This document shows, one piece after another, positions 1 through 64,000 of a stretch of DNA of 64,000 nucleotides; the stretch's first letter is position 1; the number at the start of each line of letters is the position of its first letter. The notes below the pieces were generated by a model, which saw only the letters and a list, made by a program, of their open reading frames with translations, made no database searches and was not told where the DNA came from. This DNA is from Lentisphaeria bacterium (GTDB lineage: Bacteria > Verrucomicrobiota > Lentisphaeria > Victivallales > UBA1829), in NCBI GenBank assembly GCA_003526375.1, contig DPDG01000084.1, positions 369 to 64,368 on the forward strand. The letters run 5' to 3'. The translations under genes were made by a program, and so were the position numbers.

Positions 1-351
1 CGCTCCCGGTTTGCCTGTCCGTCCCAGGAGGCGCGCGTCGATCAGACTTTTACGATCAACTATTTTTACGGACTTGATTCCGTTCTGGTCACGAAAATCA
101 CACGCTATCGACACCCCTCCCGGACGCTGAGGACTTCGGATTATCAGGATACGCAAACTGTCGGCGGCTACAATTATGCGGAGAAAGTGCCCGGTTCCTT
201 CCGGCATAAAGGTTTTGCCAATGTTTCTTTTGCCGACGGGCATACCGGAACCCTTGCGCGGACTTATGTTCTGGCAAGGTCGAATGCGTATCATATACTG
301 TTTCATCCGACCGGTATTTTTCCGGATACGGGGCAATTCAACGACTGGTGA
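1..351 (+). CDS. 3' end of a prepilin-type DUF1559 / H-X9-DG pilin-like protein (5' end outside the window)
   Basis: Frame 1 is open from nt 1 to TGA at 349-351. The translation contains ...GSFRHKGFANVSFADGHTGTLARTY..., i.e. H-X9-DG. It is absent from the ORF track because it has no in-window start. It supersedes track ORF 176..400. Confidence 0.6.
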   Translation, partial: RSRFACPSQEARVDQTFTINYFYGLDSVLVTKITRYRHPSRTLRTSDYQDTQTVGGYNYAEKVPGSFRHKGFANVSFADGHTGTLARTYVLARSNAYHILFHPTGIFPDTGQFNDW

Positions 352-396
352 CAAATCCGGTCATTTCATTATAAAACTACAGAAAAAGGAGATGGC

Positions 397-927
397 ATGA
401 AAAAAATCGGGCTCATTACTGCAGTACTGCTGGCTTCGCTGGCTCTTTCCGCGAGAGAGGTGGACATTAACGGCGATTTTCAAAAGGTCACAAAATGGAA
501 GACCGCCGACGGATGGTTCAACACGGATTCAAATGGCAGGGCGGAGATCATAAAGGAAGGAGAGCGGAACTCAATCCGGATTACGTTAAAGGAGAATGCG
601 GAGTATGATACGTACCGCCGGCTGGCAAGTGTCCCGGTGAAGGCGGATGATCTGGTGACAATCCGCATGACTGCTTCAGGAAAGGGATTTCTCGGCTGCG
701 GCGTTGCCTGGACAAAGAAAGGCGCCTACACGGAAAATGACCAGAAACGGTACCGGTTGACTTCCGAGCCGAAAGAATATGTTTTTACCGGAAAACTTGG
801 TGAGCGCAGTAAAAAAGGCATGGACGGTTTTACTGTAACAGCAGTTTTGACGCCGGAAAAGCCGGGAGACGGCGGCTGGGTTCTCAAGATCGATTCGGTT
901 AAACTGGATGTCGTTCCTGCAAAGTAA
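397..927 (+). CDS. secreted CBM4/9-like beta-sandwich protein (hypothetical)
   Basis: GGAG RBS at 388-391. Signal peptide MKKIGLITAVLLASLALSA. INGDFQK...W motif typical of carbohydrate-binding modules. Confidence 0.6.
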   Translation: MKKIGLITAVLLASLALSAREVDINGDFQKVTKWKTADGWFNTDSNGRAEIIKEGERNSIRITLKENAEYDTYRRLASVPVKADDLVTIRMTASGKGFLGCGVAWTKKGAYTENDQKRYRLTSEPKEYVFTGKLGERSKKGMDGFTVTAVLTPEKPGDGGWVLKIDSVKLDVVPAK

Positions 928-940
928 CTGGAGTTTTTCC

Positions 941-3820
941 ATGAAAACAATCTTTGCGATCTTATTGGGGATGCTGGCTTACGGCATTTATGCAGGAGGA
1001 CTTCCGCGTATTAATGAAACAGGAGGGCAGGCGGAAAATATTGCCGCATTTGAAATTGTTGTTCCGGAGAAAATTCCGCTTCTGAAGTTTGCCGCAGGAG
1101 AATTACAGACTTATCTGGAAAAAGTGACCGGCTCGAAGATACCGGTTGTTGCAGAACAGACCGGAAAGGCTTTTGCCGTTGTTCTGGGGGACAATGCCGC
1201 GGCAAAGGCTGCGGGGCTGAATGTGGAAGAACTTGCGGACGAGGGATATTTCATCGTCCGGAAAGAAAATGCCATCTATATTCTCGGCAGGGACGATCCG
1301 GCGAAGTCCCCGGAACAGAATCCGTGGAGCCATTGTTACCGGCGGGGCACGCTTTCCGGAGTCTATGATTTCCTTGAACGGTTTGCCGGGGTCCGTTTTT
1401 TCTTTCCCGGAGAGATTGGGACGGTTGCCGTCAGAAAAGGGGTTGTGACTCTGCCGCAGAAGATTCATATTGTGGAACGTCCTGATTATATTGCCCGCAA
1501 ATACATTTCTCCGAATGGTATCTGGTATGAAGAAAATGACTTGTACAACGGTGTGCGGGGATATGGCATGAATTATGTCCGTCTGCGCATGGAGGAGCAG
1601 TCCATTTCGTTCGCACACGGATTGGGGCACCGCAGCTATGACAAGCGTTTCGGAGAGACTCACCCGGAATATTTCGCACTCCTTCCCGACGGCAGGCGCT
1701 TTATCCGGGAGACGGATTCCGCGACGAGGCACGCTCCGCAGCTTTGCCTTACCAGCGGAATCACCGAGGAGATTTATCTGGATGCGAAATCTTATTTCAA
1801 GGGGGAGAGCGCCGATGTCCGGCAGGCATACTGTTCTTATGGAAAATGGTGGCTTCACGGAAATGGTCTTCCGAGAAAATACTATTCCGTCATGCCGCAT
1901 GACTGGCTCTACTGGTGCGGATGCGGAAAATGCCGGAAGATCGCGGAACCGGGGCGCGACCAGACGCAAAGCCGGCAGCAGGCTGTCAGTGACTTCATCT
2001 GGCAGTTCACGGCGGACATTGCGAACCGTCTTGCTGAAGAAGGAATCAAGGGAACCGTTACCCAGATGGCATACTCTCCGTATGACAGAATACCGAAGTG
2101 TGCAATTCCGGGCAATGTGGCGGTCCAGCTTGCAGTCATGGGGCCCGGAAGACATGATCAGGCATATCATGACGGGCAGATCCGGCGATGGAGTGAAAAG
2201 CTCGGCGGGCGCAAGCTCAACGTGTGGGTCTATCCGGGAAAACATATGGGGAAAGCCGCTTTTGTTGGAATTCCCGCCATGCTGGCAAGATCTACCGCCG
2301 AATATTTCACGAAGCGCGGGAGTCGGCTCAATGGCGTGTATTATGAATCGGAAACCGATTATTTCATCTTCAATTACCTGAACTATTATGTTTTGTCCAA
2401 AGTGACATGGAATTCGGAAACCGATGTGGATGCTTTGCTGAAAGACCATTACAGAACCATGTTCGGAAGCGCCGCGGAACCGATGCAGGAATTTTTTGAA
2501 ACGCTGGAAACGCTGTGGACGGAAAGAGTTCTCGGAAAAATTCGCGAAACCTCGTATGGACCGTCTCCGGAACTTCCGAATATCCGTGACTTCTGGACGA
2601 AAATCTATACCCCGGAGCAGTTGGAGCAGTTCAAGCGGCTTTTTCAACGGGCGGAAAGGCTCGCGGTGAAAGAGCCTGATGCACGGAAACGCATTGTTTT
2701 CATGCGTGAAAAAATGCTCGGCCCCATCCTTGCCGAAGCAGAAAAATACCGGAAGATTCAGCAGTCTTTCGGTTCCTGGGAGTGTTCCATTCCCGGCAGG
2801 GTTTATCTGCGCCCTTACAAAGGGGAAATTGCGGAAGTGAAGACTGTTGTGACTTTGTCCGAGGACAGCAGCCGTTATGTTTTCAGGTATGAGTGTGAAG
2901 AACCGGAAATGAGCAGCATCATTGCCGATGCGAAAACTCCGGATGCGCCGAAACTGTATGCGGATTCCTGTGTGGAACTGTTTCTGAATCCGTCCGGCGA
3001 CCGCAGAAACTATTTTCATTTTGCCGCCAATGCAAATGGCGTCCTTTACGATGCGAAGTGTACGTTGACCCCGTCCGGCATTCAGACGGATGTAAACTGG
3101 AACAGTGGAGCGCAGGTGCAGGTGACACGTTCGGAAAAAGCATGGATTGCGGAGTTCCGGGTTCCTAAAAAAATGCTGGGGAAGATCGGAGAGGATGGTT
3201 TTCCCGTGAATTTTGCCCGCCATCGGGCTCTCGCAAATAAAAAATCCGAGATTTATTATCAGTGGAGTCCGGCTCCGGGCAGAAGTTTCCACGCCGTTGA
3301 GGATTTCGGCGTCATGAGGCGTGCCGGAACTCAGAGACGCAACCTGATTCCTGACGGCGGGTTCGATGTGGTGAAGCAGTCATCCCGCTTCGGTTCCTGG
3401 AGCTTATGGACATCGAACAAAAGTGGAAATGACAAGGCGGAACTGGATGACAGGATTTTCATCACAGACGGGAAAAGCATTCATTTTGCAAATGTGACAG
3501 GCGGGAAAATGAATGTCGTCAACTGGATTGGCGGCATAAAACCGAATACAAAATACCGCTTTTCATGTTTTATCAGAACCCGGGGGCTCAGATTGTCCGG
3601 AGATTCCAATCTGGGAGCGGGCGTTTATATCTCGGACAATGCCGGGAAGTTCACTGTCCGGGGGTTTGGACGCTATATCGGAACGAACCCGTGGTTCCGC
3701 GAGTGCGTGGATTTTACCACACCCCCGGAAACCGGCGGCAGAGTTGCCGTCGGACTTTGGATATGGGATGCCGCCGGAGAAGCATGGTTCGATGATGTAA
3801 GGCTGGAGGAACAGCCGTAA
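941..3820 (+). CDS. DUF4838-like secreted glycan-active protein with C-terminal CBM-like domains
   Basis: The ATG at 941 has a GGAG RBS and gives signal peptide MKTIFAILLGMLAYGIYA (track start 908 is less likely). GYFIVRKENAIYILGRDD and GTLSGVYDFLERFAGVRFFFPGE resemble DUF4838. The C-terminal NLIPDGGFD...WFDDVRLEE is CBM4/9-like. Confidence 0.7.
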   Translation: MKTIFAILLGMLAYGIYAGGLPRINETGGQAENIAAFEIVVPEKIPLLKFAAGELQTYLEKVTGSKIPVVAEQTGKAFAVVLGDNAAAKAAGLNVEELADEGYFIVRKENAIYILGRDDPAKSPEQNPWSHCYRRGTLSGVYDFLERFAGVRFFFPGEIGTVAVRKGVVTLPQKIHIVERPDYIARKYISPNGIWYEENDLYNGVRGYGMNYVRLRMEEQSISFAHGLGHRSYDKRFGETHPEYFALLPDGRRFIRETDSATRHAPQLCLTSGITEEIYLDAKSYFKGESADVRQAYCSYGKWWLHGNGLPRKYYSVMPHDWLYWCGCGKCRKIAEPGRDQTQSRQQAVSDFIWQFTADIANRLAEEGIKGTVTQMAYSPYDRIPKCAIPGNVAVQLAVMGPGRHDQAYHDGQIRRWSEKLGGRKLNVWVYPGKHMGKAAFVGIPAMLARSTAEYFTKRGSRLNGVYYESETDYFIFNYLNYYVLSKVTWNSETDVDALLKDHYRTMFGSAAEPMQEFFETLETLWTERVLGKIRETSYGPSPELPNIRDFWTKIYTPEQLEQFKRLFQRAERLAVKEPDARKRIVFMREKMLGPILAEAEKYRKIQQSFGSWECSIPGRVYLRPYKGEIAEVKTVVTLSEDSSRYVFRYECEEPEMSSIIADAKTPDAPKLYADSCVELFLNPSGDRRNYFHFAANANGVLYDAKCTLTPSGIQTDVNWNSGAQVQVTRSEKAWIAEFRVPKKMLGKIGEDGFPVNFARHRALANKKSEIYYQWSPAPGRSFHAVEDFGVMRRAGTQRRNLIPDGGFDVVKQSSRFGSWSLWTSNKSGNDKAELDDRIFITDGKSIHFANVTGGKMNVVNWIGGIKPNTKYRFSCFIRTRGLRLSGDSNLGAGVYISDNAGKFTVRGFGRYIGTNPWFRECVDFTTPPETGGRVAVGLWIWDAAGEAWFDDVRLEEQP

Positions 3821-3831
3821 AACTGTGGCAG

Positions 3832-3862
3832 CCGGGAGCATCCTCCCGGTTCTCCTATTTTT
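3832..3862. terminator. hairpin between convergent genes (candidate bidirectional terminator)
   Basis: CCGGGAG-catc-CTCCCGG followed by ttctcctatttttt. Confidence 0.5.
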
Positions 3863-4154
3863 TCCCGTTCAAGGTTTTGCCTAACTTGACCACAAGGGCG
3901 CGGTAAGCGGAAATCGCCTTGATGTAACAGAGCTTTTCCACAAGAGTCAGAATGACATAAATGACTCCGATCATTGCCACGGCAATGTAGTTCTTCACGA
4001 CAATCGCGGCAACAATGAAAAGCGCAAGAAACAGAATGGCGACGATTACCGCCGCCTGTTTCTGGCGTCCTGCAAGCGAAGAATCGCCGCTGCGGAGCAT
4101 GAGACGCTCCTCCAGCGGAGTGAATTCCATTTCTTCCATCGGATTCTTATTCAA
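3855..4154 (-). CDS. small membrane protein (hypothetical)
   Basis: 99-aa ORF with two hydrophobic helices (AAVIVAILFLALFIVAAIVV, IGVIYVILTLV). It overlaps the queD stop by 8 nt. Confidence 0.55.
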   Translation of the reverse strand: MNKNPMEEMEFTPLEERLMLRSGDSSLAGRQKQAAVIVAILFLALFIVAAIVVKNYIAVAMIGVIYVILTLVEKLCYIKAISAYRALVVKLGKTLNGKK

Positions 4155-4515
4155 AATAGGTGGCTCCTGAACTGGCGGATTCGCAAACTCTCACTTTGGA
4201 GACTTTGACGGTTTCCGTATTGATTTTTGCGGAGAGTGTTTTGTAGATATACATGGCGATATTTTCGCTGGTCGGATTCTTTGTCCTGAATTCTTCATGC
4301 TCATTCAGGAATTTGTGGTCGAGCCCGGCAAGAATCACATCCAGTTCTTTCTTGAGAACCTTGAAATCCAGTGCAATCCCGACCTCGTCCAAATGTTCCG
4401 AACGGATGAATACCTCCACCGTCCAGTTGTGCCCGTGAAGATTCGAGCAGTCGCCGTTATATCCTTTCAACTGATGCGCCGCAGAAAATTCCCGGCGGAT
4501 GTCCAATTCAAACAT
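4147..4515 (-). CDS. queD: 6-carboxy-5,6,7,8-tetrahydropterin synthase
   Basis: 122 aa. FSAAHQL...CSNLHGHNW...DFKVLK pattern of the QueD/PTPS family. Confidence 0.9.
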   Translation of the reverse strand: MFELDIRREFSAAHQLKGYNGDCSNLHGHNWTVEVFIRSEHLDEVGIALDFKVLKKELDVILAGLDHKFLNEHEEFRTKNPTSENIAMYIYKTLSAKINTETVKVSKVRVCESASSGATYFE

Positions 4516-4568
4516 GATGCTGTTCCTTTTTCTGTTTGTTTTCCATAACTCTGCGGCATTGGCGGATG

Positions 4569-5537
4569 TTACTGCCGTTCCAGGCGTGCGCGTGCCCGTT
4601 TGAGTGCGATCTGAAACGCGGCGGCGAAACTGCCGGTATCGGCGATGCCTTTCCCGGCGATTTCAAACGCGGTGCCGTGATCCACGCTTGTGCGGATGAC
4701 CGGCAGTCCGAGCGTCGAGTTTACGCCGCGATCAAACGCAAGCATTTTGAATGGAATGTGTCCCTGATCGTGATACATCGAAATGATTCCGTCGAAACGG
4801 TCCAGAGTGCTTTTGATGAAAAGTGTGTCAGGGGGGAACGGGCCTTCCACCTTCATACCCATTTCCTGCATGTGCATTACGGCCGGTTTTGTCACCAGCT
4901 CGTCTTCCGTCCCCATGTTTCCATTCTCGCCTGCATGCGGATTGATCGCGGCGATCCCGATTTTCGGTTCAGTGATTCCTTCGGCACGGATTGCGTTTTC
5001 CAGAAGGCGCGTCGTTTTGATGATCCGTTCCCGTGTGGCGAACTTCGGAACGTCTTTCAGCGCGATATGAGTCGTGACAAACGCAACGCGCAGGTTTCCG
5101 GCGGACTGCATCATGGCGAAATCGTCCGTTCCGCAGATTCCGGCGATCAGCTCCGTGTGTCCGGTGAAAGGTATTCCCGCCAGATTGACTGCCGCCTTGT
5201 TGACCGGCGCCGTTACAACGGCATCGACTTTTTCCGCCAGTGCGTCCCGGGCTGCCGCGCAGACCGCTTCGTATGCTTCTCTGCCGCATTGCGCGGAGAG
5301 TTCCCCGAAATGAAAACCGCCGGTTTTCATTGATCCTGTCGCCCTGACCGGATACCGGAAATCCTGTCCGGGCAGGAAACGCTTTGCCGCGTCCTCAATA
5401 ACCTCCGGGCATCCGTACACAACGATATCCGCCCCGTCCTGAAACTCCGGATGCGCGGCAAGCATACGTACAATGATTTCGGGACCGATTCCCGCAGGGT
5501 CCCCCATTGTCAGTGCGATCAGAGGTTTTCGTTCCAT
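4569..5537 (-). CDS. pdxA: 4-hydroxythreonine-4-phosphate dehydrogenase
   Basis: 322 aa. N-terminal LTMGDPAGIGPEI, TGHTE, and HGTAF near the C-terminus. Confidence 0.9.
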   Translation of the reverse strand: MERKPLIALTMGDPAGIGPEIIVRMLAAHPEFQDGADIVVYGCPEVIEDAAKRFLPGQDFRYPVRATGSMKTGGFHFGELSAQCGREAYEAVCAAARDALAEKVDAVVTAPVNKAAVNLAGIPFTGHTELIAGICGTDDFAMMQSAGNLRVAFVTTHIALKDVPKFATRERIIKTTRLLENAIRAEGITEPKIGIAAINPHAGENGNMGTEDELVTKPAVMHMQEMGMKVEGPFPPDTLFIKSTLDRFDGIISMYHDQGHIPFKMLAFDRGVNSTLGLPVIRTSVDHGTAFEIAGKGIADTGSFAAAFQIALKRARARLERQ

Positions 5538-5621
5538 AATGACTGCAATACATATCCCCTTGCACCGTCCGGAGGGAACCGGACAGTGATCCGTGGATAT
5601 GCGATATGCTCTTTCAGAATG

Positions 5622-5846
5622 TTATTTGTTCTTGAGAGCGATGTACTGCGCCTTCTTTTCTTCGAGAAGAAGCCCGACTTTGTCCGTGTCGATCGGAAAA
5701 TAATTTTTCTCTTTCAGATAGTCGAGAAAATCGAGCCAGTCCTGATGGTTCCATGTGGCGTTGTGTTTTTTCACAAAGTTCATCGGGATCGGGGACTTCG
5801 TGAGTTTCTTGAGGTTGCTTTCAGGTTTGGAGAGTGCTTTTGCCAT
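5622..5846 (-). CDS. small hypothetical protein
   Basis: ATG at 5846 preceded by an AAGGGG RBS (MAKALSKPES...). No recognised family. Confidence 0.5.
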   Translation of the reverse strand: MAKALSKPESNLKKLTKSPIPMNFVKKHNATWNHQDWLDFLDYLKEKNYFPIDTDKVGLLLEEKKAQYIALKNK

Positions 5847-6081
5847 TTTCGTTACCCCTTTCGGATTTGAGTTGTTTAACAACAAGGGACCTTTCTATGT
5901 GAAATTTGACTTCATGCATTTGACATTTCCGGTCAAAATCCCTGTTCATTAATTTACATCCATTCCCGTTTTTTTCAAATCACTGTTTTTTTTGCGCAGA
6001 AAGCTTGCGTAATTATGAATGTTATGCTAAAATGAATGGCAGATCTCTATTTGAAAACCTTATGCGGAATCTATATTTGCC

Positions 6082-6927
6082 ATGTTGAAGAAAAAAATAT
6101 ACGCAGTGATCGGCTGTCCGGTCTCCCACTCTCTTTCCCCGGTCATGCACAATGCCGCCCTGAAAGCGCTCGGACTCGATGCGGAGTACATCGCGGTGCT
6201 GGTTCCAAAAGAGGAACTGGAAGCCTTTACGCTGGATGCGCGGAAAAACCTTGCCGGCTTTAACATCACCGTGCCTCATAAGAATGCGGTCATTCCTTTT
6301 CTGGATGAAATTTCCCGTGACGCAGAACTTTCCGGCAGCGTCAATACCGTTACCGTGTCGGACGGAAAGCTTTCAGGCGTCAGCACGGACGGCTACGGGC
6401 TTGAGGCGGCGCTTGCGGAATCGTTCCGCTATGTGATCAGGGACAGCAGCGTCACGTTCATCGGATGCGGCGGCGTGGTCAAGGCTCTGACGTTTCATTT
6501 TGCCCTGCACGGAATCAGAAAGATTCATTTGTTGAACCGTACCCTTGAGACCGCTGAAAAACTGGCTGCAACTTTGAAAGAGGAATTTCCTCTGTTGAGC
6601 GTGGAAACCGCTTCCATCTCCGATGACGAGAAGGTCGGAACGTTTCTGAATGACTCGCGCCTCGCCGTTCAGTGCACCAGCCTCGGACTCAAACCGGAGG
6701 ATCCGTCTCCGATCCGCCCGGAGCTTCTGCCGCGGGATATTTTCTTTTACGATACGATCTACAAACGCACGAAGCTGTATGCCTATGCCGAGGAGCACGG
6801 CATTCCGGCAGCGAGCGGGCTTTCGATGCTTCTGCACCAGGGGGCGAAATCGCTTTCGATCTGGACCGGGCTCGAAGCGCCGGTTGAAGTCATGCGCAAG
6901 GCGCTTCTCGACGCTGCACGGATTTAA
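6082..6927 (+). CDS. aroE: shikimate dehydrogenase
   Basis: 281 aa. VIGCPVSHSLSPVMHNAA, NITVPHK and GCGGVVKA motifs. Confidence 0.9.
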   Translation: MLKKKIYAVIGCPVSHSLSPVMHNAALKALGLDAEYIAVLVPKEELEAFTLDARKNLAGFNITVPHKNAVIPFLDEISRDAELSGSVNTVTVSDGKLSGVSTDGYGLEAALAESFRYVIRDSSVTFIGCGGVVKALTFHFALHGIRKIHLLNRTLETAEKLAATLKEEFPLLSVETASISDDEKVGTFLNDSRLAVQCTSLGLKPEDPSPIRPELLPRDIFFYDTIYKRTKLYAYAEEHGIPAASGLSMLLHQGAKSLSIWTGLEAPVEVMRKALLDAARI

Positions 6928-6934
6928 CCGCGGA

Positions 6935-6966
6935 GACGGGGGAATATTCCCCGTCCAGCTCTTTTT
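6935..6966 (+). terminator. candidate intrinsic terminator after aroE
   Basis: GACGGGGGAAT/ATTCCCCGTC palindrome (one bulge), then cagctcttttta. Confidence 0.45.
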
Positions 6967-7095
6967 ACAGGGAGGGCGGCAATGATTTCCTGACCTCATC
7001 CTGACCCGTTTCCAACTTTTTCTGATTGCAAAACGGCACTTTTTGCTGTATAGTATTGTCTTAACGTTCTCAAAATAATCACTGAGGAGAATACT

Positions 7096-9597
7096 ATGCC
7101 TTCCATGAAAGATATCATCAAGGAATCCTTCCGCAAACATCTGATGTTGTCGCTCGCGAAAAGTCCCGAGAGAGCAAGCAATCTTGACCGTTACCATGCG
7201 CTTGCCCTGAGTATCCGCGACCTGATGGTGGAGCGCTGGATTGCCACAAAAGATACCTATGAAGTCAAACAGCCGCGCACGGTCTATTACATCTCCCTTG
7301 AGTTTCTCATGGGGAGGACTCTCGGCAACGCCATGATCAATCTCGGCGTTTATGATGCCGCAGTCGAGGCATTGAAAGAACTCGGGCTCAAGATCGAACT
7401 CCTGCGCGATGAGGAAGTGGACGCCGGGCTCGGCAACGGGGGACTGGGGCGCCTTGCCGCATGTTTCCTTGATTCCATGGCGACGATGGAACTCCCCGCA
7501 GGCGGTTACGGTATCCGTTACGACTATGGAATTTTCCGCCAGATCATCCAGAACGGATATCAGGTGGAAGAACCGGACAACTGGCTCAGCCGCGGTAATC
7601 CGTGGGAGATCCGCCGTCCGGAGCTTTCCCGTTCCATTCAGTTCGGCGGCAGAGTGGAGCCGTATCCGAATGCGCGCAATAAATACCGCCGCCGCTGGGT
7701 CGATACGCAGGAGGTCCTTGCGATGCCCTATGATACGCCGGTCCCCGGTTACGGCACGGATACCGTGAACACGCTTCGTCTCTGGTCCGCCGAATCCCAA
7801 TACGGATTCAATCTGTCCAAATTCAATCAGGGGGATTACATCAGCGCGAATCTGGAAGGTTCCATGTCGCAGAACATCACACGTGTGCTTTACCCGAACG
7901 ACAATAATTACGAGGGAAAGGAACTCCGTCTCAAACAGCAGTATTTCCTCGTTTCCGCTTCTTTGCAGGATATTATGGGGCGCCTTCATATGAACGGCAT
8001 CGACATCCATGAATTTGCGAAATATGCCACGATTCAGTTGAATGACACGCATCCGGCGCTTGCGATACCCGAACTGATGCGTCTGCTGATCGACATTGAA
8101 AACTTTGAATGGGACGAGGCATGGCAGATCTGCACCGAGACTTTCAACTACACGAACCATACTCTCATGAGCGAGGCGCTTGAAAAGTGGTCTGTGGACC
8201 TGCTCGGCAAACTTCTGCCGCGGCATCTCGAAATCATCTATGAGATCAATTTCCGTTTCCTGCGCCAGGTTTCGACACGTTATATCGGTGACAACGACCG
8301 CCTTTCACGGATGTCTCTCATTCAGGAACAGCCGGAAAAGATGGTTCGCATGGCTTATATGTGCGTCGCCACCAGCAAAAAAGTCAACGGTGTCGCCGCG
8401 CTTCATACGGAACTGCTCAAACACGGTCTTTTCAAAGACTTCAATGATTTCTTCCCGGATAAATTCGTCAATGTGACGAACGGGATCACGCCGCGCCGCT
8501 GGCTTAAAAAGGCGAATCAGGGGCTTGCCGGACTCATCACATCGCGGATCGGAGATGGCTGGGTGAAGGATCTTTCCGAGCTGAAGCAGCTTGAAAAATT
8601 TGCGTCGGATTCCGGGTTCCTCAGGGAACTTGCCGCCGTCAAACGCGCCAATAAGGAACGGCTTGCCGCTTATCTGCAGGATGTCTGCGGCGTGAAAGTG
8701 AATGTGGATTCGATTTTCGATGTTCAGGTCAAGCGTCTGCATGAGTACAAACGCCAGCTCCTGAATGCCCTCCACGCCATTTCCCTGTATCTTGACATCA
8801 AGGACAATCCGGGTGCCGATATTGTTCCGCGCACGATTCTTTTCGGCGCCAAGGCTGCGCCCGGATATTACATGGCAAAACTCATCATCAAGTTCATCAA
8901 TTCCGTGGGCGAGGTCGTCAACAGCGACCCCGAGGTTGCGGACAGGCTGAAAGTCATTTTCATGCCGAATTACCGTGTCTCGCTCGCGGAAAAAATCATT
9001 CCCGCCGCGGATCTTTCCGAGCAGATTTCTCTTGCCGGAACCGAAGCGTCCGGCACAAGCAACATGAAATTCGCCCTGAACGGCGCTCTGACGATCGGCA
9101 CCATGGACGGTGCGAACGTCGAAATTCACGATGCGGTCGGCAAGGACAATATTTTCATTTTCGGCATGAATGTGGATGAAGTGAACGCTCTCCGCAGTTC
9201 CGGCTACAATCCGTATGATTTCATCAACCGGAACGAGAAACTCCGCCGTGTGATCGGGCTGATCGAATCGGATTTCTTCTCACCCGGCGAACACGGCATC
9301 TTCAAGCCGATTCTGGATTCGTTCCATTATGATACCTATATGACCGCCGCCGATTTTGAATCCTACGATACGGTTCAGAAATCGGTTTCCGAACTTTACC
9401 GCAATCCGGAGGAGTGGAACCGCCGCTGCCTGTTCAATATCGCCAATATGGGCATGTTCTCCAGCGACCGCTCCATTCAGGACTACGCGACAAAAATCTG
9501 GAATCTCAAGCCGGTGAAAGTTGAAATGGAGAATTCCATCGTCATGGAAAACTCCTGCTCCTGCGGGCTTCCTGAGACCGGAACAAAGAAGAAATGA
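7096..9597 (+). CDS. glgP: glycogen/alpha-glucan phosphorylase
   Basis: 833 aa. PLP-lysine signature EASGTSNMKFALNGA. GLGNGGLGRLAACFLDS. Confidence 0.95.
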   Translation: MPSMKDIIKESFRKHLMLSLAKSPERASNLDRYHALALSIRDLMVERWIATKDTYEVKQPRTVYYISLEFLMGRTLGNAMINLGVYDAAVEALKELGLKIELLRDEEVDAGLGNGGLGRLAACFLDSMATMELPAGGYGIRYDYGIFRQIIQNGYQVEEPDNWLSRGNPWEIRRPELSRSIQFGGRVEPYPNARNKYRRRWVDTQEVLAMPYDTPVPGYGTDTVNTLRLWSAESQYGFNLSKFNQGDYISANLEGSMSQNITRVLYPNDNNYEGKELRLKQQYFLVSASLQDIMGRLHMNGIDIHEFAKYATIQLNDTHPALAIPELMRLLIDIENFEWDEAWQICTETFNYTNHTLMSEALEKWSVDLLGKLLPRHLEIIYEINFRFLRQVSTRYIGDNDRLSRMSLIQEQPEKMVRMAYMCVATSKKVNGVAALHTELLKHGLFKDFNDFFPDKFVNVTNGITPRRWLKKANQGLAGLITSRIGDGWVKDLSELKQLEKFASDSGFLRELAAVKRANKERLAAYLQDVCGVKVNVDSIFDVQVKRLHEYKRQLLNALHAISLYLDIKDNPGADIVPRTILFGAKAAPGYYMAKLIIKFINSVGEVVNSDPEVADRLKVIFMPNYRVSLAEKIIPAADLSEQISLAGTEASGTSNMKFALNGALTIGTMDGANVEIHDAVGKDNIFIFGMNVDEVNALRSSGYNPYDFINRNEKLRRVIGLIESDFFSPGEHGIFKPILDSFHYDTYMTAADFESYDTVQKSVSELYRNPEEWNRRCLFNIANMGMFSSDRSIQDYATKIWNLKPVKVEMENSIVMENSCSCGLPETGTKKK

Positions 9598-10034
9598 GTC
9601 TGTTCATGGCAGAGAAAATGAAGAAAACAATCTATTTGAGCGGTCCGATCATGGACGAATTCCACGGCGCTGCACGCGAATGGCGCGATGCGGCGAAGAA
9701 ACTGCTTTCGGACGAGTTCCGCCTGCTGGACCCGATGCGGCGGCAGTTTGTGGACCGCCAGGTGGACAGTGCAAACGAGATTGTCGAGTTCGACCTTCAG
9801 GATGTCCGCGATGCGGATATTATTCTGGTCAACTACAACAAGCCTTCGATCGGCACCTCGATGGAGGTATTTTACGCGGCATACTGCAAGGGAAAATTCG
9901 TCGTGACGTTTTCTCCGTTCCCGTTTGAGGAATGCAGTCCGTGGATCGTGAAATTTTCAACGAAGATTCTGCCGTCTCTGGAGGATGCCTGCAGATATAT
10001 CAGGAACAACTTCGGTCCGTCCTGTGCGGATTAA
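9594..10034 (+). CDS. nucleoside 2-deoxyribosyltransferase-like protein
   Basis: ATGA overlap with the glgP stop. KTIYLSGPI...ADIILVNY...GTSMEVFYA resembles the deoxyribosyltransferase-like fold. Function is uncertain. Confidence 0.5.
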   Translation: MSLFMAEKMKKTIYLSGPIMDEFHGAAREWRDAAKKLLSDEFRLLDPMRRQFVDRQVDSANEIVEFDLQDVRDADIILVNYNKPSIGTSMEVFYAAYCKGKFVVTFSPFPFEECSPWIVKFSTKILPSLEDACRYIRNNFGPSCAD

Positions 10035-10056
10035 GCGTGAACAAGGGAGATTCAAA

Positions 10057-10413
10057 ATGAAATTGACGGATGAAATCGTAAAAGCGCTTCAAGGCTGTAT
10101 TGAAGAAGGGTTCGAATCGGTTTCCGATTTCGCGAAATTTGCGAATGTCAGCGGAAACACGATTACAAAGTATCTGCGCAGGGAGACGGATTCGATCAAG
10201 GAGGACACCTGGAAAAAGATTCACCCCCTGATCAAGAATTATCTGCCGAAAAAGAAGAAAAGCGATGTGCACAAGAAACCGCTTGAACTCACTTCGGATG
10301 AGAAGATTCTTCTCGACGCTTTTGCCGATCTGACGCCCGATGTCCAGCGCCAGAAGCTGATGGAGATCATCGACCTTGCCAAGAAGTTCAACCGCAGAAA
10401 AGCGGAAAAGTAA
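10057..10413 (+). CDS. small HTH-like protein (hypothetical)
   Basis: ATG at 10057 with a GGGAGA RBS. FAKFANVSGNTITKYLRR resembles a helix-turn-helix. The track start 9985 overlaps the upstream gene. Confidence 0.5.
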   Translation: MKLTDEIVKALQGCIEEGFESVSDFAKFANVSGNTITKYLRRETDSIKEDTWKKIHPLIKNYLPKKKKSDVHKKPLELTSDEKILLDAFADLTPDVQRQKLMEIIDLAKKFNRRKAEK

Positions 10414-10574
10414 CCCGGACAGTTTGTTTGGGTTATCCTCCGGCGATTTATGCTGCCGGAGGATGGATTCTCCGGTATTGCAGGGAATGACTTGGTTTCA
10501 TTATTGAATCCGGAACAGGCAGGGGAGGGGGCTGAGACTGCCTGTTCATACGGAAAAACAGTTTGCGTTGTTTT

Positions 10575-12962
10575 TTACTTTTGCAATTCCGTTCTTGTCG
10601 CTTTACTCATTCCCAGCAAAGTCAGTCCGGCAATCCTTCCGCCCGGCAGGACTTTTATCTGTAACTTTGCTTTGCCCGTATTTACTGGTGTTTCCACGGC
10701 AAAAACAAAGTTCGTCATGGAGTCGGGAGAAACATTCCATATTTTCCATCCGTTTTGTGATGTCCTGTTGTGATAAAACATATCTCCTCCTGTCAAACGG
10801 AATTTGTTTTTTCCAAGCGAGAACTCTATCACCACAGGATCTTTCAGAAAATTTCCACGCCGTTTTTCGACAGGGAGCGGCATCCAGAAAAACAGTATGG
10901 CTTTCTCAGGCAGAGCCAGTGAGACTGTTTTGGTTTCGATCTTTTCCGGAAGTTCATAAAAGGTGATTCTGCGTCCCGGTCGTAAGGATTGCATGAAATC
11001 GGCAGGATGAGCCTCCCGTTCCATCAGGACATGATGGGATGAAACGACATATCCCTGATCCGGGATCGCCATATTGCCGCCTTGCTGTTCTGCGGCACTG
11101 AAAGAGAAACGTCCTGCCTGCAGGATTCCGTTTCTGACCGGAAATTCATGACCGAAGCGATTGGTTCCGGTTGTTTTCCCCTGTTTGCAGGTGTAAATGG
11201 AGAATCCTTTCCGGCGTACCGGAGGGTTGACGCGGTACCGCCCCAGCGGGACATATTCCATGGAATCTTCCGGCACCATGATGATATGGGGATTTGTCCC
11301 GGCAAGCAACTCCTGTTCCGGTATTTTCCGCAGTGGTTTCGACAAACCGAAATAGACGGGGGCAGACAGTTTTCCGGTAAGATAACAGATGTTGTTCTGC
11401 GGTTTTGAAAAGCATTTTTCGAATCGGCTTTTCAGGAAATCCGGGATGGGTATGTCTGTCACGCCCGGAAGCATTTCGGGCTGTCGGCTGAAAGCATAGT
11501 TTCCCAGAGCGAAAAGGCGGTTGGAACATGCCTGATGGAAATGATGAGTTCTTTCGACAGCAGGTTTGGGATTCCAGAAATATTCCGCATTCAGGACGAG
11601 CCCGGTTTCATTTCCCCTTAGTCCGAACAGACCGGAACAAACCTTGGTGATTCCCATCCTGTCTGTGAGTTGAGTCAGTCTGCGGACGTTGTCGGGATTT
11701 GTCCAGAAAGTTACGCAGATGTCATGCCCGGACTTTCTGATTTTCTCCAGAAGCGGGTATTTCAGACTTGGAATATAACTCCAATATTCAATGAGGACCT
11801 CTGGATCGATTTTATCAATGATATCCCGGCTCCCATTGGCTTCCTCATAATATAATTCTCCTTTACGATAGCATTTCTGAGATGCAAGCATGTCATGGTA
11901 GATAGTGGTTCTGATATTCTTTTTCAGAAGAAATCGGGCTGTTTTATTGACAAATTCAGGATAGAAATCCTCATATTTTCTTCCCATCTTCTGTTCCAGC
12001 AGGGAAAGCCCCCGGTGAAATTCATCCGTTCCTATGCTGCAATATTCAGGATGTTTGAAAAGTGAGCAGTATTCATCCAGATAGTCAAACCACAGCTTAT
12101 AAAAATCCGGGTGGGAAAGATCCATGATCAGTTCATCAAAATGAACCATTTTTCCCCGGTAAAAAGATTTTCCGCCTATCACAGGAAGTCTGGGAGCGGC
12201 TTTGACATGCCCGATACTGTTTGTTGCCGGCAATGCTCTCAATCCGCGATCTTCGGCATATTGAATCAATGCCTGTACCGATTTGACCGGCCATGCCGGA
12301 TGCCGGGTGAATTCCGGATGTCTCCGGCTTTCCCATCGTCCTCCGAAAGCAAGCCATACATGATTATATCCCAGTTTTGCCGCAATATCCAGTTCTCTGC
12401 GGATTTGCGCTTCCTGTTCAGCGGAATAGGGTCTTCCCAAATTGGTGTTGAATGTTACGGCACGGAACGGAAAATGCGGTGCATCTGTGATGGTAAGTAC
12501 CGGGAGGTGAATCGTCCCGTTTCCGTCTCTTGAGACCGGCGGCAGCGCTATAATGCAGAGCAGCCTTCCAATGGCCCGGAACATGCCGGACCTGTTTGCC
12601 GCCTTCAGAATGATATTCCGTTCCGCATCAATCGCAAGTGTATAGGCCTCCGGGTTGGAGGGAAGTTCCGAAGCGGGACATTTCTTCAATACCAGACGGA
12701 AATCCCCGTTATTTCTTTTCTGTGTAAAAACTGCATTCAAAGCCCATTGAAATTCCCTTTTTAAGAAATCGGCGGTTCCTGCGGAGATTCCCCAGTTGTC
12801 CTCAAAATAAATATGAGCAGTGCCGGAAACGAACTTTTCCGATTGTGTATATTCGCGAGGCAGCGGCAGAAGATATGGCTGAACCGCATTTTGCACGTCG
12901 GACGCCGTTGAAGCCAGTTGGAACAGCAATGCCGCTGCCCAAAAGATCAGATGCTTTTTCAT
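10575..12962 (-). CDS. secreted glycoside hydrolase, GH20-like
   Basis: ATG at 12962 with a GGAGG RBS and signal peptide [30 protein letters not shown]...KLGYNHVWL...SIGTDEFH resembles the GH20 catalytic-domain layout. Confidence 0.6.
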
Positions 12963-13735
12963 TTCAGAGACCTCCCGGTATTCCGCAGGAACCCATACCA
13001 TAATGCGTTTGAGGCTGTGCCATTGTCAGGAATTGATTTATCCCGCAGGGCAAGCAATTCTGCATAGCTCATTTGCGAGGTATTTCCGCCGACATGAAGA
13101 ATGTTGGTTCGTCCTGATAGCGTTGGCTGGATGGTAGATCCGTCATAGCGGTTCCGGGGATCTCCTTTCCCATGGCGATAGGAGAATTGCGCAATTTTGA
13201 AACATCCCGTTCCGTTTGTGATACCGCTGTCTCCGACCAGCAATGTTTGAGAGGGATTTTTCACCATGGCTGTTTTCCGTGCGTAAGTATATTTTTCATC
13301 TGTTTGAAGTGCATGCCCGGTAAGACAGCGGTTGATGATATAATGCGTTGTAGTGTAAGAGGTTTCTTTGGCATTACCGAAGTTGAGAGGTTCTCCCGGA
13401 CAGGAAAAGCTGTCACTGTTTTGTCTTGAGACATCCGCATTGCCGTTTGCAAGGACAAAGTGCCGGAGTCCGCCATAACCTTGCCCGTCATCAGCTCCGC
13501 CGAGGATTCGGAACCAATAACTTGCGGTATCAGCCGCTTGCCGTTCCGGAATGATCCAGTCTTCAAAGTCCATGGAATACATTGCAATGCCTTTGCCGAT
13601 CTGGGATAGTTTATTGATGCAGGAAATGCTGTATGCCTTTTGCTGTGCCTGTCGCAGGACGGGCAGCAGCATTGCTGCCAGAATAGCAATAATGGAAATC
13701 ACGATGAGGAGCTCGATCAGGGTAAAAATTCTTAT
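12959..13735 (-). CDS. prepilin-type N-terminal cleavage/methylation (DUF1559-like) protein, start codon unresolved
   Basis: (K)[25 protein letters not shown] class-III signal. No ATG/GTG/TTG lies near it. The codon where a start is expected is ATA (13733-13735) with AGGG upstream. The stop overlaps the downstream ATG (ATGA). Confidence 0.55.
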
Positions 13736-13791
13736 TTTTACCCTGCGAAGTAAGAATCTCGAACAGAGAACAGGGAAGTAAGAAGTAGAAA

Positions 13792-13834
13792 AACAATTGA
13801 ACAATCGAACATTAGAACAATTCAACAATTGAAT
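13792..13834. repeat. tandem octamer repeat (AACAATNN, about 5 units, period 8)
   Basis: Read directly: AACAATTG AACAATCG AACATTAG AACAATTC AACAATTG, in the gap between the BNR gene and the pilin-like gene. Confidence 0.7.
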
Positions 13835-13974
13835 GAAGAAAGGAAAAACAAGGCAGGGGGTGAATTGACGCTGCCGGGACGAAACATCCTGTTTACAACT
13901 TTTCCTCATAAAGAACTTGATCCTTGTAAAAAAATTATTCTTCACTTTCATAACTGCTGTTTTTCTCCTTTCGT

Positions 13975-15096
13975 TTACAACTGAAGCATGGCGCACAAAG
14001 TGTCGCCATGATATTCTTGAAAATAACGTTCCTCACCGACTGTGACGATCGCACGCCGTTCATCTAATTTTGCGGGGTGGAAATTTCCCATTCCAGCAGC
14101 TTTGTCTCCTTCAGGGATCATGGGAAAGACAATCTGTTCACTGCTGCGGACCAGATTGAAATCATCATTGACTTCCGCAATATAAAGCGGAGCGCGGAAA
14201 CGCCAGATATGGCTGTTGGTTCCGGCGTTGCGGGTATAGATCAGAAAAAGCCGTCCGCCAAGCTCCAGGAAATGCTGTTGAGTGGTGGAGGTTTCAAGAA
14301 TATTTCCATCGTCAAAGCTCCATGGCGTAAGCTTTTGCCATGTCAATCCATCTTCGCTTTCCGCACGATAACCACAGCCGTCTTCCGCTCTCATTGTCAG
14401 GAGACAACGGTCTTTCCACCGGATAATCGAAGGTTCCAGCAAGCCCCGGCGGAATGGAAGGTGCAATGTATTTCCCCGGCGGATACAGGTGAGCTCTTTT
14501 CCGTCATAATGAAATAATGCGGAGAAAACATTACGTTCGCGGATGCCGGATTTGCCGCAGGTAAAGGGGATCAGCGCTTCATCCTCTCCCTGGAACAGCC
14601 TTTGAGAGCTGCCGCAGGAATAGATCATGCAATTTTCGCATTCCGGAATTTCCAGCTTTTTCCGGGTTATGATCCATTTGCCTTCGGAGTCCTGTATGCC
14701 CCAGACCGGAAACCGGTTCAACTGTGGGCCGGTGTTTGCACTCCAATCTCCGAGAGAATCGAAAAGCGCGCCGTCCTTGTAATAGACATTATGTCCGATG
14801 GCCAGTATCGTTCGGGTCGGGGCATGGTATTCCGGGACGACGTCGCATATTCCTTCGTGTATTCCGTTGCCGAGCGGTTTCCATTGACAGCCCGGAACCG
14901 GCTCGGGATTGCTCCAGCTGTGTCCGCCGTCAAAGGAAACGCTCTGGTGCAGAGGTCCGTAAAAATCACTGCCCCCGATTCTTTGCAGGGTCATGAATAT
15001 ATGCCCGGGATTGTCCGTAACGCATGCGCGGGGATGGAACCAACTGATTTGATCACCGGAGCGGTTTGACCAGATTATTTTTGATGAAATGTTCAT
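13975..15096 (-). CDS. BNR/Asp-box (sialidase-like) glycoside hydrolase
   Basis: 373 aa. Asp-box SFDGGHSW. Beta-propeller-like repeat character. Confidence 0.55.
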
Positions 15097-15207
15097 ACTG
15101 CCTCTTTATTTTTTATGTATAATTATAATGCAATTTTTCTTTCCGGCAAGGGTTGAAATGTATCATTTCTTATACTAATGTATCATTACGATGGAAGGAG
15201 TGATTCA

Positions 15208-16038
15208 ATGAACCGGCAAATGCCATTGGAAGATGCAAGGGAATTTTTGACGGAATTCAGTTTTCCGCAATCCCCTGAACTGTTGATGACACTGAATTCT
15301 CCGGCGAAAGCCGGCATACACGGAATTCCCCGTTTGAATCTTCTGTTGCACGGGCAAGTCGATTTTCTCAATTTTGACGGGAAAAATATCATGAAAACTC
15401 CTCTTCATGCTCCGGGAATCTACTATTGTGCGGCCGGCGGCTATCAGTGGATGGCTTTGCCGGAACAGGAACGGGAAAGCGTCTCCTTTTGTTACTTCGG
15501 CTCTTATATCAGAATTGTTTTTGTAAAACGGTCGGGGGAGAAATCCTGTTGCCATACCGATGTCCCTCTTTCGGAAGGCGGCTTTATGCTGATACATGCC
15601 ATTGAGAAGCTGTATGAGGAGAAAGCCCCGGCTGCAATCCTGACTGCACTTTTCCGCCGGCTTTTTGAAGTGACGGTACACGCTGTCAATACGGCATCTG
15701 ATGCCCCGAATTCCAGAGTCAACTGGCGCTGGATGATGATCAATGACTACTTGCGGGAACATCGCGGCGAGAAATTTTCCAGAGAGGATGTCGCTGAGCA
15801 CTTCCAGCTTTCCCCCGGAACCATTTCACGCCTGGTGAAAGAAAACTCCGGCATGGAATACTGCAAATTGCAGATGAAATACAGATTGGAATTCGCTTGC
15901 GAACTGTTACGTTGTTCCATGCTTACTTCAGAGGAAATTGCAGACCGTTGCGGCTTCAATTATGCCAGTTATTTTCACCGCAGTTTCAAAAAAGCAATTG
16001 GCAAAACTCCGGCTCAATGGAGAAAAGAAGCAAAATAG
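15208..16038 (+). CDS. AraC family transcriptional regulator
   Basis: ATG at 15208 with a GGAAGGAG RBS. C-terminal AraC HTH (SEEIADRCGFNYASYFHRSFKKAIGKTPAQWRK). Divergent from the glycan cluster. Confidence 0.85.
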   Translation: MNRQMPLEDAREFLTEFSFPQSPELLMTLNSPAKAGIHGIPRLNLLLHGQVDFLNFDGKNIMKTPLHAPGIYYCAAGGYQWMALPEQERESVSFCYFGSYIRIVFVKRSGEKSCCHTDVPLSEGGFMLIHAIEKLYEEKAPAAILTALFRRLFEVTVHAVNTASDAPNSRVNWRWMMINDYLREHRGEKFSREDVAEHFQLSPGTISRLVKENSGMEYCKLQMKYRLEFACELLRCSMLTSEEIADRCGFNYASYFHRSFKKAIGKTPAQWRKEAK

Positions 16039-16348
16039 TCCGTTGCTGCCGGGGAAGATGATTACGGAAAACGGGACTTTTTTCCTGTTGTCCTGTTCCG
16101 TTCTCTGCTGCTGATTCAGAATTCCGGAGACCGCTTTGTTTTCCTGTTTTTTCATATTTTTCCAACTGCTTTCCAATCAAGATAAAACATATCGTTATTC
16201 TTTTCACAATGATGTCGGCATATGTCTTCTGCAAGCGGCTTTTTTCTCGAAAAATTGACGCTTTTTTATTTGTAAAAGGATTCACAGCAGGGTATATTAT
16301 CCGGATTTATATTTCCGGAACAAAAACCAATACTCAATGGAGGTAAAA

Positions 16349-18190
16349 ATGGTTAAGAATCTGAATGCGGCCCCGAACCATCCGAAGATGGTGGCATGGG
16401 TCAACGAGTGGGCCGAGCTCTGCGAGCCGGACGCCATCTACTGGTGTGACGGTACGAACACAGAGTATTACGGGCTCTGCGATGAAATGGTCAAATCCGG
16501 TCTTGCGACCCGCCTGAACAGCAAACTGCGTCCCGACTGCGTTCTCTTCCGAAGCGATCCGTCCGACGTGGCGCGTGTCGAAGCCCGTACTTTCATTGCT
16601 TCCGAGAAGGAAGAAGATGCAGGCCCCACAAATCACTGGATTGATCCCAAGAAACTCAAAGCCGAGATGACGGCTCTCTACAAAGGCTGCATGCATGGCA
16701 GAACCATGTATGTCATCCCGTTCTCCATGGGACCTGTCGGTTCCAATATCGCCAAGATCGGCGTTGAGATCACGGACTCCGCTTACGTTGTGATCAACAT
16801 GCATGTCATGACCCGCGTCGGCAATGCGGTTCTTGACGTTCTCGGTACGGACGGCGAGTTCGTTCCCTGCATTCACTCTGTCGGCAAGCCGCTTGAAAAC
16901 GGCGCGAAAGACAACGGCGTCTGGCCGTGTGCTCCGATGGAACACAAATACATTGCCCAGTTCCCCGAAACCAGAGAAATCTGGTCATACGGTTCCGGAT
17001 ACGGCGGAAACGCCATCCTCGGCAAGAAGTGCCTTGCTCTCCGTATTGCTTCCGTCCAGGCGCGCGATGAAGGCTGGATGGCGGAACACATGCTCATCCT
17101 CAAGCTCACCAATCCGGAAGGCAAAGTCAAATATGTTACCGGCGCTTTCCCGTCCGCCTGCGGAAAGACCAACCTTGCCATGCTCATTCCGACAATTCCC
17201 GGCTGGAAAGTCGAGACCATCGGCGACGATATCTCCTGGATGAAGTTCGGCAAAGACGGCAGACTTTATGCGATCAATCCTGAAAACGGATTCTTCGGTG
17301 TCGCGCCCGGAACCTCCATGAAGTCCAACAAGAACGCGATGCTTTCCTGCGCAAAGGAAACCATTTTCACAAACTGCGCCCTGCGTCCCAACGGCGATAT
17401 CTGGTGGGAAGGCATGGACGTCGAGCTCGAACCCGGCGAGAAACTGATCGACTGGAAGGGCAATGTCTGGGAAATGGGGCAGACCGATGCCGAAGGCAAA
17501 CCGGTCAAGGCCGCTCATCCGAACGCCCGTTTCTCCGCCCGCGCCAAGAACTGCCCGGCTATTGCTCCCAACTGGGAAGACCCTGCCGGCGTTCCGATTG
17601 ACGCATTCCTCTTCGGCGGACGCCGTCCGTCCACCCTGCCTCTCGTTTACCAGGCTCTCTCCTGGGAACACGGCGTGATGATCGGTTCCTCCGTCGGCTC
17701 CGAAGTGACCGCTGCCGCTCTTGATGTCAAGGCGGGCACCGTCCGCCGCGACCCGTTTGCGATGCTTCCGTTCTGCGGCTACAACATGGGTGACTACTTC
17801 AAGCATTGGCTCGATATCGGCAAGGTTGCCGGGGCGAAACTGCCGAAGATCTTCTGCGTGAACTGGTTCCGCAAGACTGCCGACGGCAAATGGCTTTGGC
17901 CCGGATTCGGCGATAACAGCCGCGTTCTCAAATGGGTCTTCGAGCGTTGCGACGGTGAAGGCAAGGCAGTCGAAACCCCGATCGGTTATATGCCGACCGT
18001 GGATGCGATTGACCGCACCGGCATCGAAAACGAAGTGACGGAAGCCGATATGAAAGAGCTTCTCTCCTTCGACAGGGAAGGCTGGCTCAAAGAACTTGAA
18101 ATGATCAAAGAACATTACAAGAAATTCGACAGACTTCCGAAAGAGCTCACCGCTCAGTTGGAGGCTCTGGAAGCCAGACTTGCAAAATAA
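16349..18190 (+). CDS. pckG: phosphoenolpyruvate carboxykinase (GTP)
   Basis: ATG at 16349 with a GGAGG RBS (alternative start 16337). [24 protein letters not shown] and WFRK motifs. Confidence 0.95.
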
Positions 18191-18212
18191 CTTTGCTGGT
18201 TGACTGAATAAA

Positions 18213-18244
18213 GGAAGCCGGGTTGTTCCGGCTTCCTGTTTTTT
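18213..18244 (+). terminator. intrinsic terminator after pckG
   Basis: GGAAGCCGG-gttgtt-CCGGCTTCC followed by tgtttttt. Confidence 0.8.
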
Positions 18245-18268
18245 CACTGAAAAAAATATAGATATCGT

Positions 18269-19048
18269 ATGCGCCCAGAGATCAACGTTCTTGAGTTGGA
18301 GTCGGTTGATTCCACCAACACTTATGCCAAAAATAATTTTGATGAACTGCCGGACGGCACTCTTGTCGTCGCCGAGGAACAGACAGCCGGGCGCGGCAGG
18401 CTGGAACGCAAATGGATTTCCCCTGCCGGAAAAAATATTTATGCGTCGCTGGTGATGAAGAATATCACAAATCCGTTTTATGCGACGATTGTTTCTTCTC
18501 TTGCCGTTCTTGATCTGCTTGGAAACACGGAGCCGCGGATAGAGTTTTTCATCAAATGGCCGAATGATATTTATACCGCCGACCGGAAGATTTCCGGAAT
18601 TCTCTGTGAATATACGGTGGGGACGGGCGGTGTGAAAGGTGTGATTGCCGGAGTCGGCATCAACATCAATCTGGATCGTGCGGAGATTCGTGCCATTGAC
18701 CAGCCCGCGGCATCGCTGAAATATCTGACCGGACGCGATTATAATGTAAAAAAATTGGTTGAAGAACTGGCATATAGCCTGAAACGGTATTATATTATAT
18801 ACTCCAATTCCCCGGAAGAACTTTTTGCCGAATGGAAACAGCGTAATTTTGTAATCGGCAGAAGGATTGAAGTGGTGGATGCCGCAGGTTCGGTGAAGCG
18901 TGTATTTGTAAAGGATATTGCAGGAAACGGGGAGTTGCTTGCCGAAATGAACGGTTCTCTGTTCCGCTTCAGTTGCGGTGATGTCCGCATCACGAGGGAG
19001 TCGCTGGATTTTCAGCGGCTTGATGTGAGCCGTGGCGTTTTTTCTTGA
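18269..19048 (+). CDS. birA: biotin-[acetyl-CoA-carboxylase] ligase
   Basis: 259 aa. QTAGRGRLERKW signature. Confidence 0.9.
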   Translation: MRPEINVLELESVDSTNTYAKNNFDELPDGTLVVAEEQTAGRGRLERKWISPAGKNIYASLVMKNITNPFYATIVSSLAVLDLLGNTEPRIEFFIKWPNDIYTADRKISGILCEYTVGTGGVKGVIAGVGININLDRAEIRAIDQPAASLKYLTGRDYNVKKLVEELAYSLKRYYIIYSNSPEELFAEWKQRNFVIGRRIEVVDAAGSVKRVFVKDIAGNGELLAEMNGSLFRFSCGDVRITRESLDFQRLDVSRGVFS

Positions 19049-19101
19049 AATCAAAAGTATTCATAATATAGAAACCCAAAACAACATAAAGAGACAGCAA
19101 A

Positions 19102-19326
19102 ATGGAACTGATTCTTGATGGAGTGAAGCTGATGGTCATCGGCATGTTGACGGTGTTCGTCTTCCTGCTGATCATGATTTTCTGCATGAACCTGATGGCG
19201 AAGATTCTGGCGCCCCTGGCCGCAAAATTCGAGAAGCCGCAGGAAAAACCTGCCGCCGCACGCAATGACGACGACGCGCTCCGCGCCGCCGCTGCCGCCG
19301 CCGCATTCAATGCCAATTCAAAATAA
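19102..19326 (+). CDS. oadG: oxaloacetate decarboxylase gamma subunit-like
   Basis: 74 aa with a single N-terminal TM helix and an Ala-rich tail. It sits directly upstream of oadA. Confidence 0.7.
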   Translation: MELILDGVKLMVIGMLTVFVFLLIMIFCMNLMAKILAPLAAKFEKPQEKPAAARNDDDALRAAAAAAAFNANSK

Positions 19327-19362
19327 TATCAAATAAACAGTTTATAGAAAGAAAGCTAGAGT

Positions 19363-21156
19363 ATGAAAAAGATCAATTACATGGATTGCTCTTTCCGTGA
19401 CGGATTCCAGTCCTGTCTCGGCGCACGCGTGAAAACAGAGGATTTCCTTCCCGCCCTCAAGGCGGCAAAAGAAGCCGGAACCACCTATTTCGAGATCGGC
19501 GGCGGCGCCCGTTTCCAGTCTCTCTATTTCTATTGCCAGGAAGATGCATTCGATATGATGGACAAATGCCGCGAAGTGGTCGGCAGCGACATCAATCTCC
19601 AGACTCTCGCCCGCGGTGTGAACGTGGTCGGGCTCAGCTCCCAGTCCCGTGACATCATCAACCTGCATGCCGTCCTTTTCAAGAAACACGGCATCACCAC
19701 GATCCGCAACTTCGACGCCTTGAATGACGTCCGCAATCTTTCCTACTCCGGCCGCTGCATTGCCAATGCCGGACTCAAACATCAGGTCACTGTTACTCTG
19801 ATGGGACTTCCTCCGGGACTTGACAACGGTTATCCGCACAGCCCCGCATTCTACATCGACAGACTCAAAGAGATCCTCAAGGACGGTGTTCCGTTCGATT
19901 CTCTGGCGTTCAAGGATGCTTCCGGGACGACGACTCCGCAGACGGTTTATGAAACCATCAAGGAAGCCCGCAAGATTCTTCCTTCCGAGGTCAGAATTCA
20001 GTTCCATACCCATGACACCGCCGGTATGGCGATCTCCTGCAACATGGCTGCGATCGAAGCCGGCGCGGATACCATCGACCTTGCCATGGCTCCGCTTTCC
20101 GGCGGCACATGCGAAGCCGACATCCTGGTGATGTGGCAGAAACTCCGCGGCACGGATTACACGCTTGACATTGATCCCGAAAAGATCATGAAGGCCGAAG
20201 ATGTCTTCACCGAGTGCATGGAAAAATATTTTATTCCGCCGGAATCCATGCAGGTCAGCCCGAAAATCATCTTCTCGCCGATGCCCGGCGGCGCTCTTAC
20301 CGCAAATACGCAGATGATGCGCGACAACAACTGCCTCGACAAATACGACGCCTGCATCGAAGCGATGCGCGAAGTCGTTGCCAAAGGCGGATTCGGAACC
20401 AGCGTCACGCCGGTTTCCCAGTTCTATTTCCAGCAGTCCTTTGCCAATGTCATGCAGGGCAAATGGAAAAAGATTTCCGACGGTTACGGCAAAATGGTGC
20501 TCGGTTACTTCGGCAAGACTCCTGCGGAGCCCGATCCGGAAATCGTGAAGATCGCTTCCGAACAGCTCGGTCTTCAGCCGACCACCGAGAACGTGATGGA
20601 TATCAATGACCGCAATCCCAAGCTGGGCATCGAAGCTCAGAAAAAGATTCTGAACGAAAACAATCTCCCGGTGACGGATGAGAATATTTTCATTCTCGCG
20701 GCGTGCGGCGAGAAAGGTCTTGCATATCTCAAGGGCGACAAACCCATGGGAATCCGTTACAAGGAAGAGAAAAAGGCTGCAAAGAAGGACGGCGGTCCCG
20801 CCGCTTATACCGTTACAGCCGGAGGCAAGACTTTCAATGTGCAGGTCAACGGCAGCAAGGTGACAGTCGACGGCAAGCCTTTCGACGTCAATGTTGCGAC
20901 AGGAGCCGCCGCGGCTGCCCCGAAAGCATCTTCCGGTGCGGCTTTTGAAGTGACCTCCCCGATTCCCGGAACCGTTACCAAGATCATTGCTCCGGAAGGT
21001 TCCAGTGTGGCTGCCGGAGATACGGTCGTCATCATCGAAGCGATGAAGATGGAAACCGAGATCAAGACGGAAAAAGCCGGACGTGTTTCCAAGATTCTCG
21101 TGAATGTCAAAGACGTTGTAACAGCCGATCAGGCAGTCGCTCTGGTCGAGGAGTAA
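19363..21156 (+). CDS. oadA: oxaloacetate decarboxylase alpha subunit (carboxyltransferase + biotinyl domain)
   Basis: 597 aa. [10 protein letters not shown] at the N-terminus and biotin attachment [10 protein letters not shown] at the C-terminus. Confidence 0.9.
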
Positions 21157-21164
21157 TTCTGAAC

Positions 21165-22949
21165 ATGAAGAAATTAACGACACTTTTTCTGACTTTGGCG
21201 CTTCTCGCCGGCATGAGTGCAGTGTTCGGTGCGAATGCTGCTGATGCCGTGAAGAAACTGCCGAAGCCGGATTCTTATGAAGCTCTCAAGCTGGACCCGA
21301 AACACGGAATCGGTGATAATCTGGTCGAACTGACCAAACGTGACAAGCATACCCTTTTCACGGATGAGATGAAAGTGAAGCTGAAAACTGAGGCAAGTTA
21401 TCTGAATGAATATGAGGATGACCTGTTCCAGTGGTTCCGGCTTGCCGACGGACGTATCGCCCTCGTCTACAAGGATATTGTGAAGGACGTCAAAGGCAAT
21501 GAGGTCAAGGCGAAACCTGCCACGATTTATTCTGTTTCCATGCAGGCGAACCAGAAGATTACTCCCGGACGCGAGATCATGGTTCTTTCGATTCCCGGAC
21601 GCAGCAAAGCCAAGGTCAAGAACATGGGCAACTTCCTGCCTCTCGTCCTGAACCCGGATCTTCGTCCTGCGGGAATTCTGAACCCCGGTGCGATTGTGGC
21701 TTATTTCGCGCCGGAAATGCTGGTCCATGATTCCGTCAAGGAAGGAACCGCTTCGCAGCGGCTCGGTTCCATGAAGGAATTGCTCGTCGGTCTCTGGGAG
21801 AGCACCGGTATTGCGGATATTATCCAGCAGACCCGTTCCAACTTCTCCTCGACATGGATTCTCGGTCTCGGCCGCGTGCTGATGATGGCGGTCGGGTTGC
21901 TTCTGATCTATCTGGCGATTGCAAAAGGTTTCGAGCCTCTCCTGCTTCTGCCGATCGGTTACGGCGCCGTGCTTGCGAATATTCCGCTTGCCGGAATTTC
22001 CGGTCCTGACGGACTCCTCGGCATGGTCTATAACGTCGGTATCGACACCGGTGTATTCCCGCTGCTGATCTTCATGGGCGTCGGCGCCATGACGGACTTC
22101 GGTCCGCTGCTTGCCAATCCGAAGTCCGCGTTGCTCGGTGCGGCTGCCCAGTTCGGCATTTTCTTCGCTCTGATCGGTGCTCTGGTCCTTGCGAAGATGG
22201 GAATTGAGTTCGACCTGAAGGATGCCGCCTCCATCGGTATCATCGGCGGTGCGGACGGCCCGACGTCGATCTTCCTGACCAGCAGACTGTCGCCGAAACT
22301 TCTCGGCGCGGTTGCCGTCGCGGCATATTCGTATATGGCTCTGGTGCCTATCATCCAGCCTCCGATCATGAAGCTTTTCACGACCGAGGCGGAACGCAAG
22401 ATCAAGATGAAACAGCTCCGTCCGGTTTCCAAATTGGAAAAGATCTGTTTCCCGCTCCTGATTACGCTTCTGTGCGCGTTCCTGCTTCCCGATGCGGCTC
22501 CGCTGATCGGTATGCTGATGTTCGGCAATCTGATGCGTGAGTGCGGTGTTGTGGACCGTTTGAGCGATACCGCCCAGAATGCTCTGATCAACATCGTTAC
22601 GATTTTCCTCGGAACGGCTGTCGGTGCGAAACTCTCTGCCGACCAGTTCCTTACGAAACAGACGATCGGCATTCTGATTCTCGGAGCGATCGCGTTTTCC
22701 GTCGGAACGGCTGCCGGAGTGATTTTCGGCAAGATCATGAACAAGCTTTCCAAGGACCCGATCAATCCGCTGATCGGCGCGGCCGGTGTTTCGGCTGTTC
22801 CCATGGCGGCGCGTGTCGTCAACAAGGTCGGTCTCGAATCCGATCCGCGCAACTTCCTTCTCATGCACGCCATGGGACCGAACGTGGCGGGCGTGATCGG
22901 TTCCGCTGTCGCCGCGGGCGTTCTGCTCAAGGCGCTCGGCGGACTCTGA
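21165..22949 (+). CDS. oadB: Na+-translocating decarboxylase beta subunit with an approximately 200-aa N-terminal extension
   Basis: The C-terminal roughly 390 aa are polytopic and OadB-like ([19 protein letters not shown]...). The first 202 aa have a signal peptide plus a soluble-looking domain in the same frame. Confidence 0.85.
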
Positions 22950-22970
22950 TTCAGGAACGGTTGCTTTCAG

Positions 22971-23005
22971 ACGGGATACTCCCAGCGGGGTATCCCGTTT
23001 TTTTA
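22971..23005 (+). terminator. intrinsic terminator after oadB
   Basis: ACGGGATAC...GTATCCCGT followed by a T7 run. Confidence 0.8.
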
Positions 23006-23027
23006 TTACCGGAGGAGACAGGATATC

Positions 23028-23993
23028 ATGCGGAATCCGTTTTCAGAACCGATTTCGATTTCAGAGTCTTTTTCCCTGCCGTCGCGTGCGATCCTTTCAC
23101 CGATGGAAGGGATCATGAACAGAAATTTTTTCTTCGATGCGGCGCGGTCACTGGGGCTGATTGATTCCTGGATGCCTCCGTTTCTGGGAGTTCCGCGCGG
23201 AGCCGCGCCTTCATCCAAGGCGTTGAAACGACATCTGGGGCATTATTTTGATTCCGGAATCCCCCTGACCGTCCAGTTGCTGGGGAATGACGCGGACTCG
23301 CTGGCTGAAACAGCTTTGCGGCTTTGGGAATACGGGGTAAGCTCCGTCAACCTGAATTTTGCCTGTCCGAGTAAAACTGTTCTCGGCAGCGGTTCCGGCG
23401 GCGCCCTGCTCAGGGAACCGGACTGTGCGGCGAAAATCGTCGGGGCAATCCGCAGATGCGTCCCGCCGCTTTGCCTGAGCGTAAAGCTTCGTTCCGGCTT
23501 TTCTTCTCCCGGAGAGACGGAAGAACTCGTCAGGCGAATTTGCGATTCGGGGGTTTCATGGCTGTTATTTCATTTCCGGACCGTATCGGAGAATTATGCG
23601 GCGGTGAACGGAAAGGAGGCGCTGCAACGGATCCGCAATGCTGTTCATGCCGCCGGCGCCGTTCCTGTTTTCGGGAACGGGGATATCCAGGCCGCGTCGG
23701 ATGCCCGTATCATGCGGGAGGAGAGCGGATGTGCCGGCGTGGCTGTCGGGCGCGGTTTTCTGAAAAATCCTTTTCTCTTGCGGGAGATTCGCGGCGCGGA
23801 GCCTGATTCCCATATGCGGAAATCTTTTCTGGCTGAACTTCTCCGCCGTGCGGAAGATGCTTCAGGACGCGTGAAATATGATTTTTATATCGAGTGTATT
23901 AAAATGGCGTATGGCACGGGTTCCGGGGAGTTTCTGTGCGCAATCAGGAAAAGAGCTGAATTTTATTCCTCAAAAAACATTTTCTCCGGTTGA
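23028..23993 (+). CDS. tRNA-dihydrouridine synthase family protein
   Basis: LSPMEGI..., NLNFACPS...GSGGALL, and a TIM-barrel Dus-like pattern. Confidence 0.75.
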   Translation: MRNPFSEPISISESFSLPSRAILSPMEGIMNRNFFFDAARSLGLIDSWMPPFLGVPRGAAPSSKALKRHLGHYFDSGIPLTVQLLGNDADSLAETALRLWEYGVSSVNLNFACPSKTVLGSGSGGALLREPDCAAKIVGAIRRCVPPLCLSVKLRSGFSSPGETEELVRRICDSGVSWLLFHFRTVSENYAAVNGKEALQRIRNAVHAAGAVPVFGNGDIQAASDARIMREESGCAGVAVGRGFLKNPFLLREIRGAEPDSHMRKSFLAELLRRAEDASGRVKYDFYIECIKMAYGTGSGEFLCAIRKRAEFYSSKNIFSG

Positions 23994-24057
23994 ATTTTAC
24001 AATATTCCTTGCTAGATTATTTCAAGGCACAACAAAGGTGTGGACAGGGAGGAACAA

Positions 24058-25515
24058 ATGGCGTTTGCGCCCGTGAAACTGATTCTTCTTTTCACCTGGT
24101 TTCTTTGCGGATTGTATGCATTGAAGGCAGGAGAGGAAAAGCTTGGAAAGCGTCATGGCGCGCTCAAGGAGTATTATAACCTGCTGGCTGTTTTTCTCGG
24201 GCCTGTCGCAATCGCCTACTGTTATCTGCGCGGGGATGCGTGGAATTTTATCATCGGCTTGTTCAAGGCGAAGCAGAAAGATAAGGCGAAACCGGAGATT
24301 CCGGTTGTAATCGTGGATGCCAAAGGAAACCGTCTTTCCGATTCCGTCGATGTACATGACGCACTGACTTTTCTGAAACAGTTGATCTATGATGCCGTAA
24401 AGAAGCAGTGCAGCGATATTTTCATTGATCCTAAGAATGAATCCTATTCCGTGCGTATCCGTGTGGATGGCGCAATTAAGATTTACAATATGCTTCCTTC
24501 GGATACGGCGCTTGCGGTCATCAGTACCGTGAAGGTTGCCGCGGGAATGGATATCGCGGAAAAGAGACGGCCGCAGGACGGTTCTTTCAGTGCTCTGGTC
24601 GAGGAGGACCAGCCGTCGTTCCGTGTCGCCTCGGTGGGGGTGTTCGGCGGCGAGAAGATCACGATCCGGGTCATGGCATCGGATATGGGGCAGCGCAAGC
24701 TGGAATCCATCGGGCTTTCAAAGGAACAGTACAAGATCATTTCCTCGGCGATCCGGCTGCCTTCCGGGATGGTGTTGATGTGCGGTCCGACGGGGAGCGG
24801 CAAGACTTCGACTCTCTACGCAATGCTCGGTTCCATTGATTACAATATGAAGAATGTGATTTCAATTGAGGATCCCGTTGAACATGTCATGCCTTCCATC
24901 AGCCAGATGGAGGTCAACATCAAAGCGGATATCACATTTGCTTCTCTGCTCCGCAATGCCTTGCGCCAGAATCCCGATGTGATCTGCGTCGGAGAAATCC
25001 GCGACGAGGAGACCGCCGAGATCGCCGTGCACGCCTCCCAGACCGGGCATCTGATTATCGCCACGCTGCACAGCAACGACAATATCGGGACAATTGACCG
25101 TCTGATGAATCTCGGAATTCCGCTCCGCTCCATCGCGGCGACTCTCCATGTGATCATTTCCCAGCGCCTGATCCGCAAGCTTTGCCCGCACTGCAAGGCG
25201 AAAGCGGAGCTGACCGCGGAACAGAAGGCTTTTATGGAGCGTTACGGATTCCCGACGGACAATATTTATGCCCCGCGGGGATGTCCGAACTGCGACGGAA
25301 CAGGGTATCTGGGGCGTCAGGCATTGTTTGAGATTCTTGTAATGGATGCCGGTCTGCGTGCGGTTCTTGAGGCTCCGAATGCCTCGAATACGACGATTCA
25401 GGAATACGTGGACAGCCATCAGAATACGGCAAATATCGCAGGGCAGGCGTTGACCCTTGTCGGCAGCGGGGTTACGTCATACGAAGAATTTGAACGCGTA
25501 ACCATCAATATTTAA
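24058..25515 (+). CDS. GspE/PilB-family secretion ATPase with an N-terminal membrane hairpin
   Basis: Walker A GPTGSGKTST, Walker B/Asp box, and tetracysteine CPHC...CPNC. Two predicted TM helices at the N-terminus. ATG at 24058 with a GGAGG RBS (track start GTG 24040). Confidence 0.85.
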   Translation: MAFAPVKLILLFTWFLCGLYALKAGEEKLGKRHGALKEYYNLLAVFLGPVAIAYCYLRGDAWNFIIGLFKAKQKDKAKPEIPVVIVDAKGNRLSDSVDVHDALTFLKQLIYDAVKKQCSDIFIDPKNESYSVRIRVDGAIKIYNMLPSDTALAVISTVKVAAGMDIAEKRRPQDGSFSALVEEDQPSFRVASVGVFGGEKITIRVMASDMGQRKLESIGLSKEQYKIISSAIRLPSGMVLMCGPTGSGKTSTLYAMLGSIDYNMKNVISIEDPVEHVMPSISQMEVNIKADITFASLLRNALRQNPDVICVGEIRDEETAEIAVHASQTGHLIIATLHSNDNIGTIDRLMNLGIPLRSIAATLHVIISQRLIRKLCPHCKAKAELTAEQKAFMERYGFPTDNIYAPRGCPNCDGTGYLGRQALFEILVMDAGLRAVLEAPNASNTTIQEYVDSHQNTANIAGQALTLVGSGVTSYEEFERVTINI

Positions 25516-25529
25516 GGCGGACGGACATT

Positions 25530-26258
25530 ATGGGAACTCTTATTATTCTGGGTACGGCGATCCTCGGAGGACTGGTCTGTTCAAAACAGACCTTGTACCA
25601 GTCCTGGATTTTTCTGGTCAATCTTGCCTTTTCCGTATATCTTGCTCTGCTGCTGGCGCCGCTGGTGAGAGACCTTGCACAGCCGTCCCTGAATCTCAGC
25701 AGGGAGCTGGCGCCATACCTGACTCCGGCGGCCATGCTGGTGTTGTTTCTGGTGCTGATCATTCTTCTTTACAAGATTACGGATGCCGTTATTCCGAAAG
25801 ATTTTGATGATTTCCCGCTGCCCGGACTCGCCGATAAGATCGGGGCGATGGGATTTGCCGCGTTGTCCGGTGCGATTCTCGCTGCTTTTCTTGTGAGCTG
25901 TTTCTGCCTGATGCCGTTCTCGCAGAATATTTTGCCGGACAGGACCGCTTTGGCTGATTCCGGACGGGGTATGCTGTCCGTGATGGTCCGGACGGTAAAC
26001 GGGTTCTCATTGCAGGGAACTTCATTCGAGGCGGAGCGGACATTGAAGGAGCTTGCAGCATATACTCCGCCGCCTCCGCAGACACAGAATAAGAAAACAG
26101 AGCCGGTTTCTCAAAAAGATGAGGCGCCGCCGGCAAGAAAGAGGAAGATCGAGAAAATCGACGGCAAGCCGGTGGTTGTTCCGGAAAAGCCGGTGAAGCC
26201 GGACGGCGGCAACCGGAAAGCTGAACCGGAGGAGACTTTGGAGAGTCTTGCCGGTTGA
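25530..26258 (+). CDS. CvpA-like integral membrane protein with a Lys/Pro-rich tail
   Basis: Four hydrophobic helices in a CvpA-like arrangement. The family call is tentative. Confidence 0.45.
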   Translation: MGTLIILGTAILGGLVCSKQTLYQSWIFLVNLAFSVYLALLLAPLVRDLAQPSLNLSRELAPYLTPAAMLVLFLVLIILLYKITDAVIPKDFDDFPLPGLADKIGAMGFAALSGAILAAFLVSCFCLMPFSQNILPDRTALADSGRGMLSVMVRTVNGFSLQGTSFEAERTLKELAAYTPPPPQTQNKKTEPVSQKDEAPPARKRKIEKIDGKPVVVPEKPVKPDGGNRKAEPEETLESLAG

Positions 26259-26261
26259 CGG

Positions 26262-27947
26262 TTACTTTTCTCCTATGACGAAGAAGCGGATAGCGGAATT
26301 TCTTTCCGCCTGCAGCGCCAGCATCTGTTCCACACTCTGTTCCGGTGACTGGTATAACAGAACCCTTGTCCGTGACATCGGTGTTGCCGTCGTCTTGCCC
26401 GCTCCCATTGTCATGAAGCAGAAGATATTGGCGGTTTGGAACTGTCCCTTGAAAAAATTCAGATAGCGCCGGAACTGTTCCAGAGTCGGTTCATCAATCA
26501 GGACGACCAGAAATTTTTCTTTCAATGATTCTCCGCTTTGCAGCGGACGCAGAAGATACTCCGAATAGGCGATTTCCCCTGCGAGGTTTCCCCGCGTGAG
26601 CGGATTTGCGGGTACCGGGCAGGCGGAAGTATTGCTTTTCCATTCCTGAAATATTCCGATTGAATCCGTGTCTCCCATCAGAATCAGGGAAACAGGGGCG
26701 GCTTTGATCCGCCTCAACTGGTCCATCTGGAACTCTTTCCTGAAAAGTGAAGCAATGACATAAGAGTCCGTCGGGGAATAGATGACCAGCGCCTCCGCGG
26801 GAATGGCCTGTGCCGCAGTTACGAAGACTACTCCCAGGTCCGGCGGATTCATCTTCGGATATTGTGCATTGCTTTGGATTACGACGATGACGGTCAGAAG
26901 ACAGAAGACCAGCAAGGAAAAACACCGCAGGCGCTCCGTGAGACTTTCAAAAATCAGAGCAGCGGGGAAAGCAAGGATCGGAATCAGAGGAATGTAAACC
27001 CGGAAATCGCCGGCTTTGAATATCAGGGCGCTGCAGAAAACGAGCGCAGTGGAGAACAGTCCCATGAGCGCGATGCGACGCTTGAACGGATCTTTCAGCA
27101 GAACTGATACCGCGAGAACGGCAGGTATGGTTAATGTGAGCGGCAGTTGTGTGACCGTGTTCCAGACAAAGGTGAGGAACTTTACCGGCGAAGTCACCGT
27201 GTTTCCGAAACTCTGCCCCTGGGCAAGTGTTCTGTAATTCAAACCATACCAGAGTATTACGAATACAGCAAAGAAAAAGAACGCGGTCAGGAGCTCCTTT
27301 CTTGCCAGCCATTCTTTCATGTCCGTCAATTTTCTGAAGTCCGTGAGCAGACAGACATAGGAGAGCGCGAGCGCCGTTACGAAGATGACGCCGCTTGTGA
27401 CGCTGAGGCATGTGGCGACAGCCGATATCAGAAATAAGGCAGACCAGAGGATGCGTCTGTACTGTGATGTCCGGTCAAGCTCAAAGAAGATCAGGGAAAG
27501 CATGACGCCGGCAGTGAACAATGCCTGCAACTCATAACCGCGCGCCGTCTGGGAATAATGGATCAGGGGGATGTTCAATGCCAGCAGGAGCATTCCGAAA
27601 CAGGCTCCGGCTGTGGAGCGTGTCAGGCGGCGGAGCGCAAACCATGACCCGCCCAGCAGGAAGAGCCCTGCCAGCAGGGCAGGCAGACGAAGCTGGAGCA
27701 GTTGATGCGCACCTGCGATCCGGACGGAATATTTGATGAACAGGGTGTTCAGAGGATGGTTGTTCGGGACGGCAAGCTCGGTGAAGATTTCCCGCAGCGG
27801 CAGTTTGACATAGTGTGCAAAAGTCCAGATTTCATCATATTCCAGGTTCCGTGTCCGGAGCCCGTAAAGCCGCAGGGCAATTCCGGAAAGAACCAGCAGG
27901 AGGGTGATTCCCAGAATCAGGCAGTTTTCCTTTTTATCGTTTTCCAT
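26262..27947 (-). CDS. ArnT/PMT-like (GT39-type) membrane glycosyltransferase
   Basis: 561 aa, polytopic. N-terminal ...RLYGL...EYDEIWT... motif typical of family 39/83 glycosyltransferases. Confidence 0.65.
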   Translation of the reverse strand: MENDKKENCLILGITLLLVLSGIALRLYGLRTRNLEYDEIWTFAHYVKLPLREIFTELAVPNNHPLNTLFIKYSVRIAGAHQLLQLRLPALLAGLFLLGGSWFALRRLTRSTAGACFGMLLLALNIPLIHYSQTARGYELQALFTAGVMLSLIFFELDRTSQYRRILWSALFLISAVATCLSVTSGVIFVTALALSYVCLLTDFRKLTDMKEWLARKELLTAFFFFAVFVILWYGLNYRTLAQGQSFGNTVTSPVKFLTFVWNTVTQLPLTLTIPAVLAVSVLLKDPFKRRIALMGLFSTALVFCSALIFKAGDFRVYIPLIPILAFPAALIFESLTERLRCFSLLVFCLLTVIVVIQSNAQYPKMNPPDLGVVFVTAAQAIPAEALVIYSPTDSYVIASLFRKEFQMDQLRRIKAAPVSLILMGDTDSIGIFQEWKSNTSACPVPANPLTRGNLAGEIAYSEYLLRPLQSGESLKEKFLVVLIDEPTLEQFRRYLNFFKGQFQTANIFCFMTMGAGKTTATPMSRTRVLLYQSPEQSVEQMLALQAERNSAIRFFVIGEK

Positions 27948-28365
27948 CCTGTTTTCCCTGTTTTTTCAATAGATTCAGTTCTTTGCCGTCATGAAACCGG
28001 ACTTTGAATTCCTGATACTGCCACCTGCCGGAAACCATGGTTCCATTCACAGACAGAAGACCGGATTTCTTCGTGCCGCTGATTTCCTGTTTGAGCCTGA
28101 TTGCCCCGTTTTCTCCGCTTTCCCATGCTTCCAGTTCGCGGATATTTCCAGTCTTCAGAGGAATGCCCGCCGTCTCCTGCAGGACTCTGTCTGCCGTCAG
28201 ATTTGCGAGAGCGACCTTGTAAGCATTGGACTGCACCATGTCCGCAAAAATTTTCTGCTGAATGTCCGGGTGATAGCGGAACCCGGCAGAATATGCTGCC
28301 GCCGCCGCAAGGATCAGCGCAAGCAGGAATCCTGAAAGAATCCAGAGAACTTTACTTTTTTTCAT
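27934..28365 (-). CDS. membrane-anchored hypothetical protein (possibly Coa1/Tim21-like fold)
   Basis: ATG at 28365 with a GGAGA RBS. One N-terminal TM helix. It overlaps both neighbours by 14 nt. Confidence 0.45.
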   Translation of the reverse strand: MKKSKVLWILSGFLLALILAAAAAYSAGFRYHPDIQQKIFADMVQSNAYKVALANLTADRVLQETAGIPLKTGNIRELEAWESGENGAIRLKQEISGTKKSGLLSVNGTMVSGRWQYQEFKVRFHDGKELNLLKKQGKQDGKR

Positions 28366-29170
28366 ACTTCTCCTTTGAATTGGATTTTGACAGATAAGGC
28401 TCCAGAATTCGCTGAACGGTTCCATCCTGCGAAAGCGCCGCGAAACGTGAAGTCAGGAGCCGGAGCAGTTCCGGGTCATGCCTGCGCAATGCGAAAAACA
28501 GATGCGTGGAGCTGGTTTTGATTTCTGCATTCCTGACCGTCAGATTTTTCCGTTTATGTTCCGGTATGGAAATGTTGCAGAGAAAAACGGCGCGTTTTTC
28601 CGGTGCCTGTTCCATCTCTTTGAAAATGTTTTCGGCGCTGACCGGACGTTTCAGAAGTTTTGTCTGCACCTTTGAAATGAAAAAAGTTTCCGGCGCGGAA
28701 TCCGGGTAGAGCAGCTCGCTGAATACCGGTGATTTCCCGCCGTCGCCTGACTCCGACGACTCCTTGAATTCCTGATGATGAAGAATATGGAATGAAAGTT
28801 CAAGAAAGGGTACCGCCGGAGTCAGATAGGCAGCTTTCAGTTCCTGTTCCGTAAAAAGCCCGCAAATGATATCCGCGTGCCCCGCCCGGAGAAAAGAGAA
28901 CAGGGTTTCCGGCGCGGCTTTCACGACACGGAACTGATATCCGGTATTTTTCAGCAGTTCCGTGATGAGTTCCAGTTCCATCCTGCTGAGCTGCGTCGGA
29001 ACGAACCCGACAACAAGAGTGCGGTGTTCACGGATGGTTTTCATGCGCTGTTCCGCGATCAGCTCTGACGGATCGGGGAGGGGGGGAACCTGTTCCTTCC
29101 CGGATTTGCACGCGGAGAACAGGAGCGGAAGCAGAAAGACGGAAAACAGAATGGCTGATGTTATTCTCAT
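28352..29170 (-). CDS. lipoprotein, family-3 solute-binding-protein-like
   Basis: Lipobox LLFSAC. LVVGFVP...ADIICGLF...YL.P pattern of SBP_bac_3. Confidence 0.55.
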   Translation of the reverse strand: MRITSAILFSVFLLPLLFSACKSGKEQVPPLPDPSELIAEQRMKTIREHRTLVVGFVPTQLSRMELELITELLKNTGYQFRVVKAAPETLFSFLRAGHADIICGLFTEQELKAAYLTPAVPFLELSFHILHHQEFKESSESGDGGKSPVFSELLYPDSAPETFFISKVQTKLLKRPVSAENIFKEMEQAPEKRAVFLCNISIPEHKRKNLTVRNAEIKTSSTHLFFALRRHDPELLRLLTSRFAALSQDGTVQRILEPYLSKSNSKEKYEKK

Positions 29171-29193
29171 TGAACCTCCGCTTCCGGTTCCTG

Positions 29194-30351
29194 TCAGCGT
29201 TTCATCAGATCGCGGAACTGCCGGAACAAATAGAACGGGTCATGTGGTCCCGGCGCGGCTTCGGGGTGATACTGGACACAGAACATCGGTTCTTTTTTGT
29301 GGCGCAGTCCCTCGACGGTTCCGTCATTGAGGTTGATATGTGTCACTTCGACCGTATCGGGCAGCGTTGCCGCATCAATTGCGAAGTTATGGTTCTGCGA
29401 TGTGATTTCGACACTTCCCGCAAGGAGATTCTTCACCGGATGATTGCAGCCGTGATGCCCGAATTTCAGACGGTAGGTTCTGCCGCCGCATGCAATGCCG
29501 AGGATCTGATGCCCCAGGCAGATTCCCATGACCGGAACTTTGCCGAGCAGGCTCTTTGCCGCTTCCGCCGCATACGGGAGAGCCGCAGGGTCGGCGGGGC
29601 CGTTGGAGAAGAATACGCCATCCGGCTTGAGCTTGAGCACTTCTTCCGCCGTAGTGTGGGCGGGAACCACATGCACGTTCATGCCGCAGATGCGCATGGA
29701 GCGCAGAATGTTCCATTTGATGCCGAAGTCATAGGCGACGACATTGAGGTCCGCCGCCGGAAGCTGTTCCGGCATTCCCCAGGAACGCGTCTTGGAGAGA
29801 TCCGGGTCCCAGTCGAAAGCTCGCTCGCAGGTGACTTTGGACGCATAGTCCTGATTGTCGAGCCCGCACCATGCGACAGCCTTTTTCACCCCCTCTTCGG
29901 GAGTGATTTCCTGTCCGGAACAGTGCATAAAGCCTTTGATGGTTCCTTCCCGGCGGAGTTTGGTTGTCAGTGCGCGTGTGTCAAGTCCGGCGATACAGGG
30001 AACATTGTGTTTTTTGAGAAACTCCGCGAGAGATTCTTCAGAGCGCCAGTTGCTCGGTTCATTGTATTCGTGAATGATGAAGCCGTTCAGGAAGAGCCCG
30101 CGCGATTCCATATCGGCGGCGTTGATGCCGTAACTGCCGATTTCAGGATAAGTCATGGTAACGAACTGCCCGGCGTAGGAGGGATCGCTCAATATTTCCT
30201 GATATCCGCTCAGGCCTGTATTGAAGACGACCTCGCCGACTTGATCGACGGGTGCCCCGACGGAATATCCCTGCATCACAGTGCCGTCGGCAAGAGCCAG
30301 AAATGCTTTTTTTTCACGTTTTTCGCGCCAGTTGTAGTTGATCTTATCCAT
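29194..30351 (-). CDS. carA: carbamoyl-phosphate synthase small (glutaminase) subunit
   Basis: 385 aa. [11 protein letters not shown], catalytic GICLGHQ, and HPE near the C-terminus. Confidence 0.95.
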
Positions 30352-30512
30352 AAGTGCTTTCCTCAGCGGTTGGTTCCAGTGCGGTATAAATCCGCTTAAT
30401 ATACATCTTATTCCGTAAAAAAAAATATGCCGTTTTTATTTTTTGCGAAATTTAATGATTGCTGTGAGGCGAAATCATTGCCTTTCCTGCGGTATGTTCT
30501 GAATACAAAAGG

Positions 30513-30554
30513 AAACCGCAGAATCTTTTGGGCTGGTAAAAGATTCTGCGGTTT
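30513..30554 (-). terminator. 17-bp perfect hairpin downstream of the two-component operon
   Basis: AAACCGCAGAATCTTTT-gggctggt-AAAAGATTCTGCGGTTT. On the minus strand it is followed by CCTTTTGTATT. Confidence 0.55.
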
Positions 30555-30701
30555 TGGATATCATTCCGGGATGGGTGTGCCGGAATGCAGGTGGCTTTGT
30601 TGAAGAGATTGTTTCCCTTCTTTATTGTCAGTTACTGTAATCTCTCTATATAACCGGAATATTACGGGAACATTACAATTTGGTAATGTTGGCGTTTTTT
30701 T

Positions 30702-32300
30702 TCAGCAGAGAGGCAGGCAGACCGTGAAAATAGAACCTTTTTCTGAACTTGCAACATGGATTTTGCCGTGGTGGGCTTCCACAATTGCGTGGACGAGAGA
30801 AAGTCCGAGGCCGTTTCCGGGAAGGGTTCTGCTTGAGTCTGCACGGTAGAACCGTTTGAAAATATTCTCAAGGTCCTTTTCCGGAATGCCGCAGCCGGTA
30901 TCGCAGATTCTGATCTCAGCCATGCCGTCTCTGGCTGACAGGTCAAGCGTGATGAAACCGCCTGCGGGAGTGAATTTGATTGCGTTGTCCAGCAGGTTTG
31001 CCACGATGCGCTGTATCTTTATCTTATCCGCCGAGATCATAACCGACTCCTCCGGCAGGTTCAAACTGAACGTCTGCCCCTTTTCTTCCGCAAGGAGCTG
31101 GTAAAGATCATAAGCCTGTTCCAGAAGTTCATTGAGTGAAAGTTTCGATTCGGATATGGTTTCGAGATTGGATTCCGTGCGCGTGATTTCCAGCATGGTA
31201 TTGATCATTGCCACCATTTTTGTGCACTCCTCGGCGACATCGCATGCCATCTCCCGGTAATGTGCGAGTTCCTGCGGCCCGCTTACCGTCACTTCCGCCA
31301 TGCCGCGCATTCGCGTCAGAGGCGTCCGCAGGTCGTGCGCGATATCGTCTGTGATGTGTTGAAGTTCCGTAATGAGCTTTTCCGTATTGGCGTTCATGCT
31401 GTTGAACGCCCTGACCAGATCGTCGATCTCAACGCCGTCGTGTTCCACGGGAACCCGTTTGCTGAAGTCGCCGGACTGAATGATATGCTGTGCCGCGGCG
31501 TTGAGCCGTTCGACTCCGGCAATGAACTTGCGTGCAATGAGCCAGCCGCAGAGGGTGCCTAGACAGAGAATGGTTCCGATTGTGGAGAAAAAAATCAGAG
31601 AGTAAAGTTCCAGGCGCCGTTGCATGTAGTGCAGGCTGCGCCCGATTTCGAGGATATTGCCGTCAAAGAGCCGTTCTGTCATGACGCGGAACGGGGGATT
31701 GCCGGAAACCGTATAGAATCTGGAGGAGAGATCCGGCATGATGTTTTCAGGAAATGCCTGCGGGAGCGGAGATTGTGCAATGACGCGTCCCTGCGGGGTC
31801 AACAGCCGGAAGAAGAGATTGCTGCTGCCTTCTTCCGCCACCATGTTCTGGAATCCTTTGCGGACCAGCGGGAGGTGATCCGCCGTCTGAACCAGACGTG
31901 TGAAAACGGTTCCGCCGGATTCCAGGCGCAGTTCATAAAGTTTTTCGTCCGCATAACCGATTACCGTGTAATAGTGAAGTTTTCTTCCGCCGCGCTCAAA
32001 GGCGAGGAGCGGTTTCAGGTTCGGAATACGCCTCTGCATTGCGTCCATCGCTTCGTCTGGCACTTTTTCCAGTGAAACTTCCCTGTCGAACCGTTTGAAT
32101 TTATTATTGGTCAGATAATCGTAAAGAACCCGGTCCGCATAGCTTGTCAGCTTGTGGTCTGTCTGTCTGAGCATGCTGTTTTTCAGATAGATGAATACAA
32201 GAAGAAAACTGATTGCGGCGGAAAGGGCAAACAGTACGGCATACCATAACGCGACTCTGAATTTGACTGTTTGAAAAATCTTCCTGTCATTCCAGGACAT
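30702..32300 (-). CDS. sensor histidine kinase (2 TM, HAMP, HisKA, HATPase_c)
   Basis: H-box IAHDLRTPLT, N-box LDNAIKFT and G-box GNGLGLSLV. Confidence 0.9.
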   Translation of the reverse strand: MSWNDRKIFQTVKFRVALWYAVLFALSAAISFLLVFIYLKNSMLRQTDHKLTSYADRVLYDYLTNNKFKRFDREVSLEKVPDEAMDAMQRRIPNLKPLLAFERGGRKLHYYTVIGYADEKLYELRLESGGTVFTRLVQTADHLPLVRKGFQNMVAEEGSSNLFFRLLTPQGRVIAQSPLPQAFPENIMPDLSSRFYTVSGNPPFRVMTERLFDGNILEIGRSLHYMQRRLELYSLIFFSTIGTILCLGTLCGWLIARKFIAGVERLNAAAQHIIQSGDFSKRVPVEHDGVEIDDLVRAFNSMNANTEKLITELQHITDDIAHDLRTPLTRMRGMAEVTVSGPQELAHYREMACDVAEECTKMVAMINTMLEITRTESNLETISESKLSLNELLEQAYDLYQLLAEEKGQTFSLNLPEESVMISADKIKIQRIVANLLDNAIKFTPAGGFITLDLSARDGMAEIRICDTGCGIPEKDLENIFKRFYRADSSRTLPGNGLGLSLVHAIVEAHHGKIHVASSEKGSIFTVCLPLC

Positions 32301-32955
32301 AACCGAATCCCCGTACCGTATGGATCAGCTTCCGTTCAAATGGTTTGTCGATTTTATCGCGCAGACGGCATACCCGTGCTTCAACGACGTTGGTCTGCGG
32401 ATCGAAATTGTATTCCCATACATGTTCCATGATCATGGTCTTGGAAACGACGCGCCCGGTATTGCGTACCAGATATTCCAGAAGCTGAAACTCCAGAGGC
32501 TGAATGTCGATTCTGACATTTCCGCGTGTGACCCTGTGGCTCAGGAGATCGATTGTCAGATCCGCCACTGTGAGCGTTGTCGGATCGGAAGCCGTGTTTG
32601 CCCTTCGCAAAAGTGCCTGAATGCGTGCGAGAAGCTCGGAAAAGGAGAAAGGTTTTGCCAGATAATCATCGCTTCCGAGCTGAAGTCCGCGTATTTTATC
32701 TTCAACGGCATTCTTTGCACTGAGAATGATAATCGGAGTCGTAATTTTTGCCGCACGGATTTTTTCAATTACGGAAAAACCGTCCATCACAGGAAGCATG
32801 ATATCAATGACGGCGAGGTCGAACTCCTCGGTTTTCGCCTTGAAGAGTCCGGTTTTGCCGTCTTCGGCATGAACCGTGGTAAACCCTGCCTGCTTCAGCC
32901 CTTTGAGGATAAAAGCCGCAGTGCGTGCATCGTCTTCAATCAAAAGAATTTTCAT
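32287..32955 (-). CDS. OmpR-family response regulator
   Basis: Receiver domain (DLAVIDIMLP) plus a winged-helix C-terminus (IHTVRGFGY). It overlaps the kinase gene by 14 nt. Confidence 0.9.
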   Translation of the reverse strand: MKILLIEDDARTAAFILKGLKQAGFTTVHAEDGKTGLFKAKTEEFDLAVIDIMLPVMDGFSVIEKIRAAKITTPIIILSAKNAVEDKIRGLQLGSDDYLAKPFSFSELLARIQALLRRANTASDPTTLTVADLTIDLLSHRVTRGNVRIDIQPLEFQLLEYLVRNTGRVVSKTMIMEHVWEYNFDPQTNVVEARVCRLRDKIDKPFERKLIHTVRGFGYVLE

Positions 32956-33151
32956 AAGTCACTACCGTTGTAATTTGAATCTTTCGGAAAATATAATCCG
33001 GCAAAGCGGAAGTTGCAAGCCGGATCTGATTTGAATTCAAATCCGTTTTCCTGTTTTCTCCGGCAATATGATTGAAAAATAGAGAACTTTCCGTCTTTTG
33101 GTGCTTGACATTCCGTAATTCCGGTCTATATTTACGCATCCAAGCTTTTAT

Positions 33152-33228
33152 GGGGTATTAGCTCAGTTGGCTAGAGCACCACACTGGCAGTGTGGGGGTC
33201 AGGAGTTCAAGTCTCCTATACTCCACCA
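33152..33228 (+). tRNA. tRNA-Ala (anticodon GGC), CCA encoded
   Basis: Hand-folded 77-nt cloverleaf. Acceptor GGGGTAT/ATACTCC with G3:U70. Anticodon stem CCACA/TGTGG with loop CTGGCAG. T arm AGGAG-TTCAAGT-CTCCT. 3' ACCA. Confidence 0.9.
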
Positions 33229-33238
33229 TGACTTTTCC

Positions 33239-33265
33239 GGCAACTCAGACGAGTTGCCTTTTTTA
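33239..33265 (+). terminator. intrinsic terminator after the tRNA
   Basis: GGCAACTC-agac-GAGTTGCC followed by ttttttatt. Confidence 0.7.
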
Positions 33266-33473
33266 TTGTCGTTCCGCCCCGAAAATCGAGCTCAACCCCT
33301 CTTTTCGGAGTGCAATCAGAGAGCCGCGAAAACCCCGTTTTTCTCTAAAATCGGGAGATCCTCTAACTTTTTCAGATTTAGAGGGGGACTTGACCCCCTC
33401 CCTTTACTTTGGCCTTTTACCTCCCTGCTATCTAGTTTTTCAAAAAAAATTGCGATTTTTTTGATATTAGGGG

Positions 33474-33502
33474 TTGACTTTTTGTTAAATATCTAGTATA
33501 AT
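33474..33502 (+). promoter_or_regulatory. sigma-70-type promoter inside the IS, driving orfA
   Basis: TTGACT (33474-79), 17-nt spacer, TATAAT (33497-502). The -10 is flanked by a duplicated ATATCTAG. GGAGG RBS before the ATG at 33524. Confidence 0.6.
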
Positions 33503-33523
33503 ATCTAGACAAAGGAGGTTTAT

Positions 33524-33739
33524 ATGGGTCACAAAACAAAAGTACAAAGCATCAAGCGCAAAAACAGTGAACAATTCTACATCAACTTCCCGATGGCATT
33601 AGCTCATGCGCTCGAATTCGAAGCGGGCGAGGAGGTCGAATGGATCGTTGCGGAAGACGGCCAACTGCTGGTACAACGCTTATCATCTCCCAAACGCACG
33701 GCAGTAAAAAAAACGCCGGTGATCCGCCAGAAGGAGTGA
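33524..33739 (+). CDS. IS orfA: small AbrB/SpoVT-like DNA-binding protein
   Basis: 71 aa with a strong RBS. INFPMALAHALEFEAGEEVEW resembles a swapped-hairpin barrel. The last third overlaps the transposase frame. Confidence 0.55.
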   Translation: MGHKTKVQSIKRKNSEQFYINFPMALAHALEFEAGEEVEWIVAEDGQLLVQRLSSPKRTAVKKTPVIRQKE

Positions 33740-35130
33740 GCGGCAAATTCTGGAATTTTTGGCAACAGTGTCGACCGGCATTTTCACAAAAAAGATGTTG
33801 GGAAAGAGCCGGCCGCCTGGCTTTGGGGATTTTATTGAATATGGGACGCCACACAGTGAGTCGTTCAATCAGCGCAATCGGCGACGAGCAACGCGACTGG
33901 AGTGCGCTCTATCGCCTTTTTGAACGTAATCGCATTGATTTGAGCAAAGTTCAGAAATGTATTCTTGACCATCTGATGAAGAAAGAGAAAGCAAAGGCCC
34001 CGTTGCTGGCTTTCATAGACGACACCTTACTGAAGAAGCGGGGAAAGAAAGTATCCGGCACAAGTTGGAAGCTGGACCCGTTAGGACCAAAGTTCACGCA
34101 TAATTTCGTTTGGGCGCAGCGGTATATGCAAATTTCTCTTGGGTTTCGGGAAAAAGATAATCATTGCCGGGGAATTCCGGTTTTGTTCAAGCACTGTCCG
34201 GTCCCCCGAAAACCAGGCAAATTCGCTTCGCCCGAGGCTTTTCCGGAATACAAGGCGCAACAGAAACAACATCGTCTTCCAGTCAGAGCCGCTGCGTGTA
34301 TGGAAGAACTGCAAAGCCGCCTTCCTGAAGACCTACAAACTATTTTCATTGGCGACGGCGGTTATAGCAACCGTACTGTGATTGATGCCGTCAAACGAAT
34401 CAATTGTTATATTGGTCGTATTCGCAAGAATTCCAAGCTTTTCTCAATTCCGGAAACGCAAAACACAGGGAAAGGCCGAAAACGGTATTACGGTTCGGCC
34501 TTGCCGTCGCCCGAGGACATCAGGCTGGATGATTTCGGCTGGCAAAATGTCAAGGCTTCCACCGGCAACGGCGAACACTCCTTTAAAATCAAATCCATTT
34601 CCCCGGTCCGTTCCAAAATTACCGGCGGAAACAATATCAAAATTCTGATCGTACAACCGCTCCGCTACCGGCTGTCACAAAAAACCAGGTTGCTTTACCG
34701 TGACCCGGCGTACCTGATCTGTACCGATCCTCAAATACCTGACGCTGAAATTTTGCAATATTATCTGTGGCGTTGGGAAATTGAAGTCAATTTTAAGGAC
34801 GAGAAAACCATTTTCGGAATTCATGAACCGCAAGTACGTACTGTCAATGCGGTTGAATCGCTTCCGGAATTCAGTGCGCTGATTTATGCGCTCTTTCTGC
34901 TGGCGTCCAAAGAGACATTTGGCGATGACAACCGTTTCAGCTATCCGAAATGGCGCAGTCCGAAAACCGTCTGGCGCCCATCCACGGCCAATTATCTGGC
35001 GGCATTTCGAACCGACATTCTTACGCAAGGCGCCAATAAAAGTGGCTTCGACGCCTCGCTCAAGGAGAACGCAATGCCACTTTTATTCAAACCCGCCTGG
35101 CAAACTGTCATTTATAATGCCGCCAGATGA
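33640..35130 (+). CDS. DDE transposase (IS701-like)
   Basis: Catalytic-region motifs AFIDDTLLKKRGKK, IFIGDGGYS and YLWRWEIEVNFKDEK. Its frame is -1 relative to orfA, with an A8 run at 33706-33713. Confidence 0.85.
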   Translation: MDRCGRRPTAGTTLIISQTHGSKKNAGDPPEGVSGKFWNFWQQCRPAFSQKRCWERAGRLALGILLNMGRHTVSRSISAIGDEQRDWSALYRLFERNRIDLSKVQKCILDHLMKKEKAKAPLLAFIDDTLLKKRGKKVSGTSWKLDPLGPKFTHNFVWAQRYMQISLGFREKDNHCRGIPVLFKHCPVPRKPGKFASPEAFPEYKAQQKQHRLPVRAAACMEELQSRLPEDLQTIFIGDGGYSNRTVIDAVKRINCYIGRIRKNSKLFSIPETQNTGKGRKRYYGSALPSPEDIRLDDFGWQNVKASTGNGEHSFKIKSISPVRSKITGGNNIKILIVQPLRYRLSQKTRLLYRDPAYLICTDPQIPDAEILQYYLWRWEIEVNFKDEKTIFGIHEPQVRTVNAVESLPEFSALIYALFLLASKETFGDDNRFSYPKWRSPKTVWRPSTANYLAAFRTDILTQGANKSGFDASLKENAMPLLFKPAWQTVIYNAAR

Positions 35131-35451
35131 GGAAAATCTCATGCCGACATCAAAAAATCGTTTTCAGGCCAAAAGGCCAAAGTAAAGAGAGGGGGACTTG
35201 ACCCCCTCCGATTTTGAGTTCAACTTCCAACCCCGGTTTGCAAAAAACTATGCTGCCCGTTTTTTCAATAAGTGCGAAAAATCGCCGGGACGCGTCCTGC
35301 TGTTATCCGGAATCAGGTCGACATGTCGACTTAAAATCGGAAACGCTGTTTTCTTTCCCAAAATGATTTTTTCAAAATATCACTTAACTTTTACTGCCTG
35401 ATGGTGTATCTTGGTATCAACAATATTGTAACGAAATACGCGGAGGCGACA

Positions 35452-35631
35452 ATGATCAAAACTTTGACGAAACACGGCAACAGTGCCGCGCTGGTGATCG
35501 AGCGTCCGATCCTTGACCTGCTCGGAGCTACCGCCGATACTGCTTTTGAGGTGGTAACGGATGGGAAAGCCCTGATTCTGACGCCGGTCAAAGACGCGAC
35601 CCGACATACCCGTTTCCGTCAATCGATGTAA
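35452..35631 (+). CDS. AbrB/MazE/Phd-type antitoxin
   Basis: ATG at 35452 with a GGAGG RBS. MIKTLTKHGNSAALVIERPILDLLG is a SpoVT/AbrB-type motif. It lies directly upstream of doc. Confidence 0.75.
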   Translation: MIKTLTKHGNSAALVIERPILDLLGATADTAFEVVTDGKALILTPVKDATRHTRFRQSM

Positions 35632-35675
35632 AAAGTCGGCAAGCACTATGCAAAATCCTTTGAGGAACTTGCCAA

Positions 35676-36074
35676 GTGAAGCATGAACCGCTGTTCCTGC
35701 CTTTTGCGGAGATCATTGAAATCCATGATTGTCAAATTGAGCATTTCGGCGGGGGCGAAGATCTCCGCGATATCGAACTCCTGAAATCCGTGACCGGGAT
35801 ACCGTCCGCCACCTTCAGTGGAGAGTATCTTCATCCGACCATCCTTGAAATGGCGGCGGCCTATCTCTATCACCTTGTTGAAAATCATCCTTTCGTGGAT
35901 GGAAACAAGCTGGTCGGTGCGATGGCCGCGCTCATTTTCCTTGACCTGAACGGATACGATTTTGATGCTTCCGATGCCGAGTTTACGGACATGGTATTAA
36001 AGGTCGCCGGCGGGAAAATGCTGAAAGCGGAAATCACGCTGTTCTTCCGTCAGCATACCCATTCCCGCAAATAA
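35676..36074 (+). CDS. doc: death-on-curing (Doc, Fic-fold) family toxin
   Basis: GTG start. Doc-like EIHDCQIEHFGG... and a Fic/Doc motif HPFVDGNKL (the terminal Arg of the usual NKR is Leu here). Confidence 0.8.
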   Translation: MKHEPLFLPFAEIIEIHDCQIEHFGGGEDLRDIELLKSVTGIPSATFSGEYLHPTILEMAAAYLYHLVENHPFVDGNKLVGAMAALIFLDLNGYDFDASDAEFTDMVLKVAGGKMLKAEITLFFRQHTHSRK

Positions 36075-36121
36075 AAAAATCCGTACCAGCCGGGAGAGAC
36101 GGATACGGATGTGGTTCGGGG

Positions 36122-37822
36122 TTATTTCCCAAGGAAGAGTTTGCGCTGCTCTTCCCAGCTGTCGGGGATGCCGCGGCGGAGTTTGTCCAGCGTGAGACTG
36201 ACCGGCTGGCGGTTTTCCCATATCGCCTTCACGATGTCCGGTGCGAGGTTCGCCAGCTGGAGCGTCCGGGCCACGAAGGAACGGTCCATGTTCAACGCCT
36301 GGGCGATCTGCCGCATGGTCGTCGCCTTGCCGGAGATGATCTGCTCCATCCCCTGATGTGCCTGGATCAGCGCCGTCTGGATCGGCAGACGCGGTCCGTC
36401 TGCCTGCTCGTCAGCCGAGAGCAGTTTCACCTGTCCGGCATACCGCCGCAGCTTGCAGGGGACCGTCAGGACGCACTCCAGATCCACGCTTCCGGAAGAA
36501 ACACTGAAGTCCGCTCCGGCCTCTTTCAGCAGACCGGCTATGCCTTCGGCGCGGAACACGATCCGTACCTCATTCTCGAAGACCAGTACCCGCTGGATGA
36601 GCGCATGGATGAGTTTATAGCGCTCCACCGGGAACATTGCACTCCAGAGGGTCGCGATGTTCTCCAGCGCCTCTCCCGCCTGCCGGGTGTCGAGCGCGTT
36701 CCGGAGTTCGCCGCCGCAGATCTTCGCCAGCATGGTCGGAGTTTTGAGGAGCGCCGCGATCCGGTTCAGCAGAAGCTGTTCCAAAGTCTCGGCGGGAACG
36801 CGATGCAGCGGACATTCCCGATGGGCGCGTTTCTCGTCCACGTGGCAGATGTAATAGCGGTATCGCCGACCATTCGGCTTGGTCACGGTTGCGACGAACA
36901 TCGGCGCGTTGCAGTGCCCGCAGTAAATGAGCCCGGCAAAAGGTTTCAAATCCCGCCCGGACCGTTGGTGACAGCTTTCGGAATTGGCCTTGAAGGTCGA
37001 CTGGACCCGTTCCCAGAGTTTCACCGGAATGATGCCCTCATGTTCCCCATCATAAACTTTGCCGCGATACCGCAGTTTGCAGATGTAGATCGGATTCTGC
37101 AGGATGTCCCGGATGACGGCGATCGACAGCGGACGACCGCCGTGGCGAAGTCCTTTCTTCGACACCCATTCCCGACCCCGGATGCCCTTTCCCACCAGAA
37201 GCCGCTGGACCGCCTTCGGCGAACTGGTCCGGAGATATTCGTCATAAATCAGACGGACGATTTTCGCTTCTTCCGGTTTGATGACCATTTTCATGTTCAC
37301 CGAATCGCCCCGATAGCCGAGCGGGAGCAGTCCGCCGACGTATTTTCCTTTCTTTTTCGAGGCGGAAAGTTTGTCCCTGATGCGTTCCGCGATGACCTCG
37401 CGCTCGAATTGGGCGAAGGTCATCAGAATATTGAGCATCATCCGCCCGGATGAGGTGCTGGTGTTGATCTCCTGCGTCACCGATACGAAGGAGACGTCGC
37501 ATTTTTCGAACTCCGTCTGCAGCTCGGCGAAGTCCGTGAGACTCCTGCTCAAACGGTCGATCTTATAGACCACCACAATGTCGATCAGTCCGGCGCGGAC
37601 ATCCGTCATCATCCGCTGGAGCGCCGGACGGTTGATGTTGCCGCCGGACCAGCCGCCGTCATCGTAGGACTCCGGCAGAGCCTGCCAGCCGTTGGAGCGT
37701 TGACTGGCGATGTAATTCATCGCGGCATCCCGCTGTGCATCCAGCGAATTGTAGTCCTGTTCCAGGCCCTCGTCGTGGCTCTTGCGCGTATAGATCGCGC
37801 ATCTTTTCGGTTCGATTTTCAC
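36122..37822 (-). CDS. large serine recombinase
   Basis: N-terminal resolvase domain (CAIYTRKSHDEG...SLDAQ, VVYKIDRLSRS), recombinase domain, and a Cys-rich zinc-ribbon region (CGHC...YYICH). GTG start. Confidence 0.9.
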   Translation of the reverse strand: MKIEPKRCAIYTRKSHDEGLEQDYNSLDAQRDAAMNYIASQRSNGWQALPESYDDGGWSGGNINRPALQRMMTDVRAGLIDIVVVYKIDRLSRSLTDFAELQTEFEKCDVSFVSVTQEINTSTSSGRMMLNILMTFAQFEREVIAERIRDKLSASKKKGKYVGGLLPLGYRGDSVNMKMVIKPEEAKIVRLIYDEYLRTSSPKAVQRLLVGKGIRGREWVSKKGLRHGGRPLSIAVIRDILQNPIYICKLRYRGKVYDGEHEGIIPVKLWERVQSTFKANSESCHQRSGRDLKPFAGLIYCGHCNAPMFVATVTKPNGRRYRYYICHVDEKRAHRECPLHRVPAETLEQLLLNRIAALLKTPTMLAKICGGELRNALDTRQAGEALENIATLWSAMFPVERYKLIHALIQRVLVFENEVRIVFRAEGIAGLLKEAGADFSVSSGSVDLECVLTVPCKLRRYAGQVKLLSADEQADGPRLPIQTALIQAHQGMEQIISGKATTMRQIAQALNMDRSFVARTLQLANLAPDIVKAIWENRQPVSLTLDKLRRGIPDSWEEQRKLFLGK

Positions 37823-37825
37823 TGT

Positions 37826-38251
37826 TCACCTTTTTTTGATCCCGAAGAATTCATTGCCGTTCCAGTTCGTGCCGGTGATCGCTCTGGCAACTCCGGAGAG
37901 CGAGCGGTAGAGTTTCCCCTGAAACTCATATTTTTCGCCGCGCACCGTGACCTCGTATTCCCGCCCATGCCACTCGCGGACGATTTTCATTCCGTCGCGG
38001 AGTGCGGCAAGCGACCGCCGTTCGGGAGCGGTATCGGGAGTAAGCACGGCCTTCAGCGCCGGATCGAGACCGCCGTAGACGATCTCCTGGACCCGGTAGG
38101 TGAGCCGCCGTCGCAGAAACTCCTGGCTGGAGTTGGGCGGTTCGCTCCCATACAAGTCGCGCCATTTATCGCAGAGCTGCGGACGGCTCATCCCGGCGAG
38201 AGCCAGCAGTTGCCGCCGCACCGATTCATCTTTTTGTGTCTGGGTTTCCAT
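37826..38251 (-). CDS. DUF2924 family protein (serine-recombinase partner)
   Basis: 141 aa. ...LCDKWRDLYGSEPP...RRRLTYRVQE...WNGNEFFG. It ends 3 nt upstream of the recombinase start. Confidence 0.75.
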   Translation of the reverse strand: METQTQKDESVRRQLLALAGMSRPQLCDKWRDLYGSEPPNSSQEFLRRRLTYRVQEIVYGGLDPALKAVLTPDTAPERRSLAALRDGMKIVREWHGREYEVTVRGEKYEFQGKLYRSLSGVARAITGTNWNGNEFFGIKKR

Positions 38252-38281
38252 AATAGTCCTTTCTTGTTGACGTTGTTATAG

Positions 38282-38419
38282 TTAAGCATGGGTTTGCGAT
38301 ACATCCAGTGAAGTATTCCACTGTTTTGGAGAAATCTCGCTTTTCCCGGTAAAAATGCGGATCAGGATGGCGCGGATGATTGCCGCGGCGTCATCGATCG
38401 AAGTGGTGATTTCTTTCAT
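38282..38419 (-). CDS. 45-aa ORF heading the recombinase operon (hypothetical)
   Basis: It is below the ORF-track size cut-off and was found by hand. ATG at 38419 with an AAGGAA RBS, MKEITTSIDDAAAIIRAILIRIF...; stop at 38282-84. Confidence 0.3.
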   Translation of the reverse strand: MKEITTSIDDAAAIIRAILIRIFTGKSEISPKQWNTSLDVSQTHA

Positions 38420-38548
38420 AAAATTCCTTTCGTTGAATAAGTTGCGATATTTTCTCCTTGTCGACTTGCTATGTGTGGAAGTCGCGCTTTATTAGTCGTG
38501 AAGCGCGGAAATCCGCACATAACAACCCAAGTGCCAAGGAGATGAGAA

Positions 38549-39055
38549 ATGGGCGAAAAACATGAGTTCAAGGTCGGCGACACGGTACTGCTGAAAGTCG
38601 GACGCAACGAGGTCCAGGTGAAAATCCTCAAGTCGATGGCGGGAGGCAATGCCATCATGGTGAAGAGCCTCGCCAGCGGAAAGGATTTCATCATGCCGGT
38701 CAGTCGCCTCAATGTCCCGACCGTCAGTATCAAGCCGGTTGAGCCGAAGCAGACAGCCCCTAGACCCGCACCCGTTGAGACGGAAATGGAAGATGCTCCG
38801 AACCCCGCCCAGAAGTCAAAACCGGCCAAGAAGATGTCGCTGATGGATGCGGCGGTCGCCGTTCTCCGGGAGAGCGGCAAGCCGATGAACACCCGCGAGA
38901 TGGTGAAGGCGGCAGCCGAAAAAGGTTACTGGTTTCCGACCGCCTGCCGGACGCCGGAGCAGACCCTTTACGGTAGCATCTTCCGTGAGATCAAGACCAA
39001 AGAACAGCCACGCATCGTCAAGAGTGATGTCAGGGGAAAATTCCAACTGCGCTGA
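38549..39055 (+). CDS. HARE-HTH domain protein with N-terminal SH3/KOW-like domain and Pro-rich linker
   Basis: C-terminal MSLMDAAVAVLRESGKPMNTREMVKAAAEKGYW...TPEQTLYGSIFREIK...RGKFQL matches the HARE-HTH layout. Confidence 0.65.
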   Translation: MGEKHEFKVGDTVLLKVGRNEVQVKILKSMAGGNAIMVKSLASGKDFIMPVSRLNVPTVSIKPVEPKQTAPRPAPVETEMEDAPNPAQKSKPAKKMSLMDAAVAVLRESGKPMNTREMVKAAAEKGYWFPTACRTPEQTLYGSIFREIKTKEQPRIVKSDVRGKFQLR

Positions 39056-39099
39056 CCGAAGCCTCACGTTAGGCTTCGGCTCAAATCCATATGTCATGG

Positions 39100-39129
39100 A
39101 ACCGTCATGACCGTGACGGTTTTTCTTTT
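39100..39129 (+). terminator. intrinsic terminator after the HARE-HTH gene
   Basis: AACCGTCA-tgaccg-TGACGGTT followed by tttctttta. Confidence 0.65.
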
Positions 39130-39323
39130 ATATCGTCGGCAAGCAAGTCTACTTATTTGGTAGAGTCCTTCCGCGCGCCCATGGAAAATTTCCCCGCAGG
39201 GGGGAACCGTCCGAGTCATGAGATCTCGGATGGGGAGACCGGCGAATAAGAAATTAAAAGCGATTATCCTCTATATACCCATTGGGGAGGATTTTTCCGT
39301 CTTCGGATACATCTGCTTCTTTC

Positions 39324-39440
39324 TTCTTAACGTGCTGTTTAACATTCAAATTATCAGCAGGTTAATGTTAAGAAAGGCGATTTCTTATTTTTCTTAATCG
39401 TTCTTAATTTCTCCTCACCGATCAAGAATGGAGTTCTTAA
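39324..39440. repeat. cluster of TTCTTAA heptamers in an AT-rich gap
   Basis: Direct copies at 39324, 39391, 39401 and 39434. A degenerate TTCTTAT at 39382. An inverted copy (TTAAGAA) at 39368. The three central copies are spaced 9-10 bp apart. Confidence 0.55.
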
Positions 39441-41698
39441 CTTTCGAACGCAAATACATTTCCGGGCGGATTCAGAATGAAATACCGTTCGCCAACAGAG
39501 AGCATTCTGCCTTTATCCGAGATCGTTTTCGCTCCTTCCGCCCTGATCCAGTTTCGGTCTATCATTTCTTCCAGCGCCTCGGCGCGTTCTGCCTTACTCG
39601 TTCCGTGGCTGGCGTAGTTGGATATGTCGCTCCAGCGTGCGCCCATTGGGAATTTCATGATCGCGCTCAGAATCCGCCGAAGCATGTGTTCCCGGTTTTT
39701 CGCGTATTCACCGATGTCCATGACATTGGAAAGCAGTTTTTCCGCATGGGCGAAAAACCACAGAACCAGTTTGCCTGCGCCATCCCAGCAGCGGTCGGTC
39801 AATTCGACCTGTCGGGTCTGTGTGGCGATGTCGTGTGTAATGGAGAGCATGATCGCCAGCCGGGGTCCATATTCATTGACCAGCCGCCGCCAGCTTGCAT
39901 CCAGCCGTTGGGGGACTTCCCGCTGAAACATCAAGGCAATGTCGTTCAGATAGAGTTCCGGAACGGCTACTACTCCTTCTTTGCGCCGGAAATGATCCAG
40001 ACAGATCACGATTTTTTCCAGTACGCGGTCACGGTCAAATATTGCCGGTCGCCCGAAAAAACGCGGCATCAGCGCCATCATGAACCGCCCTAGAAATCCG
40101 GAAGAAATGTCGGTCTGTTTGACGTAGCGTTCCAATACACCAGGCTGGATATTGGCATAAATATTGGGGTAAGCATAATTGCATTCCCGCGGGGGACCTC
40201 CGTTGCGCCGCGACAAGTTGACCTTGAAATAGCCCTTGGAGAAAGTCTCCGTAAGCATCGACGCCGCTTTGCTCAGGTAGTGCTTCGGGTCCAGATAATT
40301 CTGCATCTCCGAAATGTTCAGCAGCCCGTTGGGGATATTCACCAGCGCATCCAGAATTCCTTCCGCGCTGCCCGAGGTCCCGAGATTCCAACCGTAGTGA
40401 TCCATCGCCAGATCCAGCATATTGCCGATGTCTTTTCCGGATGCCGAATTACCGACAGTCAGCGCATAGATATTGCAGAACTGTCCGCCTGCAGTATCAA
40501 TCCGAAGGCGTGCCAGCGCTGGTCCCCGCTGGATGACATAGAGCAAATTGCCATGACCGGGATCAGATCCATTCGCTCGTTTTTCGCTGAGGGCACATCC
40601 GCAGCTGACAATCGCTTTCAGAATGGCCACCTCCAGCAGCAGCGGCGGAATCGTCGCACACGAAAACAGATTCACCAGATCGCCGAGAATTGTGTCATCC
40701 AGTACTGCCCGGATGTCGGCATTGTTCACTTCCTCCCACGGCCGCACCACCTTTTTCTCCGGCGGCACGATCAATTCGATCGACGCACTGTCTTCCTGTT
40801 TCACCTGACCGTATCCGGCCTGAAGCAGCGAGGACGCCGCAGCGGAAAAGTCTCCGCCGTGTTCCAGCAGGGAATAAACATGAAATGGCGAGTATCCATG
40901 TTCAAGTTCAAACGGCGCGGCATTCGATGAAAACACATAGAACACGCCGTCCTTGAGCGTGGCCGAATTGCCGCCCTCGGTCTTGCCGGGCCGCCGCCAG
41001 TATTCATTGCCGTCCGGCTGAATACCGAGCGAAGTCCAGCCATGTTTTTGCAGAACAGCGCGGATGTCGCCACGGGCGTTGAAATCATCGCCGGGGCGGT
41101 TCTCGGGATGTTCATCCGGGCATTCGGTCGGTTTGGGCATTCCCTGTTCCGGCTTTTCATTCATCTTCCACGCAGCGTTCAGCAGAGTCTCCCGCTCCTC
41201 CTTGGTCAGCATCGGCAGATGAGCGTAGTCTCCCTGGACCAGTGTGTAACCGTCGCCAGGAGCGCAGAGGATCAGGCCGCCTTCGCCGCGGGTCTCGATC
41301 AGTGTCGTCTTTTTGCCGTCCCAATTCCCTTCGGCAAGTTTAATGTTGCCGCAGACCTCGTCCTGACAGCGATACGCCACATGGTATTCCCCGGATTGCG
41401 TCTGTTCGATGACCAGCCGCTCCAGCAGGTCGACGGGAATGGCGTCTTTCCATTTGGAATAGAGTTCGCCGTGATTGTCGAAATCGATGACTTCAAGATT
41501 GCCGGATACCTTGCCGCAGACAAGGCACTGTGCTTCGCGCAGCTCGGCAAACCAGCGCCGGACTTCATCTTCGGTCGGAAGCCGTGTCTGGAACTCGTTC
41601 CATTGCGGCAGACCGGGACGTTTCTGTGCCTTGTTTGCGGGCAGAACCGACAGACCCGCCATGAGATAGGCTTTTGCTTTTTCCCGTGAAACAGACAT
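39437..41698 (-). CDS. bifunctional primase-polymerase (PrimPol) N-terminal domain fused to a DUF3987-like helicase/ATPase region
   Basis: GGAGGA RBS. PrimPol motifs LEVIDFDN and TQSGEYHVAYRC. The C-terminal two thirds resemble DUF3987 (family call from recall). Confidence 0.8.
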   Translation of the reverse strand: MSVSREKAKAYLMAGLSVLPANKAQKRPGLPQWNEFQTRLPTEDEVRRWFAELREAQCLVCGKVSGNLEVIDFDNHGELYSKWKDAIPVDLLERLVIEQTQSGEYHVAYRCQDEVCGNIKLAEGNWDGKKTTLIETRGEGGLILCAPGDGYTLVQGDYAHLPMLTKEERETLLNAAWKMNEKPEQGMPKPTECPDEHPENRPGDDFNARGDIRAVLQKHGWTSLGIQPDGNEYWRRPGKTEGGNSATLKDGVFYVFSSNAAPFELEHGYSPFHVYSLLEHGGDFSAAASSLLQAGYGQVKQEDSASIELIVPPEKKVVRPWEEVNNADIRAVLDDTILGDLVNLFSCATIPPLLLEVAILKAIVSCGCALSEKRANGSDPGHGNLLYVIQRGPALARLRIDTAGGQFCNIYALTVGNSASGKDIGNMLDLAMDHYGWNLGTSGSAEGILDALVNIPNGLLNISEMQNYLDPKHYLSKAASMLTETFSKGYFKVNLSRRNGGPPRECNYAYPNIYANIQPGVLERYVKQTDISSGFLGRFMMALMPRFFGRPAIFDRDRVLEKIVICLDHFRRKEGVVAVPELYLNDIALMFQREVPQRLDASWRRLVNEYGPRLAIMLSITHDIATQTRQVELTDRCWDGAGKLVLWFFAHAEKLLSNVMDIGEYAKNREHMLRRILSAIMKFPMGARWSDISNYASHGTSKAERAEALEEMIDRNWIRAEGAKTISDKGRMLSVGERYFILNPPGNVFAFES

Positions 41699-41752
41699 TT
41701 TTCCTCCATCGTTTCATTGTTGTGAATGGTTATCTTTTTGACGGCCGCATAT

Positions 41753-42082
41753 TCAGCAGGCCAGTCGCTTCAGAATGTCGTCGATTTTTTCCATGACAGA
41801 TTTTTTTATCAAGGCGAGTTCCGCATCCGAATACCGGACCGATGGGTAATATTTCAGCTCGAAGTCCACTGCTTTTTTCATTGCCAAAAGAATCTCATCG
41901 GGGAAATTTTCCATCCGGATTTCCTTTATGAGTCGCAGCTGTTCCTCCGGGGAGATTTTTACATCTTCTGGGAAATCATCTTTATTCCCGGCAGTTTTTC
42001 CGTCCAAAATCCCTTTGGGGGAACTGAACGATTTGTTCCTTTTCAGCTGGTCCGCATTCATCATTTCAACTTCATTACGCAT
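41753..42082 (-). CDS. hypothetical protein
   Basis: 109-aa ORF co-oriented between the 230-aa ORF and the PrimPol gene. No recognised family. Confidence 0.5.
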   Translation of the reverse strand: MRNEVEMMNADQLKRNKSFSSPKGILDGKTAGNKDDFPEDVKISPEEQLRLIKEIRMENFPDEILLAMKKAVDFELKYYPSVRYSDAELALIKKSVMEKIDDILKRLAC

Positions 42083-42212
42083 TACATTACCTTGTGGTTG
42101 TTTTTGAAAATTATTCGGGGGTCTTTGTCAAACAGGGATGCAATATCGTTGATTTCTTGCAATCCCTGCTTGACAAATTCGACAGAATCGACAGAATTGC
42201 CGATTCCTATCC

Positions 42213-42905
42213 TCAGGCGTCGGAGAAAACGCAGTGGAGGATGTTCCCGATGCGGATCACCATGAAGGATTCACTCCGTCCGCTGTTCTGGATCCGTTTC
42301 AGAACGTCTTCGAAATACGGCGAGAGCTGGTATCCTTTTTCCAGCACTATGACAATCCGGTCCGGTTGGATGGGATAAATCTTGACCTCGGTCATTTCCC
42401 TGGAATACTTTTTCTTGAATTCTTCCACGCTCAGGTCATCCCATTTGCCGTCATGGAAAAATCCAACAGACTCCACGGTGTCGCTGTTCACCGGGATATG
42501 GTCGAGGGAACAATACCATTCCGCCGAGGCTGCACCCTGTTTGTGACCGATTGTTTCCATGCCCCGGCAGATCTCCTTCTTCTCGCCGCTCTTTTCCACG
42601 AAGTCGTTCCAGGTGAGAAGCGGAATACTGTTTTTTACCTTGATGCGGAAAGCGCCCAGCTTTTCCGCGTGTTCCCGCAAGCCGCCCTTGATCTTCATAA
42701 CGGTGTTTTCCCAGACCGGATTCGCCGACAGCCAGACGGCGGTTGCCTGTCCTTCATAATACTTGAATTCTTTGAAGATGACTTTCGTTGTCAGGATGGC
42801 GACGATTTTTTCCCAGCCCGCAGTGTAGTGATAGAGCGCGGGACGGGTCTGATTTTCGTTGCCAGTGGTGCTGACAGTGCTGGTGACGATGGTGCTTTCG
42901 TTCAT
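42213..42905 (-). CDS. hypothetical protein
   Basis: 230 aa with an AGGAG RBS. It is the first gene of the minus-strand PrimPol operon. No recognised family. Confidence 0.6.
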   Translation of the reverse strand: MNESTIVTSTVSTTGNENQTRPALYHYTAGWEKIVAILTTKVIFKEFKYYEGQATAVWLSANPVWENTVMKIKGGLREHAEKLGAFRIKVKNSIPLLTWNDFVEKSGEKKEICRGMETIGHKQGAASAEWYCSLDHIPVNSDTVESVGFFHDGKWDDLSVEEFKKKYSREMTEVKIYPIQPDRIVIVLEKGYQLSPYFEDVLKRIQNSGRSESFMVIRIGNILHCVFSDA

Positions 42906-43061
42906 GTTTTGCTCCTGTTTTTGAGAATTTTTTTATGTCGATGAAGAGAGTGGACAGTAGATGTCCATTTGCCTGTGATATCTTATATTCGCAAACAAAG
43001 GAACACTTACCGGCGAGGTGCGTCATCAGCTTCGTGCCTTGCATTCACAGGATAGGGGAAA

Positions 43062-43186
43062 GTTATGTTCGGTTATGTTTGGAAATCCGGTTTCGGAAAA
43101 CCTGTTTGAGCACGAGACCGTTCCTGTTTGAGGCGGGAAAATTTTTGAAAAAAACAGCCGCGTTATGTTTTGCGTTATGTTTGGAA
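43062..43186. repeat. duplicated module GTTATGTT-N(2-4)-GTTATGTTTGGAA, two copies about 100 bp apart
   Basis: Copy 1 is at 43062-43084 and copy 2 at 43162-43186. Both lie in the divergent promoter region between the PrimPol operon and the sigma-factor gene. Confidence 0.7.
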
Positions 43187-43196
43187 GGGACAAGAG

Positions 43197-44210
43197 ATGT
43201 TTTTTGAGGATTATGATGCCGGTTTGGAAAAGCATTGCAGAGAACTGGAGAGCGGTGCGAGAGGCATAACCGGGGCGGAAGAAAAGGAATTGTTCGGCAA
43301 GTTTTTCGGACAGGATCCGGAAAAACTGGCCGCGGAGGCATTGTCCGCCCGAGATCAGATCATCAATGCGAATACGGATCTGGCGGTTGCCCTGGCGACC
43401 AAGTATGCCTATTCCCGCGAAATGCCGAAGGGTGAACTGGTCTCCGAGGCGACCTTTGCGCTGATCACGGTGGTGAACAAGTATAATCCCGAGGTGAAAT
43501 CCGGGTCTTTCCGCTCCTATGCCGCCTCCGTGATCATACATGCGTTGAAGAAATACTGCTGGGAACACAATCGGATTATATCCATCCCCCGGGATGAAGT
43601 CCGCCAGATGTATGCCATTCATAAAGCGGAAGAAAAACTTGTTGCCGAATTTCAGCGGAAACCGACATCAGCGGAACTCGCGCAAGAGTGCGGAATGACG
43701 GAAAAGCATGTGAGAAGATTGCGGCGTATTCCATTTGACGTCGAATCCTATGATCGGATAATTGCCGGAACGGGGGAGAAAGTTGAGGAAATCGGTGATG
43801 ACGAGAAAGAGCCGCTGACGCTTGCGGTTCAAATTTCAAAGGATGAAGAAGGAATACATTTTCCTCCCAGCACACGCGTCACGTACGGCGATTCTTTGAG
43901 GATGCTGCGTTGGGAACTGAGAAAACTGGATCGATTCCAGTATAATGTGATCAAGTATCGTTTCAATCTGGGGCGGTTCCAGGGAATCACAGCTTTGGAG
44001 GAGCCGCCTCTTTCTGTACAGGACATTTGCCTCGTTCTGAATTGCACCCGCGGTCTGCTGATCAGGACCAAATACGCGGCTTTGCGGAAACTGCGGCAGG
44101 AGATCATAGCCCGTTTCAAGGAAGAGTTCGGCGTTGATCGAATCACGCCCGGATTGCAGGAAAAAGTCTTGGCGGCGGAACGCGCCGACGAGCGGGCCGG
44201 TCAGTTTTGA
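43197..44210 (+). CDS. sigma-70 family RNA polymerase sigma factor (island-encoded)
   Basis: ATG at 43197 with a GGAAGGGA RBS. Region 2 (NTDLAVALATKYAY..., FRSYAASVIIHALKKY), region 3-like, and region 4 HTH (SVQDICLVLNCTRGLLIRTKYAALRKLR). Confidence 0.85.
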   Translation: MFFEDYDAGLEKHCRELESGARGITGAEEKELFGKFFGQDPEKLAAEALSARDQIINANTDLAVALATKYAYSREMPKGELVSEATFALITVVNKYNPEVKSGSFRSYAASVIIHALKKYCWEHNRIISIPRDEVRQMYAIHKAEEKLVAEFQRKPTSAELAQECGMTEKHVRRLRRIPFDVESYDRIIAGTGEKVEEIGDDEKEPLTLAVQISKDEEGIHFPPSTRVTYGDSLRMLRWELRKLDRFQYNVIKYRFNLGRFQGITALEEPPLSVQDICLVLNCTRGLLIRTKYAALRKLRQEIIARFKEEFGVDRITPGLQEKVLAAERADERAGQF

Positions 44211-44334
44211 AGCTCGGTATTATTTTTGATTCTGAAGATGAACATGTTAGTTTGAGGTCACAAGTGATCTCAAACGGAAATGAGGAAGTTATGTCCGGTC
44301 GTGTCGGCAGACGCTTTCGCCCGGTGGGAAATTT

Positions 44335-44619
44335 TTATTGGGTGGCAGACGGTTTCTGTATGTCTTCCATTACGCTCTGCGCCAGCATGATTGCCTTGGG
44401 CATGGAAATAGGATGTTCGTTGCTCAACTCCAGCTGAAGCAGCTGTGCGGCGGCTGGAAGAGGATACAGAAGTGCGTTGTATTTTCCCCGGCCCGCCGGA
44501 GTATATCCCGATTGCTTCTTCCTCATCCGTTCATTGAGATTGGTGATTTCCTGTTCGTAGTTGCCTTTCCCGCAATCGCTGGTGCTGTAATAACGCCGGG
44601 CAAGCCGCTTCAACGACAC
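44335..44619 (-). CDS. hypothetical 94-aa protein
   Basis: It overlaps the upstream 287-aa gene by 10 nt (operon-like). It competes with plus-strand ORF 44207..44437. Confidence 0.4.
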   Translation of the reverse strand: MSLKRLARRYYSTSDCGKGNYEQEITNLNERMRKKQSGYTPAGRGKYNALLYPLPAAAQLLQLELSNEHPISMPKAIMLAQSVMEDIQKPSATQ

Positions 44620-45473
44620 TCCTTTCTTCTGATCGGTGGTCTCGGGGCGTGTTCCGCGCGGATGTGTCTGTTCAGGGCATCAATCAGCTGCGAAATGTCC
44701 GTCCCGGTCTTTTTTCCAAAATATTGTTCTTCCAGATGAGGTAGGATATGGGCGGCGTCCATGATCAGGGTGACGACTTCAAATGCGACCGTCCATAAAT
44801 CATGCCCGTTTTCGGGACACCAGGAAAAACCTTCGTCATCATACTGTTTTTTTATCGGGAAGTAAAGCCGTTCCTGACATCTCGCAAGCGCCTGGTAAAA
44901 TGTTATCAGCGGGTCGTTGCAAATTCCTTTGAGGAAGTAAAATATAGGATACGGGCCGGTTTCCGTTTCGATGTCCTCGCAAAAGAGCTTCGGGGCTGCA
45001 TAATGTTTGCGCAGAACAGCACGATATTCCGGACAATGATGCCCGACGGTTTGCAGAAGATGCGGAAAAAAGCGGCAGATGTTATATTCTATAAAATTTG
45101 AAATTTGGGAATCATTTTTGCCAATAGCGTCCCGGACGAGTTTGATCCCGTTGAGGATTTCGGGATCGTTCCGCCAGGAAGTATCTTTGCAAAAGGGGCA
45201 GTCCGCGCAATCCCTGTGGACATCGATCAAGCCAATGGTCGAGGTCGTCAAGTAACCGGTTTTCTGGTTGCATCGCATCTTCAGCCATGCAGCAACGCAG
45301 AGCGGTTCTTCGAATTTCCGGATCGCGGCAATGCATTCCTCAAAATCGGCGTTGACATCCAACTGATCATTTCTGAGATGAAGCTGAGCTGTTTGAATTT
45401 GCGTCACCAGATATTTGATGAAGCAGGACTCATCACGATCAAAACAAAATAATCCGCCATCATTAAATTTCAT
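44610..45473 (-). CDS. Cys-rich hypothetical protein (287 aa)
   Basis: ATG at 45473 preceded by a GGAGGG RBS (MKFNDGGLFCFDRDE...). 14 Cys residues, including CADCPFC. No recognised family. Divergent from the WYL regulator. Confidence 0.6.
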   Translation of the reverse strand: MKFNDGGLFCFDRDESCFIKYLVTQIQTAQLHLRNDQLDVNADFEECIAAIRKFEEPLCVAAWLKMRCNQKTGYLTTSTIGLIDVHRDCADCPFCKDTSWRNDPEILNGIKLVRDAIGKNDSQISNFIEYNICRFFPHLLQTVGHHCPEYRAVLRKHYAAPKLFCEDIETETGPYPIFYFLKGICNDPLITFYQALARCQERLYFPIKKQYDDEGFSWCPENGHDLWTVAFEVVTLIMDAAHILPHLEEQYFGKKTGTDISQLIDALNRHIRAEHAPRPPIRRKECR

Positions 45474-45721
45474 CTTTTTTCCCTCCATTCGAATGGTAGA
45501 TCCGGCTGATAGCAGTACACCTTCCGCGGCGGTGTGTATGTTTCTGTTTCTTTTGATGACCGATGGAACAACGCTAAAATTTTCTCCCACATGATGCGGC
45601 TGCCTTTCATTTTCGATTTGATTTTTGTTTCTGACCATAATATATTATGAGCAAGTAGACATCTTGTATCCACTCTGTGAATCCGTGATACAAAAATCGA
45701 AAAAAATTGGAGATACCCCGT

Positions 45722-46696
45722 ATGCCGCTGCAAAAATCCCAGATGCACCGCCTGATGCGAATTGCCGCACTGCTCAAGGAAAACCGTTACCCGAACTCGG
45801 AAACGCTGGTGAAGGAATTCCGGCGCATCGCCGTGGAGGAGGAATTGGAGATCGACTGCGGGAAAAAAACGATCCTGCGGGACATGAAGGTTCTGGAGGA
45901 AGAATTTCACTGTCCTCTTGCTTTTGACCGCGCCCGCAACGGCTACTATCTTCAGCATCACGGCTGGGATTTTATTGCCCCGGCCCTACTGGACGAAAAC
46001 GAGATGCTTGCAGCCGTCATCGGAGCGAGGATTGCGGAAGAAATCTTCCCGGCTCCCTTGAAAAACAAGATCCGCAATGCGGTGGACTATCTGCTCCAGA
46101 ACAACAATCCCGACTTTCTGGACACGGCCAACATGGAAAGTCTGAACATTCTTTCCGGACTGTATGCGAATCTGGAGCCCGACATTTTCATGACGGTCTT
46201 TCAGGGCTGGCTGACCCACCACTGTGTCAGAATTGACTATGCGGACTGGCGGGGACAGATTTCAAAACGTGTCATCGAACCGCACACGCTGGTCTTTTTC
46301 AACAATTCCTGGTACAGCAAAGCGTTTTGCCATGAGAAAAAACAGCCTCGCACGTTTTCTCTGCAAAGAATCAAAAGCGCGGAACTTCTGAAGGGGACAT
46401 TCGAGCCTGACAAGGAGATCATCGCCTCGGTCAATCCGGATGATTTTTTCAGCTTTGAAAAAGTCCAAAACGTAAAGCTGCATGCGGACAAATACGCGCT
46501 TGATCGCCTGAAGGCATTTCCTTTGCACAGCGGACAGGTCATCCATGATGACGGCACGGTCGAAATCCCGGCAGTCGCCAAAGAAGTCCTGTTTCCGTTT
46601 CTTTTCTCCCAGGAAGGAAATGTCAAAATTCTGGAACCGGTTGCCCTGAAGAAAGAATTCAAAGCAAAACTGCGGAAAATTCTCGACAACTGCTGA
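45722..46696 (+). CDS. HTH + WYL-domain transcriptional regulator (BrxR/CapW-like architecture)
   Basis: ATG at 45722 with a GGAGA RBS. N-terminal wHTH (RLMRIAALLKENRYPNSETLVKEF), central WYL-type domain (VFFNNSWYSKAFCHEKKQPRTFSLQRI), and a C-terminal extension. Confidence 0.8.
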   Translation: MPLQKSQMHRLMRIAALLKENRYPNSETLVKEFRRIAVEEELEIDCGKKTILRDMKVLEEEFHCPLAFDRARNGYYLQHHGWDFIAPALLDENEMLAAVIGARIAEEIFPAPLKNKIRNAVDYLLQNNNPDFLDTANMESLNILSGLYANLEPDIFMTVFQGWLTHHCVRIDYADWRGQISKRVIEPHTLVFFNNSWYSKAFCHEKKQPRTFSLQRIKSAELLKGTFEPDKEIIASVNPDDFFSFEKVQNVKLHADKYALDRLKAFPLHSGQVIHDDGTVEIPAVAKEVLFPFLFSQEGNVKILEPVALKKEFKAKLRKILDNC

Positions 46697-47098
46697 GAGG
46701 GCATAATCCGATCCGAAGACCGAGACGTCTTTGAGGTTTCCGGAGAATGTCGCGGCGATTGGCGGTCAGGCAGGGTGGCAAATTGGCCCCGGATTTTTGA
46801 AAAAATCGGGTATTTTTTCTGGACCGACGTCTGAGGTCTCCTGTTCGAATCCCACATGGCAGCCGTTTTTCAGAGTCTCTGAAGTGTCTGAGTTCACTCT
46901 GCTTTTTCGGGCATATGCCGTTGAACTCTTTACTGCATAAATCGTTGTGACAGAAACAACCTCTCTCCGAAAACACACAAAAGCCCCGAAACAGAGAGTT
47001 TTCGAAGCTCCCAGAGATGTCAGATGTGTGTTTCCGTCCCGGCAGAAGCGGGGGGCAGAGAATCTTCAGTCTCCAGCGAATCGGGAGAAAGTGCGATG

Positions 47099-48340
47099 TC
47101 AGTCAAGCACTTTGCGGCAGAGTTTGCCGATCTCCCACGCGATACTCTCGTATATGCCGCAGGGATGGAACGCATTAAGCTCGTCTACCAGTGTCTGCGC
47201 CGTCCGGGGCAGCGCTTCCGCCAAGCGGGACAGTTCCACCAGCACCAGTTTGGGATTGAGATCGCAGCGCAGGGCCAGTTCTGCGAAGTGGTCTCTGGTC
47301 AGCACCCCCATTCGTGTTTCGCCGCCGATGCTCATGGCAAAACGTTTGGCAATGGAGTCGTAAACCATCGTCGAGAGCAGGTCATACGCCGGGGCGAACG
47401 ACGGCCGACCGTTCCGGTAGAGCACGGCGTAGTTCTTGGCGTGGGCGTCGCAGTTGCCGGTGAGAAAGTTGAAGATGAGCAGCCGGATGAAGCTCAATTT
47501 CCCCGCTGCGGGCATTTTGATCTCGGTCATCCTGCGCATGCACTCCTCCACGCCCGGACCGCCGTCCTCCTGATACTTGTGTTTCGGCGGCACGTTCAGC
47601 AGCTGGCAGAAGTCCTCCTGATGCAGGCGCACGGTAATGTCGTCCACCGTCTCGCGGTCAAAGCGTGTCACGGTATAAAACGGTTCGTCATTCAGCGTCA
47701 GAATATCGCACTCCGCTGCCTGGATGCCGCACTTTTGTGCGAGCCTCATGCAGAAGAACTCGTTGAACACGCTGTCGGGGAAGTTCGGAATCGCCGGTTT
47801 GATAATGTGCGTGGAGGGCGTTCCGTAAAGCGGCAGGGAGATTTTTCCGTTGCGGACGCAGGCTACCAGTTTTTCCTGCGACCCTGCGCCGGAGATGCGG
47901 ACCCCTTCGTCGCCGACGTCCAGCGGCCGCTGACCGAGGTTGTCCAAGATGCGGTATGCTTCATCACCGGAAAGGTCGCGGTAAACGGGATTTTTCAAAG
48001 ATTGCGGCGTCTGCCCCGCCGGATAGAATGACACCGCACCTGCGCAGTCCGCGCCGATCCGCTTCAGCATCCCGAAGGTGTTGTCCTCGGAAACATGGAG
48101 GATCATCGCCACCGTGGCGCGGATACGCTCGTCGGGCAGCAGATTGGAGAAGAAGTTCTCCACCGCGGGATCGTGGAAAACCTCGTCCGTCAGCGGCAGA
48201 TTCTGCGACAGCGGATAGGCGTCGGGCGAGCGCAGATACTCTGTCGAGTAGGCAAACGACATCGCGCCGTTGTCCTGCGACAGCGTCCCGATGCGGTCCG
48301 TGTTCAGAAACACATGAAGTTCATCGTGGATGTCGGACAT
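47099..48340 (-). CDS. hipA: HipA-family serine/threonine kinase toxin
   Basis: 413 aa. N-terminal LHVFLNTDRIGTL, SGAGSQEK, and catalytic loop GNCDAHAKNYAV. Confidence 0.9.
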   Translation of the reverse strand: MSDIHDELHVFLNTDRIGTLSQDNGAMSFAYSTEYLRSPDAYPLSQNLPLTDEVFHDPAVENFFSNLLPDERIRATVAMILHVSEDNTFGMLKRIGADCAGAVSFYPAGQTPQSLKNPVYRDLSGDEAYRILDNLGQRPLDVGDEGVRISGAGSQEKLVACVRNGKISLPLYGTPSTHIIKPAIPNFPDSVFNEFFCMRLAQKCGIQAAECDILTLNDEPFYTVTRFDRETVDDITVRLHQEDFCQLLNVPPKHKYQEDGGPGVEECMRRMTEIKMPAAGKLSFIRLLIFNFLTGNCDAHAKNYAVLYRNGRPSFAPAYDLLSTMVYDSIAKRFAMSIGGETRMGVLTRDHFAELALRCDLNPKLVLVELSRLAEALPRTAQTLVDELNAFHPCGIYESIAWEIGKLCRKVLD

Positions 48341-48346
48341 GCCTCA

Positions 48347-48577
48347 TCACTCCTTGTCGTAGGGGCTGCGGATAAGCATATCGACGCCGAGCGTTTCGAG
48401 GACGCGCAGCATCTTGCCGATGTGACACGTCTCCTTGCCGTTTTCCAAGTCGCTGATGAAACGGACGCCAGTATTCGCCAGCCCGGCGAGCTGTGCCTGC
48501 GTGACCTTCTGCGCCCGGCGCAATTCGCGCACCTTTCGCCCTAGCGCCGCGCAATCCTGAATCGTGTCCTGGCCCAT
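48347..48577 (-). CDS. hipB: HipB-like XRE-family HTH antitoxin
   Basis: ATG at 48577 with a GGAGG RBS. LRRAQKVTQAQLAGLANTGVRFISDLENGK. It ends 6 nt before hipA. Confidence 0.8.
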   Translation of the reverse strand: MGQDTIQDCAALGRKVRELRRAQKVTQAQLAGLANTGVRFISDLENGKETCHIGKMLRVLETLGVDMLIRSPYDKE

Positions 48578-48597
48578 GATCCAACCTCCATTTGTTA

Positions 48598-48656
48598 CCG
48601 TTCGGGAATAATATACCACGTTTTTCTCAAAAGTCAAGCAAAATTTTCCCGAACGG
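48598..48656 (-). promoter_or_regulatory. hipBA promoter bracketed by an 11-bp perfect inverted repeat (candidate HipB operator)
   Basis: On the minus strand: TTGACT (48637-32), 16 nt, TATATT (48615-10). The arms CCGTTCGGGAA (48598-608) and TTCCCGAACGG (48646-656) flank it. Confidence 0.55.
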
Positions 48657-48863
48657 GAATTTTTACTATGGCTTTACAATATGACCGGGAGTATGCGGCT
48701 CATAAGAAAAATCTTCCGGAAAAAGTGCAATAAACCGCTTGCTTACGCTCAGATGTCGGTTTCTATATAACAGCGCACCACCACCCCGCGGTATCGCCAA
48801 GCGCCCCGTCCGGAACCCGCTCGCAGACCGGGCAAAGTCTGCGGCCTTAAATCAATCCCCGAC

Positions 48864-48904
48864 TTCAAAGTGCCATTTCAAAGTGCCAAATTTGCACTTT
48901 GAAA
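48864..48904. promoter_or_regulatory. triple TTCAAAGTGC motif (2 direct + 1 inverted) upstream of the BREX-like operon
   Basis: TTCAAAGTGCCA at 48864 and 48877. TTTCAAAGTGC-caaattt-GCACTTTGAAA forms an 11-bp perfect inverted repeat (48876-48904). Confidence 0.4.
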
Positions 48905-49056
48905 GACGTGGATGAGCACAGACCTCTGGAGTTTCCCTGATATCGGGCTGCCGTTCCCGTCGCGATCCGCCACATCCGGATAATGACGCGGATGCGAATT
49001 GTAACGTATTTCGTTGATTGGCAGCCGACATTGTTGGAAAATGCCCGGTTTTTGAA

Positions 49057-49085
49057 TTGAATTTTTACGTTTGGAGCAGTATATT
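49057..49085 (+). promoter_or_regulatory. candidate sigma-70-type promoter of the BREX-like operon
   Basis: TTGAAT (49057-62), 17-nt spacer, TATATT (49080-85), about 200 nt upstream of the ATG at 49286. Confidence 0.35.
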
Positions 49086-49285
49086 ATTATGGTTTTGTGT
49101 GTCGTGTTCCCCTTTGGGGAAGATGCGCGAACCGGCAAAAATTCGGTGCTGACAATGAAATTCGTCCTCAAACAATACGATACGGAGATGATCTCCTTCG
49201 ACCTGCGGTCGGAGGGGCTGGACTGTTTTGTCTGTTTTGTCCCTGTGATTCTGCAACGCATCAGGAAGTCGAGCGCGGATGGAAA

Positions 49286-51871
49286 ATGAGCACATTCGGA
49301 ATAAAATGTCCTGGCTGCGAAATTCTCCTGGAAGCCGATGAAAACGATATCGGAGCCAAAGTCGAATGTACTGAATGCGGTCGACCTTTTATTCTCGCGC
49401 GGAATCCAGATCCCTCTTCGGCTGAGACCGCCAACGATACTGTGACTTTTACCTTCGATGCCTTCCCGAAAGATCTGGACTACAACCAGCCGTTGTTCCT
49501 GACAATGCCCAATGGCACTTTCCCGGTGGAAAGCTGGAGCAATGTGCTTGAAAAGTGTTTTTCCTATGCGTTTGCGAATAATGCCGCGAAAGTGGGAGAA
49601 TTGGTGGACATCAAAACTCCATTTCGCAAGGCAGTCCTCATTTCTCGGCACCCCGAACGGCTGCGAAGGGTAAAGGAATTGGGCGGTGATCTTTATATGG
49701 AAACTAATCTCAGCGCCCATGGGATCGTTAAAAGTGTCTGCGGACTCATGGCTTACTGTGGATTCCCGGTGAAGGCGATTTCGGTAACCTACCGGGTCAA
49801 GTCTTCCGAGCCGCCCGCTCCGGAAAGCAAAGTCGATGCGCCCGTATCGAGTTCCGAATTCAGCAAACCGCTGGATTTTTCCACGTTTACGACCGGGATC
49901 ACGATCCCCGTCAGGGTGCATGAAGCATTTTTGAAGCACTTGTCGGTTAAATTGGAACGGGGAAAGTCTCATCCCGTGACGATCATGGTCGGGGACAGCA
50001 GTTTTCAGGTCTCGATCAACAACATCGGTTTCTCCGACCCGAACCGGAAACAAGTCCTAGCGTTTCTGTGGCGGAAGAATTCTCCGCTTGCCAAGAGCTT
50101 TCAGGCAACTTTCACTGCGGCGTATCAGCAGCTGATGGAAGATCACGCCAATCGGACTGGGATCGACACGGCTCTGACCGTTTCCTGCGGTGAACAGCCA
50201 GATGTTTTCAAAATTGCCATGGATACGCCGTTGGTCGAAAGCAAAAAGCCAGACGCGCCCGTTCAAGCCGAAACGGTCGCCCCGATCTCGCTGGAAGCAA
50301 CTTCCCAGGATGGCATCCATGGAGTTCGTATTCAAGAAAATTGGATTCGGTTCGACTTCACAAATGCACCGTCATTTGAAAGGACTGTACCCGCATATTG
50401 CTGTATCGACGGGAATGTGTTCGAAGGAAGAAACTGGGTAAGGATACTTGTGGCGCTCGTGGAATTCGAACTTGCCAAAGGGAATCCGGCATTGGAGGAT
50501 CTTTATGAGAAATCTCTGTATGGCAAGAAAACAATACGGCCATTTTTGATGAAAAGCAGAATCGAGGGGAGTCGCAATTGTTCAGAACTTTCAAACGGAT
50601 ACTGGATTAATGTCGGATGGTCTATTCCGTTTTTAATGCAATTCATACAAGCTTTTCTCCTGCATTGTGGCTATGATGAGAAACAGGTCGTGATATACGG
50701 TGTGCCTAAAGCGAACAATTCTGCAACGCACGAAAGTTCTCAGACGAAGAAGACTGAAGTACATGGGGTTGACATGGAAAAAGCTGAGACCTTTTTGAAA
50801 ACGGCTGGATTGCGAGGGGCTACTGTGCAGGAATTGATCGATGCGATCCAGCCCAGTGCCGTATTCTGGTCAACAAAAAACCTGCTGGATGAAAACTTGA
50901 ATGTCATCGCCATGCCCGATAATCGCTATGTGCACGCCGACTGTTTTGTCGATCTGGATGAAGCAGAAGATGTTTTTGGGAAAATCCTCAGCTCCCATTT
51001 TGCGCGATTTGACGGATACAGCAACAATCAGCTTCTTTTTGGCGCGGCTTTACAAGAACTTTCAATGTTCCTGAATGATAATGACTGCGAAAACATTAAT
51101 GTGGTATATGCCATTGCCCGGTACCTGTTTGAGAAGAAGGCAGCAGGTAAAAAATATAAATTCGCTCCACCACACATCTTTGAGACCGAACCGGATTATC
51201 CACTGAACCTTAAGGGCCTGATGATCCGCCTTGCGAGAAGCAACGGAGGTATCCTCCATGAGGTTGATGCAAAACATTATCTTCAAAAGACCATGCTTAC
51301 CTATGGGAGTATAGGGCAACTGCTGCAGGTTGGAAACGATAAGATGTTCCTGATGTATGACCGTGACAGGTATTTGTTGAGCGAAGTTATTGGAATTGAC
51401 GATGCATGGTGCCGCCAGATGCATGATCGGGTGGATGACTTATTCCGCAAGGCCGATGTGGCGTATGTGATCCCGAGGGATATCAGTGAGGCATGGCTCA
51501 CCACCTTGCCGGTTTTGCCGCTGGGACTCGCATGGACACATCTTCTGCTTCAGGAAATACTTGATAAGTACCCCGCCATCGGATTCAAGTCGATTTCAGC
51601 CGGTCTGAATCAGGCGTATCATACATTGGCAGCAGCTTTTGTTTCAATTGATTCTCCTCTGCAGACTTTCCCGGATGTGGTAACGCTTTTCATGGAGGAA
51701 CACCATAAATTGCCTACACGCATGTCCGGCGAGGAGTTGCGGATCGAATTAAGGGACAAAGGAATGCTGGAAGCCGGTGAAATGATCTATTCGATTCACA
51801 AGGCGCTGAATGACTATCGTTTCGCATGGACGGATGAAAATAAAACAGTGCTGATTCGCGGGAATAAATAA
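49286..51871 (+). CDS. 861-aa protein with an N-terminal MJ0042-type zinc ribbon, otherwise unknown
   Basis: The ATG at 49286 gives MSTFGIKCPGCEILLEADENDIGAKVECTECGRPFIL (CxxC...CxxC). The track start 49097 adds 63 unlikely residues. It is the first gene of the operon. Confidence 0.7.
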   Translation: MSTFGIKCPGCEILLEADENDIGAKVECTECGRPFILARNPDPSSAETANDTVTFTFDAFPKDLDYNQPLFLTMPNGTFPVESWSNVLEKCFSYAFANNAAKVGELVDIKTPFRKAVLISRHPERLRRVKELGGDLYMETNLSAHGIVKSVCGLMAYCGFPVKAISVTYRVKSSEPPAPESKVDAPVSSSEFSKPLDFSTFTTGITIPVRVHEAFLKHLSVKLERGKSHPVTIMVGDSSFQVSINNIGFSDPNRKQVLAFLWRKNSPLAKSFQATFTAAYQQLMEDHANRTGIDTALTVSCGEQPDVFKIAMDTPLVESKKPDAPVQAETVAPISLEATSQDGIHGVRIQENWIRFDFTNAPSFERTVPAYCCIDGNVFEGRNWVRILVALVEFELAKGNPALEDLYEKSLYGKKTIRPFLMKSRIEGSRNCSELSNGYWINVGWSIPFLMQFIQAFLLHCGYDEKQVVIYGVPKANNSATHESSQTKKTEVHGVDMEKAETFLKTAGLRGATVQELIDAIQPSAVFWSTKNLLDENLNVIAMPDNRYVHADCFVDLDEAEDVFGKILSSHFARFDGYSNNQLLFGAALQELSMFLNDNDCENINVVYAIARYLFEKKAAGKKYKFAPPHIFETEPDYPLNLKGLMIRLARSNGGILHEVDAKHYLQKTMLTYGSIGQLLQVGNDKMFLMYDRDRYLLSEVIGIDDAWCRQMHDRVDDLFRKADVAYVIPRDISEAWLTTLPVLPLGLAWTHLLLQEILDKYPAIGFKSISAGLNQAYHTLAAAFVSIDSPLQTFPDVVTLFMEEHHKLPTRMSGEELRIELRDKGMLEAGEMIYSIHKALNDYRFAWTDENKTVLIRGNK

Positions 51872-51901
51872 GCGATAAGCCTAAGGGATAGAGAGTCAAA
51901 T

Positions 51902-54235
51902 ATGTATGGATATGAATGGACGGACAAGAACGGCATATACCGGTTGTCCGTTAACAGCAAAATTGAAAAAGAGATCCGGCCGGTTTTCAAAGATGAGCTG
52001 GATTATTTCGGCTTCAATGAACACTGGTCATACCCGAATACCAAGGCTCCGCTGCTTTGGGCAGAAGGAATCCGCCGCTATGTAATGAACGGTGTCTGTG
52101 TAGCGGAAGCTGTCGGCGGCGGATTTTACACCAAACCGGAAATAAAAATCTATCAGAACGGTCTGAAGCTGAAACCGATAAATGTCGGTGCACTTTGGAA
52201 AGCAAATGAGCGGCTGATGCTGGGCCTCGAAAAAACGGCAATGGATTTTATCCGCAACACTTATGATACATATGAAAAAGCGAGCATGGCTTTTGCTGTT
52301 GCCTTCAGTGGAGGGAAAGATTCTCTGGTTCTCCTTGATCTTGTATCCAGAGCACTTTCTCCGGACAAATTCTCCGTCGTGTTCAGTAACACCGGCATGG
52401 AACTTTCCACGACCATTCAGACAGTAGAAAAAGCGAAGAAGCATTGGGCATCACTGAAGTTTTATGAAGCAAGAAGTCATCTTAATCCCGCTGACAGCTG
52501 GCGAGAATTTGGCCCTCCGGGACGCCGAATGCGCTGGTGTTGCGCTGTCCACAAGTCTGTTCCGACCATTCTGCTTCTCCGGAGAATAACCGGAGATTAC
52601 ACCGTAAAAGCTGTTGTTTTTGACGGTGTCAGGGCAGAAGAAAGTGCGGCAAGAGCCGAGCGTGATGAAATCAGTGTCGGCGCGAAAAATATAAACCAAA
52701 TTAACTGTAGCCCAATACTGAAATGGAATTCATCTGAGTTATTTTTGTATCTTCTGAACTATGGAATTTTGTTAAATGATGCGTATCGTGTAGGCTTTAA
52801 TCGTGTAGGCTGCACAATTTGTCCTCTATCATCAGGATGGCGGGATAGTATTAGCAATCATGTTTACCCCGCCGAAATATCCCCATTGCTGAGCCAAGTA
52901 GAAAAATATACTGATGGTATTGGTATTAAGTCTTCTCAAAGAAAAAACTACATTGAGCAAAATGGTTGGCGCACTCGAATGGGCGGTCGCGGTCTTCCGA
53001 ATGGGGGCAACCGGTTTGAAGAAATAATAGCAAATGATCGAATTACGTTTAATTTTTTGCGAAAGACTCAAAATTGGCTTGATGTGTGCCCGATCCTTGG
53101 TCCCATAGTATATCATGAAGGGGATACGTTTACTCAGCTGATTGACAGGCAACAATTTCTCTTCCAGGTAAATAATAAATCTGTTTCTTATTGGCCTTAC
53201 TCAAAAATGGATAGGTTTATACTCAGCCATTTACGAGGTGTTGCCAATAAAACTGCTTATTGCTTTGGATGCAAAGCATGTGAGGTTGAATGTCCTGTTA
53301 ATGCATTTGCGATCACAGAAGAAAACAAAATCTATATAAGAGAAGAAAAGTGTATTCACTGTAGTAATTGCATTGAATTCACAAACGGGAAAGGTTGTTT
53401 AGCCGCAAAATCACTTTCCGTAACAAGAGGAGCAAACGGCATGGATTTAAAAGGAATGAATCGTTATCAGACCTTTGGTCTGCGGCGTCCGTGGCTTGAA
53501 CATTTTTTTGCAAACAGAGAAAATTGTTTTACCATGGGGGTATTGGGTAATCGTCAGTATGATTCACTGAAAGTATGGCTTCGCGAAGGTGGTCTCCTGA
53601 CCGCATCCAGCAAAGGTGAAAAATCAGGGATTCCGACTCCGCTTTTTGACAAGATCCAATCCCTCGGAGCCGGCAATCCTTTGACCTGGGCGATTATTTG
53701 GACCAATCTTGCATGCAACTCCATCATTGTAAAGTGGTACATGTTGAATGCCGCCGCAGGGGAAGTTTATGAGAAGAACGACCTGATTTTTCTGCTCGGT
53801 GATGATTATTCCCTGTCCACCCGTGATAATGCCGTGACTGCTCTGCTTGAGACGTTTCGCCATAGTCCCATAGGAACTGTTTTGAAGCAGGGTATTCCCA
53901 TTCCCAGCGGCAGCAGCTATAAGTTCTCAAAGCAGGGCTGGAACACTCCGGATGCAGTCGCTGTTCTTTATGCTTTGTACATGTGGGCTGAAGCCACGGG
54001 GCGCTATACCTTTACGCTGAGTCAGATGGCCGCAGCCAGAGGCAATGCGGATGTCAAGGGTGTCGACCCGGTTTCCATCTTCGGTATCGCTCCGGATCGG
54101 TTTAAGGATATTCTTCAGGATATCGCCCTGCAGTTTGACAAATACATCCGCACAACTTTTGTGGCGGATCTGGATAATGTTCAGCTTTTCCCGGAATACA
54201 AATCCATCGACATCTTGGATTTGATCGCGAAGTAA
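51902..54235 (+). CDS. brxP: BrxP-like PAPS-reductase-family PP-loop protein with an embedded 2x[4Fe-4S] ferredoxin-type module
   Basis: PP-loop FSGGKDS (52307-52324). RRMRWCCAVHK. CFGCKACEVECP and CIHCSNCIEF...GC (about 53261-53400). 777 aa. Confidence 0.8.
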   Translation: MYGYEWTDKNGIYRLSVNSKIEKEIRPVFKDELDYFGFNEHWSYPNTKAPLLWAEGIRRYVMNGVCVAEAVGGGFYTKPEIKIYQNGLKLKPINVGALWKANERLMLGLEKTAMDFIRNTYDTYEKASMAFAVAFSGGKDSLVLLDLVSRALSPDKFSVVFSNTGMELSTTIQTVEKAKKHWASLKFYEARSHLNPADSWREFGPPGRRMRWCCAVHKSVPTILLLRRITGDYTVKAVVFDGVRAEESAARAERDEISVGAKNINQINCSPILKWNSSELFLYLLNYGILLNDAYRVGFNRVGCTICPLSSGWRDSISNHVYPAEISPLLSQVEKYTDGIGIKSSQRKNYIEQNGWRTRMGGRGLPNGGNRFEEIIANDRITFNFLRKTQNWLDVCPILGPIVYHEGDTFTQLIDRQQFLFQVNNKSVSYWPYSKMDRFILSHLRGVANKTAYCFGCKACEVECPVNAFAITEENKIYIREEKCIHCSNCIEFTNGKGCLAAKSLSVTRGANGMDLKGMNRYQTFGLRRPWLEHFFANRENCFTMGVLGNRQYDSLKVWLREGGLLTASSKGEKSGIPTPLFDKIQSLGAGNPLTWAIIWTNLACNSIIVKWYMLNAAAGEVYEKNDLIFLLGDDYSLSTRDNAVTALLETFRHSPIGTVLKQGIPIPSGSSYKFSKQGWNTPDAVAVLYALYMWAEATGRYTFTLSQMAAARGNADVKGVDPVSIFGIAPDRFKDILQDIALQFDKYIRTTFVADLDNVQLFPEYKSIDILDLIAK

Positions 54236-54247
54236 GGAGACCGTGTT

Positions 54248-57200
54248 ATGGCGAAGTACAACACCTACATTGAATTAAGCCCCCATTATGAATCTGTGGT
54301 GGATATTGATTCCGAATCCCGATATCCCGACATGTGGCAGGATTACATCGTCCATGAGGACATGCAGAAAGCCGTAGAATGTATCTGTGATTCTTTGCGA
54401 TATGAAGATAAGGATAAGCGGCGTTCCTTTTGGATCCACGGTACTTACGGGACCGGCAAAAGTTACGCAGCCATCGTGCTGAAGCATCTTTTTGAGGATA
54501 GCATCCCCAATATCCATAAATTTCTGTCAAAACAAATGCTGATCCCATACAGGGAGCGTTTCCTTTCAATTCGTGAGAAAGGTGATTTTCTGGTGATCTG
54601 GAAGAGCCAGGCAACAGATATTCGTAACGGCACTCAGCTCATGATGACAATGGAGCATGCTATTCGTAAAAAATTGAAGGAAAAATACGGAGAAAAAGCG
54701 TATTTCGGCAAGAATTCTCTGATTGCGGCGGCCCGGGATGCCGTAGAGGATTCCGACATCAATTGGGATGAGCTTTTTTCAAATCCGACCTATGCGCTTT
54801 CTGAAGAATACAGCTCGTTTAGGGAATTTCACGATGAGGTTTTGAATGGGAATCTGAAGGCCGCAAATATCGTGGCTCGCATCTATCGCGATAAGGGCTG
54901 GGGGTTCTTTACTTCACTGCAAATGTTTAAGGACTGGGTCGCAGATGTAATCGAAGGCAACCATCTTCAGGACACCGGCATTATCTTTATTTGGGACGAA
55001 TTTACCTCTTATCTTCGAAATAATTCTACAGATGATGTATTGCAGCCACTTTCGGAATTTTGTAAAGAGCAGCCTTTCTTTATGTTTCTTATCGTTCATA
55101 AAGCAGTAAGCTGGTTAAGTCAAATCGGCGAGGAGGTTTATGAGCAAATCATTCATCGTTACCACTCGCTTAATTTCCATGTCAGTGAGAGCGCGGCCTA
55201 TGAGTTGATCGGCAGTTCTATTTTGACTCGTGCCGGAATGGAGGAGCAGTGGAATGCGGAGCGGGACAAACTGATGAAGTCGATCAGTAAAAATTTTGCT
55301 GACTTCGACAACTTGGACATAAGTAGTAAGAAAGAGCGGCTCCGTCAACTTTGTCCTCTGCATCCGATGACGCTTTCGCTGCTGGCCATCGTGGCTCAAA
55401 ATTTCGGAGCGTCCCAGCGTACGCTGTTCCGTTTTATGAAAGACCCGAAAGGTGCCGAACAAAATGTGGGGTTCATCTATTACATAAACCACTTTGGCCC
55501 GGATGACTGGCGTTGGCTGACGCCGGATTTCTTGTGGGATTACTTCTTTACCAAAGAAAGTGATTTGCGCAGTTTTTCTCCAGAAGCAAAAAGTGCTTAT
55601 CAGCATTACATAACCAAGCGGGAATTCATTTCTGACGAATATCATTTGCATGTGTTTAAGGCCGCCATGCTTCTGCTTGCCGTCATGTCTTCGGGGAACG
55701 TCAGCAACCTTTATAGTCAGGCCACAACGCAACGTAAGGTTCCCTCGACCAGCAACACGCTTTATAAGTGCTTTGCCGGCCAGTTGAACAAAGAAGATGT
55801 GGAGATGTATCTTTCCGATCTTGAGCAGATTGGTCTCATACGTCTTGATGCCATGTCCAATGGCGACAAACGGCTCCAAATCCCCTACAGCGGAAATACT
55901 GATGTGTTTGATGTCCGCAAGGGTATGCTGATGAAGAGGTATTCCCGTTACGAACTCTTTAAGAAAAACGGTATTTTTGCCAAGTCGATGGAAGCGAAGA
56001 TTTGGGATAAGACCAATGCGTCCTACGGCAGGATGTACATTGCGGCCTGTGATGCAGGTACGAATTCGACCAATTTGAGGTTTAATGAGATTCAGGATGA
56101 GCTTAAAAAGTATCCTTATAAATTCGGAATCCTTGTAATCACGATCTCAGAATCGAGTCAGTTCGCTGCGATGCAGGACAAGGTTAAAGCTCTTGCCGGG
56201 CAGGACACAACGGGACGCATGGCGGTCTATTTAATGAAATCTCCGCTCACAGACGATCATTTGGACCGTTGGTACAATGCCATGACACATTCCGAGCTTG
56301 CCGCAGAGGAAGGCAAGAGCGGTGATTCCGAGCGATATAAGGATGAGGCGAGTACGATTATTGAAGAATGGTCCGGCTCCGCTAAGGACGATCAGCTGAT
56401 GGTAGTTTGTGGTGACAAGGTCTACCCATCGGAATACGGCACAGATTTCTTTGCTCCGAAGTTGGAGAAAGATATTTTGTTTGGCTCCATATTTACAGCC
56501 GCGCCCGAATTGATTGTAACAACCAATACGGCTTTTAAGAAAAACCAGCAGAGTACAGCCTTGGCAGGCATACAAAAGAAGGTGCCTAATACGCAGGTTG
56601 GAAATATTGTCAACGGTTTGAAAACGGCTGGAGTGTGGGAAACGGATGGGCTTGAGAAGCTTGCCCAAAGTTCCGGCAATAATGGCGCTGTTGCCATTGC
56701 AAAAATTGCAAGCTTTATTTTACAGCGTTTTTCGCAAGGGATGCAAATTAAGCTGGATGATTTTGTGCAAGAACTGCACGGAGCTCCTTTCGGCTACTAC
56801 GATAACATGACTTGCGGCTATATTCTCGGTTTTCTGCTCAGATACTATGTCAACAGTGAGTTCAGTTGGAATAAAGGAGACAATAATCCCTGGCCACTGA
56901 ATGAACAAACTCTTGCCACCATGATTACGGCCATTTGTAAGGAGGATGTCGTCAATAATTATCTTTCTCCCGGTACTGAAATTTGGCAGAAATTCAAGCC
57001 CTATGTGCAAAAGGTTTTTAAACTTCAGGACGGTGAAGCGGTCAATGAAACTGAAGCCCGCAAATATATGTCCAAACAATGTACGGAAAAAGCTGGTGTT
57101 CCATTCTGGGTTCTCAAGTTTGTGACAGAAGAAAAATTCGGAGGAGCGGCAACAAAACAAGTCGCGAACGATATTATTGATCTCTTCTGCGACTTCATGA

Positions 57201-58444
57201 ACGAGAACGGTGATCAGGAGCAGGTGATGAGCAGTATCACGGTGAAGTTTACTGGCCGGGGCTCGTTGCGAAAAGTCCTGACCGATCTTTATTTTGACCA
57301 AAATACAGTTTATGATGCATTCAGTTCCTTCATTTCTCAGCGGTGCCAACAATTGCAGGCGTTGCGAGAGAACATTGGTTTGACCAGTCATGATCTCTTC
57401 GATGCTATCCATCAGATGATGCAAGGTCAGGTTTCCACATGGACTGAGGATCAAGTCGGAGAAAAGCTTGCAGAACTCTGCGTCGAATATCGTGCGGTTT
57501 CAATTCTGAATGGTGCTCTCAATCTGAAACGAAAGAGCATTAAGGCCTTGAGCAATGATATTGAGAATGCCTTGGGAAATATGAAGATACCTGGGACCGT
57601 GATCGAAAAGCTGGATTACGCATGGCTTCCGGCGCTAAGGGCCATGTTACAGATAATTGCCTCACAATGGTCCAAGATTGAATTGGCCGACCGTGAAGCT
57701 TATGTGCAACTTCTGAGCAATGATGCGCAAACAGTATGGAGTAACATTACCTCGTCCAAAACAGTTCTTCAGCGTTACATGGAGAAGCATGATTACAACT
57801 GTAGTGAGGACGAACTGGATGGTATTTATGCCGCGCTGAAACCGGTTAGTTACAACTCCCCCGCCTCTGACTTTGATGCCAGAATTGATACGCAACTTAA
57901 GAAGATCGCATATAACCGTAACAAAGTGCGAATACAGAAACTTTGGGAATCTCAGAGCGGGTTTGAGTCTGTTGCGAAATGGTGTGATAATTTTGCTGTA
58001 CCGATCCAATGGGTCGTAGAAGATGAATTACTGCCGCATATCACCGTTTTGAAAACGGTGCAGGATGGCCGACTCTCAGACAGTATTGCGCTTCATAACG
58101 CAACGCAGTATTTCGAGAACCATACTGTCAGTGTGCTGAAAGACAAGGCATTCATAAAGACCCGCTTCATTGCACAAATCGGCGAAAGCTATCGTGCCGC
58201 ATTTGAGGCATCCGAAACAGTGCTGGTTTCTCGTCTGAAGACAAATGCAAAGTTGTCCTCGGACGTTTATCTATGGGCAAACAAGGTCGCGGAAATCCGC
58301 AAGATCATTGACGCATTCCTGCTGGATAAATATTGCGGAGAAGCAAAAAAGAAAGTTAAGACCATGCCTGAAGCCAAGTTGCGTGAAAGGGTCGTTAAGC
58401 TACTGGAAGAGAATCCTGATCTTTATACCCTGTTTATGAGTTGA
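54248..58444 (+). CDS. brxC: BrxC/PglY-like large P-loop ATPase
   Basis: AAGGAGA RBS. Walker A GTYGTGKS (54440-54463) about 65 aa from the N-terminus. 1398 aa. It sits between brxP and pglZ. Confidence 0.75.
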   Translation: MAKYNTYIELSPHYESVVDIDSESRYPDMWQDYIVHEDMQKAVECICDSLRYEDKDKRRSFWIHGTYGTGKSYAAIVLKHLFEDSIPNIHKFLSKQMLIPYRERFLSIREKGDFLVIWKSQATDIRNGTQLMMTMEHAIRKKLKEKYGEKAYFGKNSLIAAARDAVEDSDINWDELFSNPTYALSEEYSSFREFHDEVLNGNLKAANIVARIYRDKGWGFFTSLQMFKDWVADVIEGNHLQDTGIIFIWDEFTSYLRNNSTDDVLQPLSEFCKEQPFFMFLIVHKAVSWLSQIGEEVYEQIIHRYHSLNFHVSESAAYELIGSSILTRAGMEEQWNAERDKLMKSISKNFADFDNLDISSKKERLRQLCPLHPMTLSLLAIVAQNFGASQRTLFRFMKDPKGAEQNVGFIYYINHFGPDDWRWLTPDFLWDYFFTKESDLRSFSPEAKSAYQHYITKREFISDEYHLHVFKAAMLLLAVMSSGNVSNLYSQATTQRKVPSTSNTLYKCFAGQLNKEDVEMYLSDLEQIGLIRLDAMSNGDKRLQIPYSGNTDVFDVRKGMLMKRYSRYELFKKNGIFAKSMEAKIWDKTNASYGRMYIAACDAGTNSTNLRFNEIQDELKKYPYKFGILVITISESSQFAAMQDKVKALAGQDTTGRMAVYLMKSPLTDDHLDRWYNAMTHSELAAEEGKSGDSERYKDEASTIIEEWSGSAKDDQLMVVCGDKVYPSEYGTDFFAPKLEKDILFGSIFTAAPELIVTTNTAFKKNQQSTALAGIQKKVPNTQVGNIVNGLKTAGVWETDGLEKLAQSSGNNGAVAIAKIASFILQRFSQGMQIKLDDFVQELHGAPFGYYDNMTCGYILGFLLRYYVNSEFSWNKGDNNPWPLNEQTLATMITAICKEDVVNNYLSPGTEIWQKFKPYVQKVFKLQDGEAVNETEARKYMSKQCTEKAGVPFWVLKFVTEEKFGGAATKQVANDIIDLFCDFMNENGDQEQVMSSITVKFTGRGSLRKVLTDLYFDQNTVYDAFSSFISQRCQQLQALRENIGLTSHDLFDAIHQMMQGQVSTWTEDQVGEKLAELCVEYRAVSILNGALNLKRKSIKALSNDIENALGNMKIPGTVIEKLDYAWLPALRAMLQIIASQWSKIELADREAYVQLLSNDAQTVWSNITSSKTVLQRYMEKHDYNCSEDELDGIYAALKPVSYNSPASDFDARIDTQLKKIAYNRNKVRIQKLWESQSGFESVAKWCDNFAVPIQWVVEDELLPHITVLKTVQDGRLSDSIALHNATQYFENHTVSVLKDKAFIKTRFIAQIGESYRAAFEASETVLVSRLKTNAKLSSDVYLWANKVAEIRKIIDAFLLDKYCGEAKKKVKTMPEAKLRERVVKLLEENPDLYTLFMS

Positions 58445-58461
58445 CGAAGGAGGGGAGAGCC

Positions 58462-60822
58462 GTGGTAATCACTGAAATTGAGGAAAAGCTTAGTCAGGAA
58501 CGGGGCTTCGGGTCCCGCTTCCCAGCCCGGATTATATTTGCCGAAAGTCTTGAGTCCTATTCTTTGCTCGAACGCCAGCTGAAGGCCATCTGCGATATCA
58601 CGATCAATGTTGCAGATTTTTGTAGTGCCTTGGATACAGTTCCTCAATTTGACCGGATCAAAGCGATACTGGAAGAACACGAGGGGAAACAGATATTATT
58701 GCTTTCTGTTGGTGAGTATCTCCGTCTGTGTATTAACCGTGAGTTAAATGCAGAACGTCGTCAATTTCTCTCATTTTGGGAGACGCAACAGGCAGAAACA
58801 TCGAGGACCAGAATCATCATGCCGATGTTCAGTTGTCGCGACATCTTCGACCGAGTCGCAGGTGCTATAGACGAGCGCCAGCAGGATTATATCTGGGTTC
58901 TTGACAGTGTGCCTCCCATTGAGCGTTATACTGTTTCCGTTTACTCTCCTCAATTTAAGGATGCAATCAAGCCCGACGCCAGGAATTTGACAGAATGGCT
59001 GCGTGATTGGCAGAAATTCCTCCTGAAAGATACATCCTGTTCAATAGTGACCAATCAAGAGAGAAATGCTGAGATCTCCTATGGCACAGTGAGTATCAGA
59101 CTGATCAATAGCCCGTTTGGCTACCTGGCGGGTCTTTTGGCAGAGGGAACTGCTCTTGTCGAAAAGTGGGAAAGCAATGAATTTTGGAGTCAAATGGTCA
59201 ATTATACCTCCCATTTTCACGACGGGGTTTCTTTTGCAAAGATAGTTCTTCATTCCCTGAATATCAAAACATTTGACTTCGTTTCGATAGTGACAAGATG
59301 GACTACCTTGAGCAAATTCCAAAAAGAACTCGTGTGGCTTTGGTATCGTGTGTTTCCGACAGAAGAATATTATTCCTATGCTTGCGAAAAAGCGGATTCT
59401 GCAGCGGATATCCCGGCTAAAATCAGAGACGAAATTCTACTGGTAGCCAGCAGGAGTCCTATATGGATCGAACAAAGGATGGCGGCAATGAAGGTTTTGA
59501 ATTTTCCTTCATTTGACGATGCTTATTTTGCGAAACTTGACAAACTTCCTCTTGCAGAAACGAAACTTCAGCTTTTGACCTATCAAACGCATGAGGAAAG
59601 AACCTTTGCCGTGAAAGTAATCAGTAATCTTTTGCGGAACGGAGCAGAGTCCGATGCCGTGGCTGACACTATTTCCGATGCTTATCCTGCGCTGGCAAGT
59701 TATATGAAAGATAACACTGGCTGTGACGAAGCATTGGATAAATATATGCGGTGGTACCGAAAGAACAAACTTATCAATCGGTATCCAGGTGATTATCCCG
59801 TTCCGATGACCTTTGATCGCTTCGATGCCCGTTTTAAGTTGATGCATCAGATGGAAGGCAAAGATTGTGTTGCTTTCTGGATCGACGGTTTTGGTGTGGA
59901 ATATGCTCCGCTCTTTCTGCATGAGCTGAAAGCGAGAGGAATAGAACCTGATTCGGTAAAAATTGCAACGGCGCTTCTCCCGACAGAGACGAGTTATAAT
60001 CACCAATGGGATGAGAATGATCCAATGACGCTGAAGTGGGATCGCTTGGATTCATGCTCTCATAAAGGTATGCCGGACGACAAAAGTTATTATTCTTGCA
60101 TTGTTCACCAACTTGCCGTTTTTGCCGAAGCCGCCGAAAAAGTCGAAAAACTTTTGGAAGAGCATAACTATGTGATTATCACAGGGGATCATGGTAGCAG
60201 CCGTTTTGCAGCGCTTGCATTTCATGATTCCAGCGTTGTCCCTGTGGCGCCCCCTCGTAAATCGACGATTAGGAGTTTTGGACGTTTTTGTGAACTTGAT
60301 GAAAAATCCATCGACATGATTCCACTCCCAGATACCAGCAAATTGATTGCTACAATTGGTGGCAAAACAGTTCTGGTCATGAACAACTATCAACATTTTG
60401 CTGTAGGTGGCAACATCGCTAGCGGGAATGCAGAAGACAATGATGTTGTCGGCGAAACCCATGGAGGAAATACGGCGGAGGAGCGTCTTGTTCCCGTCTT
60501 TGTAGTAAAAAAAGGAAAAAAACTTGTGCCGATTACTTGCAAACCGAAAAATCCATATGTGACCAAGAAAAATGGTCATGTAGAAACAATATTCTCATTC
60601 AGTCAGTCGATATTTACTCTTGAGGTCGCTCAAGGGAGCAAAAAAGCCGTTTGCACAGAAATTTCGGCAGGGGAATGGCAGATTGCCTTGGATAATGTGA
60701 CAACAGATGTAATTATTCTTTCTGTTATTGCAAACGGGAGACTCTTACCCAATGTCACGCTGAAAGTTAAAACCTCGGGTATCAGCAAGAACAGTGATCC
60801 GTTTGGAGATATGGGATCATGA
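58462..60822 (+). CDS. pglZ: PglZ-domain (alkaline-phosphatase superfamily) protein
   Basis: GTG at 58462 after an AAGGAGGGGAG RBS (track TTG 58441 is the alternative). PglZ core AFWIDGFGVEY...ITGDHGSSRF...ETHGG. Confidence 0.85.
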   Translation: MVITEIEEKLSQERGFGSRFPARIIFAESLESYSLLERQLKAICDITINVADFCSALDTVPQFDRIKAILEEHEGKQILLLSVGEYLRLCINRELNAERRQFLSFWETQQAETSRTRIIMPMFSCRDIFDRVAGAIDERQQDYIWVLDSVPPIERYTVSVYSPQFKDAIKPDARNLTEWLRDWQKFLLKDTSCSIVTNQERNAEISYGTVSIRLINSPFGYLAGLLAEGTALVEKWESNEFWSQMVNYTSHFHDGVSFAKIVLHSLNIKTFDFVSIVTRWTTLSKFQKELVWLWYRVFPTEEYYSYACEKADSAADIPAKIRDEILLVASRSPIWIEQRMAAMKVLNFPSFDDAYFAKLDKLPLAETKLQLLTYQTHEERTFAVKVISNLLRNGAESDAVADTISDAYPALASYMKDNTGCDEALDKYMRWYRKNKLINRYPGDYPVPMTFDRFDARFKLMHQMEGKDCVAFWIDGFGVEYAPLFLHELKARGIEPDSVKIATALLPTETSYNHQWDENDPMTLKWDRLDSCSHKGMPDDKSYYSCIVHQLAVFAEAAEKVEKLLEEHNYVIITGDHGSSRFAALAFHDSSVVPVAPPRKSTIRSFGRFCELDEKSIDMIPLPDTSKLIATIGGKTVLVMNNYQHFAVGGNIASGNAEDNDVVGETHGGNTAEERLVPVFVVKKGKKLVPITCKPKNPYVTKKNGHVETIFSFSQSIFTLEVAQGSKKAVCTEISAGEWQIALDNVTTDVIILSVIANGRLLPNVTLKVKTSGISKNSDPFGDMGS

Positions 60823-61022
60823 GACGGAAAAAAGTTGAATGCTGCGAGTGTCGCAAGACGTTAGTAAAGGATGAGGTTGCTTTGTGCAAAAAGTTACTCG
60901 CCACCGATACGGCAGTTTTTTACTGTATTGACTGCCTGGCTGCATATTTGGAGTGCACAAAGCAAGACCTTGAAATCAAAATACAGGAATTCAAAGAACA
61001 GGGTTGTGCCCTGTTTTTGTAA
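60819..61022 (+). CDS. 67-aa CxxC/CxxC mini-protein (zinc-ribbon-like)
   Basis: ATGA overlap with the pglZ stop. VECCECRK...FYCIDCLAAYLEC. Confidence 0.5.
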   Translation: MRRKKVECCECRKTLVKDEVALCKKLLATDTAVFYCIDCLAAYLECTKQDLEIKIQEFKEQGCALFL

Positions 61023-61036
61023 ATCAGGAGAAAATT

Positions 61037-62476
61037 ATGATGTTGGAAGATAAAATTCGCGATGTCTTCGGCGACATGGTCGTGCTGAAAAATCCGGAAC
61101 GGGCTGAATTTTTTAAGAATTTGAGCCTGCCTTCATATATGCGAGATTGGCTGGTCATGAAGTTTTCAAATGAAAATGGGGAAATTGATTACGACAATGT
61201 ACTCAGCTATATTCGGCAATATATCCCGAGTCGAGAGGATTATGAACAATTCAAGTTTGAAATGGTTAATGGTGAAACCGTTCGTTTTCTTGCAAGATTA
61301 CGTGTTGCTGTTGACATTAAAACAGGAAAGACCATGTTTGAATTGCCTGATTTTGGGGGAGCCAAGGCTGGTGCTGCTGGTGAGGTTACTAATGATGTTG
61401 TAAATAGATGGAAAGATACGCTTCTTAAAGAAAGCGAAAATTGGGGGGTTCTCGAGCTTATCTGGGGAAAGGATAGGGCAAAGGGAGTAGTAAAACTCAT
61501 TGGATACAGCCCATTTTGCCCCTATACTGTTAATTTGGACTATTATAAAGATGCAAGGAATTCATTTACGACAGAAGAATGGATTGATCTTCTTATCGCG
61601 GCTGCAGATTATAACCCGGAAGGTTACGAATCCGAAGCTCAAAAACTCTGTTTCCTCAGGCGACTGCTCCCCTTTGTGGAAAAGCGTATCAACCTCATGG
61701 AACTTGCGCCTAAAGGGACTGGGAAAAGTTATGTGTATCAAAAAATCAGCAAGCGAGGGTGGTTGATAACAGGAGGTACGGTCTCTCGTGCCTCTCTTGT
61801 CTATGATAATGCAAAAAAGACCGGAGGGCTTATTACTCGTTTCGACTTTGTCGGGTTTGATGAAATTCAGTCCATGTCGTTTGTGCAGCCAACGCAGATT
61901 CAGACCGCACTGAAGGATTACATGGAATTCGGCGAAGTTAAGGGATTCGACGCATCTGTTGTTGCCGGGGCAGGAATCATTGTGCTTGGTAATATTGATG
62001 CCAGCAGATTTAATACCAATGAGAATATGATGGTGGAAGTCAGTCCGATTTTCAAGGAATCGGCTTCATTGGATCGCTTTCACGGTTTTATTCCTGGCTG
62101 GGAACTTCCTCGTATGCACCAAGGTCTTGTCGCCAATGGTTGGGCTCTGAATACTGAGTATTTTGCGGAAGTTTTGCATCTCATGCGTGATGATCTGAGT
62201 TATGCTACAATTGTTGACGATTGCCTTCTTCTTCCACCAAAACCAGACCAGCGTGATCTGACTGCCATTACGCGGTTGTGTACCGCGTTTATGAAGTTGA
62301 TTTTCCCGAATGCAAAATGCAAAGAAGATATTTCACCAGAAGACTTTATAAAATATTGCCTGGAGCCGGCCAAAGAAATGCGCAGCGTGATAAAGAAGCA
62401 ACTTTGCATTATTGATCCAAAGGAATTCAATGTTCCTGGGAAGAAAGATATTCCTGATATTCGCTACAAGTATTGA
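61037..62476 (+). CDS. brxL: BrxL-like ATPase (Lon-related AAA+ core, short form)
   Basis: ATG at 61037 with an AGGAG RBS. N-terminal NLSLPSYMRDWLVMKF...GETVRFLARLRV as in BrxL. Walker A APKGTGKS and Walker B VGFDEIQ. 479 aa. Confidence 0.75.
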   Translation: MMLEDKIRDVFGDMVVLKNPERAEFFKNLSLPSYMRDWLVMKFSNENGEIDYDNVLSYIRQYIPSREDYEQFKFEMVNGETVRFLARLRVAVDIKTGKTMFELPDFGGAKAGAAGEVTNDVVNRWKDTLLKESENWGVLELIWGKDRAKGVVKLIGYSPFCPYTVNLDYYKDARNSFTTEEWIDLLIAAADYNPEGYESEAQKLCFLRRLLPFVEKRINLMELAPKGTGKSYVYQKISKRGWLITGGTVSRASLVYDNAKKTGGLITRFDFVGFDEIQSMSFVQPTQIQTALKDYMEFGEVKGFDASVVAGAGIIVLGNIDASRFNTNENMMVEVSPIFKESASLDRFHGFIPGWELPRMHQGLVANGWALNTEYFAEVLHLMRDDLSYATIVDDCLLLPPKPDQRDLTAITRLCTAFMKLIFPNAKCKEDISPEDFIKYCLEPAKEMRSVIKKQLCIIDPKEFNVPGKKDIPDIRYKY

Positions 62477-62486
62477 GGTGAGAATC

Positions 62487-63620
62487 TTGGCAAAGAATTA
62501 CATTTACGCCGATAATGCGGCGACCACCAAACTGGCTCCCGAAGCACTCGAAGCCATGATGCCGTTTCTCACCGATGAATACGGCAATCCGTCCAGTTTG
62601 TATTCCTTCAGCAGATCCGCGAAAAAGGCTTTAGCTGATGCCAGAGCTGTCATCGCCGAATGTATTGGAGCATCTCCGGAGGAGATCTTCTTCACCAGCG
62701 GCGGAACCGAAAGTGATAATTGGGCGATCAAAGGTTTTCTGCCGTATGGGAAGGTGATTGCATCTGCAATTGAGCACCATGCTGTTATGAATTCTCTTGC
62801 TTATTATGACCATTTTCAGCATGGTCCGGGCAAATTGCTGTCGGTAGACAAACGAGGAACTGTCTCCTTCAAATCGTTAGAAAATGCTCTTTCCCGCCGG
62901 GTGGCATTGGTGTCGGTTATGCTGGCTAATAATGAAATCGGAACCATCGAACCGGTCAGGGAACTGGCTGCAATGACTCATGAGTATGGCGCGGCGTTTC
63001 ATACTGATGCCGTTCAGGCCGTCGGTCATATTCCCGTAAATGTCGGAGCTCTTGGTGTTGATTTACTTTCCGCCTCGGCACACAAATTTCATGGGCCCAA
63101 GGGAATCGGGTTCCTTTATTGCAAGAAAGGAGACCCCTTGGAAAGATTTCTGGATGGCGGACAACAGGAAGCCGGGATGCGCGCAGGCACGGAAAATGTT
63201 GCTGCCATCGTTGGTATGGCGACTGCGTTGAGACTCTGCTGCGAAAGAATGAACGAAGTTACTGCCCGTTTGACCGAGATGACCAGCTGTTTCAGTAAAA
63301 TAATCAATGCCAACATTCCTGAAGCAACATTCAACGGAGACTCGGAACATCGTCTGCCGGGTCACATCAGCCTGTCCATCCCTGGTATTTCAGGAGAAGC
63401 TCTGATGCATGTCCTCGATTTGAAAGGTATCGCCGTATCGACGGGTGCAGCCTGCGATTCCCGTTCGACCAAAATTTCAGACGTGTTGAAAGCGATCAGG
63501 CTGCCGGTGAAACTGGCGAAGGGGACCATCCGAATCACTTTGGGAGCGTATAATACCGTGGATCAGGCACAATATATCGCCGACAAAATCGTTGAATACT
63601 TCAGGAACGTCTCAAAATGA
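62487..63620 (+). CDS. class V aminotransferase-fold cysteine desulfurase (NifS/IscS/DndA-like)
   Basis: TTG at 62487 (or GTG at 62478) after a GAGGTG RBS, 1-10 nt past the brxL stop. YADNAATT, TSGGTESDN, PLP-lysine SAHKFHGPKG, and active-site loop STGAACDS. Confidence 0.9.
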   Translation: MAKNYIYADNAATTKLAPEALEAMMPFLTDEYGNPSSLYSFSRSAKKALADARAVIAECIGASPEEIFFTSGGTESDNWAIKGFLPYGKVIASAIEHHAVMNSLAYYDHFQHGPGKLLSVDKRGTVSFKSLENALSRRVALVSVMLANNEIGTIEPVRELAAMTHEYGAAFHTDAVQAVGHIPVNVGALGVDLLSASAHKFHGPKGIGFLYCKKGDPLERFLDGGQQEAGMRAGTENVAAIVGMATALRLCCERMNEVTARLTEMTSCFSKIINANIPEATFNGDSEHRLPGHISLSIPGISGEALMHVLDLKGIAVSTGAACDSRSTKISDVLKAIRLPVKLAKGTIRITLGAYNTVDQAQYIADKIVEYFRNVSK

Positions 63621-64000
63621 AAACTTATAAACAAATAATATCCGAGGTCGGGCAGATAGGTTATGAGTATGCTGCAGACATTGAAAGATGGTATAAAGAA
63701 GACGGATTACCTCTTGACGAAATGAGTCATTCTGAGCTTTTTGATTATTTTACAGCTGGAGGAGACGCATTCCCGGAACAAGCTTGGTCTTGGGCTGGAG
63801 AGTATGAGTGGATTAATGATGACGGAACAATTCATTATTTGGATGAATGTGGTAATATTAAAGATGGCACTGCTGACGAGTTGGAAGATACCTTTAATAC
63901 TGCAATCAGACGGTATATAAACGAACACTATTCCAAGCTTATGGTTGCTGATGATTATAAATTGCGAGTGGAACATAATTTTGTAGGTAATAAATTCAAA
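63617..64000 (+). CDS. acidic hypothetical protein, 3' end outside the window
   Basis: The ATG at 63617 overlaps the desulfurase stop (ATGA). The frame stays open for 128 codons to the window edge (MKTYKQIISEVGQIGYEYAADIERWYKEDGLPLDEMSH...). It is not in the ORF track because it has no stop. Confidence 0.5.
   Translation, partial: MKTYKQIISEVGQIGYEYAADIERWYKEDGLPLDEMSHSELFDYFTAGGDAFPEQAWSWAGEYEWINDDGTIHYLDECGNIKDGTADELEDTFNTAIRRYINEHYSKLMVADDYKLRVEHNFVGNKFK

Follow-up and report, generated by a model that had tools for sequence, protein, structure and literature searches.

A type 4 BREX operon with its own cysteine desulfurase

Analysis of a 64,000-nucleotide stretch of DNA, hereafter the window, identified an anti-phage operon whose predicted products make it an intact type 4 BREX locus that also encodes a cysteine desulfurase and a small zinc-finger protein. 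We consider it highly probable that this operon is a complete BREX of the phosphorothioate (PT) kind with its own sulfur supply, and that it lies on an island which its host, a Lentisphaeria bacterium of the human gut, acquired horizontally. Eight closely packed genes run on the plus strand from position 49286 to the window edge, joined by stop/start codon overlaps or short gaps that give a tight operon structure. The ORFs are full length, the eighth crossing the window edge, and their catalytic motifs are intact. This layout was the one described in the original prediction, and every motif quoted there was located at its exact position. The gene identities and the functional idea put forward in that prediction held, but its claim of novelty did not. 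The modification chemistry had been called uncharacterised, but type 4 BREX was shown to make PT DNA (PMC12914056, first available as a preprint in June 2024), and the supposedly undescribed combination with a desulfurase is covered by a paper in NAR (January 2026, PMC12839542), in which 255 of 457 type 4 BREX taxa have a cysteine desulfurase. Because two 2026 papers describe this architecture and its PT chemistry, the operon adds one more example to a kind that is already known.

Core BREX proteins

Profile searches placed the four core ORFs, far beyond chance, in the families by which BREX type 4 is recognised, namely BrxP, a BrxC/PglY ATPase, a BREX-4 PglZ and BrxL, all adjacent. The brxP gene (51902..54235) starts after a 30-nt gap and encodes 777 aa. 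It matched the PADLOC BrxP model with an E-value of 4.5e-230, spanning 1-775 of its 779 positions, and Pfam PAPS_reduct with an E-value of 1e-28 (100.8 bits, cutoff 22.5), in addition to Fer4_7, Fer4_10 and Fer4. The motifs SGGKDS (aa 136), RWCC (aa 211), CFGCKACEVECP (aa 454) and CIHCSNC (aa 484) were found, and all of the motif cysteines were invariant across 17 homologues. BrxP is, by these features, a PP-loop enzyme of the PAPS-reductase family with a 2x[4Fe-4S]-type ferredoxin cysteine cluster and a predicted C-terminal DNA-binding region. In type 4 BREX, a DUF4007 (SspB/BrxA-like) DNA-binding domain is usually fused to BrxP. No Pfam match to DUF4007 was obtained in BrxP aa 501-777, even at E-values up to 10; the 265-position PADLOC BrxP model PDLC02511 matched aa 520-773 with an E-value of 2e-21.

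The gene for a BrxC/PglY-type, SspC-like P-loop ATPase of 1398 aa (54248..58444) follows after 12 nt. It matched PADLOC BrxC over aa 4-899 (E 9e-72) and also the PADLOC SspC models (E 4e-24), and has a Walker A motif, GTYGTGKS, at aa 65. The score for the Pfam DUF6079 N-terminus was slightly under the cutoff (22.4 bits, cutoff 23). The score of 26 bits against the type 1 style NCBIfam BrxC model, far under its cutoff of 400, was as expected because the type 4 form of BrxC is divergent. The next gene, pglZ (58441..60822), overlaps brxC by 4 nt and has a TTG start codon, with some gene callers starting 21 nt later. It encodes a PglZ (BrxZ) of the BREX-4 subtype with 793 aa, which matched NCBIfam NF033445 BREX_PglZ_4 over positions 1-740 of 741 (262.6 bits, cutoff 140) and PADLOC PglZ (E 6e-31), and which contains the alkaline-phosphatase-superfamily core (FWIDGFG at aa 479, ITGDHGSS at aa 580). 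The brxL gene (61037..62476), which lies 14 nt behind the small zinc-finger gene, encodes a short form of 479 aa consisting of BrxL_N and an AAA+ ATPase without a Lon protease domain. Its assignment is based on TIGR02688 (409.2 bits, cutoff 329.3), PADLOC BrxL (E 2.8e-180), Pfam BrxL_ATPase (E 1.4e-103) and BrxL_N (E 2.9e-23), and it contains the motifs APKGTGKS (aa 224) and GFDEIQ (aa 273). As originally noted, methyltransferase motifs are lacking: neither a methyltransferase Pfam domain nor an [NDS]PP[YFW] motif was present in any of the eight ORFs. A methyltransferase was likewise absent among the upstream neighbours and just downstream of the operon in the near-identical contig L002, where the 270-aa gene is followed by a gene for a Metallophos protein and then by minus-strand genes for RlaP and HipA.

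Predicted phosphorothioate modification

The view of a sulfur-mobilising DNA-modification module on BREX, made up of BrxP with its Fe-S region and the co-transcribed desulfurase, has since been supported directly by experiments on related systems (PMC12914056). PT synthesis by type 4 brxP and brxC was shown genetically in Bacteroides salyersiae, where PglZ and BrxL were not required for it (Yuan et al., preprint June 2024, Nat Commun January 2026, PMC12914056). As its family and its intact SAHK and GAAC motifs suggest, the desulfurase would strip sulfur from L-cysteine as an active-site cysteine persulfide. By analogy with DndA-DndC and SspA-SspD, the sulfur would be handed to BrxP, an Fe-S-cluster-bearing member of the DndC/SspD family of PP-loop ATP-pyrophosphatases. 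BrxP, together with the SspC-like BrxC, would then write PT at a short sequence motif in host DNA, as suggested by homology, and PglZ and BrxL would presumably exclude unmarked phage DNA. The 67-aa zinc-finger protein, the recurrent small partner of the desulfurase, may have a regulatory role, and the 861-aa upstream and 270-aa downstream proteins would be products of accessory genes.

It is very improbable that BrxP of this clade instead sets a mark other than PT, sulfur-containing or not, or acts on a target other than DNA. Such a reading could draw on the differences between BrxP and DndC, since BrxP lacks the DndC-specific cysteine dyad and has, in addition, a further alpha+beta domain and a cluster of the ferredoxin type, a cysteine-rich region already described in PMC12839542, from which this comparison is taken. 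It could also draw on the range of the 30 brxPCZL isolates positive for PT dinucleotides, all of which were Bacteroidota and none from the Clostridia/Lentisphaeria part of the clade (PMC12914056). Against it, the BrxP model was matched over its full length, the architecture is the same as in the Bacteroidota systems validated by experiment, BrxC resembles SspC, and PT was present in each of the four brxPCZL-bearing Bacteroidota genera examined (PMC12914056). Loci from Odoribacter, Tannerellaceae and Bacteroidaceae fall in the same BrxP clade as the window operon.

Cysteine desulfurase and small zinc-finger protein

The seventh gene (62478..63620) encodes a class V PLP-dependent cysteine desulfurase, as had been predicted, of 380 aa from a GTG start codon or alternatively 396 aa from an ATG at 62430. 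It matched Pfam Aminotran_5 with an E-value of 1.4e-78 (264.9 bits) and the PADLOC models of DndA (E 3.7e-125) and SspA (E 2.2e-122), two models that have no curated cutoffs. The PLP-binding lysine is located in SAHKFHGPKG (aa 200) and the catalytic cysteine in STGAACDS (aa 321). Scores stayed under the NCBIfam equivalog cutoffs for DndA (TIGR03235, 303.6 against 480 bits), NifS (431.9 against 530.75 bits) and also IscS, and the enzyme is best classed from its sequence as a distinct NifS/IscS-like lineage and not as a DndA equivalog.

The best NCBIfam match, that to NifS, scores above the match to DndA, and DndA is reported to be replaceable by housekeeping desulfurases (PMC12914056, PMC10853773). 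Both points would suit a NifS/IscS gene with a housekeeping function in Fe-S cluster or thio-cofactor synthesis, lying beside BREX by chance and having no dedicated part in it. We regard this as very improbable given that the protein falls short of both the NifS and the IscS cutoff, that it has no adjacent NifU/IscU-type scaffold gene, and that its gene shares the low GC of the island, overlaps the start of the last gene with its stop codon and accompanies the island in no fewer than 24 contigs. The link to brxP elsewhere, proposed as a check on the original prediction, proved strong. In a survey of 60 BrxP loci, 39 of them complete, the desulfurase gene was directly 3' of brxL in 35 of the complete loci, from many families, and it likewise directly follows brxL in the divergent BREX-4 loci L069 and L075.

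The fifth gene (60819..61022), which has an ATGA overlap with pglZ, encodes a cysteine-rich protein of 67 aa (CCEC...CIDC) without a family match in Pfam, PADLOC, NCBIfam or PHROG. Homologues were present in 38 of the 39 complete loci as well as in L069 and L075, and the predicted protein matches the 'small zinc-finger protein' published with type 4 BREX desulfurases (PMC12839542).

Accessory genes at the operon ends

The first gene of the operon (49286..51871, ATG start) encodes a protein of 861 aa in which an N-terminal zinc ribbon (CPGC...CTEC) is followed by a module that varies (aa 48-340) and by a C-terminal module that is conserved (aa 347-861). The latter combines an alpha/beta domain with an array of tandem winged helices and has an AF2 pLDDT of about 90. 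The protein had no family in Pfam, PADLOC, PHROG or NCBIfam, and its Foldseek matches, to tandem winged-helix proteins, were all weak. A homologue was encoded immediately upstream of brxP in 55 of the 60 related loci. The halves of the protein occur in differing combinations among homologues, the N-terminal half being swappable: the N-terminal module has been exchanged between BREX-4 systems that share only 30% identity elsewhere, and some homologues have a McrB-type DNA reader in its place. The protein could be a sensor or specificity subunit choosing the DNA on which the BREX-4 machinery acts.

The last gene has an ATGA overlap with the desulfurase gene and is represented in the window by its 5' part (63617..64000, 128 of 270 codons). 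Its C-terminal 150-aa domain, which is rich in cysteine, histidine and beta structure, lies past the window edge, and the full gene is present in the near-identical contigs L001-L004. The protein had no Pfam or PHROG match and its 150-aa domain no PDB fold match. Within the domain, at least 90% of sequences share H120, N121, H143, C144, C185, H200, H203, C253 and R254, and a further four residues, T145, N197, Y198 and N201, were invariant. Several divergent BREX-4 loci have homologues of the domain beside the desulfurase, and one locus (L074) has one beside dndE-dndD-dndC. The domain could act between the desulfurase and the PP-loop enzyme, either by relaying sulfur or as a metal-cofactor partner. 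That it and the 861-aa protein are both unrecognised working parts of PT systems is a tentative proposal, and one we think unlikely to hold.

Genomic island and distribution

The operon lies in a region with the signature of a mobile island, in which GC falls from about 0.52 to 0.45 and a tRNA-Ala, a transposase, a serine recombinase and PrimPol are located upstream. A plus-strand gene at 45707..46696 encodes a protein with WYL (Pfam, E 7e-18) and WCX (E 1e-6) domains, a BrxR/CapW-like candidate regulator of the island, which proximity may link to the operon; a hipBA-like pair on the minus strand lies between the two. The closest relatives of the operon were mostly from Clostridia. The gene order, from the 861-aa gene through brxP, brxC, pglZ, the 67-aa gene and brxL to the desulfurase gene, was kept in related loci even at a BrxP identity of 46% and at BrxC and PglZ identities below 30%. 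Gut-metagenome contigs with identical copies of the operon numbered at least 24. That the window operon is a remnant, decaying or silent and without present function, is hardly credible despite deletion remnants elsewhere (aa 339-692 of the 861-aa protein fused to the BrxL ATPase and followed by the desulfurase in L076, and a split brxC in L001 and L003), as each of its ORFs has its full length, the catalytic motifs are intact and the intact operon recurs in many independent samples.

Comparison with known systems

With BREX type 1 the locus shares homologues of BrxC, PglZ and BrxL and a nearby WYL (BrxR-like) regulator, but it differs in having no PglX methyltransferase, no separate BrxA or BrxB and a BrxL without the Lon protease domain. 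The DndABCDE system is similar in the logic of a DndA-like desulfurase and a DndC-family PP-loop enzyme, whereas DndB, DndD and DndE are missing from the window operon and BrxP matched DndC models no more than marginally, over short stretches and with E-values of about 1e-6. The likeness to SspABCD extends to an SspA-like desulfurase (E 2e-122), an SspD-like PP-loop enzyme and an SspC-like, DUF6079-type ATPase (E 4e-24); according to the literature the C-terminus of BrxP corresponds to SspB/DUF4007. In contrast to SspABCD, the SspB and SspD parts would be fused in a single protein, the partners in the window are PglZ and BrxL and not SspE or SspFGH, and the match of BrxP to the SspD model was weak (E 9e-5). 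The brxPCZL system of B. salyersiae has the four core genes in common with the window operon but uses a host desulfurase, assumed to be SufS in the B. thetaiotaomicron reconstitution, where the window operon encodes its own; the B. salyersiae operon has seven genes including mcrA, while no McrA/HNH gene was detected within the window operon (PMC12914056).

Compared with the desulfurase-bearing type 4 BREX of PMC12839542, the window operon adds two co-directional genes, those for the 861-aa protein upstream and the 270-aa protein downstream, which we did not find among the components that its main text names. The zinc-finger gene is located between pglZ and brxL in the window and beside the desulfurase in L069. 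Nothing essential differs in the window operon: the same BrxP, with PAPS reductase, ferredoxin-type cysteine region and predicted DNA-binding C-terminal part, and the same BrxC, PglZ and BrxL are accompanied by a DndA-like desulfurase and a small zinc-finger protein, and in neither case by a methyltransferase.

Organisation of the operon and assignment of its products

Eight co-directional open reading frames extend from position 49286 to the window edge, separated by gaps of 1–30 nt or overlapping by 4 nt, and the G+C content falls from approximately 0.49–0.59 upstream to 0.43–0.47 over the operon. A scan for sigma-70 promoters and terminators returned weak consensus matches only, among them a promoter-like site at 49057–49085, upstream of the first gene. 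Every motif quoted in the original prediction was located at a defined position, and the four core proteins it had named were placed as BrxP, BrxC, PglZ and BrxL by PADLOC, NCBIfam and Pfam profiles. BrxP (777 aa, 51902–54235, on the plus strand like all eight ORFs) aligned over the whole length of the PADLOC BrxP model (E 4.5e-230) and contained Pfam PAPS_reduct and 4Fe-4S dicluster motifs. BrxC/PglY (1398 aa, 54248–58444) was identified by PADLOC (E 9e-72) and also matched SspC models, while PglZ (793 aa, 58441–60822) scored 262.6 bits against the NCBIfam model 'BREX-4 system phosphatase PglZ', for which the cutoff is 140. BrxL (479 aa, 61037–62476) was above the TIGR02688 cutoff and comprised BrxL_N and BrxL_ATPase domains; Pfam and NCBIfam profile searches identified no Lon protease domain in it. 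Downstream of brxL, a class V PLP cysteine desulfurase of 380 aa is encoded at 62478–63620 (Aminotran_5, E 1.4e-78), which matched the PADLOC DndA and SspA models at about 1e-125 and fell under the curated equivalog cutoffs of NifS, IscS and DndA. Searches of Pfam, PADLOC, PHROGs and NCBIfam assigned no family to the other three products, namely the 861-aa protein of the first gene (U861), a Cys-rich small zinc-finger protein of 67 aa (Zn67) and the 270-aa protein of the last gene. A methyltransferase domain or motif was absent from all eight ORFs.

The remainder of the operon was visible in longer, near-identical copies on two contigs, L001 and L002, where the last gene, present in the window as 63617–64000, encodes 270 amino acids (L002, 12799–13611). 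It is followed after 88 nt by a gene encoding a calcineurin-like metallophosphoesterase and then by minus-strand genes encoding two RlaP-family proteins (Pfam PF10127) and HipA/HipB-like proteins; since these are the next genes, no methyltransferase lies 3' of the operon, in keeping with the original prediction. In a different locus, L012, an ORF located 3' of the desulfurase gene (21856–22335) contains IDPPYN, a methyltransferase motif; this ORF is not conserved with BREX-4 and is probably part of a distinct restriction-modification system in that island. The brxC gene was called as two ORFs in two of the near-identical copies, L001 (3437–7626; 607 and 803 aa) and L003 (2857–7053; 876 and 507 aa), which could be due to a frameshift or stop variant or to an assembly error.

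Linkage of desulfurase and zinc-finger genes to brxP

One genome per species was scanned with a BrxP alignment, yielding 60 loci from Oscillospiraceae, Lachnospiraceae, Christensenellales, Selenomonadaceae and Veillonellaceae, with a few from Odoribacter, Tannerellaceae and Bacteroidaceae. TBLASTN searches with the window proteins revealed that the order U861-BrxP-BrxC-PglZ-Zn67-BrxL-desulfurase was conserved among these loci, and was kept down to 46% identity of BrxP and less than 30% identity of BrxC and PglZ. In the complete loci, defined as those in which 1.2 kb or more was available past brxL (n=39), the 67-aa gene was present in all but one (38/39) and the desulfurase gene was located directly 3' of brxL in 35, so that the association with brxP anticipated from the single operon holds in other genomes. 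This frequency of 90% is not in conflict with the 56% published for all type 4 systems, because the survey covers one BrxP clade only, whose members share the N-terminal peptides that served as search patterns. PglZ and BrxL are both missing from one Selenomonadaceae locus (L021, 10001–17700) that encodes BrxP, BrxC, Zn67 and the desulfurase. This locus looks like a BREX-4 derivative with the modification function alone, and its gene set fits the published view of BrxP, BrxC and a desulfurase as the modification module.

The first gene encodes a modular accessory protein

A homologue of U861 is encoded immediately 5' of brxP in 55 of the 60 survey loci. The family consists of two halves that recombine among the database matches: an N-terminal half made up of a zinc ribbon (aa 1–42) and a module spanning aa 48–340, and a conserved C-terminal half (aa 347–861). 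The N-terminal half is swapped in other members, for example for a McrB-type N-terminal DNA-binding domain in the database protein P0172. The N-terminal module of the window protein (aa 48–339) was 79% identical to that of a 969-aa protein (L078, 1713–4622) encoded upstream of a very different BREX-4 system, the BrxP of which is only 30% identical to that of the window. Judged from these sequence comparisons, the module looks like a sensor or specificity module shuffled between BREX-4 systems.

The AlphaFold model of U861 was confident for aa 347–861 (pLDDT ~90) and poor for the N-terminal half. Foldseek searches against the PDB gave nothing significant, with weak resemblances to tandem winged-helix proteins (for example SelB WH2-4, Dcc1 and TFIIIC). 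The possibility that the winged-helix array of U861 duplicates the C-terminal, DUF4007-like region of BrxP was rejected (hhalign probability 1%), and a sequence-profile search of the PDB with the family yielded only coiled-coil and kinase matches, which were judged spurious. A 790-aa database protein (P0218; L076, 10001–13512) joins U861-family aa 339–692 to a BrxL ATPase domain. We discounted it as a meaningful domain fusion because its context, with a desulfurase gene directly following and no brxP, brxC or pglZ, fits a deletion remnant; it is best read as what remained after brxP, brxC, pglZ and the zinc-finger gene were deleted. We did not find U861 named among the type 4 components in the main text of either PMC12914056 or PMC12839542. 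U861 is thus described here as a clade-conserved, uncharacterised accessory protein that probably binds DNA, and this modular winged-helix protein is a candidate for the missing sensing step that leads from the phosphorothioate (PT) mark to phage exclusion.

The operon tail and the Cys/His domain of the last gene

The window desulfurase is only 45–58% identical to the desulfurases of the survey loci. Those of four loci (L010, L011, L014 and L062) also lie within this low range despite BrxL proteins 91–92% identical to that of the window, which suggests that the operon tail, comprising the desulfurase and 270-aa genes, was exchanged, with a putative recombination joint right after brxL.

The C-terminal 150 residues of the 270-aa protein form a Cys/His domain, homologues of which are mostly stand-alone proteins of ~155 aa. 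Residues T145, N197, Y198 and N201 were invariant in the alignment, and H120, N121, H143, C144, C185, H200, H203, C253 and R254 were conserved in ≥90% of its sequences. When 1.84 billion representative proteins were scanned in full with an HMM, 382 relatives were identified at E ≤ 0.001; a Pfam search of ten of the more distant or longer ones detected no Pfam domain and no fused known domains. The structural model was very confident (pLDDT ~97) and had no match in the PDB using Foldseek; BFVD matches were to two uncharacterised phage proteins (E 4e-9 and 1e-8).

An HMM search found the domain in none of the 60 survey loci and, because of this absence, it is not a general feature of the BrxP clade of the window. 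Homologues were located directly 3' of the desulfurase gene in another BREX-4 type (L069–L072; for instance L069, 6001–6468), between brxL and the desulfurase gene (L075, 10001–10855) and adjoining dndE-dndD-dndC (L074, 10001–10471); a further homologue, in L073, lies in an element without PT genes within 10 kb on either side. In two of these contigs (L070 and L071, 1–6500) the genes encode, in order, a WYL regulator, an HTH protein, an 893-aa protein with faint integrase-SAM-like matches, BrxL, a 66-aa zinc-finger protein, a desulfurase and the 155-aa domain, with no PglZ encoded upstream. Given the genes around it and the conservation of Cys and His residues, we would guess at a role in sulfur handling or metal binding, and the desulfurase-linked domain is a candidate for the missing sulfur-handling step of BREX-4.

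Genomic context and host

The first 33 000 nt of the window (1–33000) carry ordinary chromosomal genes, such as those for glycogen phosphorylase, GTP-PEPCK and oxaloacetate decarboxylase, identical to those of a 'Lentisphaeria bacterium' gut MAG in NCBI, in which the BrxP of the window is annotated as a hypothetical protein only. These are followed by a tRNA-Ala gene (33152–33228) and genes encoding a DDE transposase (33640–35130), a large serine recombinase (36122–37822, minus strand), a PrimPol/DUF3987 protein (39437–41698, minus strand), a sigma-70-like protein (43170–44210), a WYL/WCX (BrxR-like) protein (45707–46696) and a HipA toxin kinase (47099–48340, minus strand). Based on this upstream gene content, the operon is located on a mobile defence island. 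Its nearest relatives are from Clostridia, and at least 24 metagenome contigs, nearly all from the human gut, encode an identical 67-aa protein; one of these contigs, ERZ918879 k127_152300 (64.7 kb), appears to be that from which the window was taken. A Clostridia-related island among Lentisphaeria chromosomal genes implies transfer between phyla, and the operon was thus apparently acquired horizontally by its Lentisphaerota host.

Comparison with characterised type 4 BREX systems

Type 4 BREX has been reported to make PT DNA (Yuan et al.; bioRxiv June 2024, Nat Commun January 2026; PMC12914056). In that work, deletion of brxC in Bacteroides salyersiae abolished PT, which was reconstituted in B. 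thetaiotaomicron by brxP and brxC with the SufS desulfurase supplied by the host; pglZ and brxL were dispensable for PT synthesis, and PT dinucleotides were present in 30 brxPCZL gut isolates, all (30/30) Bacteroidota (PMC12914056). Among 457 type 4 BREX taxa, 255 had a cysteine desulfurase, which was termed 'potentially the sixth core component', and BrxP was described as containing an additional alpha+beta domain with a ferredoxin-type Cys-rich region after it (NAR 2026, PMC12839542). The proposal of a sulfur-mobilising module on a BREX system was therefore functionally correct; its claim to novelty fails, because the PT chemistry and the association with desulfurase and zinc-finger genes have both been published. 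In 2023, the finding of a BREX variant that marks DNA with sulfur and encodes a desulfurase of its own would have counted as a good discovery. On the basis of its gene content, the locus is very probably a type 4 BREX of the PT kind that includes a desulfurase dedicated to the system as well as the small zinc-finger partner already described. Its main contribution is an intact copy of such a system from an unusual host phylum, Lentisphaerota, and, with its own sulfur donor, the operon is a self-contained and handy unit for heterologous reconstitution.

Follow-up and report, generated by a model that had tools for sequence, protein, structure and literature searches.

A type 4 BREX BrxP protein with a predicted 2x[4Fe-4S] ferredoxin-type domain in a Lentisphaeria bacterium

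BREX-4 marks host DNA with phosphorothioate rather than by methylation. According to PMC12914056, BrxP, BrxC, and a host cysteine desulfurase suffice to produce phosphorothioate DNA, and both phosphorothioate DNA and phage exclusion are demonstrated there for Bacteroides systems. PMC12839542 gives the architecture of BrxP as a PAPS reductase, an alpha+beta domain described as Mog1p/PsbP-like, a conserved Fer4-type cysteine region, and DUF4007, and states that BrxP carries the Fer4 region in place of the DndC-specific cysteine dyad, which it lacks. In DndC, the [4Fe-4S] site includes three cysteines common to APS reductase (PMC12193691). The presence and conservation of the ferredoxin module in BrxP and the SspB-like fusion have thus already been published in 2025-2026 (PMC12839542 and PMC12914056). 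The ferredoxin finding in BrxP is not new, because the conserved Fer4-type region is already reported in PMC12839542, and the locus described here adds one ordinary member and no new biology, because the module, its conservation, and the SspB-like fusion are all on record.

In the window, i.e., the whole stretch of 64,000 nucleotides that was analyzed, the product of the ORF at 51902..54235 is BrxP, the subunit that inserts sulfur in type 4 BREX phage defense (Table 1). The PADLOC BrxP profile PDLC02510 matches it with an E value of 4.5e-230, aligning residues 1 to 775 with positions 1 to 775 of 779, and a metagenome protein of 777 aa is 97% identical to it. The preliminary description, made from the sequence alone, had delimited this ORF exactly as in the ORF listing, and its identification of the product as BrxP is borne out by the full-length profile match and by the neighboring genes for BrxC, a BREX-4 PglZ, and BrxL. 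The operon runs in the order of an upstream gene without a known family, brxP, brxC, a BREX-4-type pglZ, brxL, and the gene for a cysteine desulfurase resembling NifS and DndA, with brxP, brxC, pglZ, and brxL contiguous on the + strand (51902-62476). This gene order is kept in up to 27 of 29 related loci, varying by gene, as well as in locus L032, and a Methanosphaera plasmid carries the same series brxP-brxC-pglZ-brxL. The upstream gene has no Pfam, PADLOC, NCBIfam, or PDB match, and a homolog lies directly 5' of brxP in 27 of the 29 related loci; its product, read from the Met codon at nt 49286, has a CxxC...CxxC arrangement near the N terminus. The true start of the desulfurase ORF probably lies 3' of the brxL stop codon, and a cysteine desulfurase gene follows brxL in 20 related loci. 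Pfam and PADLOC scans of eight ORFs in the interval from 45.7 to 63.6 kb found neither PglX nor any other methyltransferase family, and a candidate WYL-type regulator is encoded by a separate gene at the same locus (Pfam and PADLOC). The earlier suggestion that the DNA undergoes sulfur or redox chemistry and not methylation is in line with the production of phosphorothioate DNA by BrxP, BrxC, and a host desulfurase (PMC12914056).

Table 1. Positions of brxP, its predicted modules and motifs, and the neighboring genes in the window
Feature	Position (nt)	Strand	Residues (aa)	Basis or remark
Conserved upstream gene	49097..51871	+		924 aa from GTG; probable start Met at nt 49286, giving 861 aa
brxP	51902..54235	+	777	Intact ATG ORF, stop codon included (ORF listing)
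N-terminal beta-rich domain	51902..52183	+	1-94	AF2 strands at 3-83, pLDDT 85-96
PP-loop ATP pyrophosphatase/PAPS-reductase-family domain	52277..52831	+	about 126-310	PF01507, Foldseek
SGGKDS	52307-52324	+	136-141	Motif search; 98-100% conserved among homologs
RWCC	52532-52543	+	211-214	Motif search
Cys213-Cys214, first half of APS-reductase-type CC...CxxC site	52538..52543	+	213-214	Aligns with CC of M. tuberculosis 7lhr
CTICP	52811-52825	+	304-308	Motif search
Cys304-x-x-Cys307, second half of CC...CxxC site	52811..52822	+	304-307	Aligns with CxxC of 7lhr
Variable alpha+beta domain	52982..53212	+	about 361-437	AF2 strands 372-431
Predicted 2x[4Fe-4S] ferredoxin-type domain	53249..53416	+	450-505	Cys 454, 457, 460, 464 and 484, 487, 490, 499
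First half-site, CFGCKACEVECP	53261-53296	+	454-465	Canonical CxxCxxCxxxCP
Second half-site, CIHCSNC	53351-53371	+	484-490	Then x8, last Cys at aa 499
DUF4007/SspB-like helical (wHTH-type) domain, predicted	53456..54232	+	about 519-777	PADLOC BrxP C-terminal model PDLC02511, 2e-21
brxC (SspC-like ATPase)	54248..58444	+	1398	PADLOC BrxC 9.3e-72, SspC 4.4e-24; DUF6079 N terminus
pglZ, BREX-4 type	58441..60822	+		NCBIfam NF033445 BREX_PglZ_4, 262.6 bits (cutoff 140); PADLOC PglZ 6.1e-31
brxL	61004..62476	+	490	Pfam BrxL_ATPase 1.5e-103, BrxL_N 3e-23; PADLOC BrxL 2.6e-180
Class V cysteine desulfurase, NifS/DndA/SspA-like	62412..63620	+		Aminotran_5 1.7e-78; PADLOC DndA 4.5e-125, SspA 2.7e-122

BrxP consists of five modules, an N-terminal beta domain, a PP-loop domain, a variable alpha+beta domain, a predicted 2x[4Fe-4S] ferredoxin-type domain, and a predicted DUF4007/SspB-like domain, and in effect amounts to a fusion of SspD with SspB. 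Its AlphaFold2 model has an overall pLDDT of 90. A Foldseek search with the full model is uninformative on the other domains because the top 50 matches all fall on the PAPS-reductase domain, and Pfam scans at an E value of ≤10 with three separate segments (125 aa at the N terminus, 145 aa in the middle, and 277 aa at the C terminus) gave nothing useful. The N-terminal domain has no Pfam or PDB match within its 94 residues, and 27 of these positions are at least 90% conserved among 120 homologs of <50% identity. The PADLOC DndC and SspD matches begin after it, at query residues 112 to 133 and near the N termini of the profiles themselves, and neither this domain nor the upstream gene is mentioned in the portions of PMC12839542 and PMC12914056 that were available. 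The alpha+beta domain is the least conserved region of BrxP, where identity to the query averages 0.19. Foldseek returned only weak matches for it, to the OGG1 N-terminal domain (E value of about 0.01) and to PsbP (E value of 0.57, probability of 0.10); hence, the published Mog1p/PsbP-like assignment was not reproduced with the model of residues 360 to 512.

The PP-loop domain matches PF01507 over residues 132 to 308 (1.1e-28; 100.8 bits against a gathering cutoff of 22.5), and its Foldseek matches include CysH (6vpu, 4e-9), the APS reductases 7lhr and 2goy, and TtuA (5b4f, 2.5e-6). The motifs SGGKDS, RWCC, and CTICP that had been read from the sequence beforehand are all present. Conservation was assessed in two alignments of 41 and 145 homologs, with identities of 29 to 97%. 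Cys213, Cys304, and Cys307 are invariant in both, and Cys214 is at least 90% conserved in the smaller alignment and invariant in the larger one. Overall, the conservation of Cys214 is put at 97 to 100%, and the CC and CxxC residues are kept in at least 97% of homologs. The domain carries an APS-reductase-type CC...CxxC site, which is predicted to hold one [4Fe-4S] cluster. These four cysteines and the eight of the ferredoxin-type domain, all of cluster type, are the only cysteines conserved throughout the family. The cysteines outside the motifs (residues 66, 269, 396, 542, and 605) are only 2 to 20% conserved, and no conserved cysteine outside the cluster sites that could act as a separate persulfide carrier or resolving residue was found in the alignments of BrxP homologs.

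The ferredoxin-type domain scores above the cutoffs of Fer4_7 (PF12838; 29.1 bits against 27) and Fer4 (PF00037; 24.0 against 21.1) and just under that of Fer4_10 (25.1 against 25.5). A profile built from the family matches solved 2x[4Fe-4S] proteins, namely, MvhB (7e-16), FrhG (4.7e-6), the clostridial ferredoxin 1clf (2.6e-5), and also RnfB, with the significant matches running along the whole ferredoxin domains of the solved structures. All eight cysteines are invariant in the alignments of 41 and 145 homologs, in which the proposed conservation among orthologs was checked, and they are 95 to 98% conserved in 125 representatives, each exception being a truncated or chimeric prediction. These results uphold the earlier reading of the region as a dicluster ferredoxin, and the placement of its cysteine motifs at about nt 53261 to 53400 agrees with residues 454 to 499. 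The CxxCxxCxxxCP pattern ascribed to the region holds for the first half-site, in which CP follows at the fourth cysteine in 265 of 336 family members, but not for the second, which reads CxxCxxC-x8-C followed by Leu, without Pro; across the BrxP family, six, seven, or eight residues precede its last cysteine. The AlphaFold2 pLDDT is 94 to 96 for residues 451 to 490 and 89 for residues 491 to 500. Foldseek with the model of residues 360 to 512 gave no match at an E value of ≤0.001; its local matches to FrhG (56 columns, rmsd of 3.1) and HydB (38 columns, rmsd of 1.8) have probabilities of 0.94 to 0.95 with nonsignificant E values of 0.13 to 0.34.

The C-terminal stretch of residues 500 to 777, previously described as about 280 aa of unassigned sequence, is real, but it can tentatively be assigned as a DUF4007/SspB-like, predicted DNA-binding domain. 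The query C terminus has no PF13182 match, even at an E value of ≤10, and no SspB match; therefore, its membership is deduced from transitive homology and from published descriptions. Among 29 aligned homologous C termini, which share 22 to 50% identity with the query, 16 match PF13182 (DUF4007; best, 4.1e-8) and 6 match the best-represented PADLOC SspB model (best, 1.2e-6). The profile of this region had no real match among PDB sequences, which means that sequence comparison reveals no SspB-like relative of solved structure.

We consider it somewhat more probable than an even chance that this five-module BrxP receives its sulfur from a desulfurase and uses the ferredoxin-type domain as an electron wire to the catalytic cluster. 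The NifS-like desulfurase of the operon would supply persulfide sulfur, the PP-loop domain would activate the target with ATP, and the catalytic cluster would act as the sulfur acceptor. The two ferredoxin clusters would form a built-in wire supplying two electrons of low potential, with which the persulfide S(0) would be reduced to sulfide, the oxidation state that the P-S bond requires, and the ferredoxin domain may in this way stand in for the thiol chemistry of the DndC cysteine dyad, which is absent from BrxP. BrxC, an SspC-like ATPase, and the C-terminal domain would position the enzyme on its DNA motif. The restriction of conserved cysteines to cluster types, the missing dyad, the sufficiency of BrxP, BrxC, and a desulfurase, and the mostly anaerobic relatives (those with names are mostly Clostridia, Bacteroidales, Desulfotomaculum, Desulfofundulus, and Methanosphaera) are consistent with this mechanism. 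Against the electron wire, canonical SspD, whose PADLOC profile has 277 positions, apparently produces phosphorothioate while lacking a ferredoxin domain, and the same holds for DndC; hence, the module is not chemically indispensable. In addition, the CC...CxxC cluster of APS reductase is not known to cycle between redox states in catalysis.

The same activity of canonical SspD and DndC would fit an explanation that dispenses with catalytic electron transfer, in which the ferredoxin clusters are structural or contact DNA, as in EndoIII/MutY, DinG, and archaeal RNA polymerase D, and position the PP-loop, alpha+beta, and DUF4007 domains on the DNA. The ferredoxin-type domain lies immediately after the catalytic module and before the predicted DNA-binding DUF4007 domain, an arrangement that accords with such a role, as does a weak profile match (E value of 0.0066) to the ferredoxin-like domain of the archaeal RNA polymerase subunit Rpo3/D. 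However, the best sequence matches are electron-transfer ferredoxins (MvhB, RnfB, FrhG, and the clostridial protein), and both four-cysteine sites are kept in every full-length member, which a wire would need and a scaffold would need less; we therefore regard a purely structural role as unlikely, though deserving of attention. It is quite improbable that the domain senses redox state or oxygen and thereby allows the modification, or the whole defense, to operate only with intact or reduced clusters. The anaerobic taxa among the named relatives and the noncanonical second half-site (x6 to x8, no Pro), which could make one cluster labile, would suit a sensor, but nothing points to regulation, a WYL-type regulator candidate is separately encoded at the locus, and sensor clusters are usually single rather than ferredoxin-like pairs.

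That the cysteine-rich stretch binds zinc or arose by chance, with no Fe-S cluster, seems scarcely credible. Although the second half-site departs from the canonical form, only 0.6% of shuffles of BrxP contain at least one CxxCxxC, the Pfam Fer4 families score above their cutoffs, the profile matches cover whole ferredoxin domains of solved structures, and most members have the CP after the fourth cysteine. The ferredoxin clusters might instead donate an electron to the catalytic cluster for radical chemistry, comparable to the inserts of glycyl-radical-enzyme activases; residues 452 to 504 weakly match the ferredoxin insert of the YjjW activase in NCBIfam (1.2e-4), and the idea builds on the contested use of S-adenosylmethionine claimed for DndC, as related in PMC10853773. 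We judge it highly improbable, since no CxxxCxxC radical-SAM motif occurs among the conserved cysteines of BrxP and, according to PMC10853773, PP-loop enzymes have no relationship with radical SAM enzymes and a use of this kind is without precedent.

The electron-wire reading may be taken further, to a tentative proposal that on balance we hold to be doubtful. The three predicted [4Fe-4S] clusters would constitute an internal wire for a reductive, ferredoxin- or flavodoxin-driven insertion of sulfur without a protein thiol relay, both in BREX-4 and in the ferredoxin-bearing subset of SspD proteins; self-marking, and hence immunity, would be tied to the low redox potential found in anaerobic cells, and the N-terminal domain and the upstream gene product would be undescribed partners. 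The underlying question is how persulfide sulfur comes to replace a phosphate oxygen in DNA phosphorothioation. A sulfurtransferase that has its own predicted two-cluster ferredoxin, and whose conserved cysteines all belong to cluster sites, suggests a route driven by electrons, for the study of which BrxP may be a convenient single-polypeptide system.

Among known systems, the BREX-4 BrxP of Bacteroides salyersiae (brxPCZL; PMC12914056, with the domain analysis in PMC12839542) has the same profile, neighbors, and published architecture. Nothing essential differs; the present locus has an additional conserved gene for 861 to 924 aa directly upstream and no mcrA between brxP and brxC, and the x8 spacing of its second half-site lies within the x6 to x8 of the family. 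SspABCD shares the PP-loop/PAPS-reductase domain (PADLOC SspD, 9.1e-5), SspB resembles the BrxP C terminus by transitive homology, and SspC resembles BrxC. SspD and SspB are separate proteins, whereas BrxP is a single 777-aa fusion in a BREX operon with PglZ and BrxL, and the SspD profile is too short to include the alpha+beta and ferredoxin modules. A split form is found on Treponema pTS1, where a 543-aa SspD-like protein with both cysteine motifs is followed by DUF4007, SspC-like, and class V aminotransferase genes, the region equivalent to the BrxP C terminus being the separate gene annotated DUF4007. DndC, like BrxP, is a PP-loop ATP pyrophosphatase of the PAPS-reductase family and receives sulfur from a DndA/IscS-type desulfurase, but its partners are DndD and DndE, whereas that of BrxP is the ORC/Cdc6-type BrxC. 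Matches of the PADLOC DndC models to BrxP are confined to the PP-loop region, and an assignment of the query as DndC itself was rejected because its score with the TIGR03183 equivalog, 19.8 bits, is far below the cutoff of 290.4.

The assimilatory APS reductases (CysH with [4Fe-4S]; 2GOY and 7LHR) match the fold of BrxP (Foldseek, 3e-8 and 2.7e-7), and their CC...CxxC cysteines align residue for residue with those of BrxP. They have neither a ferredoxin nor a DNA-binding domain and act on a sulfonucleotide with thioredoxin, whereas BrxP has an intact SGGKDS PP-loop. The [4Fe-4S] PP-loop tRNA sulfurtransferases TtuA, TtcA, and NcsA share the PP-loop fold and the concept that a cluster carries sulfur to an ATP-activated nucleic acid substrate. 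Their cluster ligands lie at positions other than those of BrxP, TtuA obtains its sulfur as a thiocarboxylate, and we know of no fused ferredoxin in these enzymes. The best NCBIfam matches to BrxP are archaeal PRK13795-type "hypothetical" PAPS-reductase proteins (NF010366 to NF010369), on whose PRK13795/MJ0066 relatives a literature search gave nothing usable. Their scores are far below the equivalog cutoffs (160 against 456), and the proteins differ from BrxP in the N-terminal 200 aa and in having no DUF4007 domain. The NF010367 match nevertheless places query residues 94 to 491 on profile positions 211 to 576 of 584 (5.8e-47), spanning the PP-loop, alpha+beta, and ferredoxin regions together, which suggests that this three-part module is old.

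The PADLOC BrxP profile (length 779) covers aa 1 to 775 of the query, the 777-aa BrxP protein, with an E value of 4.5e-230, and the neighboring genes are those of type 4 BREX, which confirms the identity proposed in the preliminary description; the residues and coordinates given there are also those computed from the translation. The Pfam domain PAPS_reduct matches aa 132 to 308 (1.1e-28), and Fer4_7 (29.1 bits versus a cut-off of 27) and Fer4 (24.0 bits versus 21.1) both exceed their thresholds. The first ferredoxin half-site is a canonical CxxCxxCxxxCP, whereas the second is CxxCxxC-x8-C without a Pro, and the CxxCxxCxxxCP pattern claimed previously therefore holds for the first half-site only. 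At least one CxxCxxC occurred in 0.6% of shuffled versions of the query, and the Cys pattern, as a feature of sequence, is not due to chance.

Features of the BREX locus and of BrxP (window and protein coordinates)
Feature	Window (nt)	BrxP (aa)	Strand	Basis or remark
WYL + WCX protein	45707-46696		+	Upstream of operon
335-aa ORF, no assigned identity	47024-48031		+	Upstream of operon
Large ORF without family match	49097-51871		+	Stops 31 nt upstream of brxP
brxP	51902-54235	1-777	+	Uninterrupted ORF, ATG (ORF listing)
BrxC, also SspC-like	54248-58444			Downstream of brxP; family profile searches (Pfam, PADLOC, NCBIfam)
PglZ	58441-60822			NCBIfam BREX-4 PglZ, 262.6 bits (cut-off 140)
BrxL	61004-62476		+	BrxL_N and BrxL ATPase domains, PADLOC BrxL
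NifS/DndA/SspA-like cysteine desulfurase	62412-63620		+	Family profile searches (Pfam, PADLOC, NCBIfam)
N-terminal domain	51902-52183	1-94		Beta-rich (AlphaFold2)
SGGKDS		136-141		Motif search of translation
RWCC		211-214		Motif search of translation
CTICP		304-308		Motif search of translation
Alpha+beta domain	52982-53212	~361-437		Most variable part of protein
CFGCKACEVECP	53261-53296	454-465		First ferredoxin half-site; motif search of translation
CIHCSNC	53351-53371	484-490		Motif search of translation
Additional Cys		499		Motif search of translation

A search space of 1.84 billion cluster representatives yielded 2,308 relatives at an E value of ≤0.001, many of them full length and 30 to 50% identical. 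When 125 representatives were aligned with the query, conservation was 95 to 98% for the eight ferredoxin Cys, 97 to 100% for Cys 213, 214, 304, and 307, and 2 to 20% for the other five Cys of the query; the first twelve are the only conserved Cys of the family. The sequences without a motif Cys are all truncated or chimeric predictions that are unaligned through the region. Nonconservation among orthologs, named beforehand as a refutation, is not the case: two curated alignments, of 41 and of 145 full-length homologs (29 to 97% identity), show no variation at the eight ferredoxin Cys or at C213, C304, and C307, and C214 shows none in one alignment and is conserved at ≥90% in the second. In 336 of 336 family members, the second half-site reads CxxCxxC followed by 6, 7, or 8 residues and the last Cys, and Pro directly follows the fourth Cys in 265 of them. 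As judged from these alignments, the ferredoxin Cys motif is a hallmark of the BrxP family.

Among solved structures, the whole-family profile matches the MvhB polyferredoxin (4.7e-12), RnfB (1.9e-9), and the clostridial 2x[4Fe-4S] ferredoxins 1clf (2.4e-7) and 1fdn (2.3e-6), and the profile of aa 360 to 512 matches MvhB (7e-16), FrhG (4.7e-6 over 62 positions), and 1clf (2.6e-5). Aligned with MvhB, the BrxP "GC" comes a few residues after the canonical last "CP," which is consistent with a displaced eighth ligand in BrxP. The AlphaFold2 model built from the 145-sequence alignment has a mean pLDDT of 90.2 and a pTM of 0.70, with pLDDT values of 89 to 96 for aa 451 to 500. Foldseek with the isolated aa 360 to 512 model (pLDDT 84) returned no match at an E value of ≤0.001 and only local similarity to FrhG (56 columns; root mean square deviation [rmsd], 3.1 Å) and HydB (38 columns; rmsd, 1.8 Å), with probabilities of 0.94 to 0.95. 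Sequence and profile evidence for a predicted dicluster ferredoxin domain is strong, the structural comparison points the same way, short of proof, and this reading in the preliminary description is upheld by the Pfam scores, the matches to solved ferredoxins, and the eight invariant Cys.

With the full BrxP model, Foldseek matched PAPS/APS reductases (6vpu, 4e-9; 7lhr, 3e-8; 2goy, 2.7e-7) and the [4Fe-4S] tRNA sulfurtransferase TtuA (2.5e-6). In HMMER alignments, the Cys-Cys pair of the Mycobacterium tuberculosis APS reductase aligns with C213-C214 and its CxxC with C304/C307, whereas in the Vibrio PAPS reductase, a cluster-free enzyme, none of these positions is a Cys. DndC has three cluster Cys in common with APS reductase (PMC12193691). 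Since the CC...CxxC residues align with the APS reductase cluster Cys, BrxP is likely to bind as many as three [4Fe-4S] clusters.

Type 4 BREX brxPCZL clusters are reported to make phosphorothioate DNA, and brxP and brxC suffice for this in a host with the SufS desulfurase (passages of PMC12914056; Nat Commun 2026, preprint 2024). This published synthesis by homologs bears out the proposal of sulfur chemistry on DNA rather than methylation. According to sections of PMC12839542 (NAR 2026, preprint October 2025), the DndC-specific Cys dyad is missing from BrxP, which has a Fer4-type Cys region instead and the architecture PAPS reductase, alpha+beta domain, Fer4-type region, and DUF4007. The paper finds the same arrangement of BrxP elements in a subset of SspD and calls their roles unclear. 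The ferredoxin-domain finding is contained in these passages of the two papers and is therefore correct yet already described; the window brxP is an ordinary, intact family member.

In the favored mechanism, the operon's desulfurase would hand over persulfide sulfur, the PP-loop domain would spend ATP, the CC...CxxC cluster would deal with the sulfur, and the two ferredoxin clusters would channel two electrons from a low-potential donor in the cell, taking S(0) to the sulfide level. Such an electron relay would fit the lack of conserved Cys outside the cluster sites and of the DndC Cys dyad; that canonical SspD and DndC function without a ferredoxin domain counts against this module being indispensable. 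The ferredoxin clusters may instead have a structural or DNA-contacting role or supply electrons for radical chemistry, or the domain may be a redox or oxygen sensor, and a Cys region that is non-Fe-S is very unlikely.

Gene order was compared by tblastn of the window proteins against 29 related loci from genome assemblies. The order of the upstream gene without a family match, brxP, brxC, pglZ, brxL, and the desulfurase gene is kept down to 46% BrxP identity, and it recurs in L032, a comparison locus with a 32% identical BrxP; brxP, brxC, a BREX-4-annotated pglZ, and brxL also occur together on a Methanosphaera plasmid. The window locus is, as predicted from its genes, a standard type 4 BREX. 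[quoted passage not shown] In the window it lies directly 3' of brxL, its listed ORF overlapping the brxL stop, whereas L032 has a 70-aa ORF between the two genes. The window BrxL is a short form of 490 aa that matches only BrxL_N, BrxL ATPase, and the 482-position PADLOC BrxL model; a Lon-protease-like C-terminal part is missing. The WYL/WCX protein is a candidate BrxR-like regulator. Neither it nor the 335-aa ORF was recovered from the 29 related loci, and both may therefore lie outside the conserved system. The G+C content is 43 to 47% across the BREX locus (window 50001-64000) and mostly 47 to 59% in 1-50000, consistent with a horizontally acquired defense island.

Counted from its GTG, the upstream ORF encodes 924 aa; the Met of "MSTFGIKCPGCEILL...", the probable start at 49286, gives 861 aa. 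The protein has CxxC...CxxC near its N terminus and matches nothing in Pfam, PADLOC, NCBIfam, or PDB. A homolog (26 to 75% identity) lies directly 5' of brxP in 27 of the 29 loci. At the same position, L032 has an 857-aa gene without a Pfam match, whose weak similarity (E value, 9e-5) falls on a module seemingly present twice in the window protein (aa ~62 to 183 and ~351 to 480). The type 4 BREX sections of PMC12839542 and PMC12914056 do not mention this gene, and it may be an undescribed component of type 4 BREX.

The N-terminal domain of BrxP, which is modeled with confidence, has no Pfam, PDB, or other family match, and 27 of its 94 positions are at least 90% conserved among 120 homologs of <50% identity, equaling the catalytic domain. 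The PADLOC DndC and SspD profile matches start past it, at aa 112 to 133. Some relatives of ~850 aa (for example, P0157, P0167, and P0173 from the protein search) align only from aa ~130 on and have a different, longer N terminus. The alpha+beta domain was published as Mog1p/PsbP-like (PMC12839542), an assignment that Foldseek did not recover (PsbP 1v2b; E value, 0.57; probability, 0.10); its best matches, still weak, are OGG1 glycosylase N-terminal domains (E value, ~0.01).

The C terminus (aa ~519 to 777) has no direct Pfam match; among the PADLOC models, a separate one for the BrxP C terminus matches it (2e-21). Of 29 aligned homologous C termini, 16 match DUF4007 (best, 4.1e-8) and 6 match the best-represented PADLOC SspB model (best, 1.2e-6). 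The ~280 aa called unassigned in the preliminary description thus exist and are assignable through homologs. Passages of PMC12914056 describe BrxP as an SspD-SspB fusion of a PAPS reductase and DUF4007. A split form occurs on the Treponema saccharophilum plasmid pTS1, where a 543-aa SspD-like protein contains SGGKDS, CC, and the two ferredoxin half-sites, and the genes after it are a distinct one annotated as DUF4007 family, one for an SspC-sized 1,201-aa hypothetical protein, and one for a class V aminotransferase; the SspD-like ORF (8671-10302 of the plasmid locus, L035) is not listed in the PLSDB gene table. The homologous matches and this split arrangement indicate that the BrxP C terminus is a predicted SspB-like DNA-binding domain and BrxP an SspD-SspB fusion. 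The pTS1 genes, with neither PglZ nor BrxL among them, resemble an Ssp-type system whose SspD bears a ferredoxin domain.

Follow-up and report, generated by a model that had tools for sequence, protein, structure and literature searches.

Type 4 BREX has been established as a phosphorothioate (PT) system (PMC12914056; Nat Commun, 22 Jan 2026), which marks self DNA with sulfur and not with a methyl group. Of the BREX genes, brxP and brxC form the minimal set that makes PT, given a desulfurase such as SufS, and synthesis has been shown in Bacteroides BREX-4 systems that have no operon-encoded desulfurase and use SufS (PMC12914056). The same work describes BrxP as in effect a fusion of SspD with SspB, and BrxC as a homolog of SspC. 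In a second study, 255 of 457 type-4 taxa (56%) were found to have a cysteine desulfurase “not previously associated with BREX systems”, which often occurs alongside a small zinc-finger protein and was proposed as a possible sixth core type-4 component (PMC12839542; NAR, 27 Jan 2026). The patchy presence of the enzyme, which is missing from the remaining 44% of taxa in that survey, was attributed to IscS, NifS or SufS substituting for it (PMC12839542).

The locus described here lies in a window of 64,000 nucleotides, by which we mean the whole stretch of DNA analysed. It matches the description in PMC12839542 in gene and operon type and in the zinc-finger companion, and the role proposed there, sulfur mobilisation for BrxP, is the one considered below; nothing essential differs. 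The association of a desulfurase with BREX type 4 was already published in January 2026. Our survey is an independent confirmation, and the window adds one well-documented example of a known association rather than a discovery.

Among the better-known PT systems, DndA of Streptomyces lividans is likewise a group I desulfurase that uses PLP and is presumed to donate sulfur, and its gene neighbours that of a PAPS-reductase-like sulfurtransferase. In contrast to DndABCDE, the partners at this locus are BrxP and BrxC, not DndC, DndD and DndE: no DndB, DndD or DndE matches were obtained among the operon proteins, and DndC models match BrxP weakly (27 bits). The likeness to SspA of Vibrio cyclitrophicus lies in the partner set, as SspD-like, SspB-like and SspC-like components are all represented here in the form of BREX-4 proteins, while the operon differs from SspABCD by the addition of PglZ and BrxL. 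The housekeeping NifS/IscS enzymes (1ECX; Escherichia coli IscS, 1P3W) are the closest sequence relatives of solved structure and share all catalytic residues with the desulfurase studied here, but the latter has no IscU/NifU-type partner nearby and is located in a mobile defence operon.

The features of the locus are collected in the table. From the 861-aa protein gene to the end of the desulfurase gene (49286-63620), all genes are on the plus strand and are separated by gaps of ≤30 nt or joined by 4-nt overlaps.

Table. Features of the BREX type 4 locus and its surroundings (window coordinates).
Feature	Position	Strand	Basis and remarks
tRNA-Ala	33152-33228		
66-aa ORF	49089-49289		5′ of the 861-aa gene
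Protein of unknown family, 861 aa; first large gene of the operon	49286-51871	+	No Pfam, PADLOC or NCBIfam match; 861-aa call in source contigs
BrxP	51902-54235	+	PADLOC BrxP 764 bits; weak DndC and SspD matches; Pfam PAPS_reduct 1e-28, Fer4 families
BrxC/PglY ATPase, SspC homolog	54248-58444	+	PADLOC BrxC 240 bits, SspC 82 bits; Pfam DUF6079 at N-terminus
PglZ, type 4 form	58441-60822	+	NF033445 “BREX-4 system phosphatase PglZ” 262.6 bits (cutoff 140); PADLOC PglZ
Zinc-finger protein, 67 aa	60819-61022	+	CxxC...CxxC and C-terminal KIxEFKEQGCxLF; no Pfam family
BrxL, short form, 479 aa	61037-62476	+	TIGR02688 409 bits (cutoff 329); PADLOC BrxL 598 bits
Putative RBS of desulfurase, GAGGTG	62475-62480	+	Read from sequence; overlaps brxL stop codon; 6 nt 5′ of TTG 62487
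Predicted cysteine desulfurase, group I NifS/IscS-type, BREX type 4-linked group	62487-63620	+	Pfam, PADLOC, NCBIfam, phmmer against the PDB, operon-linked profile
AT-rich ORF, 5′ part of a 270-aa frame	63617-64000, runs off the window	+	Full length is L001:12581-13393

By its gene content, the operon is of BREX type 4, with brxP, brxC, pglZ and brxL on one strand and a PAPS-reductase protein predicted to replace the PglX methyltransferase. The assignment is based on the BrxP score, on the BREX-4 PglZ and short-BrxL models exceeding their cutoffs, on the BrxC-SspC match and on the missing methyltransferase: no methyltransferase family was matched among the operon proteins scanned with Pfam, PADLOC and NCBIfam, a set that excluded the 66-aa ORF. 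BrxP combines a PAPS-reductase/PP-loop domain, a 4Fe-4S ferredoxin-like region and a C-terminal DUF4007-like region, and its translation shows an FSGGKDS PP-loop motif as well as CxxCxxC...CxxCxxC. It is presumed to be both the sulfur acceptor and the DNA sulfurtransferase. The first-pass annotation had placed the desulfurase gene in a BREX operon, which is confirmed, but left unstated that this is type 4, the phosphorothioate-making type.

Two further observations concern individual operon proteins. A homolog of the 861-aa protein (28-79% identity) is encoded immediately 5′ of brxP in 36 related loci. An identical BrxL protein is found on 24 human-gut metagenome contigs and is listed at NCBI under a Lentisphaeria metagenome-assembled genome.

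At the 5′ boundary of the desulfurase gene, the brxL stop codon TGA occupies 62474-62476, and the in-frame start candidates are GTG 62478 and TTG 62487, with the stop codon at 63618-63620. We take TTG 62487 as the probable start, since it is spaced 6 nt from GAGGTG, agrees with the N-termini of the ~378-aa homologs and corresponds to the TTG start with which a 73%-identical desulfurase gene is called in L091. The gene is thereby taken as 62487-63620(+), encoding 377 aa with the N-terminus MAKNYIYADNAATT, and counted from this TTG the gap to brxL is 10 nt. GTG 62478 is unlikely because the codon sits within the Shine-Dalgarno sequence itself and so cannot use it. ATG 62430, chosen by the gene callers on the source contigs (396 aa, 47-nt overlap with brxL), is considered less likely. 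Accordingly, the start at 62478 given by the first-pass annotation, a GTG inside the RBS, is replaced by the TTG that matches the homolog N-termini. Its other readings of the two junctions hold: the gene begins 1-10 nt past the brxL stop, has its own GAGGTG RBS, and ends in an ATGA (63617-63620) in which its stop codon overlaps the ATG of the next ORF. No terminator-like site was found on the plus strand at the brxL-desulfurase junction. One promoter-like match falls within the 5′ end of the desulfurase gene; the number of matches equals the expectation from shuffled sequence, and it is not counted as evidence for an internal promoter.

Judged by its sequence, the encoded protein is an intact desulfurase of the group I NifS/IscS-type, which is DndA/SspA-like by context and not as closest sequence. 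Residues 6-362 match Pfam Aminotran_5 (PF00266; E=1.3e-78) over profile positions 1-369 of 371. The PLP lysine K200 (AHKF), the catalytic C323 (STGAAC), H97/H98, D174, Q177 and R349 do not vary among 52 operon-linked homologs and align with their counterparts in solved desulfurases, as determined by phmmer against the PDB. To place the protein among desulfurases, we used the scores of curated models, phmmer against the PDB, and a profile of the 52 operon-linked enzymes run against the PDB and its own members. The best NCBIfam match is NifS with 432.0 bits, under the curated cutoff of 530.75. The IscS models reach 306 and 295.9 bits (IscS cutoff 643.2 not reached), the DndA equivalog TIGR03235 303.7 bits (cutoff 480) and SufS 175.9 bits (cutoff 475.1). 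The PADLOC models for DndA, which has no curated cutoff there, and SspA score nearly equally (416 and 407 bits).

Among solved structures, phmmer ranks 9WEP, an unnamed desulfurase (290 bits), and the NifS-like protein of T. maritima, 1ECX (259 bits), ahead of NFS1/IscS (231-249 bits), whereas SspA (6M4J, 172 bits), DndA (3VAX, 166 bits) and SufS (~85 bits) score lower. The alignment with IscS (404 aa) ends at IscS residue 372, and the C-terminal tail of IscS has no counterpart in the 377-aa protein. With the operon-linked profile, members score 534-651 bits and 119 independent full-length database matches 538-650 bits, as against 442 bits for the best solved desulfurase, 361-384 for IscS, 300 for SspA and 277 for DndA. 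This separation in score indicates that the operon-linked enzymes form a distinct group within group I. Most likely, the enzyme is a functional equivalent of DndA and SspA which by descent belongs to a separate NifS/IscS-like group carried inside BREX-4 operons. The gene had been labelled a “NifS/DndA-like” cysteine desulfurase at first pass. The Aminotran_5 match, the NifS score and the catalytic residues bear out the desulfurase, and NifS as best NCBIfam match bears out the first half of the label; the second half applies by context, the sequence being closer to NifS/IscS than to DndA.

The position of the gene directly after brxL is conserved. For the survey, 16 BrxL proteins were aligned and one genome per GTDB species was scanned, which yielded 241 confirmed loci. 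The 80 most similar loci were kept with 10-kb flanks and searched by tblastn with all operon proteins, and the 67 loci in which brxL is complete and followed by 1.2 kb or more of sequence could be evaluated. In 59 of the 67 (88%), brxL is followed immediately, on its own strand, by the gene for a desulfurase homolog (44-61% identity). This value overestimates the frequency over all type 4 systems and exceeds the published 56%, because our sample consists of the 80 loci whose BrxL is closest to the one studied here. In four of the 59, the small zinc-finger gene alone separates the two genes, and the commonest projected brxL-desulfurase gap across the survey loci is 6 nt. Eight of the 67 loci are without a desulfurase; a 382-aa ORF after brxL in L071, considered as a missed desulfurase, is TelA instead. 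The positive loci come from genomes labelled, among others, as Bacillota, Bacteroidota, Pseudomonadota, Chloroflexota and Synergistota (Lachnospiraceae, Oscillospiraceae, Odoribacter, Bacteroidaceae, Burkholderiales, Syntrophomonadaceae, Flexilinea, Fretibacterium and Mitsuokella), although the labels given to metagenome-assembled genomes may be wrong. Two short contigs with Thermoguttaceae and Eggerthellaceae labels also show a desulfurase after brxL and were left uncounted, their flanks being too short. Given its conservation in 59 of 67 evaluable loci, the adjacency of brxL and the desulfurase gene is far beyond chance.

The reverse search leads to the same arrangement. The desulfurase was searched against 5.8 billion proteins, and six near homologs were chosen for their long contigs, blind to gene context. 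All six (90, 73, 68, 57, 57 and 56% identity) are encoded directly 3′ of brxL in BREX-4 operons, some with the zinc-finger gene between brxL and desulfurase; one of the six is from a Victivallaceae genome.

The 3′ side of the gene presents a different picture. The downstream 270-aa ORF has a GC content of 37.5%, compared with 48% for the desulfurase gene, and no Pfam, PADLOC or NCBIfam match, in line with its first-pass description as AT-rich and unrecognised. Searches of 5.8e9 proteins and of 1.84e9 representatives gave 6 and 8 relatives, respectively, too few to build a deep alignment for structural modelling. None of the 80 genome loci carries it, and its recurrence is confined to close relatives (L091, L092 and, in part, L087/L088). 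In other BREX-4 operons, the slot 3′ of the desulfurase is occupied by unrelated genes (a TIR protein, RhuM, small unknown ORFs). The ORF is thus probably a lineage-specific accessory gene outside the conserved system. Owing to this restriction to close relatives, the ATGA coupling is uninformative on the membership of the desulfurase.

On a larger scale, the operon is part of a mobile island. The core genes, including those for glycogen phosphorylase, PEPCK, oxaloacetate decarboxylase and a two-component system, end at the tRNA-Ala gene, near which the island begins. There follow a DDE transposase, a large serine recombinase, Prim-Pol/DUF3987, a WYL-WCX (BrxR-like) protein and HipBA. The desulfurase gene is located ~29 kb inside this island and not at the edge of the core genome. 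The GC content of the operon is ~45%, compared with ~52% in the flanks. Contig L001, with 52 differences from the window over 12,964 positions, reaches 7 kb further and encodes, 3′ of the desulfurase, the 270-aa ORF, a metallophosphoesterase, two RlaP proteins, HipA/HipB and HTH proteins.

A second desulfurase was not detected in the 64-kb window by tblastn. No Fe-S assembly families were matched among the ~35 major window ORFs scanned or in the left flank of the island, and no Fe-S assembly genes are among the called genes in the 7 kb past the window on L001. An empty site with the same flanks and without BREX was not found: 6/6 displayed upstream-HipA contexts carry a BREX operon. From the single locus, the first-pass annotation had proposed that the desulfurase belongs to the system, on the grounds of translational coupling on both sides, and had seen no nifU/iscU/sufBCD-type partner. 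The proposal itself is upheld by the brxL adjacency in 59 of 67 loci, by the same slot in six of six homologs and by the depth of the gene in the island. Of the grounds given, the coupling on the downstream side is no evidence of membership, since none of the 80 genome loci has that ORF. The missing Fe-S partner is likewise confirmed for the ORFs scanned in the window and extends over the 7 kb beyond it, and in no contig examined does the same gene occupy the same position without BREX genes.

The desulfurase gene has evidently been exchanged between BREX-4 operons, as the following comparisons suggest. The core proteins of L087/L088 share 30% (BrxP), 25% (BrxC), 27% (PglZ) and 44% (BrxL) amino-acid identity with those of the window, while for their desulfurase the identity is 89% at the protein and 86% at the DNA level. 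The DNA similarity of L087/L088 to the window is bounded by the start and stop of the desulfurase gene. In L091, BrxL is 97% identical and the desulfurase 73%, with DNA identity down to 33-60% over 62750-62970.

We consider it likely that the enzyme is the dedicated sulfur donor of this BREX type 4 system. The predicted PLP enzyme would mobilise the sulfur of free L-cysteine as a persulfide on Cys323, releasing alanine. From there, the persulfide sulfur would be passed to BrxP, a PP-loop/PAPS-reductase protein homologous to DndC and SspD, and BrxP together with BrxC would then place the phosphorothioate in host DNA. PglZ and BrxL would then act against unmarked invading DNA. That this enzyme is the donor and transfers sulfur directly to BrxP, we infer from PMC12914056 and from the precedents of DndA and SspA. 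A built-in desulfurase would make the mobile operon self-sufficient in activated sulfur, whatever host it has entered. Against a dedicated donor, the desulfurase moves between operons in which BrxP is only 30% identical, and such exchange between divergent operons speaks against an interface at which desulfurase and BrxP would have tightly co-evolved as specific partners. Moreover, as the Bacteroides systems make PT with SufS, a dedicated operon copy is not strictly required, and the gene is missing from eight of our 67 loci and from 44% of the taxa in PMC12839542.

BrxP is itself a candidate Fe-S protein with Fer4-type CxxCxxC motifs, and the desulfurase might chiefly build or repair its [4Fe-4S] cluster(s) instead of donating DNA sulfur. 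According to You et al. 2007 (cited in PMC12914056 and PMC12839542), DndA can assemble DndC into an Fe-S protein, and since the locus has no IscU, NifU or SufBCD scaffold, cluster assembly would take place directly on the client protein. In Dnd and Ssp, however, the sulfur in the DNA is taken to come from the desulfurase (PMC12914056, PMC12839542), and we judge a chief role in cluster assembly improbable. Fe-S loading of BrxP as an additional role is compatible with sulfur donation; only as the sole role is it a rival. Still less probable is that the enzyme serves some other sulfur function of the island, such as RNA or small-molecule thiolation or cysteine depletion in infection, and does not feed BrxP. 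The movement of the cassette among very different BREX-4 operons, and hence the missing co-evolution with a particular BrxP, would fit such a function. Yet every case sampled occupies the same BREX-4 operon slot, BREX-4 is the sole BREX type whose chemistry needs activated sulfur, and no alternative sulfur acceptor is conserved alongside, as the downstream genes vary between loci.

That the gene is a host housekeeping NifS/IscS-type gene abutting the island is effectively refuted, even though NifS is the best curated family and solved IscS/NifS structures outscore DndA and SspA. The gene is far from the left bounds of the island (tRNA-Ala, transposase and serine recombinase), and the genes beyond it are still of island type (HipBA, RlaP, HTH). 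In GC content it is in keeping with the operon and unlike the flanks. Furthermore, the adjacency to brxL is kept across genomes labelled as several phyla, and all six near homologs looked up are operon-linked.

A bolder version of the sulfur-donor model would place the desulfurase in a portable sulfur-delivery module, in which the zinc-finger protein would act as a persulfide relay or adaptor to BrxP and not as a transcription regulator. It draws on the cassette swaps between cores that are 25-45% identical and on the fifth cysteine of the nearly universal zinc-finger protein, which is invariant, and we hold it to be improbable. If true, BREX-4 phosphorothioation would include a relay step in sulfur trafficking that is new and peculiar to this system.

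A single-sequence AlphaFold2 model of the zinc-finger protein has a pLDDT of 59.8, too poor for a fold search. Homologs of the protein occur in 83 related loci, with 72 distinct sequences, and C8, C11, C36, C39 and C63 are invariant in 84/84. C63, the fifth cysteine, lies within the nearly invariant C-terminal KIxEFKEQGCxLF. Six of the eight loci without a desulfurase likewise encode the zinc-finger protein.

The desulfurase gene, which follows brxL as the last conserved gene of the BREX-4 operon, is mosaic relative to its own operon. We compared the window copy (62487-63620) with its counterparts in two related BREX-4 contigs, L087 (10001-11149) and L091 (3676-4821). In L087 and the related contig L088, the BREX-4 core is far diverged from that of the window, with amino acid identities of 30% for BrxP and 44% for BrxL, and yet the desulfurases share 89% protein identity with the window protein. 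DNA similarity sets in at the desulfurase start and ends at its stop. L091 has a BrxL with 97% identity to that of the window, but within its desulfurase gene nucleotide identity drops to 33-60% across 62750-62970. This gene-bounded similarity in L087/L088, together with the divergent stretch beside a near-identical BrxL in L091, suggests from sequence comparison that the sulfur-donor gene has recombined in a cassette-like manner among BREX-4 operons. As to its boundaries, automated gene prediction on the contigs of origin placed the start at ATG 62430, resulting in a 396-aa product and a 47-nt overlap with brxL, whereas the position of the RBS and the N-termini of homologs favour TTG 62487. 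In public annotations, this protein probably begins with 19 spurious residues.

The first-pass annotation had described the ORF downstream of the desulfurase as AT-rich, unrecognised, and overlapping the desulfurase stop by ATGA, and this description holds: the 270-aa ORF, which continues into the near-identical human-gut contig L001, has a GC content of 37.5% and no family match. Only 6-8 relatives were found in libraries of billions of proteins. In other BREX-4 operons, unrelated genes occupy the slot after the desulfurase: L095 encodes a TIR protein there, L089 has an unknown ORF of 314 aa followed by RhuM, and others carry small ORFs that are likewise unknown. L091 has an SLFN-like helicase and a DUF7380/EMARD_N gene inserted between the 270-aa ORF and the metallophosphoesterase.

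Homologs of the 67-aa zinc-finger protein were found at 83 related loci, some of which have its gene in an alternative slot between brxL and the desulfurase gene. Five cysteines are invariant: C8, C11, C36, C39, and C63, the last of which lies within a C-terminal motif, KIxEFKEQGCxLF, that is itself nearly invariant. Of the eight loci without the desulfurase, six still encode the protein. No Pfam family matches it, and its single-sequence structure model was of unusably low quality; PMC12839542 mentions the protein only in brief.

At the operon start, the 861-aa protein begins with a CxxC-containing segment at its N-terminus. Because 36 related loci encode a homolog (28-79% identity) immediately upstream of brxP, it may constitute a further conserved BREX-4 accessory or effector.

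Features flanking and within the BREX-4 operon (window coordinates unless marked L001)
Feature	Position	Strand	Remark
tRNA-Ala(GGC)	33152-33228		first in left island part
DDE transposase	33640-35130
Large serine recombinase	36122-37822	-
HARE-HTH protein			between recombinase and Prim-Pol/DUF3987
Prim-Pol/DUF3987	39437-41698	-
Sigma-70-like protein			between Prim-Pol/DUF3987 and WYL-WCX regulator
WYL-WCX (BrxR-like) regulator	45707-46696
HipA + HTH antitoxin	47099-48340	-	last in left island part
66-aa ORF	49089-49289	+	operon start
861-aa protein	49286-51871	+	operon start; without known family
67-aa zinc-finger protein	60819-61022	+	between pglZ and brxL
270-aa ORF	63617-64000, continuing as L001:12581-13393	+	after desulfurase
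Metallophosphoesterase (257 aa), two RlaP nucleotidyltransferase-like genes, second HipA/HipB module	L001:13482-17578		operon-downstream

Given the gene content of the left part of the island, including the tRNA gene, the transposase, and the serine recombinase, the BREX-4 operon is cargo of an integrative element beside a tRNA gene. With the second HipA/HipB module downstream in L001, HipBA toxin-antitoxin pairs thus lie on both flanks of the operon. Two gut metagenome variants of the same operon contain genes called in two pieces: BrxC in L002 (2857-7053; 876 aa and 507 aa) and the 861-aa protein in L099 (6470-9055; 473 aa and 340 aa). Such splits may stem either from degeneration of the system or from misassembly.
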